Positions 1-64,000 of a stretch of DNA of 64,000 nucleotides are shown piece after piece. The number at the start of each line of letters is the position of its first letter. The stretch's first letter is position 1. A model generated the notes under the pieces. That model saw nothing but the letters and a program-made list of their open reading frames with translations. It was not told where the DNA came from and made no database searches. The stretch comes from Perkinsela sp. CCAP 1560/9. Lineage: Eukaryota; Protista; Euglenozoa: Kinetoplastea. Made by a program: the position numbers and the translations under genes. The stretch spans positions 1 through 64,000 of the forward strand of contig CBFFSA010000043.1 of assembly GCA_965644495.1 (NCBI GenBank), written 5' to 3'.

Positions 1-1307
<1,307 letters not shown>

Positions 1308-1360
1308 CTTATTGTAAGACCTTTCTAGGTAACGAGAAGTTTCTTATGACGCCGCACGAA

Positions 1361-1396
1361 TACTAACGATAAAGATACAGTTTCTGTACCTTGTTG
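1361..1396 (+). other. SL (mini-exon)-like sequence heading a retroelement
   Basis: TACTAACGATAAAGATACAGTTTCTGTACCTTGTTG shares ACTAACG, GATACAGTTTCTGTAC and the terminal TTG with kinetoplastid SL exons. It is followed by element 5' UTR, not an SL intron. Confidence 0.9.
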
Positions 1397-1430
1397 TCAT
1401 ATTGTTTGTTGTACTCTTACTCTTTTTGTG

Positions 1431-2882
1431 ATGGGCATGTTCACTCGGAGCCGAGCGAAAGATACTGGAGTAGCTCCAGTTGTCCAGCCTCTGCCAACGA
1501 CCCGCCGCAGGAAGAAACCTACGGAGGAACGGCCTCGGCCGGCACCGTCTGAATCGCGAGCAACTGGACCGCCGCCGCTTGAACTTTCGGAGCCGCCGCC
1601 GCCGTCACCGCAGTCGCTGCCGAGCGATCGACACAAGAAATCTCCTGAGGGTCCGTCTGCGACAACATTGCCGCGATCACAACTATTGCCTCCGTCGCAA
1701 AAGTCTCCGTCGCAACCGCGATCGTCTCCGACAGCACCGCAAGCGCAAACGTCGGAATCGCCAGCACCGCCGCGATCGCCCCCGTCGCAAAGTCCTGCGA
1801 AGCGATCGCAACCGCCTCCGCAGCGGCAACCTCAACCGTCCCCGCCGCGACCGTCTACGCCACAACCGTCCCCGTCTACGCCGCAACCATCTCCGCCGCA
1901 ACCGCGACCGTTTCCGCCCCAAGCATCTTCGTCGCAAGAGCTACCGGCCCCGTTACCGCTACCGCTACCGAAACCGACAAACACACAGCACTCCGAGCGG
2001 TTGCGAGCGACCCTGCAGAAAAAGAGGGCTTTCGTTTTCCCTCCACAAAAGACTCCTTTGCCGCCACCACGGAATTCCCCATCTTCGAAATCCCCGACAT
2101 CGTCGACGCCGCCACCCTCATCAGAATCTTGCATTCGCTGATCGCAGAGCGATAAAAAAAGCCACACGCCTTGTGCTCGAGGGGTCGATCTCAAAAGCGG
2201 CAAAAGTTCTGGATCAGGTCACGGTAATCAACAAATTATCTGATAAAGAAACATTTGCCAAACTCCAAAAACTGCACCCTGCGGCTCCTTGCGTTTTCGA
2301 ATTACCAGCAGACGCGACACAGACAGCGATCATAACAACGGAAGAACTCCGCGAGGCAGGTCGTCGATTGGCCAAGGGCGCGGCACCCGGTCCATCTGGG
2401 ACAACGGACGGTATAGTCAGACTGTTGCTCGACGATCAAATCTGTTGCACAGCTCTGTGTCACATGTTACTGGATGTTGTAAATGGAGCGATCTCGAAAG
2501 ACGTGATGGACAGGTTGAAGAGGGCAAGGTTAGTCGCCATACCGAAAGCAAATGGAAGGGACGTGCGTCCGGTTGCTGTTGGGGAGATTTTTCTAAAATT
2601 AGCAGAGATCGTCTTGTTGCAAAAATATGAACATTGTCTGCCGCCGATTTTTGCTCCGTGGCAATTCGGAGTGGCAACTAAATCAGGATGTGAAACAGTA
2701 GTACACCGCCTACATAAACTCTATCAGGAAGGACAATCAATCCTAACAATGGACATCAGCAATGCATTCAACACTCCTTGGAGGCAAGACATCGCGAACG
2801 CACTCTTCGCGTTCTCTAGTTTGCGACCGTTCTGGAGGCTTTTTCACGCTCAATATGCCGAGCCGTCGGAGCTGCTGTATTT
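1431..2882 (+). pseudogene. CRE family-1 retrotransposon, 5' half (Pro-rich N-terminus, then RT N-terminal part); continues at 31548
   Basis: Starts MGMFTRSRAK. From about 2130 in another frame: RAIKKATRL, GAAPGPSG, RPVAVGE, QFGV, DISNAFN, ending ELLYF. The middle region seen in the 21352 copy is missing. Confidence 0.9.
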
Positions 2883-3081
2883 TAGAAGTCTACGCATGGA
2901 AATTTAACCGAGGGGCTAATATCGGGTCAAATGCCCCGGAAGGGGGTTATAATTTTCATTGTTCTTTTCCCCGAAAGGGGGTTGTAATTGAATCATGTAT
3001 AAAAGCTACAATATGTATTCTGAAAATTTACATATTTACTGATTACTTACTTGTAGAATCTTTTTCCTTTACGCGTTTTTT

Positions 3082-3466
3082 GTGGGGGAGGGGGACAAAG
3101 ACCACACGCCTAAACCCTTTTCGACCACACCTTTACGCCATTGTAACTGGGCCAGGAACGCCAGAACTCGCGCAGCATATCCAAAGCATGAACCCCGGGC
3201 AACGACTCTGTTACACGACAGTCCGCGAGATGGACCATCAAATACGATCAATACTCGGTCAGGGGTACGGGACGCACTCTATCAAAAGGGGGGCAATCAC
3301 TCATCTGTTTCACGAAATCTCTCTCGGAAATTTGCGCATGCAGGAGGTTCAAAACCTAACAAAACACCAGAACATAGAATCACTGCTCAGATACAATGCA
3401 AACAGTGTTACAACGGCACGGGCCCTCGGGACACAACGAGTGTCTGCACTCCTTCCGGTACTTTAA
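3082..3466 (+). pseudogene. C-terminal half of the tyrosine recombinase of YR element 1
   Basis: WGRGTKTT...YGTHSIKRGA...LTKH...LLRY (K, HxxR, H and Y catalytic motifs); paralog of 4089-4949. Confidence 0.9.
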
Positions 3467-3908
3467 CAACCTCTCATGTTACAAAGTGTTTTCACGAAGT
3501 CCCCTATCTCCGTAGGCACTCCGTTATATGTGCCCGCCGTAGCTCGCGGCTCGCTAGACCGAAGGATATGAGTCTACCCCTCCATGTGAAAAAGTCAATC
3601 CCGGTGATTAAATTGGACAAAGTGAAGGAATGGTTAAATCCTGCGGCAGCCACACGTTTTCGCAAGGTACTAAATGAACTTTTATGGGTTCCTACAGGCC
3701 CGTACCCCGAGCCTTCGGTACGTGGTTCTTTGCCCGAGGAAGACATACGTCTACTTGAGGGCGCCGGCGTTATAAGCAAGGTTTCGGGGAAGGACCTACT
3801 CAAAAGACCATCCATGCAATATATGATCCCCTTTACAGTGGTTGAAACCGACGATGAAGGTAATCAACGCCGCAGGTTTATATCCTGGACACGAGATGAC
3901 AACAACAG
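3463..3908 (+). pseudogene. N-terminal part of the RT ORF of YR element 1 (resumes at 29559)
   Basis: Matches the 4085-6634 protein (CFHEVPYLRRHS...RRRFISWTRDDN). Confidence 0.9.
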
Positions 3909-4084
3909 TAATAGTCCACGTTTTGAAATTTAGCCGAGGGGCTGTTATGTATTTGCCTGCTGGCCCTTAGGGGCACATAGTTTCTTCGAATTATGATTTG
4001 TATTCCGAATTTTACATGGGCTGGGTATTTACTATTATCTTATATATCCTTGTTAGGTTGTTATTTACTTCGCTTTAAGTTTTT

Positions 4085-6634
4085 GTGAATGCCCCCCGAG
4101 GACCCGCGCGCCACCCAGATGAACGAGGCGCTCCAGCCCATGTGGGCAACGGCCACGTGGGCCACAAGGGAGCGACTGTGGTTCCGCCTGCGCGAGTATT
4201 GCCAGGCGAAGGGAATCACCGCGAATCCTGCAAACGCGGTGCTCTTCCTGGAGACTCTGCCTCTCGCTACCTCGACGCGCATGGGGTACGCAGGGGCATT
4301 GAGGACTCTGTTCGAGCTCATGGGAATCGAAGGTACCCCATTGAGTCTCTACGTAAAGGCCCTGCAGGCGCAGGGGGGGCTAGAACCCACGCGGCAGATG
4401 CTACCAATCACGCCACTTCTTCTAAAGAAGCTGAGACGTCATCTCGACGTAAAGGAGAGCATGTGTTGCCTCCTGTGTTGGAAAGCCGCTGCGAGATGGA
4501 CCGAGACCGCCGACCTGAGGCGGGAGCAGTTCGTGAGTGTGGCCAGTCACGAGGTAATCATCTATTGGGGCAGGGGGACCAAGACAACCCGTCTGAATCC
4601 TTACCGGCCGTACCTCTACGCGATAGTGACTGGACCGGGGACACCCGAACTGGCTCAGTTTGTGGGAAGTTTGAGACCAGGCCAGCGCCTGTGTTACACG
4701 ACGGTCCGGGAGATGGACCACAGGATGAATCAACTTCTCGGTCCGGGGTATGGAACACATTCCATAAAAAGAGGTGCAATTACTTACCTATTCCACGAGA
4801 TCTCCCTCGGGAATCTCAGGATGGAGGACGTCCAGAACCTCACGAAGCACCTCAACGTCGAATCACTGTTGCGCTACAACGCAAGCAGTATTACAACGGC
4901 AAGGGCTCTCGGGACGCAGAGAGTCTCAGCACGTCTCCCAGTGCTGTAACCTCGGAGCACGTGGCAAAGTGCTTCGAGGAAGTGCCTTACCTTCGCAGGC
5001 ACTCCGTTGTTTGTGCACGCCGCTCTTCACGGCTAGCCAAGGCACACGACGCACACCTACCTTTGCACGTTAAGAAGTCGATACCTGTTATCCATTTGGA
5101 TCAGGTTAAGGAGTGGATGAGTATGTCAGCTGCCACTCGTTTTCGCAAGGTAGTGGATGAATTATTATGGGTACCTAAAGCCCCGTACCCCGAACCTAGT
5201 GTGAAAGGTTCATTGCCTGAGGCGGACGTCCGATTGTTGGAGGACGCAGGCATAATCTCTAAGGTCCCGGCGCAGGAGTTGAGAAAGCGCCCATCGATGC
5301 AGTTCATGATTCCCTTCACGGTTGTGGAGACCGATGATGAGGGCAATCAGCGCAGAAGATTTATTTCATGGACAAGGGACGATAACGATAGATTAAAATC
5401 ATATGAACCAAAGGTCCCATTATATCATCCCTCCAAGTATCTTCATAAGGCGCACGAGCCGATGGCTGTGAAGCGGGACTTCACATGCGGGTTTTACCAG
5501 ATTGGTATCCCGAAGAGGGCGCGGCCCAAATTCCGCCTTAGAACGACCAGTGGAGACGTGTATGAGATGAACGTCCTCCCGATGGGCCATAGGTGTGCAC
5601 CGGAGGTTATGCACACGGTTACCGCCGCGATTGCTGGCGAGGCGTCGATTTGTTCTCAGCGCTACTCGTTTCACCGAGGCGCTATCGACGTTTATGTTGA
5701 CGGAGTTCGGTTTGCAGGAACCGACTCCGAGGCCACCACGTACGCTCAGTTCATTGACGAGCGTTGCGACAAGGCGAACGGTCTTTTCAAAGATCGGGGT
5801 CAGCCCCCTGTAGCACAGTACGTGTTCAATGGGGTGGCGTTCGACCATAACGCGCATACGGTCTGCCTGGGGCCGCGAGTGATCAGGAAACTGCGAGCCG
5901 ACTCTTTCTTCAACATTTCCTTTGTTGACCTAGAGGCGGTGGTGGGGCGCCTCATTTATGGCTCCGCAGTTCTCCGACTCAATATGCCGCGGTTTTATTT
6001 CGCTTTGAAGGTGGCGCAACGGCGTATCAACTTGTTGAACCGTTGCCCGAAGTTATGTGACCGTCCGGTCGCACTCCCTGTTGTCACTCGCTCCATGCTA
6101 GCAGAGTGGAGAAACGAGTTGTTGGAGAATGTTCCACGGTCTCCACCTCCCCATCCCGATGTTGTTCCACACAAGCATCGTCTCTACACCGATGCCTCGG
6201 TGAAAGGGTGGGGAGCGATTATGTATTTAGACAGCGGAGAGGTTTTGATTACGGGAGAGGCGTGGCCTGAGTCCTCCTCGTATGAGGTGAATCGTGCGGA
6301 AGCTGCAGCAGTCCGCTTAGCCCTCGAGAAGTTTTCCGCGCATTGCCCCCGTGGAACCTGCTTGGATGTTTTTGTTGACAACACCTCCTGTCAGGCTGCA
6401 CTGAACAGGAGGATCTCCAAGTCAGAGGGGGTTTCAATGGAATTGCGCGAAGTCCTGCGACTGACAGAGGAGAAAGGTATTTGTGTCAAGGCAGCGTATA
6501 TATCCACGGATGAGAACCCGGCGGATGCTGTCAGTCGCGGGAAGGAGATTGAGATGGAGAAGGTCGAGAGATACGAAGGTAAGATGGAGAGAGACATTAA
6601 TAAGGTAGGCAGTCATATTCAGAGAAAGCCCTAA
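4085..6634 (+). CDS. Reverse transcriptase-RNase H of YR retrotransposon 2 (frame overlaps the YR ORF)
   Basis: RT: KRDFTCGFYQI, LPMG, YVDG. RNase H: YTDAS..GWG, NRAE, VDN, NPADAVSR. True start uncertain. Confidence 0.9.
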   Translation: MNAPRGPARHPDERGAPAHVGNGHVGHKGATVVPPARVLPGEGNHRESCKRGALPGDSASRYLDAHGVRRGIEDSVRAHGNRRYPIESLRKGPAGAGGARTHAADATNHATSSKEAETSSRRKGEHVLPPVLESRCEMDRDRRPEAGAVRECGQSRGNHLLGQGDQDNPSESLPAVPLRDSDWTGDTRTGSVCGKFETRPAPVLHDGPGDGPQDESTSRSGVWNTFHKKRCNYLPIPRDLPRESQDGGRPEPHEAPQRRITVALQRKQYYNGKGSRDAESLSTSPSAVTSEHVAKCFEEVPYLRRHSVVCARRSSRLAKAHDAHLPLHVKKSIPVIHLDQVKEWMSMSAATRFRKVVDELLWVPKAPYPEPSVKGSLPEADVRLLEDAGIISKVPAQELRKRPSMQFMIPFTVVETDDEGNQRRRFISWTRDDNDRLKSYEPKVPLYHPSKYLHKAHEPMAVKRDFTCGFYQIGIPKRARPKFRLRTTSGDVYEMNVLPMGHRCAPEVMHTVTAAIAGEASICSQRYSFHRGAIDVYVDGVRFAGTDSEATTYAQFIDERCDKANGLFKDRGQPPVAQYVFNGVAFDHNAHTVCLGPRVIRKLRADSFFNISFVDLEAVVGRLIYGSAVLRLNMPRFYFALKVAQRRINLLNRCPKLCDRPVALPVVTRSMLAEWRNELLENVPRSPPPHPDVVPHKHRLYTDASVKGWGAIMYLDSGEVLITGEAWPESSSYEVNRAEAAAVRLALEKFSAHCPRGTCLDVFVDNTSCQAALNRRISKSEGVSMELREVLRLTEEKGICVKAAYISTDENPADAVSRGKEIEMEKVERYEGKMERDINKVGSHIQRKP
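4089..4949 (+). CDS. Tyrosine recombinase (DIRS/VIPER/TATE type), possibly 5'-truncated
   Basis: AARW (R), GTKT (K), HSIKRG (HxxR), TKH (H), LLRY (Y). Confidence 0.9.
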   Translation: MPPEDPRATQMNEALQPMWATATWATRERLWFRLREYCQAKGITANPANAVLFLETLPLATSTRMGYAGALRTLFELMGIEGTPLSLYVKALQAQGGLEPTRQMLPITPLLLKKLRRHLDVKESMCCLLCWKAAARWTETADLRREQFVSVASHEVIIYWGRGTKTTRLNPYRPYLYAIVTGPGTPELAQFVGSLRPGQRLCYTTVREMDHRMNQLLGPGYGTHSIKRGAITYLFHEISLGNLRMEDVQNLTKHLNVESLLRYNASSITTARALGTQRVSARLPVL

Positions 6635-6752
6635 GGGACAGGATCACCAAATACAAAAAAAAAAACAAAGACAAGAAAAAAAGAAAAAAAACAAAGACAA
6701 GAAAAAAAGAAAAAAAAACAAAGACAAAAAAAAAAAAAAAAAACTTACTTTT

Positions 6753-7393
6753 CTTTAACGATAAAGATACAGTTTCTGTACCTTGTTGAATTATTTCCCC
6801 TTTTCTTCCATACACCATCTTCCAGACCATGGGAGGGCACCCCCCTCAAATACACTCCTTTTCGTCGGCATCCCCCCTCCCCGTCTCGTCCCATCACCCC
6901 CCTGCGCCGCATCCCCCCACCTCACCCTCCCTCCGCAGTGCGCTTGCCCCCCTGTTGTCTTTCTCTCTCGCGTCCCCCACCCCCGTGTCAGCAGCCAGAA
7001 GTATACAAATACTTGCTCACGGGGTGGGGGCAGAGTTCCTGGCAGATGGGCCCGTGCTTCGCCTCCTCTCGCCCCTGCGTCAGTCGCCCCGTGTCTCTCT
7101 TCGCGCTCTTCTCCCTCGGCGTGACGACGTCTTTGTGTTTCGTGGCCTCCACGTCTCCCACCCTCGTACGGCAACTCAAAGTATCTTATACTGCTAACGG
7201 GGTGGGAGCGGAGGTGCAGGACCATACGGGCCTGGGTGCATGCGGATCGGTGAGTGGGGTAGGGAGTGAGGGAAGGGAAGTACGAGAGGGCTAAGAAGAG
7301 TAGGTGTGGAAAGTATGGGGAGTAAGGGAAAGTGAAGGGCCGTAAGTGTGGAAATTGTGGAAAAGTTAAAAATAAAAATAAAAAAAAAAAAAA
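6753..7393 (+). mobile_element. SL-headed non-coding retroposon (SINE-like), copy 1
   Basis: SL at 6753-6788, a C-rich then G-rich ~600-nt body and an A-tail. Near-identical copies at 20825 and 28423. Confidence 0.85.
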
Positions 7394-7394
7394 T

Positions 7395-10300
7395 CTTTAA
7401 CGATAAAGATACAGTTTCTGTACCTTGTTGATTTATTTTCTTAATCTTTCTCACGTTCCATGGTTCTAACTCGCTCTAAAGCAAAACAGGAATCCAACTT
7501 TGATCGCGAAGCGGGCGCGCACAAGCTCGGTTCATGGGACCAGTTTCAGGCAAACAAAGACCTGGTTAAAGGCGCTAGCACATACAAGGAAGAGCTGTAC
7601 ACGACACCACTTCCGCCGGATCCTTCATCAGAATTAGAACAACGGGCCGAAGACATTGCCCTCAGCATTACGAACTCCATCGAAGGCGTGACACCAGACA
7701 CAGGGCGTCAGCAAACGAGCTCGGAAGAAGAATTATTTTCCAGCGTCCGTCCCACCGAGAATTCCGTTTTCCAGTTCGAAGGGGCCGCTCCTTCTTCACT
7801 CAGCCAATCGAAATCTACAAACAAGGCTGTGAAGGAGAAATGCGAGCGCCACAACCGGGGGATCGCTCGTACCGAATACAATTATGACGACGACAAATTA
7901 ATTTTCCCCGACCTGACGCCTCAAGACCTCGACTTTTCGTTGAGCGGTGGAACCAAAGTAAGGAAAAAGAAAAAGCGCCCTAAAGGGATCTCACTTTCCC
8001 AGCTACATACCCAGTTATGCACCGAGTCTGGGGGCGACAGTGATGACCGTGACTCCACAGATGCGTCAACAAGTGTTCACAGCTCTCCGGCTGAATCACC
8101 CCTGAAGAAGTTAACCCCGAAAACGGCTGTAGGCAAACGTAAACGTCCCCAGCAGGTGTCGAAAACTACCTCCCCTGACGCCCCCAAAGCTGAAACAATG
8201 AACAATGCCCCCGAACCGACCCCAACCCAAAACTGTGCGATAGAAAAAACACACACCACGCATGAAAATACGCGAAAATGTCCCTTCGAGGGATGTGCTT
8301 GGAAAACAGGGCCCCACGGGGGCCAATGGCAGGCATTCCACAACCACGTAGCAAACAGACACGGTGATGAGGTCCCAGACGAGTGGTGGAAAGACGAAGG
8401 ACGTTTTAGGTGTCATGATTGCAATAAACATTATGATCAAGGCAAACGGGAAACCCACGACAAGATCTGCATGTTCCGCCATTCCTCTCCTCAAAGCCGT
8501 CCGTCGCCCTAGACGAGCAGTGCCGATCCTGTTCTAAGCCCCAATGTGGACTCGAATGCTCTGCCTTCCCTTAACTCTCCTTCCACACCCTCTCATCAAA
8601 GCGTAGTAAGCGAAAACGTGAAAGTCTCCGACACACCCCTTCCGAGTTTATCCTCTATCAGTGCGCTACTTATTAACACTTGCAAGGACATCCCCAACAG
8701 TTGCCGACAAGAATGGGCTAAAGCACTCTGCTGTTGCTTATCCACAGCAGCGAGAGAGAACACGCTCGAGGCATGGACACTCCTCGCCATGCTGCCCAAA
8801 TGCGTCCTACCCGCCCCTCATCGCGGAGGTAACCGCGCAAAAGCCTCTTACGCCTCCCATGTAAAGAAGTGCCTCGCGAGATGGTCCAACAAAGATTTCC
8901 TGGCGCTTTGGAAAGAAGCTGTCTCGAGTGTATCACGCAAAAAGAAAAATGTACCACAAGCGCTTACCATAGACGAAGAAGTAAAGAAAGCGGCTTTACG
9001 GGCAGAACGGCTTGTCCGCGACGCGGAGCTCTCCCGCGCCATGACAGCATTAACTTCGGAACCACTTGCCCCTGACGACGACGCCACCTACTCGAAGCTC
9101 CAGGCAAAGCATCCTCAGAGACTTGACAGCACTTTCAACGTGGCAAGCCCTTCAGCGCCGGAAGCAAAACCGCTTGAAGCAACGGAAGACGAAGTAGCCG
9201 AGGCCCTAGCGACTTTCCACCGAGGGTCCTCGGGAGGGGCCTTCGGTATGCGGCCGGAGCACGTTCAGGCCGCGATGCAGTACCATCACGACGCGTACAC
9301 CGATCCTCTGGGCACGCTTACGAAGTTTACCAATCACTTGCTCGCAGGAAAAGCACCGTTGGAGGTCAAACATTATTTTGCGGGTGGTCGGTTATGCGCC
9401 CTGAAAAAGGGTGAACACGATGTTCGTCCAATTGCTGCCGGAGAAACCCTTCGCCGCTTGGCAAGCAAAGTTGCCTGCCTCTCCGCAAAATTCAAGGCCC
9501 GAAAACTCTTCAGAGAGCACCAGTACGGCGTAGCCACACCTGCTGGAGCCGAGCGCATCATCCACCTCTGTCGGAAGACCTTCGCCGAACATATTGAGGA
9601 TGACGACTTCCTGCTATGCAAAGTCGACCTCAAAAACGCTTTCAATAACGTCTCACGGGATTTCTTTGTGGCCCTAACACGCCAGCATTTCCCTGAGCTG
9701 GGTGCGTACGTGGAGTGGTGTTACAACACTCAAAGCATTCTGACCTTTGGCTCACGCTTTATCGAATCATCTGAAGGGGTGCAACAAGGCGACCCCCTGG
9801 GCCCTCTGCTCTTTTCGCTTGTGATGAAAGAAGTTTCCCTACAAATCCACACTGCCGCTCCGAAACTCGCTTTAAACCTGTGGTACTTAGACGACGGGAT
9901 ACTCGCCGGTCCATCCTGCGACGTTCGGCACGCACTGGACGTGATCGCGATGTCCGGCCCGAAATGGGGATTGCATATCAACGTGGCCAAGTGCGAGATC
10001 GCAACACACCCAGCTTCCTCCCATCGTTGCTCACTTTTCCCTGACATCCCCGGTCTGAACACGAATTCGGCAGGAAATTTTCACATTTTGGGGAGTCCAA
10101 TTGGTTCGACAGAATTTTGCCGCGAATTCTTTCTCAAGAACACAATCGACATGGCAGAGGAATCTCTCGAGGCCATAGCTACACTTGAAGATCCCCAGGT
10201 GGCCCTTTCCCTCATACGCCACTGTACTGGTTTCTGTAAAATGGTTTACTCGCTCAGGACTACCCCGACAACGGAACTTCAAGATATCTGCCAACGCTTA

Positions 10301-11765
10301 GATGATGCCGTCCAGCGCACTATTGAACACTTCTTCCGTCCTTTGAGTGATAGGGCGCGACGCCAGGCGCAACGCGAAAAGCGGTACGGGGGGTTGGGCC
10401 TTCGGTCGGCGGGGGAACATTCGAGTGCGGCTTACGTTGCCTCCGTAGCTTTCTCAACGGACAAAGACCGTTGGTACCCAGCGGACGCTGAGGGCTTTGA
10501 CCATGCCGTGCGGGAGGTGAACAGGCGTGCCGGAAAGACGGTGGTCCAACAAGGCGGCAAAATTCCGAAAAGTATGGCTTTGGCGACTGATTCTCCGTAT
10601 ACCGACGCGCAGGAATCCGGAACAGAACTGGTGATTCCCCGACAACGCGACCTTAGCCACGCCATCGCCAACCAGGAATTTAACGAGGCATTTGTGAAAG
10701 CTGACCTTCGCACACGGGCCAGGTGGATATCAGAAACAGGAGAAGGAGCCTCAGCATGGGCTTTCGTGATCCCCTCCAAGAAAACCGGTCTGGCTTTCAC
10801 ACCGACGGAGTTTCGCACCCTCACACGCTGGTGGCTAGGGGACCCAATCTATCCAGCGTCCCGGCCTTGTCCTATGGAAAAATGCACGCTACCGCTAGAT
10901 CCCGAGGGTGACCACGCTCTGGGGTGCAAAAGCGGGCATGGTATAATCGGACGCCACAACGCACTAGCGGCACAGTTTACTTCTGAATGTAAAAAGGCCG
11001 GTTTCACCCCGCGGAGAGAAGTGAGTCTGGGCAACAAGGGTCCTGGGGGCGCCCTCACCAGGCCCGGAGACGTGTTCATCCCTACAATCGGGCTAGGCCA
11101 GTCTCTTGTATTAGACTTCGCCGTCACTCATGTTCAGCAACCAAAGTATACGGACTTAGTCCGTGATGCTAACTGGGTGACGGCGGGGTCTTTTGCGGAA
11201 CGATACGCCACCGAAAACAAAAAGAAGCAAAGAGAGGAAGCAGAGTTTGCACGCCATCGATTTGGAGCGATGGTCGTGGAATCTTATGGAGCGTGGAGTC
11301 CAAGCGCCTTTGCGATCCTCAAGGAGGTTTCCGTCTCTCGTGCGGCATACTCCGGGGGTACCCTTTCGAACGGGGAAGCCTTACACCAATTGGTGACCTC
11401 ACTTAACATCACTCTGATGCGGACACAGGATCGGATGCTGGTACTCCGACTTCCCGCGGCGGTCCCTGACACGGCCCTCCTTGGATATGGGAACGATGAG
11501 TAATTCGGTCCCCCCAATCATTTAACAGCCGCAGGGGGGTGGAGGGTGTTTCTCTGCGAAAGGGGGGGGGGCAAGGGGGGGTACCAAGTCACTAACCGAC
11601 GTGCCGTCACGGGTCTTAGTTTTGGTGCGGGAGTGATTTGATTAGGGGTGGATTTCGGGTAGAATTGTTTGCTAGTTTTTAGTAAAAAAAAAAAAAGTTA
11701 AATTTTCAAATTGCTAATTTGATTGCTTGTTTTCAACTCGTAAAAATAAAAAAATAAAAAAAAAA
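7395..11765 (+). mobile_element. Full-length SL-headed CRE family-2 retrotransposon
   Basis: SL at 7395-7430, single long reading frame, A-tail. Confidence 0.92.
7460..11503 (+). pseudogene. CRE family-2 polyprotein (LsmAD-like, 2 zinc fingers, RT, CCHC-RLE) with one in-frame TAG at 8510-8512
   Basis: ORFs 7460-8512 and 8546-11503 share a frame. Motifs: GVQQGDPLGP, WYLDDG, RHNAL..E..RPGD..LDFAVTH. Confidence 0.92.
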
Positions 11766-11766
11766 C

Positions 11767-14700
11767 CTTTAACGATAAAGATACAGTTTCTGTACCTTGT
11801 TGATTTCTTTTCCCTTTATATCATCCTTACGCCCTATGGTGACAACCCGGTCCAAAGCTAAGCAGGGTACCGACTTCCAGCACGAAGTTAGCGCGCACAA
11901 ACTTGGCTCTTGGGATCAATTTGAAGCCAATAAAGATCTAGTCGAAGGGGTGAGTACATTCGAGGAGAGTCTTTATACCACGCCACTTCCACCTGATCCC
12001 TCATCTGAATTATTGGAGCGCGCTGACAAGATTGCCTGCGACATTAAGAACTCTACAGAAGGCGAAACGCCAGACACAGGACACCAGAATGCTACCACCG
12101 AAGAAGAACTGTTCTCCAGTGTCCGCCCGACGGAAAGCCTCGAGTTCCAATTCGAAGGAGCCAATTCCTCTTCACTCAGCCAATTAAAGTCCTCTAGCAA
12201 GGCTGTGAAGGAGAAGTACGAGCGCCATAACCGCAGGGTAGGCTGTGCCGAATATGACTATGCTGATAACAGGCTAGTTTTTCCTGATCTCACGCCTCCT
12301 GATCTTCGCTTCTCAGTAAAGGGTAGCAGTAAAGGCCGTAAAAAGAAGAAACGCCCGAAGGGCATCAATCTTTCTCAGCTGGATGCAGTGTCCGGGGCCG
12401 ACAGCGAGGAACGCGACAATATAGAGTCCAGCGCGAATTCACCCGGGCCACGCACTCATGCCACCGGAGTCATGGACAGCCCGTCTATCAAATTGTCCCA
12501 AAAGGAACAGAACACTAACACCCCCACGGGTAAGCGTAAACGTCACGTGCAGGTGTCGAAACCAGGGCCACGCGATTCCTCAGATACCGAAAGGCTCAAT
12601 CAACCCCCCAATACCACTCCAGAAAAGCCACCTACAGTCAATGGAAACACGCGGAAATGTCCTTCTCAGGGATGTGCATGGCAAACTGTGCCTCACGGGG
12701 GCCAATGGCAATCCTTTTATAACCACGCATCCCACAGACACGGGGACGAGGTGCCTGATACCTGGTGGAACGAGGAGGGACGTTTCCGATGCAGGGATTG
12801 CAACAGGCACTACAACCTAAGCAAACAGGTCACCCATGCCGAAAACTGCGCTTTCCGCTGCTCTTCTCCCCCACCTATCTCCGAACCTACACAGACAGGG
12901 GGCGACCCGAGGGACAACCCTGCATTTTTTGCCGCACAAGCCGTCGCCGAACCCCTTCCCTCCCTGGCGTCAATCTGTTCGACACCTCTCAACACATGCA
13001 AAGACATTCCCAACAGCTGTCGCCAGGGGTGGGCGAAAGTCTTCTGTGAGTGTCTCTCTTCCGCTGTACGAGACAATACAGTTGAGGCCTGGACTCTTCT
13101 CGCCATGCTACCGAAATGCGTACTACCGGCACCTCATCGTGGGGGGAGCAGGGCAAAACTATCGTACGCCTCGCACGTTCGGAAGTGTCTCGCCCGGTGG
13201 TCACGGAAAGAATTTCTCCCCCTTTGGAACGAAACAATTGCGAGCCTACAACACAAAAAACGCGTCGCACAAGCACAGAGTCCGGAGGACGAGATAACCA
13301 AATCTGCTATGCGAGCTGAAAGACTCGTTCGCGACTCGGAACTATCTCGAGCTATGGCTGCCCTAACCTCTGAACCAGTAGCCCCGTATGACGATGATAC
13401 TTACACTAAACTCCAAGCTAAGCATCCATCCCGACTCGCTACGTCGGTGAAACCCCTCAGTTCTTCGACGGAAATGGGACCAAAACCACTTCGAGCCACA
13501 GAGGAAGACGTAACGCAGGCTCTTGCAACTTTTCACCGGGGGTCATCGGGTGGCGCTTTTGGGCTACGCCCTGAACACGTACAAGTGGCACTAGAGTACC
13601 ACCATGACGGCCGTACGGATCCATTGGGTACACTGACCGACTTTACGAACCACATGCTCGCGGGGCAAGTGCCGCTCGAAGTTCAGTGCTATTTCGCTGG
13701 AGGCCGCTTATGCGCGTTAAAGAAAGGGGAGCGCGACGTGCGGCCAATAGCGGCCGGAGAGACGCTCCGTCGCCTGGTGAGCAAAGTCGCCTGTCTCTCC
13801 GCCAAAACAACAGCTCGTAAGCTCTTCAAAGGACACCAATACGGTGTGGCCACTCCAGCAGGGTCTGAGCGCGTCATCCATCGATGCAGACAGACATTCG
13901 ATTCTCACGTTGATGACAATGACTTCATTCTATGCAAAATTGACCTGAAAAACGCATTTAACCATGTCTCACGGGACTGGATCATTGCCCTTACTCGCGA
14001 ACACTTTCCCGCTCTCAGTCACTACGTAGATTGGTGTTACTCTTCGGACAGCCTACTTACTTTCGGAACACGCACCATTCCGTCTTCTGAAGGAGTGCAA
14101 CAAGGCGACCCCTTAGGTCCTCTCCTTTTTTCCCTGGTTCTGAGAGAAGTAGCGGCGGAAATTCACGCAGTAGCCCCAATGCTCGATTTGAATCTGTGGT
14201 ATCTGGACGACGGGGTGCTGGCTGGATCATCTGCTGATGTGCGGCACGCATTCGACGTGCTGGAAATCAAAGGACCACAACGGGGACTCCATATCAACGC
14301 CGCTAAATGTGAACTCGCCTTACACCCCTCATCATCTCCTCGCGCCTCCGTTTTCCCTGACATCCCTGGCCCGAATAAAAATTTAGAGGGTAATTTCAAC
14401 ATTTTAGGTAGCCCAGTCGGATCCACTGAATACTGTCATAAATTCCATTTGGACAATGCCTTCGAACTGGCCCAAGATTCCCTAACCGCTATAACTTTGC
14501 TCGAGGATCCCCAGATCGCTCTCTCCCTCATCCGGCATTGTACAGGCTTCTGCAAGATGGTCTACTCTCTCCGTACCACCCCGACATCTGCACTGCAAGA
14601 TATTTGTCGACGCCTGGACGACACTGTTCAGTCCACTCTCGAAAACTTTTTCCACCCACTTGGCGATGACGCCCGGCGACAGACACAACGAGACAAGCGC

Positions 14701-16141
14701 TTCGGAGGGCTAGGGCTCCGTTCAGCAGAGGAACATTCCTCTTCTGCTTACGTGGCCTCCGTGGCATTCGCATCAAGGAAGGATGGCTGGGCCCCCACCG
14801 AAGCGAAAGGTTTCGAAGAAGCAGTGAGCGATGTCAACAATCGCGCTGGACTAAATCTGGTAGACGGCGAAAATGGCACAATACCCAAGAGCATGGTTGT
14901 GTCAGATCGTTCCCTCTTTAGTACTATCGAAGCGAGCGAATCTAGAAATGAAGCGGTAGTTCCCAGACAACGGGATCTCAGTCACTCGATCTCTTCCCAG
15001 GAATACAACAACGCGCTTAATACCGCTGACCCGCGGACGAGGGCCCGATGGATCTCTGAAACGGGGGAAGGAGCGTCGGAGTGGGCATTTGTTTTGCCTT
15101 CCAAGAAGAACGGTCACGCATATACCCCGACAGAGTTCCGGATGCTGGTACGCTGGTGGCTTGGGGAGAACATATACCCCGGCACCCGACCTTGCCCCAT
15201 GGACAAATGCACGCAGCCGCTTGGTCCAGAGGGGGATCACGCGATGTCGTGCAAAAGCGGGCATGGTATCATTTCCCGACACAATGCTCTGGCAACACAG
15301 TTTGCGGCGGAGTGTTCCAAGGCCGGGCTCGCCCCCAAACGAGAGGTCAGCCTGGGAAACAAGGGTCCGGGGGGCACCCTCACTAGGCCTGCAGATGTCT
15401 TTATAGACAGCCACCTCGGTCGGTCCCTTGTACTCGACTTCGCTGTCACCCATGTCCAGCAACAAAAGTATACGGACACAGTCCGTGACGCTAACTGGGT
15501 GACGGCGGGGTCGTTCGCGGAACAATATGCCACCGTGAACAAGAGCATGCAACGCGCAGAGGCGACTGCAGCACACTTTAAGTTCGGAGCTATGGTCGTA
15601 GAATCCTACGGCTCGTGGTGTCCCAGCGCAATGTCTGTTCTCCGAGAGGTCGCAGTAGCTAGGGCGGCTAAATCGGGCAGTGACATATCGAAGGGGGCGG
15701 CCTTACATCAGATTCTCACAGCTCTGAATGTAACACTGATGAGGTCGCAGGCCCGAATGCTAGTCTTGCGATTACCCGCAACGGGCCCCGACCTGGCTCT
15801 CCTGGGGTACGGGAAGGAAGAGTAGCAAGCGGCCAAGAGGTGGAAAACCTCGTGGGCAAGGGTGGGGCGGTAAGTGTCGTGGTTGCTTTGCTTGGTTCCT
15901 GGTTCTGCAGGGGGGTTGTGGCCAGCGTCGGACGGTCCTGCGGGCAATAAGGTCCGGGGTAGTGAGAGAGGTGGCAGGTTGAGGTTTGCTCGTTTCGGGT
16001 TTGCTTGGGCATAGATTGCTTGTTTTTATTGTTATTGTTTTTATTGTTCTTATACTTACGGGAGATCGAATTGCTAGTTTTGGGCTCCAAAATATGAAAT
16101 TGCTAATTTGATTGCTTGTTAAAAAAAAAAAAAAAAAAAAA
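11767..16141 (+). mobile_element. Full-length, apparently intact SL-headed CRE family-2 retrotransposon
   Basis: SL at 11767-11802, uninterrupted ORF, poly(A) at 16121-16141. Confidence 0.93.
11836..15825 (+). CDS. CRE family-2 polyprotein, 1329 aa: LsmAD-like domain, C2H2 and C2HC fingers, RT, RLE
   Basis: First ATG after the SL (MVTTRSKAK). Motifs: CPSQGC..HASHRH, CRDC..H...C, YLDD, CPMDKC..HAMSC..RHN..RPAD. Confidence 0.95.
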   Translation: MVTTRSKAKQGTDFQHEVSAHKLGSWDQFEANKDLVEGVSTFEESLYTTPLPPDPSSELLERADKIACDIKNSTEGETPDTGHQNATTEEELFSSVRPTESLEFQFEGANSSSLSQLKSSSKAVKEKYERHNRRVGCAEYDYADNRLVFPDLTPPDLRFSVKGSSKGRKKKKRPKGINLSQLDAVSGADSEERDNIESSANSPGPRTHATGVMDSPSIKLSQKEQNTNTPTGKRKRHVQVSKPGPRDSSDTERLNQPPNTTPEKPPTVNGNTRKCPSQGCAWQTVPHGGQWQSFYNHASHRHGDEVPDTWWNEEGRFRCRDCNRHYNLSKQVTHAENCAFRCSSPPPISEPTQTGGDPRDNPAFFAAQAVAEPLPSLASICSTPLNTCKDIPNSCRQGWAKVFCECLSSAVRDNTVEAWTLLAMLPKCVLPAPHRGGSRAKLSYASHVRKCLARWSRKEFLPLWNETIASLQHKKRVAQAQSPEDEITKSAMRAERLVRDSELSRAMAALTSEPVAPYDDDTYTKLQAKHPSRLATSVKPLSSSTEMGPKPLRATEEDVTQALATFHRGSSGGAFGLRPEHVQVALEYHHDGRTDPLGTLTDFTNHMLAGQVPLEVQCYFAGGRLCALKKGERDVRPIAAGETLRRLVSKVACLSAKTTARKLFKGHQYGVATPAGSERVIHRCRQTFDSHVDDNDFILCKIDLKNAFNHVSRDWIIALTREHFPALSHYVDWCYSSDSLLTFGTRTIPSSEGVQQGDPLGPLLFSLVLREVAAEIHAVAPMLDLNLWYLDDGVLAGSSADVRHAFDVLEIKGPQRGLHINAAKCELALHPSSSPRASVFPDIPGPNKNLEGNFNILGSPVGSTEYCHKFHLDNAFELAQDSLTAITLLEDPQIALSLIRHCTGFCKMVYSLRTTPTSALQDICRRLDDTVQSTLENFFHPLGDDARRQTQRDKRFGGLGLRSAEEHSSSAYVASVAFASRKDGWAPTEAKGFEEAVSDVNNRAGLNLVDGENGTIPKSMVVSDRSLFSTIEASESRNEAVVPRQRDLSHSISSQEYNNALNTADPRTRARWISETGEGASEWAFVLPSKKNGHAYTPTEFRMLVRWWLGENIYPGTRPCPMDKCTQPLGPEGDHAMSCKSGHGIISRHNALATQFAAECSKAGLAPKREVSLGNKGPGGTLTRPADVFIDSHLGRSLVLDFAVTHVQQQKYTDTVRDANWVTAGSFAEQYATVNKSMQRAEATAAHFKFGAMVVESYGSWCPSAMSVLREVAVARAAKSGSDISKGAALHQILTALNVTLMRSQARMLVLRLPATGPDLALLGYGKEE

Positions 16142-16167
16142 GCGGACGGGATCCTGGGGTTTGGAGG

Positions 16168-16198
<31 letters not shown>

Positions 16199-16202
<4 letters not shown>

Positions 16203-17553
16203 CCGGTGGGTTTCGGGCCCGGTGGGTTTCACAATCGGGAAGAGGAGCAGGAAACTGGGCCTTCGTAGTACCCTCAAAGAGCAGAGGTTACGCTTTTACT
16301 AAAACTGAGTTCAGGACTCTTTCGCGTTGGTGGCTTGGAATGGACGTCTTCCCGGAAGATCGAACATGCCCAGCAGAAGGCTGCACCCTCCCATTGCTAA
16401 AGAATGGAGAGCACGCCATACTATGTAAAAACGGACACGGTTTGATATCCCGCCACAACGCCCTGGCACATCAGTTCACTTCTTTCTGCAGCAAGGCCTT
16501 TCTTCAACCACAGAGAGAAAAGAGTCTGGGAAACCGAGGCCCAGGTGGCGCTCTCACTAGACCCGCGGACGTTTTTCTTCCTACTGGCTCTCTGGAAAAG
16601 GGAGTTCTGGCGCAAGGAATGGTATTAGATTTTGCAGTCACACATGCACAGCAAATGAAGTATTTGGACCTAGTCCGTACTGCTAGCTGGGTGACACCAG
16701 GATCTTTTGCCGGACAGTACGCCGAGACGAAGGCGAGGCAGCGACAAGAAGCGGAAGATGCGGGACACCTTTTCGAAGCTATGGTCGTCGAATCCTTTGG
16801 CTCTTGGAGCGAAAGCGCGCTCTCGGTTCTCCGTAATATCGGAGCACAACGGGCTAATGCGTCAAAAGAGCTTCTCTCATGGAGCCAAGCGCGAAATGAC
16901 CTCCTAACGGAGCTCAACATTTCCCTGATGCGTTCCCAAGCCAGAATGATGGTTTCACGCATCTGCGTGCCGGATCCCACGGAACCTATGGTAGTGACAT
17001 AGGTCGTGGGCACACAAACTGCCGGTCCGGATGCCGGTCGATGCCGACAGGGTCTACGCTCACGCCTAGTCCGCCAGGTCTAGGTACTCCAAGTGAGGTA
17101 GGACAAGGGCTGGGAACTTTGTTCCCTCCCCGTCGGCCAGCATCATGCTCCGCGACCGTGCCGCTGTCGGCACAGGCCCATTGCTTGCGCCCTCTCGTAC
17201 AACAAGAGAAGGGTTAACAAGGCAAGCTGGGAGAGGTCGAAAGACCCGGTCCGGAACGCGCGAATGGTTAGGGGAAAGTCTGCCCCTCCTAGCAGAGGGA
17301 GACCTTACCCTCCCTGGAAAGCTGGAAAGATTCGTAAGGGGAAGTGGGTAAGATGGGAAAGCATGCATTTACTAGTTTTATATTTTGCTCGTTTTCAAAA
17401 TGGGGGGAAGTTAGGGAAAGAAGTTGAGCAAGCAGGAAAGTAAGTGAGAAAGTCATAAAAAAAAGTATATTATAAGAGTTTACGAAAAGAATTTTAATAT
17501 TTTTATCGTCGGTGTTCATACTTCTAATCGTTCAAAAAAAAAAAAAAAAAAAA
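16199..17553 (+). mobile_element. 5'-truncated CRE family-2 copy (RLE domain ending at 17002, structured 3' UTR, A-tail)
   Basis: RARWVSQ...RHNAL...RPAD...LDFAVTH, immediately after a poly(A). Confidence 0.9.
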
Positions 17554-17556
17554 AAC

Positions 17557-17949
17557 TGTTTCGCGACCGTGTCGCTGTCGACACAGGCCCGCGCCTGCGC
17601 CCTCCCATATAGCAAGGGAAGGGTTCACAAGTCAGGCCGTGGAGTGGTCGAAAGACCCGGTCCGGAACGCGCGAATGGATTGGGTCTGTATTGCTTGTTT
17701 TAGTTTTTACAGTTTCTTGTTTGTAGTATATACTTAGGGGAGATTAAATTGCTAGTTTTGGGCTGAGAAAAAACAAAAGGTACATCTGTGGAAACAAAAA
17801 GAATTGCTAATTTGATTGCTTGTTTTCAACTCGTATACCCCCCCAATGGACCTACTTGGTTCGTCTACTGGGTCAAAATATAGAGGCAATGCCGCGATTC
17901 ATACTTTTCCCCCCTTATTAACTGCAAAAAAAAAAAAAAAAAGAAAAAA
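17557..17949 (+). mobile_element. 3'-UTR-only retroposed fragment of CRE family 2
   Basis: Near-identical to 20430-20824; A-runs on both sides. Confidence 0.8.
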
Positions 17950-17958
17950 GCTAGTCGC

Positions 17959-19947
17959 TTGTTTAAAGGAATACAGTATGGGGTTGCCACGCCAGCCGGA
18001 TCGGAGAGGGTGATCCACCTCTGCCGACAGACTATGTCCCGCCATGCCGATGACACGAACTTTGTGCTATGTAAGGTGGACCTAGCGAACGCGTTCAATA
18101 GAGTATCCAGATCTGCGTTCATCGCCTTACTTCGCAAACATTTTCCAGAATTGTCAGCATGGGTGGAGTGGACCTACTCCACGGATAGTCTCCTAACTTA
18201 CGGTTCCAGAACTCTTCCATCATCCGAGGGGGTTCAACAAGGGGACCCCCTAGGGCCTCTCCTTTTTTCCCTCGTAATGCTCGAAGCCGCGAAAATGATC
18301 AAAGAAGCACTCCCAGGCAGTCTCCAGCTTCACCTCTGGTACCTCGACGACGGGGTAATAGCCGGTAAGGCCGAAGACGTCAGTTTCGCTTTAGAGACTC
18401 TTTCTCGAGTTGGTCCTAAGTGGGGTCTTCACATCAATACCTCTAAATGCGAAATAATAACGAACCCTGCCTCGGCACACCAAACTGCTCTTTTTTCCGA
18501 TATTCCGGAACCCAAGATAAACCGCGAAGGAAATTTTGACATTCTTGGGAGCCCCATAGGCTCTGCTCAACATTGCATAGATTTCCTTACGACACACGCC
18601 GTGGAACCGGCAGAAGAGACCCTGGAAGCTATAGAAATGCTCGAAGATCCTCAAATTGCCTTGTCATTGATCAGACAGTGTGCGGGTTTTTGTCAAATGG
18701 TCCATTCGCTTCGAACTACCCCACCACATGAGCTTTCTGCACTCTGTCAGCGCCTTGATGAAGCAGTCCTCCATGCGTATGAATGGAATATATGCCCGCT
18801 TAGCTCCTCAGCTCGATCACAAGTTCAACGCCCGAAACGGTATGGAGGTTTTGGTCTCCGATCTGCATCTGCGCACCGCTCAGCGGCGTACGTGTCTTCA
18901 GTTGCTTTTGCTGCAGAGACGGATCGTTGGCTACCGTCAGATGCAGAAGGATTCTCTTCCGCAGTCCTGGACATCAATCGCCGGAGCGGAGGCCCCGTAG
19001 TTGATCCGGACACGGGAAGAGCATTAGAGGAGATCAGCTCCCCTTTTCCGACAGGATCTAGTCAAAGTACAGAAACGGACAATTCTTGCACCCCCCGTCA
19101 ACGTGCCTTGAGCGACGCAATCTCGGCGCACGAATTTTCATGTGCGTACGCAGCGGCAGACAGTAGCACTCGCGCGAGGTACACCTCTCAGACTGGAGAT
19201 GGGGCCAGCAGCTGGGCATTTTGCATCCCATCAACAGAGCTTGGCCACGCTTACACACCCACAGAATTCCGCGCCCTCTCCAGGTGGTGGTTAGGTGCCA
19301 AGGTCTACAACGAGTTGAGCACGTGCCCAATTAACACATGCCAACAACCTCTCGACCTCGAAGGAAACCATGCAGTGTCTTGCAAAAGTGGGAATGGACT
19401 GATCTCCCGCCACAATGCGCTCATTACACAATTCACCGACACGTGCTCCAAGGCGAATTTATCACCTTCACGTGAGGTAAGCCTGGGGAACCTAGGGCCT
19501 GGCGGCTGTCCCACGAGGCCGGGCGATGTCTTTATTCCGGGCTATGAGAAAGCTCAAGGTCTGGTGCTTGATTTTGCTGTCACCCACGTTCAGCAACCTA
19601 AATACACGGACTTAGTCCGCAACGCTAACGGGGTGGCGGCAGGATCATTTGCGGAGCACTACGCCGCTTCTCACAAGGTGAAAGAGAGAGAGGAGGCGGA
19701 ACAAGCAAAACATGTGTTTGTTGCCATGGTGGTAGAATCATATGGTGCTTGGAGTGCAAGTGCCCTATCAATCCTTAGATGGGTTGGGAAGCATCGCGCC
19801 TCATGTTCCCAGGGGACTCTATCTCAAGAAGCAGCTACCCGTCAGCTGCTTCAAGAGCTTAACCTCACCCTGATGCGTTCTCAATCGAGAATGCTTGTCT
19901 CACGCATGCCGGCTGAAGATCCACAACCGGCACTTATTTTGCAGTAG
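17959..19947 (+). pseudogene. 5'-truncated CRE family-2 RT-RLE (element extends to the poly(A) near 20419)
   Basis: QYGVATP, DLANAFN, QQGDPLGP, YLDD and RLE motifs. Confidence 0.92.
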
Positions 19948-20429
19948 CCTAAACCAAGGCTCGCGGATCCCGGCATGTTCGAAGGCTGAGGGTGCTGGTC
20001 TCGTCGACAGAGTCTATACTCACGCCTAGTCCGTCAGGGCTAGGTACCCCAAGTGAGGTAGTACACGGGTAGTGAATCTCCTCCCCGTCGGCCAGCATCC
20101 TGTTTCGCGACCGTGTCGCTGTCGACACAGGCCCGCGCCTGCGCCCTCCCGTATAACAAGGGAAGGGTCCACAAGTCAGGCCGTGGAGAGGTCGAAAGAC
20201 CCGGTCCGGAACGCGCGAATGGTTGAGGAGCCGCCTGCAGGCCGGGTGAGGCGAAGCTGAGGGTGACCTTACCCCCCCTGAAAAGTTGAAAAGTTGGGTA
20301 GGGGAAAGCAGGAAAGTAGGGAGAAAGGTGGGAAAAGTATGTCAAGAGGTGAGAAAGAGGAGAAAGAGAGAGAAAAATTTTCTTTATTTGCATAAAAACA
20401 AAAAAAAAAAAAAAAAAAACTTTTTTTCG

Positions 20430-20824
20430 CGTTTCGCGACCGTGTCGCTGTCGACACAGGCCCGCGCCTGCGCCCTCCCATATAGCAAGGGAAGGGTTCA
20501 CAAGTCAGGCCGTGGAGTGGTCGAAAGACCCGGTCCGGAACGCGCGAATGGATTGGGTCTGTATTGCTTGTTTTAGTTTTTACTGTTTCTTGTTTGTAGT
20601 ATATACTTAGGGGAGATTAAATTGCTAGTTTTGGGCTGAGAAAAAACAAAAGGTACATCTGTGGAAACAAAAAGAATTGCTAATTTGATTGCTTGTTTTC
20701 AACTCGTATACCCCCCCCAATGGACCTACTTGGTTCGTCTACTGGGTCAAAATATAGAGGCAATGCCGCGATTCATACTTCTCCCCCCTTATTAACTGCA
20801 AAAAAAAAAAAAAAAAAAAAAAAA
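20430..20824 (+). mobile_element. 3'-UTR-only retroposed fragment of CRE family 2
   Basis: Duplicate of 17557-17949 with poly(A). Confidence 0.8.
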
Positions 20825-21315
20825 CTTTAACGATAAAGATACAGTTTCTGTACCTTGTTGTACCTTGTTGTTTTCTTCCATACACCATCTTCCAGACCAT
20901 GGGAGGGCACCCCCCTCAAATACACTCCTTTTTGTCGGCATCCCCCTTCCCCGTCTCGTCCCATCACCCCCCTGCGCCGCATCCCCCCACCTCACCCTCC
21001 CTCCGCAGTGCGCTTGCCCCCCTGTTGTGTTTCTCTCTCGCGTCCCCCACCCCCGTGTCAGCAGCCAAAAGTATACAATACTTGCTCACGGGGTGGGGGC
21101 AGAGTTCCTGGCAGATGGGCCCGTGCTTCGCCTCCTCTCGCCCCTGCGTCAGTCGCCCCGTGTCTCTCTCCGCGCTCTTCTCCCTCGGCGTGACGACGTC
21201 TTTGTGTTTCGTGGCCTCCACGTCTCCCACCCTCGTACGGCAACCAAAAGTATTTATTACTGCTAACGGGGTGGGAGCGGAGGTGCAGGACCATACGGGC
21301 CTGGGTGCATACGGG
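20825..21315 (+). mobile_element. SL-headed SINE-like copy 2, 3'-truncated and fused to the next CRE
   Basis: SL at 20825-20860 plus a repeated TACCTTGTTG; body matches 6800-7240. Confidence 0.85.
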
Positions 21316-21351
21316 CCTTGTTGCTTTATTTTCTATTACTTTCTCACTTTC

Positions 21352-24300
21352 ATGGGCATGTTCACGCGGAGCCGGGCGAAAGAAACGGGAGTAGCACCCG
21401 TCGTACAGCCTCTACCTCCGACCCGTCGCAGGAAGAAAACAATTGAGGAGAAACCGCCTGAGGCTCCGTCCGAACCGAGCGCTTCTCCTTCGCCGCCCCC
21501 GCCGCCCCCGCCGCCCTCACCACCCACGACTTTGTCCACTGAAACTCCGTCTCTTCCATCGCCCGTCCCCGCCGCATCGCGGTCACCTACTTCACCGCCA
21601 CTTCCGCCGCCACTACCGCCGCCATCACCACCATCAACGCCATCTGAGTGTCCACAATCTCCTCCTCCGTCGATGCGTCGATCGCCGACCCCACTGCCGA
21701 AAAGTGACTGCAAAGTCACAATTAAGAACGCACTGCTGTCTTCAAATTTCTTCAATCGGCGAAACAAACAACTCAACCTTCTTCAGACAAGAGCTGACAA
21801 AGTGTCGCAAGACGAGAGCCCAACCATTCGTCACCCAGAAAGATGCATCAAAATAAGAACGAACACCGCTCGGAACACAGCATTTACGAACTGGAGCAAG
21901 GAACCAACGTACGCTCAGGCGGCCACCCCTCCACCAAAAGATCCCACTACTCTGGATGAACTCGTTTTACGACCGTTAAATCCGTCGGCCGTTGCCATGG
22001 ACAGTTACCGTAAGAAGGCTAAAGCTCTGCAGGATGCTATCATCCAAAAGGAAAACGAGCACAACAAGAGTACAAAGAACGTCCAGGAAAACGGACGCGT
22101 ACAAAACAACGAACCGATTCAGTACGGCGAAATTGCGCCCAACGGCGACGAAGGTTTCCGACCTGACACATCGAGCGAAATACAGGTAATTAGCACGACT
22201 CCGGGCCCCAAAACCAAGGAGTATGGAAGTAACACCGAGTTCTACGACTGCATCACGCCAGACACACAAGAAAAGGACAAACCAACCGAAACAACAAATC
22301 AAGTCATCAGCATACTTTATAGCGAAGGAAATCCGGAACAAGACAACCACATCGGTGGCATCATAAAATCGATAAATCCAGACACCGAATTCCCCATTCC
22401 TTTCGAGCGCATACAGAAGTCTTGTTCTTCAATAAAAAAAGGAACCAAATGCACAGTGGCGTGGACATTCGATAAACAAACCGCCTTGAACATCTCCGAA
22501 GGAACCGTAACACGATCCGCGAATCGGACCGGGGCGTCGAAACTACATTTGAGCTATAAAGGTCTGTTCGGCCATCGTGCAGAAGAAAGTTTTCCAGGTT
22601 TTCTTCCTCCGCAAGAAAATATCCGTGTATATCAGATCCGTTGGTACAGAGCTCCTCCAGCCATTGACGAGAACCTTCCTATTGAGACCCGCGAAGAAAC
22701 ACATGTTAAAAAGGCCAGAGCGCTTAAGCTGGACACAGGAGCTGAAGACGTAGACCATCTCCCAATTCCAACCGCGAAAACCATTAGTCCTGATTTTATC
22801 TCCAGTGTGATTGCCATATACAGGGACATCATGCACATCTATGCAGAAAGCGACTACGTACAAAGAAATCAAATTTGGAATAAAGTTTTGTCTGTGATAG
22901 TTTACGAGAGGAAATTTAGACGAGAAGAAATACGAATTTGAAAAGACTCCTTTTTCTCGAATGGCCCTACGAGGCACATAATCTCTGATTATGAATTCTA
23001 TTATATCTTTTAATATGATTTAAATTATAACTTTATGTAGATTGTGTATAGTTTTATAGCTTACATTCTCTTACAAGTTATTTTTTTTTTGGGGTGGTGG
23101 CTGCGTGCCAGGGGGCAAAGCCCCTTCACTACGTATTATAATTTTATATTATGCTTTTGAAATAGTTTGCGCGCTATATACATCCGGATAGTTGCATCAA
23201 TAATACGAATATTCTTTAGCTAGTAAATATAGGCAGTGGATGAGATTCAGGATATCAGCGATATATTTCTTTAGCTCTTACAACAATGTTTTCTTACAAG
23301 TTGTTTTTAATGTATGTGGAAGACTCTCGTCGTTGATTTCCAATGAAACTTTCATTAGCTTCCGTGCGTCAAGCCAATAGTAGACAACGGCGGCGAAGAC
23401 CCATACAACAAGAGACAGTTGAACACAATCAACCAGAAGACGAGTTTTTTCATGAGGACAAGCGAGCAATCAAACGGGCCACTCGTTTGGTGCTAGAAAA
23501 CTGTACATCGAAGGCTTCAAGGATTTTCGACTGTTCTTTTCAGAAGAGCACGTTGACTGATCAAGAAAAAGTCCAAAAACTACGTGCACTTCATCCAGAA
23601 CAAAACTGCAATTTCAAAGTTCCGGAAGATGCACCGATTATCGCAGGAATAGCCGTACAAGAATTAAGATGTGCAAGTAGACGACTGGCAAAAGGTGTGA
23701 GCCCTGGGCCTACAGGTACGACCGACAGCATCGTTAGACTTCTCATAGACGACGAGCCATGTTGCAATAGTCTTTGTCACATGATGAGCGATCTGATCAA
23801 CGGATTCCTATCTAGACAAGTTCTACAGCGTCTAAATCGGGCAAGACTCGTAGCCATCGACAAGCCCAACGGGGGAGTACGCCCAGTAGCTATTGGAGAA
23901 ATATTTAGCAAATTAGCTGGAATAATTCTGCTGCAAAGATACGAAAAGTCACTAGAACCCCTCTTTGCACCAATGCAACAAGGCGTATTCTCTCAAGCGG
24001 GGTGCGAACGAATCGTACACAAGTTGCGGGACCGCTGGCTTGACGGACACTCAATCCTGACTGTGGATATGCAAAATGCATTCAACTCACCCTCACGAGA
24101 GGAAATTGCAAAGTGCGTTTTTGCTTTCGCTACACTGAAACCCTTTCAAAGGTTCTTTGCGGCCGAATATTCAAATGCTTCCGAACTTTTATTTTATGGC
24201 TCCGATGGCAGCCTGACGGACATTATAATGATCTCAGCAGGTGTACGGCAAGGGTCCGCTCTGGCTAGTCTTTACTTTTGCGTATTCTGTCAACCAATAC

Positions 24301-25865
24301 TCGAGACACTGGCCTCCGAATTTCCAGGTATTGAAATAAATGCATACATTGACGATATAACGTTAGTCTCTCGAGATTCAACCGAACTGGAGAAAGCATT
24401 CTTTAGGCTCAAAGGTCTCCTAGAAGAAAAACAGGTGAAACTAGCCGAGGCAAAATGCGTTTGGTTCAGAGGAAAATCCGGAAATTCCATACCGAATTCG
24501 CTGAGCACCCAAGGTGTAAAGTCGGAGGACGAAGCGGTCAAAGTACTCGGAGCGTATATTGGAGAAAACAACACAATAAGTGAACGACTTTTGCGTCAAC
24601 TAGAGAAGCAGGTCACAGCTTTTCGGCGGCTAAAACGAATGGGCATCAATAATATATCGATGATTCTTTTAGCAAAATGTGCCAATGTTCGTCAACAATA
24701 CCTGATTCGTGTTCACCCGCCCGAAACAACAGAGAAAGCATCATCACAATTCGATCAAGAGGTTGAAAATGTGGTAGAGACTTGGATTGGTCCACTCTCT
24801 CCTGATCAAATGAAAATTGTACGATTACCCGTTAAGAAGGGAGGAATGGGTTTGGCAGCGAGCAGTCCCCTTAGGGAGACGGCATATGTGGCATCCCGCT
24901 ACTCGGTTCTTGAGCGCCGAAACTCTTTTTCAGCTCGGATCGACAACGCGGTGCCATCACACCCGTCTATTCCTAAGAACTCGACAATGAAAGTCATACC
25001 AGTGGACGAAAAAGCTTCCACCAGCATTCATCATGTCGAAGTATTGAAAAAGTTGCAAACGGATCCCGACATTAAGCCCATTCTACAAGCCACATCCTTC
25101 AAAGGAAACAGCGACTGGATCCTTTCCAACGCGAAGTACATCCCTTCCCATCTCTTCAAACTCGCGATTATGCCACGACTAAATGCCCAACACCCAGATC
25201 TACCTACCAGTCTATTGTGTCCAGGGTGCGGTATTCTCCTCAATAACCGAAACGCCCTCACCCATATCCCAGGCTGTGCTCAATGTTCAGGTATAAATAC
25301 GACCGTGAAACATAACTCACTTGTCGGATTTTTACATCGTCTATGCGTGAAAGCAGGCATCCCATGTGAAACGGAACCTAGAAACTTTTCTACGTGGAAG
25401 TGCATCGCTTGCCGATCCACAATCAGTCCGGAAAACCAGTTGGTACATCAGAAGACTTGTGCAGGAAAAAAACTTTGTCGGTCTGGCCCCGATCTCGTGA
25501 TCTATTGGAACACGGGTGCGGTCTTCTATGATCTGACAGTTATTCACGAACTCTCAATGTCTAATCGTGGAAAGAAATGCACACAGCTCATGAATGACGC
25601 GCTGCAGCGAAAGTCCAACACATATGTACGTACGAACTTAATTCGTGAAGACTCATTTCAATGTTTACCCGTACTGGCAGGAGGCGCTTTGCACCGCAAT
25701 ACGCAGAACTTGGTACACTCGCTAGCAGACGCGGCCATGCTAAACAGGAAACAGGTCGAACTCGAAATGAAGCTGACGATTCAGGAGCTTAATGGATTAG
25801 GGATTTATGCGCAGCTAAAGAAATACTTAGACGGCTGCACGCAAACTCAAGAATATAGTATATAA
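21352..25865 (+). CDS. CRE family-1 polyprotein (join 21352-22894 + 23341-25865, 1355 aa), interrupted by a solo YR repeat
   Basis: SL remnant CCTTGTTG at 21316-21323. The join gives KVLSAMKLSLA (paralog RLLSAIKLSLA). Motifs: GVRQGS, YIDD, CPGC..HIPGC..KHN..E..GPDL..YDLTV. Poly(A) at about 26028-26049. Confidence 0.9.
22895..23340 (+). repeat. Solo terminal repeat of a YR retroelement (variant C)
   Basis: TGATAGTTTACGAGAGGAAATTTA...TTGATTTC; no TSD; removal restores the frame exactly. Confidence 0.8.
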
Positions 25866-26049
25866 GTTCTAAACACAATATCACTATAAGCTGAGTCAGC
25901 TTATAAAATTATATAGATTTCATTTTCGGGATAGTTTCTCTTTGAAAATTGAGAGAAGGGGGGAAGGTGAACATGTCTCACATTTGATAGTAATCGGCGC
26001 GTATATAATATATGCGCTCCACGGGCTAAAAAAAAAAAAAAAAAAAAAA

Positions 26050-26560
26050 GCCGCGGAACGCGCGGATGGATTGGGCGTGGATTGCTTCCTTTTTTATTAT
26101 TATTGTTATCAGAATCATAAATAACTTAAGGCAGGTTGAATTACTAGTTTTGGGCTACAACATGGGAAATTGCTAATTTGATTGCTTGTTTACAAATCAT
26201 ATACCCCCCCCAATGGACCTTCATGGTTCATGTATTGGGTAATATAGAGGCAATGCCGCGTTTCATACTTCTCCCCCCTTATTAATCGCAAAAAAAAAAA
26301 AAAAAAAAAAAAGCCCACGACACATACTCAACAACATGGACGCGGATAAGACGGCCGAGCCGGAAATGGTTATACCCCGGCAGCCTCCCCACGTCCACGT
26401 GCGGACGGCCCTTTCGTTAGTCAGTGATTGGGTGCATGCGGATCGGTGAGTGGGGTAGGGAGTGAGGGAAGGGAAGTACGAGAGGGCTAAGAGGAGTAGG
26501 TGTGGAAAGTATGGGGAGTAAGGGAAAGTGAAGGGCCGTAAGTGTGGAAATTGTGGAAAA
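26050..26560 (+). mobile_element. CRE family-2 3'-end fragment with poly(A), followed by a SINE 3' fragment
   Basis: 26055-26312 resembles 20536-20824; 26430-26560 matches 7233-7365. Confidence 0.7.
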
Positions 26561-26574
26561 GTATTATTATTGAT

Positions 26575-28131
26575 ATTATTGAAACTTTGGCTGCAGAATT
26601 CCCTGACATCACGATTGCTGCATACGTTGATGATATTAACCTCGCTTCCCACGACACGCAACTCTTAAGCAAAGCTTTTGTACGCCTAAAAGAACTGCTG
26701 GCAGCGGAAGATCTCCTTGTATCAACTGAGAAGTGCGTCTGGTTCAGCGGGGTAAACAAGGAGCCTTTACCTGATGACATCAGGGATGCAGGGGTGAGAA
26801 ATGAAGAAGATGCACTGAAAACACTCGGAGCTTTTATAGGAGATGATGATAAAGTTAGTGAGAAACTTTTAAGTACATTCAAAAAGCACGATGCAATTTT
26901 CAGGAGACTCAAGCTCATGGGAGCAAACAACGTGTCAACCCAATTGCTGTCAAAATGTGTAAACGTACGGCAAACTTATCACATGCGTGTACATAACCCA
27001 ACTGCGACTGAGGCATTAACGTTCAATTTTGACAATGCCATTGCGGAAGTTCTCACTTCGTGGTTTGGAAAGCTATCCGACGACCAGATTTCGCTACTTA
27101 GACTACCTGTAAAGAAAGGAGGCCTGGGTCTGACTGCGTGTCTACCTACCCGCAAAGCGGCATATGAATCTTCGAAATTCACAGTTCTTGAACGCCCAAA
27201 AACCAATTCAGTTCGGACTGGGGAATTCCAAGAAGCGAATGCCAACATGCATAAGGACGTACCAGTAGACGAATCAACGCAGGCGGCAGAGATACACGCG
27301 AAAACTTGGGTGCAACTCACGGAGTCGGAATCTCCCATGGCATCTATATTGCAAGCAACGACGCATAAAGGAAACTACGCATGGATCATGTCAAGCGCAC
27401 GGTTTGTGCCATCTCATCTATTCACTCTGGCACTTTTACCTAGGCTAGGTCTAACTCATCCGGAACTTCCACCCCGAATGTTATGCCCAGGATGCAAAGT
27501 TCTACTAACATCCGGTTCCATTCTGACGCACATAGCAGGCTGCACAAAATGCTCAGGGCTCAACGCAACCGTGAAACATAGCACGCTAGTGAATTTCCTC
27601 TATGAGTTAAGCTTGAAAGCTGGTATTCCTTGTGAGAAGGAACCGCGCCTATATTCAACGTATCGGTGCACGCAATGCAATGAAGTAGTCGGGCCGGAAT
27701 ACAGGCAGACACATAGTAAAGTGTGCGGAGGGAAATCTTTTCGCCGCTCTGGACCAGATCTCGTAATTTACTGGAATGATGGAGAAATATATTACGATTT
27801 CACCGTGGTACATGAATTAGCGCCTTCAAATTTGGGAACGAAATGCAATAAGCTATTCCGGGACGCCATCAAACGAAAACACGATACTTATGTCGCAACA
27901 AATAAAATCGCGAAAGAAAAATTCAGATGTATTCCCATCCTCTCTGGTGGATCCCTCCACTTCAATACGAAGTCGCTGTTAATGGCCCTCGCAGATGCGG
28001 GCAGCGTACCTCGACAGCAGCTTCAGCTTGAGCTACAACTTTTGCTACAGGAGCAAAATGGTGCCATACTATATTCACAACTTCGGAATTACCTTGAGAA
28101 GGACAAGGGGGCGCTCCAGTTCGCTATATAA
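26575..28131 (+). pseudogene. 5'-truncated CRE family-1 RT-RLE
   Basis: AYVDD, LPVKKGGLG, CPGC..HIAGC..KH, GPDL..YDFTV; A-tail near 28211. Confidence 0.9.
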
Positions 28132-28422
28132 AGAGTTTCTAAAGAGGGGCAGAGCTTCTAAAGCCTGCAGTCAGGATAGATTTTTCAGAACTTGAGATAG
28201 TAATTGGCGCAAAAAAAAAAAAAAAATAGTGTATAAAAGTAAGATATTTTATTCATAAAAGGATTTTTTATATAGCAACGAGGAATTCTGCAAAAGAACG
28301 CCTGCGAAGGTATTGTCCAGTAAAAAAAAAAAAAAAAAAAGTTGGACTCCATACATAAAAAGTTAGACCCAATACTATTCCCCCCAATTATTTGCAAAAA
28401 AAAAAAAAAAAAAAAAAAAAAA

Positions 28423-29105
28423 CTTTAACGATAAAGATACAGTTTCTGTACCTTGTTGAATTATTTCCCCTTTTCTTCCATACACCATCTTCCAGACCAT
28501 GGGAGGGCACCCCCCTCAAATACACTCCTTTTTGTCGGCATCCCCCTTCCCCGTCTCGTCCCATCACCCCCTGCGCCGCATCCCCCCACCTCACCCTCCC
28601 TCCGCAGTGCGCTTGCCCCCCTGTTGTGTTTCTCTCTCGCGTCCCCCACCCCCGTGTCAGCAGCCAAAAGTATACAATACTTGCTCACGGGGTGGGGGCA
28701 GAGTTCCTGGCAGATGGGCCCGTGCTTCGCCTCCTCTCGCCCCTGCGTCAGTCGCCCCGTGTCTCTCTCCGCGCTCTTCTCCCTCGGCGTGACGACGTCT
28801 TTGTGTTTCGTGGCCTCCACGTCTCCCACCCTCGTACGGCAACCAAAAGTATTTATTACTGCTAACGGGGTGGGAGCGGAGGTGCAGGACCATACGGGCC
28901 TGGGTGCATGCGGATCGGTGAGTGGGGTAGGGAGTGAGGGAAGAGAAGTACGAGAGGGCTAAGAGGAGTAGGTGTGGAAAGTATGGGGAGTAAGGGAAAG
29001 TGAAGGGCCGTAAGTGTGGAAATTGTGGAAAAGTTGGACTCCATACATAAAAAGTTAGACCCAATACTATTCCCCCCAATTATTTGCAAAAAAAAAAAAA
29101 AAAAA
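28423..29105 (+). mobile_element. SL-headed SINE-like copy 3 (longest 3' end)
   Basis: SL at 28423-28458 and an A-tail. Its terminal ~55 nt also occur just upstream at 28340-28420. Confidence 0.85.
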
Positions 29106-29558
29106 GCTCGGCGTGGATTTCTAATAGTCCACGTTTTGAAATTTAGCCGAGGGGCTGTTATGTATTTGCCTGCTGGCCCTTCGGGGCACATAGTTTCTTC
29201 GAATTATGATTTGTATTCAGAATTTTACATGGGATGGGTATTTACTATTATCTTATATATCCTTGTTAGGTTGTTATTTTACTTCGCTTTAAGTTTTTGT
29301 GCCCACCCACCAAGCCCCCAGCCATTTGGCCGAGGGTTCCGGTGGGGGGGAATCCCGTTAACAACGTGACACATGATTATTTGTTTTATGCAGGCTTTCT
29401 TTTGAACTATGTTTGTGCATGTGAATTCTATCTATATATCGTATTATGTGTTCTTTCATTTTGGGACGATTTGGAAGTGTGATTATATTAGTCATAGGTA
29501 TTTGCTTATATTTGTTTGTTACTTATATGTTTCATGGAGCCCCCTCGGCGTGGATTTC

Positions 29559-30750
29559 GCTTTTAAATTATGAACCGGAAGTTGCGCTGTATCACCCATC
29601 CAAATATCTACACAAAGCACATGATGCTATGGCAGTGAAGCGCGACTTCACTTGTGGTTTTTACCAAATTAGTATTCCCTTGAAGGCACGGCCGAGGTTT
29701 AGATTTCGATCGACATTGGGCGAAGTTTTCGAGATGAACGTTCTTCCCATGGGTCATCGCTGCGCACCAGAAATCATGCACACTGTTACCGCCGCAATTG
29801 CCGGCGAGAGGTCGGTGTGTCAGGAGCGTTTCTCGTTTCACAGAGGTGCCACTGACGTTTACGTCGACGGAGTTCGTTTTTCGGGGACAGCGAACGATGC
29901 CGTCGAATACGCTCGCTTTATTGACGAGCGGTGTTCCAAAGCAAACGGCCTCTTTAAAGACGCCGGACAGCCCCCTGCTTTGAAGTATGTTTTCAATGGG
30001 GTGGCTTTCGACCACGACACTCATACGGTCTGCCTGGGACCGAGAGTGGTCAGTAAACTGCAAAAAGACAAATTTCATAAATTGTCTTTTGGTGATCTTG
30101 AGGCGGCGGTGGGGCGTCTTCTGTATGGATCTGCAGTCTTGCGGCTCAATATGCCACGCTTTTATTTCGCGATGAAAGTCGCGCAGCGTAGGATCAACTT
30201 ATTAAATCGCTGTCCGTATTTGATCGACAAGCCAGTTGATCTTCCGGTAGTTACTCGTTCTACACTTACCGAATGGCGAAATGAATTGATATGCAATCTT
30301 CCCCGACCCCCGCCTCCTCATCCTGACACCGTTCCTCACCACCACAAGTTATACACGGATGCTTCTGCGAAGGGATGGGGGGCCATCATTTACCTTGATT
30401 CTGGGGAGGTATTAATTACTGGTGAGGCATGGCCGAAACATTTTAAGTATGAAGTGAATCGGGCCGAAGCGATGGCGGTCCGCTTAGCTATTAAAAAGTT
30501 TGCTATGCACTCCCCCAAAGGAACGTGCTTGGATATCTTCGTGGATAACACCTCCTGTAAGGCAGCGTTGAACAGGAGATTATCGAAGTCAGAAGGAGTG
30601 TCAAAGGAATTGAAAGAAATAATACGAGACACTGAGAAACGTGGGATTTGTGTCGAGGCGAGATATGTGTCTACGTTGAACAATCCGGCCGATCATATAA
30701 GTCGGGGTAAAGAAGTTGACATTAAACAGATTAAAAAGTGTGTGATGTAA
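29559..30750 (+). pseudogene. C-terminal RT-RNase H of YR element 1
   Basis: YVDG, YTDAS, NPADHISR; continues exactly from 3908. Confidence 0.92.
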
Positions 30751-31547
30751 AGGGCACGATAATAGACCGGTCATCTATTATTGTGTTATCCTTCCCTAGT
30801 TATTTTCGAAAAAAAAAAAATTACTGTGTGTTTGGGAAAATATTGTGACGTGTGTGTGGGCAGGTAGCCGCCGGGTTTGGCGGGTGCAACCCGCTATCAT
30901 AGTGATATATTATAAATTTATATTGTTTGTTTTGAAAGGCCTATTTTGTCAAGATGATGTAGAAGCTACATACGTTTCAATTTGCTTTTCATGTATATGA
31001 TATGAATAGGTGAACTCATGTGAAAATAAATTATTATTTCATCTTTATAGTTATTTTCTTTTATGTCCTGTGCGGCCCCTCGGTGTGGATTTCTAGAAGT
31101 CTACGCATGGAAATTTAACCGAGGGGCTAATATCGGGTCAAATGCCCCGGAAGGGGGTTATAATTTTCATTGTTCTTTTCCCCGAAAGGGGGTTGTAATT
31201 GAATCATGTATAAAAGCTACAATATGTATTCTGAAAATTTACATATTTACTGATTACTTACTTGTAGAATCCTTTTCCTTTACGCGTTTTTTGTCCCACC
31301 CACCAAACCCCCATCCTATAGCCGCCGGGTTTGGCGGGTGCAACCCGCTAACATAGTGATATATTATAAATTTATATTGTTTGTTTTGAAAGGCCTATTT
31401 TGTCAAGATGATGTAGAAGCTACATACGTTTCAATTTGCTTTTCATGTATATGATATGAATAGGTGAACTCATGTGAAAATAAATTATTATTTCATCTTT
31501 ATAGTTATTTTCTTTTATGTCCTGTGCGGCCCCTCGGTGTGGATTTC

Positions 31548-33186
31548 TGGATCAGACGGAAAGTTACACGACAAAGTTTTCAGCACAGCAGGAGTTCGAC
31601 AGGGGTCTCCCCTTTCTACGCTTCTTTTCTGTACAATGATGCAACCCATCCTCGCAACGCTGGCCTTAGAATTTCCCTCGATCAAAATATTCGCATACAT
31701 AGACGACATAACCTTTGCTTCGGATGATCCTGCACTCCTAACGAAGGCATTTTATAGAGTGTGGGATTTGTTGAATGAAAGAAACATGCAAATGGCAAAT
31801 CATAAATGTGTGTGGTTCGGAGGAACGAAGGGCACGGAAATTCCGGAAGTTCTGCGAATGGCGCAAGTCAACGTAGAGAAGGACGCAATCAAGGTTCTCG
31901 GCGCTTACGTGGGAGAAGACGAAAAGGTAGATCCCCTACTACTAGAAAAGCTACAGAAACATAAAACAATTTTCCGTCGGTTAAGTCAGATGGGAGCGAG
32001 CAACGTATCTACTATCCTGCTCTCTAAATGTGTTAACATTCGTCATCGTTTTCATATTCGCACACACACACCGAACTCCTCTGAAGCGATGGCAAAGGAG
32101 TTTGACGGCGAAGTTGATAAAGTTCTGAAGACATGGTTCGGACCAATGACGCAAGATCAACTGGACTGGGCAAGGCTTCCCCTTCGTATGGGTGGGCTGG
32201 GCCTGCCTTCTACTGATGCACTCCGAGCCGCCGCGTACCAGGCGTCGCGCAGTGTGGCTTTTGAGCAGCCAAAATTCCTTTCAGCTCAAGTCACGCCTAG
32301 CGAGTCGGACACTGCACCTGTCGCTGAGATGACGGCAGTCGAAGTCAAGATGCACAAAGAAGTGAAGGAGCGCCTTCGGAAGAACAAGAAATTTGCAAGA
32401 ATCATGGACGCTACAACGAAGAAGGGTAGTTATACATGGATACAAGCAAACGAGCGACTCGTGCCGTCGCGGTAATTCACCTTAGCAGTAATGCCCCGCC
32501 TGGGAATGGGCCATCCACGTCTTCCCGAATCTCTCACCTGCCCCGGATGCAGAGTTCTTCTAAACAGTGCCACTGCCCTTACACATATTCCGGGTTGCGT
32601 CCGATGTGCGGGAATGAATACAACGGTAAAGCACAACGCACTAGTACGCTATATTCATAATATGTGTCTGCGTGCGGGTATTCCTTGTGAGTTAGAGCCA
32701 CGGCAATTCTCCACATATGTGTGCACATCATGCTCCGAGGTGATCCGAGAAGAACGTCGGCGAGAGCACATTGCGACATGCAAAGGCAGCACGCTACACC
32801 GTTCAGGGCCCGATTTGGTTATTTATTGGGCGACAGGTGAAATCTTCTATGATCTCACCGTCGTACACGATCTGGCACCATCTCTTGCGGGAACAACACC
32901 GGCGAAGGCAATCAAAGATGCGATCGCGCGGAAAAACACCAAATACGTCTCATCGAATATGTTCGCCGAGGAGCAATTCGCCTGTTTACCGGTGCTGTCA
33001 AGTGGCTCGTTGCACGCCCGAACTCGGGAGCTGCTACGGCTTCTGGCGGAAAAGATTTCTATTGAGCCCAGCAAGGTGGAAAACGATTTCATACTTCTCT
33101 TGCAGGAGATGAATGGAAACATTCTCCTAGGCCAGCTCAGAAAGTACCTGAGCCAAAGCCATGGGGACGATATTTGCGCTTTTTGA
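31548..33186 (+). pseudogene. 3' half of the CRE family-1 copy begun at 1431 (in-frame TAA at 32473-32475)
   Basis: GSDG..GVRQGSPLS..YIDD and RLE motifs; A-runs at about 33292-33321. Confidence 0.88.
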
Positions 33187-34062
33187 TGGAATATGCAGTG
33201 AGAATCCGTGGTAGGAAGTCTCATAGTTTACGAAAAGAATTGTTTGAAGAGGATTCGCAGTTTATATCATACAATTATTAAGACAACGTTTAAAAAAAAA
33301 ATAATTCTGTAAAAAAAAAAATTTTGACAGGATGTGTAATACTATGACATGATGTCAGACCGAGGCCTCCTTTCTTTAGCGGCAGCCGAGACAATTCGAT
33401 TTGCTCTTTGGTCATTTCTCCCAACCACTGGTGCAGCACTTTTTCGACGTTGTTGTCGAAACTGAGAGAGACCGCGTCGGTTAACGTTGGCTCGTGCACT
33501 CTTATGGCGTATTGATGCCTCACATTCATGCTTTTGGAAAGTAGCAAAAGTGAGACATTGTTGGCGCCCATAAGTTTTAATCGGCGAAAGGCTTCGGTAT
33601 TCCTGACAAGCTGCTGAAACAAGCCCGACTTTACAGATTCATCTTCTCCAAGGTGTGCCCCAAGGATCTTTATAGAATCGTACGCAGCCTTGACCCCTTC
33701 ATTTGCAAGCTGTTCTGGAATCGGGATTTTTTCCTGCCCACCGAACCACACGCATTTTCCAGGAGCAAGTTCAATGTTGTGAGCATTCACCATTTCTTGG
33801 AGCCTTACAAATGCTTTGGCCAATGATTGTGAGTTTTTCGAAGCCATGTTCACGTCATCAATAAACGCATATATTTCGATGTCGGGAAACTCTTGTTTCA
33901 GAGTCTCCAATAGTGGCTGCAGGAAGGCGCAGTAGTATAGAGATGCCAGCGGGGAACCTTGCCGCAAACCACATGTGCTGGGAATGACTCCGAATAGCGT
34001 TCCATCGGATCCGTAATACAGTAGCTCTGAGGGTTGGCCGTATTCAGCGTGAAAGATCCGTT

Positions 34063-36174
34063 GAAATCCACGGCGAGGGCTCACAGCAGCATCAACGTGG
34101 CTCACAGCAGCATCAACTTGAAGCCAACGTCAACACCTTCATCTTGAGCGCCCTAACTCCCTTTCAGCTCGGTGAAGGAGAGACGGAGGAGTTCGGAATT
34201 GTGCCCACCAACGACGAGAGCCGTGAACTCTGTTTTTACAAGCGACATCTGGACGACCGCGTGGAGTGTGAAAACGAAACCATGGAGTGCTAAGGGACTA
34301 ACGCCCTAAGAAGGGCAATCAAGGGGAGAAGTGCTGTAGAAAGCATCGGGAATTAATAGACTTAAAGGATATGATTGTTTTAAGAGTTCTACTAGTTTTG
34401 GGTGCAAAAAAAAAAAAAAGCATCAAGTAAAGTTAAAATGATATAAAAATAGATATACTCATCAAGAAATAAGACTCTGAAAATAGTTCGCAGCCACGAA
34501 ATAGTTCGCATTACTCAGCCCTGAAATATGAGTTCACATGCAACTGAAATATGAGTCATGCAACTCGCCTCCCTTCCACAGTACCTAGGAGGACTCGGTT
34601 TAACTCCCTCCGTTTTGAAACATCGCTACTTCTTCGACACTGCCTCCAAATCTATTGATGAGCAAATTCAAACCACAAAAGCTCCGGTAGACGCGCGCAA
34701 GTCGAAGACTTCCACTCAGGAACGGCACGTCGCACTCCCTTTACTCAAGCAGCAAAAGGCCCGAAAACAAGCGTTGAAGTCCATAAAATTTGAGCAAAAG
34801 AAACTGTCAGAAGAGATTCGCAAAGATCCGCGACTCGACTCCATATTAAAACGGACAACATCATCCTTTAGTCATCTACAGTCTTCTTCTGGTTACATTA
34901 ATCCGTACCTCTTTCGATACGTAATTATGACTAGACTTGGGATCAAGCCTCCAACCTTAAATGACAAGATCGATTGCCCTGGATGTGCCGCCGAGGTTAG
35001 CTCTGCTCACATATTCCAACACATTGTCGGCTGTACTAAATGTAACGGAATGAACGCAACCAAGAAACACTCATATCTCGTCAGGTTCCTTGCGTCCCTC
35101 TGCTCGAAAGCTGGTGTCCCCTGTGTAGTAGAACCGCGCTCACATTCTTCCTTCTACTGTACCAAATGTAAAGCTCACGTTTCCGAGGGAGAGATAGAAA
35201 AACATCCCTGCCGTGCCCGCAGAATCAGATCAGGCCCCGATCTAGGAATCATGTGGCCTCACATAGGTGAAGTGCTGTATGACATTACAGTCGTCCACAC
35301 CGGAAGCCCAAGTTACCTAAAAATGACAGAAGCACAACTGCTGCAAAATGCTATTGAAAGGAAAAAGAAAAAGTATGTTTACTCTGGCGGAATAGAAGAT
35401 GATTATTTTAAATGCATTCCAATGACCGAGAGTGGTTTTCTTCATGAACATACACGAAAATTAATAACAGCTTTAGCGAAGAAAGCAAATCTGAATGTGA
35501 AAGAAGTAGTAGAGGCTTTTCAACTAGAGATTGAAAAGCTGAATGCGTACACGATTGTCACGCAATTACGCGACAGCCTACCAAAGGCCGCATGGCTAGG
35601 TTCTATCAATTCGTAGACCTACACAGCTGAAAGTTTTGATTGATTGATTGATCGATTAATGTAAACTTGAAAGAGTAATTTTGGTTCCGTCATAGTCAGA
35701 TGACGAAGTAAAAAATGTATTTGATAGTTTACGAGAGGAAATTTAGACGAGAACAAATACGAATTTGAAAAGACTCCTTTTTCTCGAATGGCCCTACGAG
35801 GCACATAATCTCCGAAAATTAAGAAGTTCACCTAAATATTTCCAAAATGAATGAAAAAAGGCCTTGCGCGCTATAACGTAAATATTAAATACTAGTAGTA
35901 CGAAGTGAAGGGGCTCAGCCCCCCACACCCCGCAGCCGAGGCTGGGGGTTGGTGGGTGGGCCTCGAAACTCGTATTACAGCTACAAAAAGGAAATAAAGT
36001 CTACTAAATATGTTGATGTTTGAAAGTCATAAACTGAAGAATATGAGAAAGAAGAAACTAATAATACATGTGCCCCGAAGGGCCATATCATAAGTTCATA
36101 TATTTATGTGCCCCGAAGGGCCAGGTTATTAAACGTAAATAGCCCTCGCCTAAATTTCATCTCGTAAACTATTA
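34063..36174 (-). repeat. YR-type terminal repeat (variant D) with retroposon fragments inserted inside
   Basis: Minus strand starts TAATAGTTTACGAGATGAAATTTAGGCGAGGG and ends CCCTCGCCGTGGATTTC; no TSD. Confidence 0.75.
34558..35616 (+). pseudogene. Divergent CRE-like 3' fragment (RT thumb region plus RLE)
   Basis: LPQYLGGLG, CPGC..HIVGC..KH..E..GPDL..YDITV. Confidence 0.85.
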
Positions 36175-37468
36175 GAAACGGGCGTAGTGTACCAAAAGCA
36201 AATACGTGTTTGGCGATATCCGCCCTATTCGGGGAGTTGAAGGCATTTTTGGCGTCAATGGAAAGAATGACGTGTCCAGACTTAAAACGCTCATGCAGTC
36301 TATGAACGATTTTTTTTCGCATCCTGCCTTTGACGAAACGCCGTGTTGCAGTGGTGCAAAAAGAGGGCCCAAAGTGTGTTCGTAGCGCTGGAGCAATATA
36401 ACGCCGGCAAGCTTCATAAATATCTCGCCCATTGCCACTAGTCTGACTCCTCCGTTGGATTTAGGAATGGCTACGAGCCGTGCTCGGTTTAATCGAAACA
36501 AAACGCTGTGATCCACGAATCCGTTGATTAGATCCGATATCATATGGGCAAGATTAGTGCATGAAATCTCATCATCGAGCATGAGTTGCACAATCCCGTC
36601 TGTCATTCCAGTTGGGCCAGGGTTTACGCCTTTTGCGAGTCGCTTCCCAGCTTTCCGTAGCTCCTCCGTCATTATCCCGCTAATTATCGGCGCATCCTCC
36701 GGCAAAGAAACTTCGTATTGTCTTTGCGGATGTAAGGCGGCAAGCTTGTCAAGGGTCTCTTCATCCGTTAGTTGCTTTGATGATGATGATGTATTGGGCC
36801 TTTCGACTCCGAAGAGTTATGGCCCCTCAACTCCCCAAACGGGCAGTCCGAATACGTCTTGCGACGTATCCGGAGAGCCAGCCATAGCAAGCTACGGCTG
36901 ACCTCCGCTTGGAGAGGAGTTAGGTTACAGCTAGGGAGGTGGGGTGCGCTATACCCCTGCACCTTAGGCAATGCAAATAAGGCGCCCCTTGACCAAAAAA
37001 ACCACTCTATCTTTTGAGGGTGGATAAAAAAAACACACAAACACATTCCAAAGATTAGCCCGAATGGCACCCACCCTAGTTTCTTAGTACCTTGTTATAT
37101 TCGGTACTGGGCGGTGCCACCCATTCTACGTTGCCAGAATGACATCCACCCTAATTATTTAGTGCCTCGTTTTACTGGCACCGGGTAGTGTCATCCATAT
37201 TGTCTTCGTTGTGCTCACCCTAGTTCTTTAGCGTCTTGTTATGCGACGCCGGGTGAGTTAGCTCGGGAAGTTGGGATCGCTAATATTTGGTAAGCTAGCC
37301 GGCCTGATATTGCTGCAGAGGTATGAAAAAACGCTGGAACCCCTTTTCTCTCCAATGCAACAGGGGGTGTTTTCGCAGGCGGGGTGTGAAAGAATCGTCC
37401 ACAAGCTACGCGACCGATATCGAGACGGTCACACGATTCTATCTGTCGACATGAGGAATGCATTTAAC

Positions 37469-38888
37469 GGCCAGGGGGGGCATTCGATGAAAATTCATCG
37501 AACGCACCGTGCGTTCGATGAATATTCATTGAACGGCGTCCCGTTCGATGACCAGGCGTCCCGTTCGATGAATATTCATCGAACGGGCAGTACGTTCGAT
37601 GAATCATTCATCCAACGGGCACTGCTGCACGAATTTTTCGTCTCGATTTTTTTTGGGGGGAATTTGAACATTACCATCTCGTTTACATGTCTGGAGGCAA
37701 GGCCCAACTGTCAGCGAAGCCCAAGTGTGCAAGCAAGGCCCCCGTCTGCGAGCAAGGCCCAACTGTGAGCGTAGCCCGCTTCTGGAGGCAAAAGCCCCCC
37801 TTTGCGAGCAAGGCCCAACTGTGAGCGTAGCCCTGGGACATAATTATATTTTTTGGCGACCCGCGCGCTCCATGCGGAGGTGGTGGATATTAGCACGGCG
37901 GGCGGATGAGTTGGCATCACGGCCTTCTTTTTCCATCGGGCACGAGGGAGCGGCAAAATCTCAGGAGCTACTCCTGATTCTTTTGCTTTGGAGCGTGTGA
38001 ACACTCCCATGAAAGGTAAAAAAAGTAAATAATCAACAAGGTACAGAAACTGTATCTTTATCGTTAAAGATTATTGTACGTGTGCTTCTCTCTAGATTCG
38101 TGGGAAGCAATTTGCGAAGCCCAGCTACCTTGATAACAAATTTTAGTACCCATTTTGGCCGCGCGGGGGCCCCCGCGTGAGCGGGGGTGCGCGCGGCCGC
38201 GAAACGGCGAGGGCCCGCGTGAGCGGGCCTGAGCCGTACCCCGCGTAGGATTCCCCTGTGCGTCGTTAGTGGGAAGCAATTTGCGAAGCTCACTGAATTT
38301 CGTAGTTTTCGCTACGCAGGCGTTGTCAACGTATATAGTGAAGTGTAGGATACTGAACGCACGGAAAATGAAAATCAAAAAAAATTCTTGGGTGTTCCAC
38401 AAAAGTCCTTGACATATGCAAAAGTCCTTGACTTGCACCGTAAATTTCCGTTCGTTGAGTACTCAACGAAAATCCGGCAGTTCGTTGAGTACAACGAACG
38501 TACCCCCAACCCAATATTTTTTGGGTCGCGCACTGAGGACCTGTGTCTGCCACTTCCGCAGGTTTGTGTATTTGTAAGTTATGATTTTATCTTTGTAAAC
38601 TTATGAGGCAATAGTTTTAAGAATCCTTCCGCTTTTTGATAACGTTTCGGATTTGTTTTTGTCTTACGGATCAAGGTAGCAGCCAGGAGCATGATGCAGA
38701 CCGAAACGAGCTTTTTTTTTACAAAAAAAAATGCGTTTTCATTCATCGAACAGGACATCCTGTTCGATGAATGATTCATCGAACGGGTCGTACTGCAATC
38801 CATTCATCGAACAGGATGTCCTGTTCGATGAATATTCATCGAACGCACTGTCCGTTCGATGAATATTCATCGAGTGCCCCCCCTCCCC
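37469..38888. mobile_element. MITE with GG-initiated imperfect TIRs and 8-bp TSD (Merlin- or hAT-like)
   Basis: TSD CATTTAAC; TIR GG..AGGGGGGGCAYTCGATGAAWATTCATCGAACG; contains an SL (38034-38069, minus) heading a truncated CRE ORF. Confidence 0.85.
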
Positions 38889-39465
38889 CATTTAACACCC
38901 CTTCAAGGACCGAAATGGCCAAAAGCGTCTTTGCATTTGCAACACTCAAACCTTTCCAGAGGTTCTTCACCGCCGAATACTCCGAACCCTCTGACCTGCT
39001 GTATTTCGGTTCTGATGGCAATTTAGCGAGCATTATACCGAGTTCCGCTGGAGTACGACAAGGTTCTGCCTTAGCAAGTCTATACTTTTGTGTATTTTGT
39101 CAGCCGATCCTTGAAACGTTGGCCATGGAATTCCCTGGTGTAGAAATCAACGCTTACATCGACGATATAACTCTGGTTTCGCGAGACCCTAACGAATTAG
39201 AAACGGTGTTTTTCCGACTTAGAGATCTTCTCAAGCAGAAACGGGTGAGTCTCGCCGAGACGAAGTATGTGTGGTTTCAGGGAATGTCAGGAAACTCCAT
39301 ACCATGGTCTCTTCAACAGCAAGGTCTTAAAACAGAATCCGATGCCATTAAGATACTGGGTGCTCACATAGGTGAAAACGAATCGATTAGTGAAAGGCTC
39401 CTTCGACAGGTAAACAAACATGATGACGGGTTTAGGCGGCTAAAGAAAATGGGTATAAATAATAT

Positions 39466-40535
39466 GGCTCCACGGGCACTTCCGTGAGTTTTTGAGACAC
39501 TTCGATGATTTCTCACCGAAGTGCCTACGTGTCACAGGGTGACTCATCGAAACGTCAATCTTCTCATCGGAGGTGATTTTAATTGCTTTGGAAAGAAAAA
39601 AATCGAGAACATGAAAATAAGAAAGCGGCGACACTGAGAATCTGTGTCTGCCACTTCCGCAGGTTTGTGTATTTGTTTTCCTATACTACGACACCTAGTT
39701 TACGTGTCTGGAGGCAAGGCCCAACTTTGAGCGAAGCCCACTTCTGGAGGCAAAAGCCCCCTTTTGCGAGCAAGGCCCAACTGTGAGCGTAGCCCTGGGA
39801 CAGAATTATATTTTTTGGCGACCCGCGCGCTCCATGCGGTGGTGGTGGATATTAGCACGGCGGGCGGATGAGTTGGCATCACGGCCTTCTTTTTCCATCG
39901 GGCACGAGGGAGCGGCAAAATCTCAGGAGCTACTCCTGATTCTTTTGCTTTGGAGCGTGTGAACACTCCCATGAAAGGTAAAAAAAGTAAATAATCAACA
40001 AGGTACAGAAACTGTATCTTTATCGTTAAAGATTATTGTACGTGTGCTTCTCTCTAGATTCGTGGGAAGCAATTTGCGAAGCCCAACTACCTTGATAACA
40101 AATTTTAGTACCCATTTTGGCCGCGCGGGGGCCCCCGCGTGAGCGGGGGTGCGCGCGGCCGCGAAACGGCGAGGGCCCGCGTGAGCGGGCCTGAGCCGTA
40201 CCCCGCGTAGGATTCCCCTGTTCGTCGTTAGTGGGAAGCAATTTGCGAAGCTCACTGAATTTCGTAGTTTTCGCTACGCAGGCGTTGTCAACGTATATAG
40301 TGAAGTGTAGGATACTGAACGCACGGAAAATGAAAATCGCGCTGGCGCGCGGGTCGCGCACTGAGAACCTATGTCTGCCACTTCCGCAGGATTGTGTATT
40401 TGTTTTTTAGTCGAAAATGCAGCTACCACCTCAAAAGTAATTAAAAACACCTTCGATGAGTTTCTTTCGTTTCGATGATTTTCGTTTTGACACGTGGGCG
40501 TTTCGATGAGTACTCACGGAAGTGTCCTCGTACCC
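39466..40535. mobile_element. MITE with 8-bp TSD, same core but a different TIR
   Basis: TSD AATAATAT; TIR core CACTTCCGTGAGT; SL at 39996-40031 (minus). Confidence 0.85.
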
Positions 40536-43500
40536 AATAATATTTCTCTTCTGCTGCTGTCTAAATGCGTAAACTTTAGACTGCAATACCTCATGCGCGT
40601 TCACGAAGCGGACACCACAGACACTGCTACTGCGGAGTTTGATCAAAAAGTCGAGGATGTCGTGGAAGCCTGGTTCGGGCCGTTATCATCAAATCAAAAG
40701 AAAATCATCCGTCTTCCATTCAAAAAAGGGGGTTTCGGATTAACAGCCAGTAATCCCAATAGAGCGAATGCGTACGCTGCTTCGCGTTTTTCAGTTCTTG
40801 AGCGCCAAAGATCTTCTTCAGCTCGGACTGTAACAAACACCACAGCTGCACACAAATGCATTCCAAAGAAATCTAGTCTAAAAATTACACCTGTTGACGA
40901 CGAAACATCCAACGTGATTCAACATGAAAAGGATTGGAAAGAATTGCTGCTAAATCCCGAACTTAAGCCCATACTTCAAGCCACTTCTTTCAAAGGCAAC
41001 AACGACTGGCTCACGTCACATGTACGAAGTATACCGTCACACCTATTTAAGCTTGCGGTTATGCCTAGGCTAAATGCTCAACATCAAAATCTTCCGACCA
41101 ACCTTCTTTGCCCGGGATGTGGCATTGTTCTCGACAATCGGAATGCTCTGTCACATATCCCAGGATGCGTTCAATGCTCAGGATTCAATTCAACGGCGAA
41201 GCACAATGCACTTGTTACATTTCTACAGCGACTATGCCACAAAGCTGGATTGCCATGTGAAAAGGAACCCAGAGCTTTCTCGTCATGGAAATGTCTGCAG
41301 TGCAGAGATATAATTAGTCCAAGCAATCACGTAACTCATCAGAAAGTTTGCACTGGAAGACGGCTATGCCGATCCGGACCGGATCTCGTTATTTATTGGA
41401 ACAACGGCGAGGTATACTATGACTTAACCGTAATACACGAGCTTTCGCAGAGCAATAGGTCTAAAAAATGCATCCAACTAATCAACGACGCGATCAAAAG
41501 GAAACATAACACGTACGTGCAGACGAATATTATACGAGAAGAATGCTTCCAATGCTTGCCTGTTCTGTCCGGAGGTTCTTTACATCGCAACACGCAAAGT
41601 CTGATCCATGCGATAGCAGATGCCGCCTTACTAGACCGGCAGGGGGTTGAACAGGAGTTTAAACTACTGGTGCAGGAATTAAATGGCCTAGAAGTTTATT
41701 CCCACCTTCGGAAATACCTAAACGAAGAAGGCGCTACGCAGGAATTCAGTCTATAAATCAGCTCATTAGTTTTTATATCATAATACGAAATATTACACAG
41801 CTTGCAAAGTCGCGCAAGCCTTATATAAGCCTATTATATATAGCCTATTATATATAAGCCTTATCGTGATTACCCTTTTCGGTCAAAAAAAAAAAAAAAG
41901 CAGATGCCGCCTTACTAGACCGGCAGGGGGTTGAACAGGAATTTAAACTACTGGTGCAGGAATTAAATGGTCTAGAAGTTTATTCCCACCTTCGGAAATA
42001 CCTAAACGAAGAAGGCGCTACGCAGGAATTCAGTCTATAAATCAGCTCATTAGTTTTTATATTATAATACGAAATATTACACAGCTTGCAAAGTCGCGCA
42101 AGCCTTATATAAGCCTTATCTCTGATCCGTCATTGTGGCAGAATGCAAAAAAAAAAAATCTTAATAAAAAAAAAAGATCGCTAAGTCCCATCATCCGACA
42201 TAAGCCGGATGCCCTGAAGTTAGTTGCTTTGGTGTAAAGGTCTGATCCAAGACCTTGGCCGCCTTAGAAGTACATCCATCCAATACTAGCCTTGTCGCTC
42301 GTTTGATGGCTCGTGTATCGCTCATTGTCTCCTCTTTTCGTTCACCGTCATCGGGCTCCCGTAACGGGCGCCGTCTTCGCCTTTTTCCACTGTTTTCTCG
42401 AACAGTCGCTAGGGATAACTTAATGGCTGATAGCAAACGGTGCCATATTTTTGTTCTTTGCGTGTGATCGGAATTTATATACTCCTGGACGATGTTCCTC
42501 AGCACCACGACAACACAGGGAGCGAGGTCAGGGCTTATTGAACGTAGCGTGGGTATTGGTAACAAATCCATTGATGAATCATCTTTGGCTTTTTCTGGAA
42601 AGTTCATCTGATGATTCTCCAGAAACGCATCCCTTTGCACAGTAGTATCGATCGCTGGCGGCGCTTGATGCCACGCTAGTTTATAGATCCGTACGTCCTC
42701 TTGTGGAGGTAAAACCCCGGAAAATTGTTCCCCAACTTTGTGACCAACAACGCCCCGATACGAGATAGATAACTTACCAAATCCTCCACGCTTACTATGT
42801 GTTCGAGTGACTTTGCCTATTGAGATGTTAAGCGCACCTTGTTTGTTAAATGTCCAGGCCACTGTACACATTGCGCCCGGTTTGATTTGCTTCGAATGCG
42901 TCCAAATCTCATCCAGCGAGGCCGGAAATTGTGACTCGGGCGTTACATTCTTCATCAGGTCAAAGGATTTATTCTCCTCTGTGCTTGGGTCGATTCCGAT
43001 AAACATGATCGCTGAATTTTTCTCGTTCTGTGACTTCGTTGCATTTGGCTCCCGCTCGGGTAATTCCGCATCGATTTTGGGACTTGATGGAGACCCCAAC
43101 TGAGAGAGAAGCTGATCACGTTGGTTCGTTTTTTTCATGGGAGTTTCGGGAGTGTTGCACTCAAAAAACTGACGTGGCTCATCTGACGGGGAAGACGGCT
43201 CTTCAGAAAAAACATCAAACTTGTGAACGTCGTGCACGTAACCATTACCGATCCATCTGTATCCTTCAAATCGAGGGTCTTTGGGATCTGGATTCATCTC
43301 GATGTTGGTTTCATTGGCGTCATTTGCTACCGTCGGCGGGGTATTCGTGTTCACTTGAGAATTCCCGTGATGTGATTTATGACATGTAACCGCAGTTCCA
43401 TTTGTCGTTTCCGCTGTCACGTTCTGGATCCTTATCCGAGTTGAATCATCCTCGTTTCGCAGTTTCACTGGTGATGGACTGTGGCTGCGATTAGGAAGTT

Positions 43501-45474
43501 GAGGCAGCTGAATGCTTTGCTGACTGCTTGCAATCGATGTCAAAGTTGAGACAGCTGCGCCGCACGTTTTCGCTGCCATGCCGCACGATTTCGTGATAAT
43601 GGAACTCCATCCATTTACTTGATACGGATGGCGGAGGTGGCGGAGTGGCAAGAATTCAAAGTTTGAAGCACATGGTGCTCAGACGGCGAGTTCAAACCCG
43701 TTCATCGCAATATTCCCGGCGGCCTCACTCTAAGAGGCTGGGATGATAACCGACTAGGCCCAGTACTCGGAGGACCGTCCCGGACCCTCCCCTCAGGGAA
43801 CCATCTCCCTTACCCGGCTTACACCTCTTGGGTAAGCTGTGTTGACGTGCAGTTCGTCGACGCAGCGTGTTGGCAACAGCACGTTGGTGCCGCCTTGGAC
43901 AAGCGGAAACTGGTAGAGGACGTCGGCCTCGGAACTTCCAAATATGTCTGTGAAGGGTCTGGCTTGCCAGTGACCATCCGGAGCAATCCGGAATGATGAT
44001 ACGGAGTTTTGCTAATAGGAGAAGATTGGACTATGCGCGGTGCTACCGAGGCGTTCTTTCGCTGAGCTTCTCGTTTTTCTTTCTGCATGCGTGTCCACAA
44101 ATCGTTGAACGTTTGCCTCCGAATGTTTGACTTTGAAATTGTAATTTTCATGGTTTTCTGAGACCTGATGTTTGGTGATTCTGATGCGACGTTTGGCGAA
44201 ACGTTTGTCGACGAGAGCGATGGTGGAAATTCTGAATCTTTTCGTGAAACCGCAACTGGTATTGTTCTTTGTGTCGTTTGTCCTTTGTGTCTTTTGTATA
44301 CCCCCCAGCCGCATACCCCACTTCTCCATCCACCGCTCCCCCCGCCAACTCCAGCGAACAAAGCAACGGTTAAAATACCCGCGAAATTGTTTTCGAAGGA
44401 CCTGTTTTCGAACCTTTTTTGTCGACGCGGCAAGAAAGCGACGGTAAACGCACCAGTTTTAGCAGATAGAATGCCACAAGATGCAGAAGAGGAAGGACAC
44501 CACGAGAAGAATAAGATGCGCCATCTTATCGATTGACCTTAAGAACGCCTTCAACTCCCCATCACGGGACGAGATTGCCAGAGCAGTCTTTGGATTCCAC
44601 AGCCTACGTCCATTCTTACGCCTCTTCAATGCGGAGTACGGGTCTCCATCCGAGCTGCTTTACTATGGAAAAGATGGCCGACTTTGCAACACTGTAATGA
44701 GCGCTGCTGGCGTGCGCCAAGGGTCCCCCTTATCCACTATCTTGTTCTGCGCTTTTCTTCAACCAATCTTGGAAACAATCGCGTCCGAATTTCCCACGCT
44801 ACGTATTTATGCATTCGTTGATGACATCAATTTTGCATCGACTGACGCAGAAATGGTATCCAATGCATTCTTACGGCTTAAGGAACTGTTGACGTCGAAA
44901 CGCGTAGAGACTTCCTCCAGTAAATGTATTTGGTTCGAGGGAATCAATCATATCCCTTTGCCGCATCAGTTAATGCAGGAAGGTGTAAACTGGGAGCCAG
45001 GCGCCACAAAGGTTCTAGGAGCATTCGTGGGCGACAGTCATCTGGTCAGCGAAAAACTCGTTCAGATGCTTCAAAAACACCGTACAGCATTCCGACGTCT
45101 TCAGCAAATGGGGGCAAACAATGTTTCTGTTCTTTTGCTTTCCAAGTGCATTAATGTACGCCACCGATATCATATCCGCGTACATCATCCGGAAAATCAT
45201 CGGAGCTCACGAGACAATTTGACGGAGAAGTTTCCAACACTCTTTCCTCATGGTTTGGCGGACTAACAGAAAAACAAATCTCATGGACACGGCTTCCTCT
45301 TAAGAAAGGCGGGTTAGGTATCACTCCTTCCGAACCAATTAGGGAAGCAGCGTATACTAAATCCAAGCAAATGGCAACGGAGCGACCAATATATCTTTCA
45401 GCTCCCGCCCCTTGCACGGGTTTGGCCACGCAGCTAACTACTCAGCCAAATCATAATAACCCTTCCGCCGATGA

Positions 45475-46430
45475 TTGATTGATTGAAAAAAGGCAATATA
45501 TCTCCGAGGAGATGTTACCTCCCTAGGACAAGCCCCCCCTTATCGCTTGCTAGGAGCTGTGCCACGCAGCACGCAAGTCAAATCCGAAGATTTGACCAGA
45601 TCGAGCGCGAGCAGCCAGCTTATCTTTTTTAACCCCTTTTATATACTACAAGAAAATATTTAGAAGTCTACGCATGGAAATTTAACCGAGGGGCTAATAT
45701 CGGGTCAAATGCCCCGGAAGGGGGTTATAATTTTCATTGTTCTTTTCCCCGAAAGGGGGTTGTAATTGAATCATGTATAAAAGCTACAATATGTATTCTG
45801 AAAATTTACATATTTACTGATTACTTACTTGTAGAATCCTTTTCCTTTACGCGTTTTTTGTCCCACCCACCAAACCCCCATCCTATAGCCGCCGGGTTTG
45901 GCGGGTGCAACCCGCTAACATAGTGATATATTATAAATTTATATTGTTTGTTTTGAAAGGCCTATTTTGTCAAGATGATGTAGAAGCTACATACGTTTCA
46001 ATTTGCTTTTCATGTATATGATATGAATAGGTGAACTCATGTGAAAATAAATTATTATTTCATCTTTATAGTTATTTTCTTTTATGTCCTGTGCGGCCCC
46101 TCGGTGTGGATTTCCTTTATGAAAAACACTTCTTTTGAAGTGAAAAACACAACACACTCCAAAGATTATGCTGGATGACACCCACCCTAGTTCCTTAGTA
46201 CCTTGTTATATCCGGTACCGGGCGGTGTCATTCTCACGCTGCAATGTCTGGGTGACCGTTACCCTAGTTATTTTGTGCCTTGTTTTGCTGGCACCGGGTA
46301 GTGTCACCCGCGGGGCCCTGATCGTACCCACCCTAGGCATGTAGCGTCTTGTTATGCGACGCCGGGTGAGTTAGCTAGGGAAGCTGGGGTCGCTACGCCC
46401 CATCATCCGACAAAAGCCGAATGCCCTGAC
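45475..46430 (-). mobile_element. (CAAT)n-tailed SINE-like element E1
   Basis: 12-bp TSD TTCCGCCGATGA (45463-45474 and 46432-46443). Confidence 0.8.
45661..46114 (+). repeat. Solo terminal repeat of the YR element 1 family (454 bp)
   Basis: Essentially identical to 31094-31547; no TSD. Confidence 0.9.
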
Positions 46431-47658
46431 TTTCCGCCGATGAGCCAACAACAGAAGACCTGCACCACAAATACATACGCGACAAATTGATGGAAGAACC
46501 ATGCCAAGCCGACATATTACGAGCTACAAGTGCTAAAGGAAGTTACACGTGGCTGGCCTCCTCCACCAGATTAGTGCCCAGCAGACTATTCACCCTTGCG
46601 GTAATGCCCCGTTTTGGACTGGCACATCCCAGACTCCCTGCACACCTACAGTGCCCCGGGTGTCACACCTTGCTGACTTCCGAGAACGCTATTTCCCACG
46701 TGGCTGGATGCTCGACTTGCACTGGTAACAACGCGACAACGAAGCACAACAAAATGGTCCACAGACTGTATGAATTATGCATCAAAGCAGGCATTCCTTT
46801 TGAACGAGAACCCCGGCAGTTCTCTACGTACACGTGTGTCAAATGTGGAGCTCATCTGGATGGGGATTCTAAACCATCACACCAAAGGATCTGCGGATCA
46901 GGATCTTTTCACCACTCAGGGCCGGATCTAGTTATTCACTGGGCCGACGGAGACGTATTCTACGACTTCACCATTGTGCATGAACTATGTCCTTCGAATT
47001 TAACGCGAGGCGGCACAATCCTTATGAGGGACGCCATTAAACGGAAGAACAAGACGTACGTAGCCTCAAAACTGCTCCCCCAAATCCAATTTCAGTGCAT
47101 ACCGATGCTTGCAGGAGGAGCTATGCACGCTAACACAAAGAACCTGCTTCTCGCTTTAGCCGACGCGTGTGGATTAGCGCGGGATTACGTGATCCAAGAT
47201 TTTACACTTCGATTACAAGAATTCAACGGATCGGTTGTTCTCTCGCAACTTGGCAAATTTCTAGTGCCGCAGAGCCGAGAAGATACGGCGATTTAATCAA
47301 CCATTCTTTATTAATTATGAAAACTTGAGAAAGTAATTTTGGTTCCGGCTCAACACACGAGAGAAAATCATATTATTCATTATCTGAAAAGACCGGTCAT
47401 ATTATGTAACTTTATGGTAATTGATAAGAAAATGCGATTTTTTTTAAGTCATACACCTGCGGAAAGTAAAAAAAAAAAAATGAAGATTTGGAACGCGCGA
47501 ATGAATTGGGCATAAATTGCTTCTTTTTATTATTATTGTTATCAAAATCATAGAAAAAAAAAATCTTTAACGATAAAGTTAAAAATCTTTAACGATAAAG
47601 ATACAGTTTCTGTACCTTGTTGAATTATTTTCTTTTCTTTATCTCACTCTTACGCCCC

Positions 47659-50600
47659 ATGGTTGTTTTAACTCGATCTAAGGCGAAGCAGGTCTCGAAC
47701 TTCGAGCGCGAGGTGAAAGCACACACACTCGGCTGCTGGGACCAATTCGACGCAAACAAGGACCTTGTTGAAGGCAAGAGTACGTACCATGTAGACTTAT
47801 ACACTACACCCCTCCCACCTAATCCTTCAGCTGAATCTTTACGGCGAGCGGACGAGATTGCACTCAGCATTACGAACTCTGTGGAAGGTGAGACCCCAGA
47901 TACAGGGCAACAGCAGACAAGCACGGAAGAGGAACTTTTCTCCAGCGTCCGTCCAACTGAGGACTTCGAATTCCAGTTTGCGGGAGCAGAATCTTCTTCA
48001 CTCAGCCTATCAAAAACCACAAATAAGGCTGTGAAGGAGAGGTGCGAACGACATATCCGGAGGTCATACGACAACGAATATAATTACGAAAAAGATAAAT
48101 TGCTCTTCCCCGATCTCACTCCTGAAGACCTTACTGTGTCTGTGAATGGATGCGGAAAAGGACGGAAAAAGAAGAAGCGACCCAAGAGCATCTCCCTTTC
48201 CCAATTGTGTGCTGAGTCCGGGGCCGACAGCGACGACCGTGACACCGCACAATCAAGTTCCAACTCCCCTAGGCCATACACTCCTGAGGCTGAAAGTGAC
48301 AGCAATCTGTCTGCGGCATCATCTCCGAAAAAACCGGACACAAAGCCCCATGCGGACACTTCAGTAAGTCTCAAGCGACACCGACGCCCATTAACCTCCC
48401 GAAACGCCGAGTCATCTAAAAGCACGCCCGCCCCCATTATTAGCACACCAAGTCGGCCCAGGAAATGCCCCTTGGATTCATGTACCTGGGAAACAGGGCC
48501 GCACGGCGATCAATGGCAAGCCTTTTACAACCACGTGGCTAACAGACATGGGGAAGAAGTGGCGGAATCATGGTGGACAGAGGAGGGAAGATTCCTATGC
48601 CCGGGTTGCAAAAAGCACTACTCCATGCGCAAGCAAGCAACACACAAGATGCACTGCAGGTTTCGCACGCCGTCACCCAAACCTTCGCATGGTTACTCCG
48701 CTGGCTCCAAAGATTACCCCGTCCCGCCCCCAAATTCCGTTACTGAGCACCACCCTGAGCAGCAGCTTAGCGAGAACACTATGCAAGGCGCCCCAACAGT
48801 GGAAGATCTGCCGTCCCTATCATCAGTATGCGCCTTGTCCGTCAATACCTGCAAAAATATCCCAAACAGCTGTAAGCCTGAATGGGCGAAAACACTTACC
48901 GAATGCATGGCGGCGGCCGTACGTGACAACACCATCGAGGCTTGGACCCTGCTGGCTATGTTACCTAAATGTGTAATTCCAGCACCACGACGCGGCGGGG
49001 ACAAGGGTAAAGCCTCATACGCCTCCCACGTCCGCAAATGCCTTTCCAGATGGAAGAACAAGGAATTTCTACCACTTTGGAACGAGGCCTTGTCAAGCCT
49101 GAAGCGTAAGCGGAAAAGTTCTCCACAGGCTCAGAGCATTGAAGAGGAGGATCAGAAAGCTGCGCTCCGAGCAGTACGCCTCGTGCGAGATGGTGAACTT
49201 TCCCGCGCAATGACTGCGTTGACATCCGAACCACTTGCCCCAAACGATGACACGACTTATCAAAAGCTCCAGGCGAAACACCCGTCTCGACTTCTGGGTC
49301 CAAGTCCGATTACCACGCCTTCTTTGTAAAAGTTTACGGATTGAAATTCAGGAGGGATTATATTTGAATAGGGTTTGTTAATAATTATGTACGTGTATGA
49401 ACTGTATGCATTTTCGCGTGAAATTGATTTTATTCTTATGTGACTGTATTAGTGACTATTCTATTTGGGTAAAGCTTCACTCGTTTTCGCAGGGTTGGTT
49501 GGCTGCGAGCTGAGGGGATGGGTCTTCCCGTTCACAAGTTACTTTGATTATGGAATTCCGGAATATTGTTTCAAACTGTGCTGATGTGATGAGACTTGTA
49601 CTCTTTGAGAAACTGATCTACATGTATGACGATTTCAATGAATTTTCGTTATGTTCTATTTCCAGTTCTATTTCTTCTTAATATATCTTTTCATATTCTT
49701 TGTTAATGTACGTGAAAGCACGAACTGGATTTCGATATTAAACCGATCACCGCAACCGAAGAGGACATCATTACGGCGCTTTCCAGCTTTCACCGCGGTT
49801 CCTCAGGGGGAGCTCTCGGACTTCGGCCTGAGCACCTACAAGTAGCAGTGCAATTCCATCACGACGCCAGGACAGATCCGCTCGGTACGCTCACGAAACT
49901 TATTAGTCATATGCTAGCGGGCAAAGTACCACTTGAAGTCCAACACTGCTTCGCCGGCGGACGCTTATGTGCCTTACACAAGGGTCAGGGTGATGTCCGC
50001 CCCATTGCCGCAGGGGAAACCTTCCGCCGACTAGCGAGCAAGATAGGATGTCTGTCTGCAAAGGCTAAATCCAGAACGCTCTTCAAAGATCAACAATATG
50101 GAGTGGCGACGCCCGCAGGAGCCGAACGTGTTATCCACATTTGCAGGCGCCTGGTTGCGCACCACATCAATAACGAGGATTTTGTGCTATGCAAGGTTGA
50201 CCTTCGCAACGCTTTCAATCACATTTCAAGAAATAGCTTTATGGCCTTGACGCGGCATCATTTCCCTGAGTTGAGCCCGTTCGTGGAATGGTGCTACAGT
50301 TCGGACAGTAACCTGACATTCGGCGCACGTGTAGTTCAATCCTCTGAAGGCGTACAACAAGGAGACCCGCTCGGACCCCTTTTGTTCTCGCTCGTCATGA
50401 GAGAAATGGCCGCAGAACTTAAGGCCGGAGCTCCTGATCTTCATCTCAATCTCTGGTACCTTGATGATGGCGTCCTTGCAGGCCAGGCTTCTGATGTACG
50501 TCACGCACTAGATATCATCGAAATTGGAGGGCCAAAGTGGGGTCTGAACCTCAATCCGTCCAAGTGCGAAATAATCACACACCCTTCCTCATCTCATCAA

Positions 50601-52079
50601 ACTACCCACTTTCCTGACATTCCCGGGCTCAACATCAACATGGAAGGTAATCTGAGCATCTTGGAAAGCCCCATCGGATCTACGACGTACAGCCGTCAGT
50701 TCCTCCTCGACAGCGCGATTTCCCAGGCGGAGGAATCCCTTGAAGCGATCGAGAAACTGGAGGACCCTCAGGTCGCTTTCTCTCTCATCCGACAGTGCAC
50801 AGGGTTTTGCCAGATGGTTTACTCCCTTCGCACGACGCCGACGGACGAACTACTGGACTTATGTCGCAGACTCGACAACGCCGTTCAGCGTACGGTTGAA
50901 ACGTTTTGTCGCCCACTGAGTGACATGGCTCGACGACAAGCACAAAGAAATAAACAGTTCGGCGGTCTCGGCCTTCGCTCAGCGGAAATGCATGCCACCT
51001 CAGCGTACGTAGCTTCAGTAGCTTTCGCTTCCGACAAGGATCGATGGGATGCAAATGAGGCTGAGGGCTTTTCTTACGCCGTGGAGGACATTAACCGGCG
51101 TGTAGGGGGGTGTATGGTGGACAAATCTACCGGGAAAATCCACAAGGACTCCGTCATAAAGAGATGCCCCTTCTCGCCCTCCCCCGATATTGACCTTTCT
51201 CAAGATTTGGCGATTCCTCGACAACGCGATCTCAGTCATGCGATTTCAGCGAGAGACTTTGAGGAAGATTACGCAAGAGCGGATCCCCGCACTCGGGCTA
51301 GGTGGCTCTCACAAACGGGCGACGGGGCATCCAACTGGGCCTTCACGGTTCCCTCAACTCTCTGCGGTCATGCCTACACCCCTACTGAATTTCGGACTCT
51401 GATTCGTTGGTGGCTCGGGGAGAGTATATACCCTCAAGGTCACAACTGCCCGATTCCGAATTGTCGCCTCCCACTCGGCCCTGGGGGGGACCATGCGCTA
51501 GCCTGCAAGTGCGGCCACGGAATCATTACAAGGCACAACGCCCTAGCGGAACAGTTCTCCGCTGAATGCAGCAAGGCCGGGTTGAGCCCACAGAGAGAAG
51601 TCTCTCTGGGAAACAGGGGTCCGGGCGGCGCCCTCACGCGACCCGCAGATGTCTATGTCCGGAACGGTGGTCTCGGTCAGGCCCTCGTCCTTGATTTCGC
51701 TGTCACACATGTTCAGCAACAAAAGTATACGGACCTGGTCCGTGATGCTAACATGGTGGCAGCCGGGTCATTCGCCGAGAGGTACGCCGTCGAACACAAG
51801 CGGAAGCAACGGGAGGAAGCTGAAGAAGCGAAGACCAAGTTCACAGCTATGGCTGTCGAAACATACGGATGCTGGAGTCCGGCCGCTATGTCGGTCTTGC
51901 GGGAAGTCTCGAAAGGCCAAGCTGCGACAGGTGGAACACTTTCGCAAGGGGGGGCGTTACAGCAAATACTAACAAGTCTGAACGTCACCCTCATGCGCTC
52001 CCAGGCGCGTATGCTCGTTCTTCGCCTCCCCTCGGCGAACACAGGCCCTGCACTTGTGGGGTATGGCAAAGAAGAGTAA
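47659..52079 (+). CDS. CRE family-2 polyprotein (join 47659-49326 + 49734-52079, 1337 aa)
   Basis: The join gives TTPSL|DIKPITATEED (paralog GPKPLRATEED); YLDD; RLE. Confidence 0.9.
49327..49733 (+). repeat. Solo YR-type terminal repeat (variant G, 407 bp)
   Basis: TAAAAGTTTACGGATTGAAATTCA...GGATTTC; no TSD. Confidence 0.75.
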
Positions 52080-52678
52080 GGAAAACTTCTGGCCTGGATG
52101 TTGGTCGAGTCGACAGAGTCTATGCTCACGCCTAGCCCGCGAGGGCTAGGTACCCCAAGTGAGGTAGTACACGGGTAGTGAATCTCCTCCCCGTCGGCCA
52201 GCATCCTGTTTCGCGACCGTGTCGCTGTCGACACAGGCCCGCGCCTGCGCCCTCCCATATAGCAAGGGAAGGGTTCACAAGTCAGGCCGTGGAGAGGTCG
52301 AAAGACCCGGTCCGGAACGCGCGAATGGATTGGGCGTGGATTGCTTGTTTTTATTATTATTGTTATTATTGTTATTATACTTACGGGAGATCGAATTGCT
52401 AGTTTTGGGCTCCAAAATATGAAATTGCTAATTTTATTGCTTAAAAAAAAAAAAAACTATAATTCGACACCGGGTTAAGCGATCTCGGACGGTCTCAGTC
52501 ACATCTCCATTTATGACATAAAAAAAAACGTTGTCTTAATAAAAAACGTTGTCTTAATAAAAAAAATAAAATTAATTACGATATGAAATTTAGGATACTA
52601 TAACTGAAGTTCTAATTTTTTTGTGGATGGGGGGTATTGCACGTCCTTTCCCAAGCATATTCTTTTTTTCTTTTTCTT

Positions 52679-52765
52679 TTAAAAAGGTGTTCTTATAAAA
52701 AAGGTGTTCTTATAAAAAAGGTGTTCTTATAAAAAAGGTGTTCTTATAAAAAAGGTGTTCTTATT
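52679..52765. repeat. 17-bp minisatellite (AAAAAAGGTGTTCTTAT)x5
   Basis: Direct tandem repeats in a CRE 3' UTR region. Confidence 0.85.
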
Positions 52766-52859
52766 TTATTTTTTTATTTTTTTGACTTTCTCACTTACTT
52801 TCCTACTTGCTCAACTTCTTTCCCTCACTTCCCCCCATTTTGAAAACGAGCAAAATATA

Positions 52860-54202
52860 AACCCCGCGTCATGAAAAGTGACCCCCCACTTTTTTTTCGT
52901 ACAAGTGTCCGTTTGAGCTGATCTTTGTTGCATTTTGGAGATCTCAACACAAGGACTTTGCGCGTGAAGAAATGAAACAAAAAGAAGCGAATACGTATAT
53001 TTTATTGAGGAATTACCATTTTTTCACCTTTTCGATCTTATACTTTCAATCTTATACACTCCTTAAGGCGTGAGTCAAAGCTTAAGACCGTTTTGTCGAT
53101 CACATTTTGAGACAAGCGAGACCACGCTTTGCGTACACATCGGATGAGTGAAGGCTTATCCGATGGGGTTTGTTCGTCCACCGCCCCTCGGACCATAGAC
53201 CAGACGTTTTCTATTGGGGAAAGATCTGGTGAGTTGGGGGGCCAATTTTTCAGAAGTTCACTCACTGCGCTTTCAATGTACTCCTTTGAGGCACGAGCAG
53301 TGTGTGCCGTTGCCCCATCTTGCTGAAAAATACGATTAGGGGGGAAATCTACCTCTTTTAATGTTTCTATGTACGTCTCACTTGTAATAGATGTGTCATT
53401 TTGTAGAATTACCAAGTACCTCCACCCCACCCCTACAGCACCCCAAACTTGGCATCTTGGTGCCCAACGTACTTTTTGACGCGGGGCTGCTTTTTGACCG
53501 CGCCTTACCCACACTTTTCTTCTGCCATCATTAGTATCAAATATTTTTTCGTCTGTAAAGATGACACGGGAAGTATCCATATTGTAATTCAACGCAAATT
53601 GAACTCTTTTTACTTTTGTCGTTCGGTAAGCCCTTGGCATAGCGGTCGAGCGGCACAACTGTAATCCAGGGATGATAAGTCTCTCTGTACAGTTCTTTTT
53701 GAAACTTGTATATTCTTTTTCTTCAATTGGGCTGCTATGCGCCTTGATGAATTAAGTCTCGGTACTCCAGCGGGGTCAAGAGGGGTTATCTTTTCAATTT
53801 TCGTTTTACGAGTTTTCATTATTTTTTTTCGCTCAGGACTCAAAGTGTATACTGGGGTAGTTTTTTTTTTTCGTTCAAATATTTTTTAACTATCCTTCTA
53901 GAAACGTTGAAATCACGGGTTAGCTCTTTTATTGGTACTCCTTCTCCGTGCCTCATCTTTAAAAGAACATTTCCACTAGAAGTCAGCCCCCCTCTTGGGA
54001 GTCGATATGGTGATTTTGGCATTTTTGAAAAAAAAGTTGAAAAAATTAATTTTTTTTTACTGAATTTTAAAGTTTTAAAATGAGCTAAAAACAGCGGGAA
54101 CGTACAGATCTCAAAATTTTGAACGACAACGTGGTATGATAACCCCCCCACGACCCCCTGTGCTAAAAATAAGGGGGGGTCACTTATTGGTGACGCGGGG
54201 TT
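52860..54202 (-). mobile_element. Tc1/IS630-mariner superfamily DNA transposon
   Basis: TIRs AACCCCGCGTCA.....AAGTGACCCCCC and TA TSD; inserted in the CRE 3' UTR, with the empty site visible near 59555-59570. Confidence 0.92.
53038..54022 (-). pseudogene. DD35E transposase with two frameshifts
   Basis: HTH-like VSKRTVQR; FTDEK, QQDGATAH, WPPNSPDLSPIE; spread over three frames. Confidence 0.9.
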
Positions 54203-54608
54203 TATAACTAGCAAATACATGCTTTCCCATCTTACCCACTTCCCCTTACCAATCTTACCAGCTTTCCAGGGAGGGTAAGGTCTCCCTCGGCTAGGAGGGG
54301 CAGACTTTCCCCGAACCATTCGGGCGTTCCGGACCGGGTCTTTCGACCTCTCCCAGCTTGCCTTGTTAACCCTTCTCTTGTTGTACGAGAGGGCGCAAGC
54401 AATGGGCCTGTGCCGACAGCGGCACGGTCGCGGAGCATGATGCTGGCCGACGGGGAGGAACAAAGTTCCCTACCCATGTCCTACCTCACTTGGAGTACCT
54501 AGCCCTGGCGGACTAGGCGTGAGCATAGACCCTGCCGGCATCGACCAGCATCCGGACCAGCTGTTCGAGTTCCGGCTGAGCGGTCCATCTTGCACATCCG
54601 TCATCGTG

Positions 54609-57600
54609 CTATTGCTCGATTAAAGGGGGCAAAGGGTCCACAGCCGGCAGGCGCGTAATCATCATGCGTGCCTGGCAACGCATCAATGTTACGTTCATGT
54701 CGGTCACGAGACGGAGCGTAGAGGCCTCGTCTGTCAAGATACCGTTGGACGCTTTTGCCCTTCGTTCTCCAACCTTCCGGAGAACGGCTAAAGCACTGGC
54801 ACTCCAAGAGCCATAGCTCTCGACCACAATAGCTGTGAAGTCGCTTCCGGCATCTTCAGATTCACGGCGTTGTCGGACTTTCTGCTCTGAGGCATAATGC
54901 TCTGCGAAGGATCCCGCGGCCACCCAGCTAGCATTTCGGACTGTGTCCGTGTATTTAGATTGCTGGGCGTGAGTGACCGCGAAGTCAAGCACGATAGGTT
55001 TCCCGAGGAAGAGACTCGGAAGGAAGACGTCCCCGGGTCTAGTCAGAGCGCCTCCGGGGCCCCGGTTCCCGAGGCTTTTTTCCCGTTGGGGAGCTAGGCG
55101 TGCGTTACTGCAAGTATCGGCAAAGTGATCGGCCAAGGCGTTGTGACGGCCGATGATACCGTCCCCGTGCTTGCATGTGAGAGCGTGATCGCCGTGTATG
55201 TCCAATGGGAGTGTGCAGTTCCCCTTGGGACATGTACCTTCTTCCCCGTACACGGGCACACCTAACCACCAGCGGGATAGGATGCGGAATTCTGTGGGGT
55301 TAAAGGCGTGGCCCGTGTCTCTGGAAGGAGTTACGAACGCCCAGCTGCTTGCTCCTTTACCACACTGAGAAGCCCAGCGTGCGCGAGTCCGGGCGTCGGC
55401 GTTTTCATATGCGTGCGAGAACTCTGTGGCAGAGATCGCGTAACTTATGTCTTTTTGGCGGGGGACGCTATTACTTGCCCAGTCGGGTGGCTCCGCGTCA
55501 ACGCAATCTTCGGATGCGTAAAGGGGGTTTGTATCGTGTAGAAAGTCTTCGGAATGAGGCAATGCGCGGTCACGAGGAAGAGAAGGCGGATTTGCGGGTT
55601 CAAAGGGATGTCTGGTTTCTCCCTCGCGAGATCTCTTGGTGAAGCGAGCTTTGGGGGAGAGTTCTTCACATTTATGGCGCGGGATGGAACGCACGAGTCC
55701 GTTTGAGTCGAGTAGACTGATACCAACTTTCGAATTCACGTCTTCAATCGATTGTAGAAAGCCCTCCACTTCTGAAGCATCCCATGAGTCCGTGGCCGCC
55801 GCGAAAACTACAGAGGAGGCGTAAGCGGAGGATGCGTGCACGGTCGCCGATTTTAAACCGAAACCTCCGTGTCTTTTCAAGCGCTGAATTTGGGCGCGTG
55901 CGGAGGGAGGCAAAGGACATAGAGTGGATTCGACCGCGTGCATTAGGAAGTCGTCGAGCCGCTTGCAGAGGTTCATAACTGATTGCGGGGGCGTCGTTCG
56001 TAGAGCATGTACCAATTTGCAGAATCCAGCACATTGTCGAATTAGCGCCATGGCTACCTGGGGGTCCCGGATTCTGGTTATGGCATCAAGGGCCATTTCG
56101 GCGGGCTCAACCGCGTGTGTCAGCAGATATTCAGTACAGTACTCAGGGGACCCAATTGGGCTTCCTAGGACACTAAAGTTACCGCACACGTTTATTTTGG
56201 CGTCGGGTATGTCCGGAAATATGGTTACAACGTTAGCCGAGGCAGGGGGGGTGATTATTTCGCACTTGGACATGTTCAGATATAGGCCCCATCGCGGACC
56301 TACTCTGGCGATTGTATCCAACGAATTCCTGACGTCTTCTGCCCTGCCAATGAGAATCCCGTCGTCTAGGTACCATAGCTGCAAGTCCAGGTCGGCCTGG
56401 TGATAGATTTCTTTTGCAAGTTCCAAGGAGACCAGTGAAAAGAAAAGTGGTCCCAGGGGATCGCCCTGTTGGACGCCTTCATCCGAAAGGAGTGTGTGGT
56501 CACGATAGGTCAAAGCACTAGTTGTCGTATAGCACCAGCTAGCCCAGGGGAACAATTCCGGAAAATGATCGCCTACAAGTTTCAAGAAAGTTGCTCTGCT
56601 AACGTTGTTGAATGCGTTGCTTAGGTCGACTTTACATAATACCATGTCGGGGTTGTCCGTATGAATTGTCATTGCGTGCCGGCAAGTGTGAATTATTCGT
56701 TCCGAACCGGCCGGTGTCGCGACGCCGAACTGTAGTCCCTTAAAAAATTCCCTGGCTTTGCTCCTCACTGCATTGCAAGCCGCTTTGCTTACCAATCGAC
56801 GTATCGTTTCTCCCGCTGCTATGGGGCGGACGTCATTTTCGCCCTTTTCAAGCGCGCAAAGTCTGGCTCCCGCAAAATATGGTTGTACCTCTAGGGGTGC
56901 TTTCCCGGCTAGTAGATGATTCACGAGGTTTTTAAGGGCAGTAAGGGGTTTCACGGTGTTATCTACGTGCGCCAGGAGTACAGCTTGCAAGTGCTTGGGT
57001 CGTAAACCCATGGTTCCGGACGAGGAACCCCGGTGAAAGCTCTTGATAGTTTTCGCTACCACGGGTTCATCCATTATTGGGGGCGCTGTGGGCGGAGGCG
57101 TATAGTCGATGATGTCACTGTCTGGATGTCGGGGCGGGTGCTTGCTCTGAAGTTTGAGGAGTGTATCTTCGTCGTCAGGCGCCATAGCATCCGCCGTGAG
57201 TGCAGCCATACCCCTAGAGTACTCGCCTTGTCGAGCTAGAAGCTCTGCTCGGATAGCTGCCTTTTCCTCTTCGTCGTGAACGGTTGTAGGGGCTACAGAT
57301 TGTTTCTTGAGTGCGTTGTCTACTGCTTCATTCCATAGGGAGACATAATCTTGCGCGAGCCATCGGTTCATGCACTTCTGGACGTATGATGCGTAAGTTG
57401 TGTGGTTCTTACGTCCTCCTCGGTGTGGGGCGGGTAGTAAGCACTTGGGGAGCATGGCGAATAGGGTCTACGCGGCTGTAGAGTTTTCGGTGACTGCGTT
57501 TTGGGCTGCTTTGGTGATAATTTCTCCCCACAGTTGACGGCAACGTGGAGGCACGTCCTTGCAAGTGTTCAGGCGCAGCGTGCAGATAGAGGATAGCGAG

Positions 57601-58475
57601 GGAAGTTCAGAGTGATGAGTTTGAGTCCCCGGAAGGTGGCTTGGGTCGCTCGAGTGTGCTGCGCGCGATGGGATTTGGGGGTTCGCAACGTTCCCTTTGC
57701 AGGCTTGTGGATGAGCTTCCCTTTTGTTGATGTCATAATGGCGCCCGCATAAGTTGCAAAGAAATCGGCCTTCTGCATCCCACCAGGTAGCGGGAACTCC
57801 GTTTCCGTGGCGACACGCGACGTGGTTATAAAACGCTTGCCAAGACCCTCCGTGCGGCAAACTTCTCCAAGTGCATCCCATGGCCGGACATTCCCGAGTC
57901 TCTTCTCTTGTTTGTGTCTTTTCAGCGAAGTTATTTTGGTTTGCGGCGTGTCGCGGTGAAGAGAAATATGTCCGGGGCTCCGGTGTTCGCCTTGACGAGC
58001 GCGAGTCCGCTTTGGTCACTCCTTTCGATGGGGAAGTGTTTCGACCTTGGTGGGAAAGAGCATCCTTCACTGCGGATTTGAGCGTCCGAGCTTCATCGGG
58101 GATCTTTGATGTGGGTGTAGCCTCGTGAGTAATTTTCTGCCTTCTCACTCCACAGTGCTGCATCTCCTCGTCTTCGGCCTCTACGTGGCCCGTGTCTGGG
58201 GTTTCCTTTTCCTGGGAGATGTGACGTGCGCGTTCCAACCATTCCTTAGGAATATTCGCCGGGATTGGTGTAATGTAGAGTTGTTCGTCGTATGTGCTGA
58301 CAGCGCGAATCAAATGCTTGTTTCCTTGGAATTGGTCCCAACTGCCGAGAGAGTGCGCACGTTCTTCGTCGGCGAGAGCGCCTACGCTGAGAGTTCCTTC
58401 CTTTGCACTCATATGGAATGAGGGGTGGTCCTCGTTCGAGCGTGCGGGGCTCTGAGGAGTATTGGTTTGCGTCAT
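54609..58475 (-). pseudogene. SL-headed CRE family-2 polyprotein with in-frame TAG at 57468-57470
   Basis: SL at 58515-58549; LsmAD-like GSWDQF..STYDEQLY; YLDD; RLE. The TAG sits at a conserved Trp. Confidence 0.92.
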
Positions 58476-58680
58476 AAAAGAGCTGGGCCCCGAGAGAATA
58501 CTACGTAAAAAATTCAACAAGGTACAGAAACTGTATCTTTATCGTTAAATAAATCTTTATCGTTTTTTTTTTTGCTTATCCAGCAAATTCGACTGTTTGT
58601 CTTCCGATACATCGTTTTCCTGCACTGTGTCGTTCTCCTCTCTCAGAGGCCTCCGTCGTCTAGTTCTCCCCGTCGCCGCT

Positions 58681-59285
58681 TTTTTTTTTTTTTTTTTACG
58701 AGTTGAAAACAAGCAATCAAATTAGCAATTCTTTTTTCTTTCCACAGATGTATCTTTTTTCTCAGCCCAAAACTAGCAATTTAGTCTCCCCTAAGTACAT
58801 ATTACCTTTTTTTTTATTAAGACAACGTTTTTTATTAAGACAACGTTTTTTATTAAGACAACGTTTTTTTTTTTTTGTATGTACGGTATGACTTTCTCAC
58901 TTACTTTCCTACTTGCTCAACTTCTTTCCCTCACTTCCCCCCATTTTGGAAACGAGCAAAATATAAAACTAGTAAATATATGCTTTCCCATCTTACCCAC
59001 TTCCCTTTACCAATCTTTTCAGCTTTCCAGGGAGGGTGAGGTCTCCCTCTGCTAGGAGGGGCAGACTTTCCCCTAACCATTCGCGCGTTCCGGACCGGGT
59101 CTTTCGACCTCTCCCAGCTTGCCTTGTTAACCCTTCTCTTGTTGTACGAGAGGGCGCAAGCAATGGGCCTGTGCCGACAGCGGCACGGTCGCGGAGCATG
59201 ATGCTGGCCGACGGGGAGGAACAAAGTTCCCAGCCCTTGTCCTACCTCACTTGGAGTACCTAGACCTGGCGGACTAGGCGTGAGA
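58681..59285 (-). mobile_element. 3'-UTR-only CRE family-2 fragment with poly(A)
   Basis: Matches 17059-17455 and the adjacent element's UTR. Confidence 0.8.
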
Positions 59286-59967
59286 TTTTTTTTTTTTTTT
59301 TTTGAAAACAAGCAATCAAATTAGCAATTCTTTTTCTTTCCACAGATGTACCTTTTTTCTCAGCCCAAAACTAGCAATTTAATCCCCCCTAAGTATATAT
59401 TACCTTTTTTTTTATATTAAGACAACGTTTTTTATTAAGACAACGTTTTTTATTAAGACAACGTTTTTTTTTTTGTATGTACGGTATGACTTTCTCACTT
59501 ACTTTCCTACTTGCTCAACTTATTTCCCTCACTTCCCCCCATTTTGGAAACGAGCAAAATATAAAACTAGTAAATATATGCTTTCCCATCTTACCCACTT
59601 CCCCTTACCAGTCTTACCAGCTTTCCAGGGAGGGTAAGTTCTCCCTCGGCTAGGAGGGGCAGACTTTCCCCGAACCATTCGCGCGTTCCGGACCGGGTCT
59701 TTCGACCTCTCCCAGCTTGCCTTGTTAACCCTTCTCTTGTTGTACGAGAGGGCGCAAGCAAAGGGCCTGTGCCGACAGCGGCACGGTCGCGGAGCATGAT
59801 GCTGGCCGACGGGGAGGAACAAAGTTCCCTACCCATGTCCTACCTCACTTGGAGTACCTAGCCCTGGCGGACTAGGCGTGAGCATAGACCCTGCCGGCAT
59901 CGACCAGCATCCGGACCAGCTGTTCGAGTTCCGGCTGAGCGGTCCATCTTGCACATCCGTCATCGTG

Positions 59968-62900
59968 CTATTGCTCGATTAAAGGGGGCAAAGGGTCCAC
60001 AGCCGGCAGGCGCGTAATCATCATGCGTGCCTGGCAACGCATCAATGTTACGTTCATGTCGGTCACGAGACGGAGCGTAGAGGCCTCGTCTGTCAAGATA
60101 CCGTTGGACGCTTTTGCCCTTCGTTCTCCAACCTTCCGGAGAACGGCTAAAGCACTGGCACTCCAAGAGCCATAGCTCTCGACCACAATAGCTGTGAAGT
60201 CGCTTCCGGCATCTTCAGATTCACGGCGTTGTCGGACTTTCTGCTCTGAGGCATAATGCTCTGCGAAGGATCCCGCGGCCACCCAGCTAGCATTTCGGAC
60301 TGTGTCCGTGTATTTAGATTGCTGGGCGTGAGTGACCGCGAAGTCAAGCACGATAGGTTTCCCGAGGAAGAGACTCGGAAGGAAGACGTCCCCGGGTCTA
60401 GTCAGAGCGCCTCCGGGGCCCCGGTTCCCGAGGCTTTTTTCCCGTTGGGGAGCTAGGCGTGCGTTACTGCAAGTATCGGCAAAGTGATCGGCCAAGGCGT
60501 TGTGACGGCCGATGATACCGTCCCCGTGCTTGCATGTGAGAGCGTGATCGCCGTGTATGTCCAATGGGAGTGTGCAGTTCCCCTTGGGACATGTACCTTC
60601 TTCCCCGTACACGGGCACACCTAACCACCAGCGGGATAGGATGCGGAATTCTGTGGGGTTAAAGGCGTGGCCCGTGTCTCTGGAAGGAGTTACGAACGCC
60701 CAGCTGCTTGCTCCTTTACCACACTGAGAAGCCCAGCGTGCGCGAGTCCGGGCGTCGGCGTTTTCATATGCGTGCGAGAACTCTGTGGCAGAGATCGCGT
60801 AACTTATGTCTTTTTGGCGGGGGACGCTATTACTTGCCCAGTCGGGTGGCTCCGCGTCAACGCAATCTTCGGATGCGTAAAGGGGGTTTGTATCGTGTAG
60901 AAAGTCTTCGGAATGAGGCAATGCGCGGTCACGAGGAAGAGAAGGCGGATTTGCGGGTTCAAAGGGATGTCTGGTTTCTCCCTCGCGAGATCTCTTGGTG
61001 AAGCGAGCTTTGGGGGAGAGTTCTTCACATTTATGGCGCGGGATGGAACGCACGAGTCCGTTTGAGTCGAGTAGACTGATACCAACTTTCGAATTCACGT
61101 CTTCAATCGATTGTAGAAAGCCCTCCACTTCTGAAGCATCCCATGAGTCCGTGGCCGCCGCGAAAACTACAGAGGAGGCGTAAGCGGAGGATGCGTGCAC
61201 GGTCGCCGATTTTAAACCGAAACCTCCGTGTCTTTTCAAGCGCTGAATTTGGGCGCGTGCGGAGGGAGGCAAAGGACATAGAGTGGATTCGACCGCGTGC
61301 ATTAGGAAGTCGTCGAGCCGCTTGCAGAGGTTCATAACTGATTGCGGGGGCGTCGTTCGTAGAGCATGTACCAATTTGCAGAATCCAGCACATTGTCGAA
61401 TTAGCGCCATGGCTACCTGGGGGTCCCGGATTCTGGTTATGGCATCAAGGGCCATTTCGGCGGGCTCAACCGCGTGTGTCAGCAGATATTCAGTACAGTA
61501 CTCAGGGGACCCAATTGGGCTTCCTAGGACACTAAAGTTACCGCACACGTTTATTTTGGCATCGGGTATGTCCGGAAATATGGTTACAACGTTAGCCGAG
61601 GCAGGGGGGGTGATTATTTCGCACTTGGACATGTTCAGATATAGGCCCCATCGCGGACCTACTCTGGCGATTGTATCCAACGAATTCCTGACGTCTTCTG
61701 CCCTGCCAATGAGAATCCCGTCGTCTAGGTACCATAGCTGCAAGTCCAGGTCGGCCTGGTGATAGATTTCTTTTGCAAATTCCAAGGAGACCAGTGAAAA
61801 GAAAAGTGGTCCCAGGGGATCGCCCTGTTGGACGCCTTCATCCGAAAGGAGTGTGTGGTCACGATAGGTCAAAGCACTAGTTGTCGTATAGCACCAGCTA
61901 GCCCAGGGGAACAATTCCGGAAAATGATCGCCTACAAGTTTCAAGAAAGTTGCTCTGCTAACGTTGTTGAATGCGTTGCTTAGGTCGACTTTACATAATA
62001 CCATGTCGGGGTTGTCCGTATGAATTGTCATTGCGTGCCGGCAAGTGTGAATTATTCGTTCCGAACCGGCCGGTGTCGCGACGCCGAACTGTAGTCCCTT
62101 AAAAAATTCCCTGGCTTTGCTCCTCACTGCATTGCAAGCCGCTTTGCTTACCAATCGACGTATCGTTTCTCCCGCTGCTATGGGGCGGACGTCATTTTCG
62201 CCCTTTTCAAGCGCGCAAAGTCTGGCTCCCGCAAAATATGGTTGTACCTCTAGGGGTGCTTTCCCGGCTAGTAGATGATTCACGAGGTTTTTAAGGGCAG
62301 TAAGGGGTTTCACGGTGTTATCTACGTGCGCCAGGAGTACAGCTTGCAAGTGCTCGGGTCGTAAACCCATGGTTCCGGACGAGGAACCCCGGTGAAAGCT
62401 CTTGATAGTTTTCGCTACCACGGGTTCATCCATTATTGGGGGCGCTGTGGGCGGAGGCGTATAGTCGATGATGTCACTGTCTGGATGTCGGGGCGGGTGC
62501 TTGCTCTGAAGTTTGAGGAGTGTATCTTCGTCGTCAGGCGCCATAGCATCCGCCGTGAGTGCAGCCATACCCCTAGAGTACTCGCCTTGTCGAGCTAGAA
62601 GCTCTGCTCGGATAGCTGCCTTTTCCTCTTCGTCGTGAACGGTTGTAGGGGCTACAGATTGTTTCTTGAGTGCGTTGTCTACTGCTTCATTCCATAGGGA
62701 GACATAATCTTGCGCGAGCCATCGGTTCATGCACTTCTGGACGTATGATGCGTAAGTTGTGTGGTTCTTACGTCCTCCTCGGTGTGGGGCGGGTAGTAAG
62801 CACTTGGGGAGCATGGCGAATAGGGTCTACGCGGCTGTAGAGTTTTCGGTGACTGCGTTTTGGGCTGCTTTGGTGATAATTTCTCCCCACAGTTGACGGC

Positions 62901-63834
62901 AACGTGGAGGCACGTCCTTGCAAGTGTTCAGGCGCAGCGTGCAGATAGAGGATAGCGAGGGAAGTTCAGAGTGATGAGTTTGAGTCCCCGGAAGGTGGCT
63001 TGGGTCGCTCGAGTGTGCTGCGCGCGATGGGATTTGGGGGTTCGCAACGTTCCCTTTGCAGGCTTGTGGATGAGCTTCCCTTTTGTTGATGTCATAATGG
63101 CGCCCGCATAAGTTGCAAAGAAATCGGCCTTCTGCATCCCACCAGGTAGCGGGAACTCCGTTTCCGTGGCGACACGCGACGTGGTTATAAAACGCTTGCC
63201 AAGACCCTCCGTGCGGCAGACTTCTCCAAGTGCATCCCATGGCCGGACATTCCCGAGTCTCTTCTCTTGTTTGTGTCTTTTCAGCGAAGTTATTTTGGTT
63301 TGCGGCGTGTCGCGGTGAAGAGAAATATGTCCGGGGCTCCGGTGTTCGCCTTGACGAGCGCGAGTCCGCTTTGGTCACTCCTTTCGATGGGGAAGTGTTT
63401 CGACCTTGGTGGGAAAGAGCATCCTTCACTGCGGATTTGAGCGTCCGAGCTTCATCGGGGATCTTTGATGTGGGTGTAGCCTCGTGAGTAATTTTCTGCC
63501 TTCTCACTCCACAGTGCTGCATCTCCTCGTCTTCGGCCTCTACGTGGCCCGTGTCTGGGGTTTCCTTTTCCTGGGAGATGTGACGTGCGCGTTCCAACCA
63601 TTCCTTAGGAATATTCGCCGGGATTGGTGTAGTGTAGAGTTGTTCGTCGTATGTGCTGACAGCGCGAATCAAATGCTTGTTTCCTTGGAATTGGTCCCAA
63701 CTGCCGAGAGAGTGCGCACGTTCTTCGTCGGCGAGAGCGCCTACGCTGAGAGTTCCTTCCTTTGCACTCATATGGAATGAGGGGTGGTCCTCGTTCGAGC
63801 GTGCGGGGCTCTGAGGAGTATTGGTTTGCGTCAT
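59968..63834 (-). pseudogene. Near-identical tandem duplicate of the 54609-58475 element (period 5359 bp), TAG at 62827-62829
   Basis: SL at 63874-63908; only a few substitutions; same upstream junction. Confidence 0.93.
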
Positions 63835-64000
63835 AAAAGAGCTGGGCCCCGAGAGAATACTACGTAAAAAATTCAACAAGGTACAGAAACTGTATCTTTA
63901 TCGTTAAATAAATCTTTATCGTTTTTTTTTTTGCTTATCCAGCAAATTCGACTGTTTGTCTTCCGATACATCGTTTTCCTGCACTGTGTCGTTCTCCTCT

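Follow-up and report, generated by a model that had tools for sequence, protein, structure and literature searches.

A putative host-derived LsmAD domain at the N terminus of an RLE-type non-LTR retrotransposon family from a euglenozoan

The elements described here can best be compared with the CRE group (CRE1/2, SLACS and CZAR) and with the other RLE-type elements (NeSL, R2, R4, HERO and Utopia), with which they have in common a single long ORF, N-terminal zinc fingers, a central RT, C-terminal CCHC and PD-D-K endonuclease motifs, a poly(A) tail and 5'-truncated copies. The one or two N-terminal zinc fingers, single ORF and poly(A) listed as features of the CRE clade (PMC12278014) are all found in them, and they share with the CRE group a euglenozoan host and a close tie to the spliced-leader (SL) sequence. 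Additional domains on record for RLE clades are a Ulp1 protease and an RNase H (PMC4640811), while a 2025 curated survey of trypanosomatid CRE elements found zinc fingers, RT and RLE only (PMC12278014); models annotated as ‘SLACS reverse transcriptase’ exist in Diplonema (PMC10161547). The elements of the window, by which we mean the whole 64-kb stretch of DNA that was analyzed, differ from these systems in two respects. The CRE group inserts at position 11/12 of the SL RNA gene, whereas none of the five copies lies inside an SL RNA gene and a GT intron follows none of the leaders in the window. In addition, their protein begins with an LsmAD domain, which has been reported for no RLE clade. 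A reading of this DNA made from the sequence alone (the sequence-only reading) had considered an LsmAD in a retroelement to be undescribed, and our literature search likewise found no prior report. None of the best 120 RT matches is named CRE, SLACS or CZAR, and the closest RTs with a name belong to sponge elements (31-35% identity).

The window includes five copies of one RLE-type non-LTR retrotransposon family, which fall into four subfamilies. Copies 1, 2 and 3 show 65-72% DNA identity to one another; copies 4 and 5 are duplicates that hardly differ. The features of the window are as follows.

7392..11763, + strand: copy 1, with leader 7392-7430, ORF 7460-11503 including one TAG at 8510-8512, and an A-rich tail
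7511..7759, + strand: copy 1 LsmAD, in ORF 7460-8512 (PF06741, 31.2-33.6 bits)
11764..16198, + strand: copy 2, the intact reference, with leader, 5'UTR, ORF 11836-15825 (1329 aa), 3'UTR and poly(A) 16172-16198
11887..12135, + strand: copy 2 LsmAD, aa 18-100, limits from the HMM envelope (PF06741, 33-34 bits; hhalign 99.6%)
12658..12849, + strand: copy 2 zinc fingers, CCHH at aa 275-302 and CCHC at aa 319-338 (motif scan)
13720..14322, + strand: copy 2 RT domain, YLDD at 14200-14211 (RVT_1, 63 bits)
15193..15470, + strand: copy 2 CCHC and RLE motifs, namely RPADV, LDFAV and a downstream K (motif scan)
16213..17457, + strand: 5'-truncated 3' fragment of the copy-4/5 subfamily (blastn, 72-73% to 55386-54203 and 60745-59485), directly downstream of the copy 2 poly(A)
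47584..52460, + strand: copy 3, 3' end approximate, with leader and ORF pieces 47617-49329 and 49848-52079, the break falling between zinc fingers and RT
47713..47961, + strand: copy 3 LsmAD (Pfam 22.2 bits, E 2e-4; family HMM 130 bits)
54130..58553, - strand: copy 4, 3' end approximate, with leader 58515-58553 and ORF 58520-54609 including a TAG at 57468-57470
58134..58364, - strand: copy 4 LsmAD (Pfam 19.5 bits)
59485..63912, - strand: copy 5, a segmental duplicate of copy 4 that shares its flank and carries the corresponding TAG at 62827-62829
63493..63723, - strand: copy 5 LsmAD (Pfam 23.6 bits; family HMM 144 bits)

The element protein is one polyprotein of about 1330 amino acids, consisting of LsmAD, a variable linker, two zinc fingers, RT, CCHC and RLE. 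Intact ORFs of 1291-1330 amino acids are present in several subfamilies, and the two zinc fingers are kept in all of them. The apparent division into ‘ORF1’ and ‘ORF2’ in some copies is the result of nonsense mutations, since the stops of copies 1 and 4/5 differ in site and replace, respectively, a codon that is Ser in the near-identical P0004 and one for a conserved Trp. Stop-codon readthrough between two ORFs was ruled out on the same grounds, the Ser and Trp codons being intact in sister copies. Searches treated each copy with in-frame stops piece by piece, and the script used to calculate dN read the stops through as X. The RVT_1 matches of the element copies (56-66 bits, Pfam), the 3' poly(A) and the 5'-truncated copy place the family among the non-LTR retrotransposons. 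The RLE assignment is made from motifs alone (in copy 2, CCHC at aa 1120-1139, RPADV at 1184-1188 and LDFAV at 1200-1204); Pfam gave no match to an APE/Exo_endo_phos domain in the element protein and no Pfam model covered the nuclease region of copy 2. The best PDB match of the copy 2 RT is Bombyx R2 (8gh6). An Rfam search of the 64-kb window matched nothing.

Ataxin-2, a protein linked to human disease, has LsmAD as its signature domain. Several profile comparisons show that the N-terminal 80-100 or so residues of the elements are a genuine homologue of this domain, as the sequence-only reading had proposed from the translation of 7529-7750, which was reproduced exactly and lies in ORF 7460-8512. 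With a curated gathering threshold of 25 bits, PF06741 scored above it in copy 1 (31.2-33.6 bits) and copy 2 (33.2-34.1 bits), with E values of 3e-7 to 4e-8, and below it in copies 3-5 (19.5-23.6 bits, E 1e-3 to 7e-5). The alignment spans positions 5-71 of the 72 in the model, and PF06741 was the sole Pfam match in 36 of the 40 aligned retroelement and cellular domains. When a profile of retroelement LsmADs only was compared with one of cellular LsmADs only, hhalign gave a probability of 99.6% and an E value of 1.1e-24 over 82 columns. The reverse profile search retrieved 1083 proteins, including a canonical SM-ATX+LsmAD+PAM2 protein. The block, said to be common to four diverged subfamilies, was present at the N terminus of all five copies, at the coordinates given in that reading (the W of WDQF is at 11911 in copy 2, 47737 in copy 3, 58340 on the - strand in copy 4 and 63699 on the - strand in copy 5). 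It occupies the same position of the protein in at least eight subfamilies on many contigs, with the spliced leader immediately 5' each time, and among nine sequences from eight subfamilies 21 of its positions are invariant.

Residues shared with Ataxin-2/PBP1 include WDQF-xx-N, STY-x-E-x-LYTT, the central helix, the acidic patch and EE-xx-[FYH]-S-x-V. The element version differs in being fused to an RT and in having H-xx-G before WDQF, YTTP-I-P, and an invariant TPDTG that replaces the cellular ERG segment. It also differs from Ataxin-2/PBP1 in what accompanies the domain: the Lsm (SM-ATX) domain, PAM2 and the long disordered C-terminal half are missing. Only 17-20 residues precede the LsmAD, Pfam gave no SM-ATX/LSM match in the element at E values up to 1, there was no PF07145 match, and no PAM2-like pattern was found in copy 2. 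PDB searches with a single sequence and with a profile did not find an LsmAD structure. The AF2 model of the element LsmAD is weak (pLDDT 69, pTM 0.34) and therefore gives no structural support for a specific interface.

The LsmAD block is conserved as strongly as the catalytic domains, with a dN of 0.17-0.19 compared with 0.18 for RT and 0.20 for RLE, and appears to be under purifying selection. The linker before the zinc fingers, described by the sequence-only reading as divergent, showed a dN of 0.33-0.45, so that the block changes at about half the rate of the linker; these are pairwise Nei-Gojobori estimates only, with dS saturated. Identity between distant copies is 52-58% in the block vs 25-29% in the linker.

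The assembly that contains the elements (ERZ24900291) also has, amid housekeeping genes, a gene encoding SM-ATX and LsmAD (P0037), with a PAM2-like match in the ORF that follows it. This PBP1-like gene is split (L004, 8001-8642, 8690-9151 and 9151-10152) and was searched piecewise. From the shared assembly and concordant taxonomy we infer that P0037 and the window come from one organism. The nearest named relatives of a host housekeeping gene carry the labels PhM_4/PhF_6, which we take to be prokinetoplastid strains. Among canonical, SM-ATX-bearing proteins of the Ataxin-2 type, P0037 is the top single-domain match, with 74 bits vs 56 or fewer for the others; P0034, a metagenome protein of undefined architecture, scores 82 bits and groups with P0037. 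By mean identity to the retroelement domains P0037 is the first of 130 cellular domains (41.9% vs a median of 32.7%). The retroelement LsmADs group with P0037, P0042 and P0034 with an SH-like value of 0.96 in FastTree, run on all 158 domains, and a UFBoot value of 82 in IQ-TREE, run on 57 domains after leaving out 13 retroelement domains as redundant and 88 cellular ones at random. The clade of retroelement LsmADs itself has a UFBoot value of 61, and the tree, built on about 87 columns, has moderate support.

The domain most likely derives from a PBP1-type gene of the host and was captured only once in this euglenozoan lineage, at a time when the subfamilies had not yet separated. The host as donor, already suspected in the sequence-only reading, is favored because the closest cellular LsmAD belongs to the host PBP1-like gene; a single early capture is suggested by the absence of the domain from the nearest RT relatives. 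In the domain search of RT relatives, LsmAD was absent from those with 41-43% identity and from the sponge elements, and was confined to a lineage whose members share at least 50% RT identity and come from a single assembly. The domain can thus not be ascribed to CRE retrotransposons as a class, as had been done at first. Diplonemid PDZ-LsmAD-LsmAD-RRM proteins (e.g. D. papillatum DIPPA_14428) resemble the elements in having LsmAD without Lsm, outside Ataxin-2 and within Euglenozoa, but they are cellular multi-domain proteins whose LsmADs fall into a clade of their own, which is not the one nearest to the retroelement domains. Their high total scores are sums over two or three domains, each of about 50 bits like those of ordinary Ataxin-2s, and the diplonemid proteins were ruled out as donor.

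Euglenozoans trans-splice all their mRNAs and regulate gene expression largely at the post-transcriptional level. Eleven identical 31-nt leader copies were found, each after an A-run, and the leader of the elements corresponds to the exon of an SL RNA gene that adjoins a 5S rRNA gene. It is a spliced leader of the kinetoplastid type, and the host is a free-living marine euglenozoan that is represented in MMETSP. The leader is unlike all 14 published euglenozoan leaders in PMC3795323, and a trypanosomatid or Diplonema papillatum as host was ruled out by this difference. All five copies open with a complete leader fused to their own 5'UTR. Partial pieces of the leader precede copy 3 and copies 4/5, and these could reflect targeting of leader sequence or template switching. 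A spliced leader at the 5' end and a poly(A) at the 3' end indicate that the template of the element is a mature, trans-spliced, polyadenylated mRNA.

What the domain does for the element can be approached by comparison with other elements. An N-terminal motif of LINE-1 ORF2p binds PABPC1 and has been proposed as the co-translational basis of cis-preference (PMC7617806), and Ty3 requires Dhh1/DDX6 and other P-body factors (PMC4589538). We consider docking of the nascent RT onto a host mRNP as the likeliest role of the LsmAD. Emerging from the ribosome ahead of the rest of the polyprotein, the LsmAD would dock onto the host mRNP factor that normally reads the LsmAD of PBP1, for which the DDX6/DHH1 helicase, the best documented for the Lsm/LsmAD region, is a candidate. 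Such docking may keep the nascent RT attached to its own coding mRNA, giving cis-preference, and/or route the element mRNA into a stabilized mRNP state that would last until target-primed reverse transcription begins from the poly(A) tail. The LINE-1 ORF2p PIE is the best functional analogy, since in both cases a non-catalytic N-terminal part of the RT protein is linked to the poly(A)-mRNP, a link that for the LsmAD is proposed; the PIE differs in being a short linker motif without homology to LsmAD that contacts PABPC1 RRM1 directly. A PABP MLLE domain was found in two related RTs, which suggests that elements of this group have drawn on the PABP-PBP1 node on at least two occasions, and the diplonemid proteins without Lsm suggest that LsmAD can act as an independent module. 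Against docking, we know of no established partner of an isolated LsmAD. Also counting against it, the human LsmAD in isolation is poorly folded and shows no RNA binding (PMC11898529), and the fly Lsm+LsmAD pair alone does not target mRNA (PMC7946432).

That the resemblance to LsmAD is due to chance, or that the domain is a passenger or an artefact, for instance of an element inserted downstream of a PBP1 exon, might be argued from the three of five window copies that score under the Pfam gathering threshold. This reading, to which we give hardly any credence, is already refuted by the hhalign E value of about 1e-24, by a dN as low as that of RT, and by the constant place of the block, directly after the spliced leader, in at least eight subfamilies and on many contigs. 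Recruitment or mimicry of the kinetoplastid MKT1-LSM12-PABP mRNA-stabilizing complex, the role put forward in the sequence-only reading, seems very unlikely to us. The complex is likely present in a euglenozoan host, in T. brucei a reporter is expressed more strongly when PBP1, LSM12, MKT1 or PABP is tethered to its mRNA, and the MLLE domain of related elements points to the same network, but the mapped contacts fall outside LsmAD. LSM12 contacts the Lsm domain and PABP contacts PAM2 (PMC11166328), the Mkt1-binding stretch of yeast Pbp1 is residues 491-549 (PMC12345631), and the element has none of these three parts. A link through a partner with unmapped contacts, such as XAC1 of the trypanosome complex, may nevertheless exist.

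As a decoy, the element LsmAD would compete for the partner of the host LsmAD and disable a PBP1-dependent restraint, such as repression or confinement to granules, without tethering RT to mRNA. A domain kept alone, without the Lsm and PAM2 output parts, has the classic shape of a dominant-negative fragment, and it still has the residues that are conserved in cellular LsmADs; a cis-encoded, stoichiometric fusion to a scarce RT would however be a weak titrator of an abundant host factor, and deletion of pbp1 has no effect on Ty3. We regard a decoy as unlikely. We find it distinctly unlikely that the LsmAD acts as a helper within its own protein, aiding nucleic-acid binding by the zinc fingers or RT, or that it binds a host Lsm-fold protein in trans. 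In Ataxin-2 the LsmAD does assist folding and RNA binding of the neighboring Lsm domain, and the AF2 model, weak as it is (pTM 0.34), resembles a segment that folds on binding around one helix, but the element has no Lsm fold and about 170 fast-evolving residues separate the LsmAD from the zinc fingers. Overall, a host-captured, selected LsmAD that docks the nascent RT onto a host mRNP is the best explanation, and we give it about an even chance of being correct.

The LsmAD can be considered a new kind of host-derived accessory domain for non-LTR retrotransposons, and it points to the poly(A)/PBP1 mRNP, through which, on current views, LINE-1 ORF2p also achieves cis-preference. The element offers a minimal, selectable LsmAD with its hallmark residues kept, a natural handle for seeking its partner. 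A broader and more doubtful possibility is that RLE elements of marine protists have repeatedly captured PABP-PBP1 modules, N-terminal LsmAD here and C-terminal MLLE in relatives, hard-wiring the RT to the poly(A)-mRNP of its own trans-spliced mRNA; a selected, isolated LsmAD would then mark a discrete LsmAD-binding partner as the missing function of the Ataxin-2 LsmAD. Elements derived from spliced-leader mRNA that carry a proposed mRNP-docking module would illustrate how mobile DNA adapts to a post-transcriptional regime. Partial pieces of the leader precede copy 3 and copies 4/5, and these could reflect targeting of leader sequence or template switching.

The block at positions 7529-7750 (+) of the window, near the beginning of an ORF located at 7460-8512 (copy 1), translates exactly into the sequence quoted in the sequence-only reading, which had assigned it to LsmAD, the Ataxin-2/PBP1 domain (Pfam PF06741). 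A six-frame motif search found the W of WDQF at 11911, 47737, 58340(-) and 63699(-), in agreement with the four additional blocks listed there, and the block is N-terminal in these four elements as well. Copies 1, 2 and 3 share a DNA identity of only 65-72%, and copies 4 and 5, which are near-identical to each other, represent a fourth subfamily. PF06741 matched copies 1 and 2 with 31-34 bits (E about 1e-7, model positions 5-71 of 72) and copies 3-5 with 19.5-23.6 bits, under the gathering score of 25 bits. A retroelement-only profile, generated from an alignment of nine sequences of eight subfamilies, retrieved 1083 proteins when compared to 1.84 billion representatives; the bulk of the matches lie at residues ~140-260 in proteins of 500-900 aa, which is the layout of Ataxin-2, and the one match examined in full, P0035, consists of SM-ATX, LsmAD and PAM2. 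Comparison of the retroelement-only and a cellular-only profile using hhalign gave a probability of 99.6% (E 1.1e-24, 82 columns). When 40 domains were aligned jointly, residues W26, D27, Q28, F29, N32, S40, T41, Y42, Y47, T48, T49, G82, E89, E90 and V96 showed little or no variation. At the level of sequence comparison, the PF06741 scores, the reverse profile search, hhalign and these hallmark residues confirmed that the N-terminal block is a genuine LsmAD homologue. H21, G24 and P52 (YTTP-I-P) are specific to the retroelements, which have an invariant TPDTG where cellular LsmADs have an ERG-type segment.

A sequence search detected no LsmAD among solved structures. The AF2 model generated from the 40-sequence alignment was only partly confident (pLDDT 69, pTM 0.34), with a well predicted long helix at residues 57-72 and short turns on either side, in agreement with the limited structure of isolated LsmAD observed by NMR and SAXS (PMC11898529). 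Synonymous sites are saturated in comparisons between subfamilies (dS >1 or undefined), and dN is 0.17-0.19 for the LsmAD block, 0.18 for the RT, 0.20 for the RLE and 0.33-0.45 for the linker. The most distant copies are 52-58% identical in the block versus 25-29% in the linker, and several subfamilies have intact ORFs of 1291-1330 aa. The LsmAD is maintained by selection in the elements; an explanation as a passenger or an artefact is excluded.

Copy 2, the intact reference, shows the organization of the element.

Features of copy 2
11836-15825 (+), single uninterrupted ORF of 1329 aa
aa 18-100, LsmAD, followed by a fast-evolving linker
aa 275-302, CCHH zinc finger
aa 319-338, CCHC zinc finger
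RT, RVT_1 domain with YLDD
C-terminal part, CCHC motif, then RPADV / LDFAV / K endonuclease motifs
3' end, 3'UTR and 27-nt poly(A)

The best match of its RT among solved structures was that of silkworm R2 (E 1.7e-6). By these characteristics it is an RLE-bearing non-LTR retrotransposon, and its domain order is the one described for CRE (PMC12278014) and other RLE clades (PMC4640811). A separate 350-aa "ORF1" followed by an "ORF2" in copies 1, 4 and 5 was rejected, as the split is an artefact of nonsense mutations: the TAG in copy 1 stands at a Ser codon of the near-identical database protein P0004, and copies 4 and 5 have a common TAG at a Trp conserved in all other copies. Since their flanks are identical, copies 4 and 5 are a duplication that occurred after insertion. 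A 5'-truncated fragment of their subfamily comes after copy 2. No evident host gene was found within the window. The same array includes a retroelement of another class, LTR- or DIRS-like: its 849-aa ORF (4085-6634) has motifs resembling those of RT and matches RT_RNaseH weakly, and an A-rich tandem repeat with a 26-nt unit (6655-6744) comes after it.

An identical 31-nt sequence, the leader, precedes every full-length copy (e.g. 11772-11802). It is present in the window in 11 copies that are 100% identical, while none is expected by chance.

Copies of the leader
1366-1396, 6758-6788, 7400-7430, 11772-11802, 20830-20860, 28428-28458 and 47592-47622, plus strand
38034-38064, 39996-40026, 58515-58545 and 63874-63904, minus strand

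All 11 have an A-run before and a retroelement 5' end after them, with several unrelated families represented among the elements. The JGI metagenome contig L006 has this leader too, with GTATGAGAAGCT, the start conserved in the introns of SL RNA genes of kinetoplastids, directly after it and a 5S rRNA gene (98 bits) beside it. SL RNA genes are usually linked to the 5S rRNA gene (PMC10161547), and in L006 the leader was confirmed to be an SL RNA gene exon beside the 5S rRNA gene. Its core CAGTTTCTGTAC recurs in each of the 14 leaders that PMC3795323 lists for euglenozoans; none of them matches the leader exactly, and its AACGAT part is nearest to the diplonemid-type entry. No leader in the window is followed by GT; each is joined to the 5'UTR of its own element, so mature, trans-spliced mRNAs served as templates when the copies were made by reverse transcription. 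This indicates that the retroelements in the window piled up head-to-tail, poly(A) and then leader, from such templates. The three or four 5'-most positions of the leader differ among copies, which would fit with read-through of a hypermodified cap.

A partial leader (first ~17-20 nt) is found before the full leader at 47559-47600 (copy 3) and at 58546-58575(-) and 63905-63934(-) (copies 4 and 5). [quoted passage not shown] In another leader-bearing family (6750-7391, 20830-22941 and from 28428) the 5' region that follows the leader is conserved. The unit at 6750-7391, about 640 bp long and with a tail rich in A, is a short or internally deleted retrocopy, and a 680-aa ORF with no Pfam match (20899-22941) is followed by an RVT_1 ORF (23343-25865). 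A perfect (ACT)185 microsatellite occupies 751-1305; shortly after it come a 5'-truncated leader (1366) and an ORF that bears an RT (1480-2907).

The close protein relatives all come from a single ENA long-read assembly, ERZ24900291, in which the N-terminus of P0004 is identical to that of copy 1 and has the leader directly upstream. A pyrophosphatase gene of this assembly has a 100% identical match in an MMETSP transcript, and the named matches that come next (48-55%) are labelled PhM_4/PhF_6, prokinetoplastid strains. The leader and these matches therefore identify the host as a euglenozoan, marine and in culture, whose leader is of the kinetoplastid type. A trypanosomatid and Diplonema papillatum were rejected as hosts, the leader differing from all those tabulated, and the trypanosome setting of the sequence-only reading has to be corrected.

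Among canonical, SM-ATX-bearing Ataxin-2-type proteins, the best single-domain match to the retroelement profile was P0037 (74 bits versus <=56 for the others). In P0037, SM-ATX is followed by LsmAD, its neighbours in ERZ24900291 are COG4, pyrophosphatase, PRP38, TruD and PIF1 genes, and in the next ORF a PAM2-like segment scored 17 bits (E 0.0045, the gene pieces being searched one by one, unjoined); thus P0037 is the canonical PBP1/Ataxin-2 gene of the host. Its mean identity to the retroelement set, 41.9%, ranks first among 130 cellular domains (median 32.7%), and the retroelement LsmADs are on average 47.6% identical among themselves. In domain trees the latter make up a single clade (SH-like 0.81, UFBoot 61), and this clade groups with P0037, P0042 from the same assembly and P0034, the other eukaryotic LsmADs all falling outside (SH-like 0.96, UFBoot 82). 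Profile score, identity rank and tree grouping support the proposed host capture, with the host's own PBP1-type gene as the probable source. LsmAD is absent from RT relatives at 41-43% identity and from sponge elements. The CRE label of the sequence-only reading and its generalization to the whole clade need to be corrected. The simplest history is a single capture in this lineage, predating diversification of the family.

P0042 (L005:6001-7083, ERZ24900291 ctg3974l) and P0034, a JGI metagenome protein whose architecture is not defined and which scored 82 bits with the retroelement profile, have the grouping LsmAD at the C-terminus, and no family matched their N-terminal parts. They could represent further paralogues of the host, fusions made in gene calling, or capture intermediates. 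Another family (P0029, which is D. papillatum DIPPA_14428, P0031, P0033, P0036 and P0041, L003:8001-10940), found only in diplonemids so far, has a PDZ and two LsmADs with no Lsm domain, and an RRM in two members; here LsmAD is a free-standing module in Euglenozoa.

Full-text literature searches, with InterPro architectures outside their scope, yielded no paper linking LsmAD or Ataxin-2 domains with retrotransposons, and a 2026 survey of Ataxin-2 "chimerisms" mentions neither reverse transcriptase nor transposons. CRE has only ZF, RT and RLE in the 2025 curated trypanosomatid mobilome (PMC12278014), the extras reported for RLE elements are Ulp1 protease and RNase H (PMC4640811), and the Diplonema genome paper includes "SLACS reverse transcriptase" models without domain analysis (PMC10161547). 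The element type is already known; what is new is a host-derived, selected accessory domain on an RLE non-LTR retrotransposon.

The best explanation for the presence of the domain would be docking of the nascent RT. As the first part of the polyprotein to leave the ribosome, LsmAD would dock on the host factor that normally reads the LsmAD of PBP1; the RT could in this way be coupled to the mRNA that encodes it, leader-capped and polyadenylated, and/or that mRNA be put into a protected mRNP. Two JGI metagenome RT relatives, which share 41% identity with copy 2 in the RT-RLE part, have an MLLE (PABP) domain after the RLE (P0191, residues 1557-1620; P0194, residues 1079-1143; 47-49 bits versus a cut-off of 27). 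MLLE binds PAM2 motifs such as that of PBP1, so this group of elements has tapped the same node at least twice, with the MLLE captured as another module of the poly(A)-mRNP, independently of the LsmAD. An N-terminal motif of LINE-1 ORF2p binds PABPC1 and was proposed to set cis-preference co-translationally (PMC7617806), and Ty3 requires Dhh1/DDX6 and other P-body factors (PMC4589538). Together with the MLLE-bearing relatives these cases support, but do not prove, the docking logic.

Recruitment of the MKT1-LSM12-PABP complex, the earlier suggestion, is not the likeliest reading because the element retained LsmAD alone, out of a cellular layout of Lsm, LsmAD and PAM2, and yeast Mkt1 contacts Pbp1 at residues 491-549 (PMC12345631). 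As to what LsmAD itself may bind, DDX6 is linked to the Lsm/LsmAD region in work cited in PMC12898128, and in a fly model RNA-binding proteins dock on the Lsm or LsmAD domains (PMC7946432). The rivals to nascent-RT docking are this recruitment model and the possibilities that LsmAD acts as a PBP1 decoy or as an intramolecular helper. A further relative, P0197, has an N-terminal Prim-Pol-like match.
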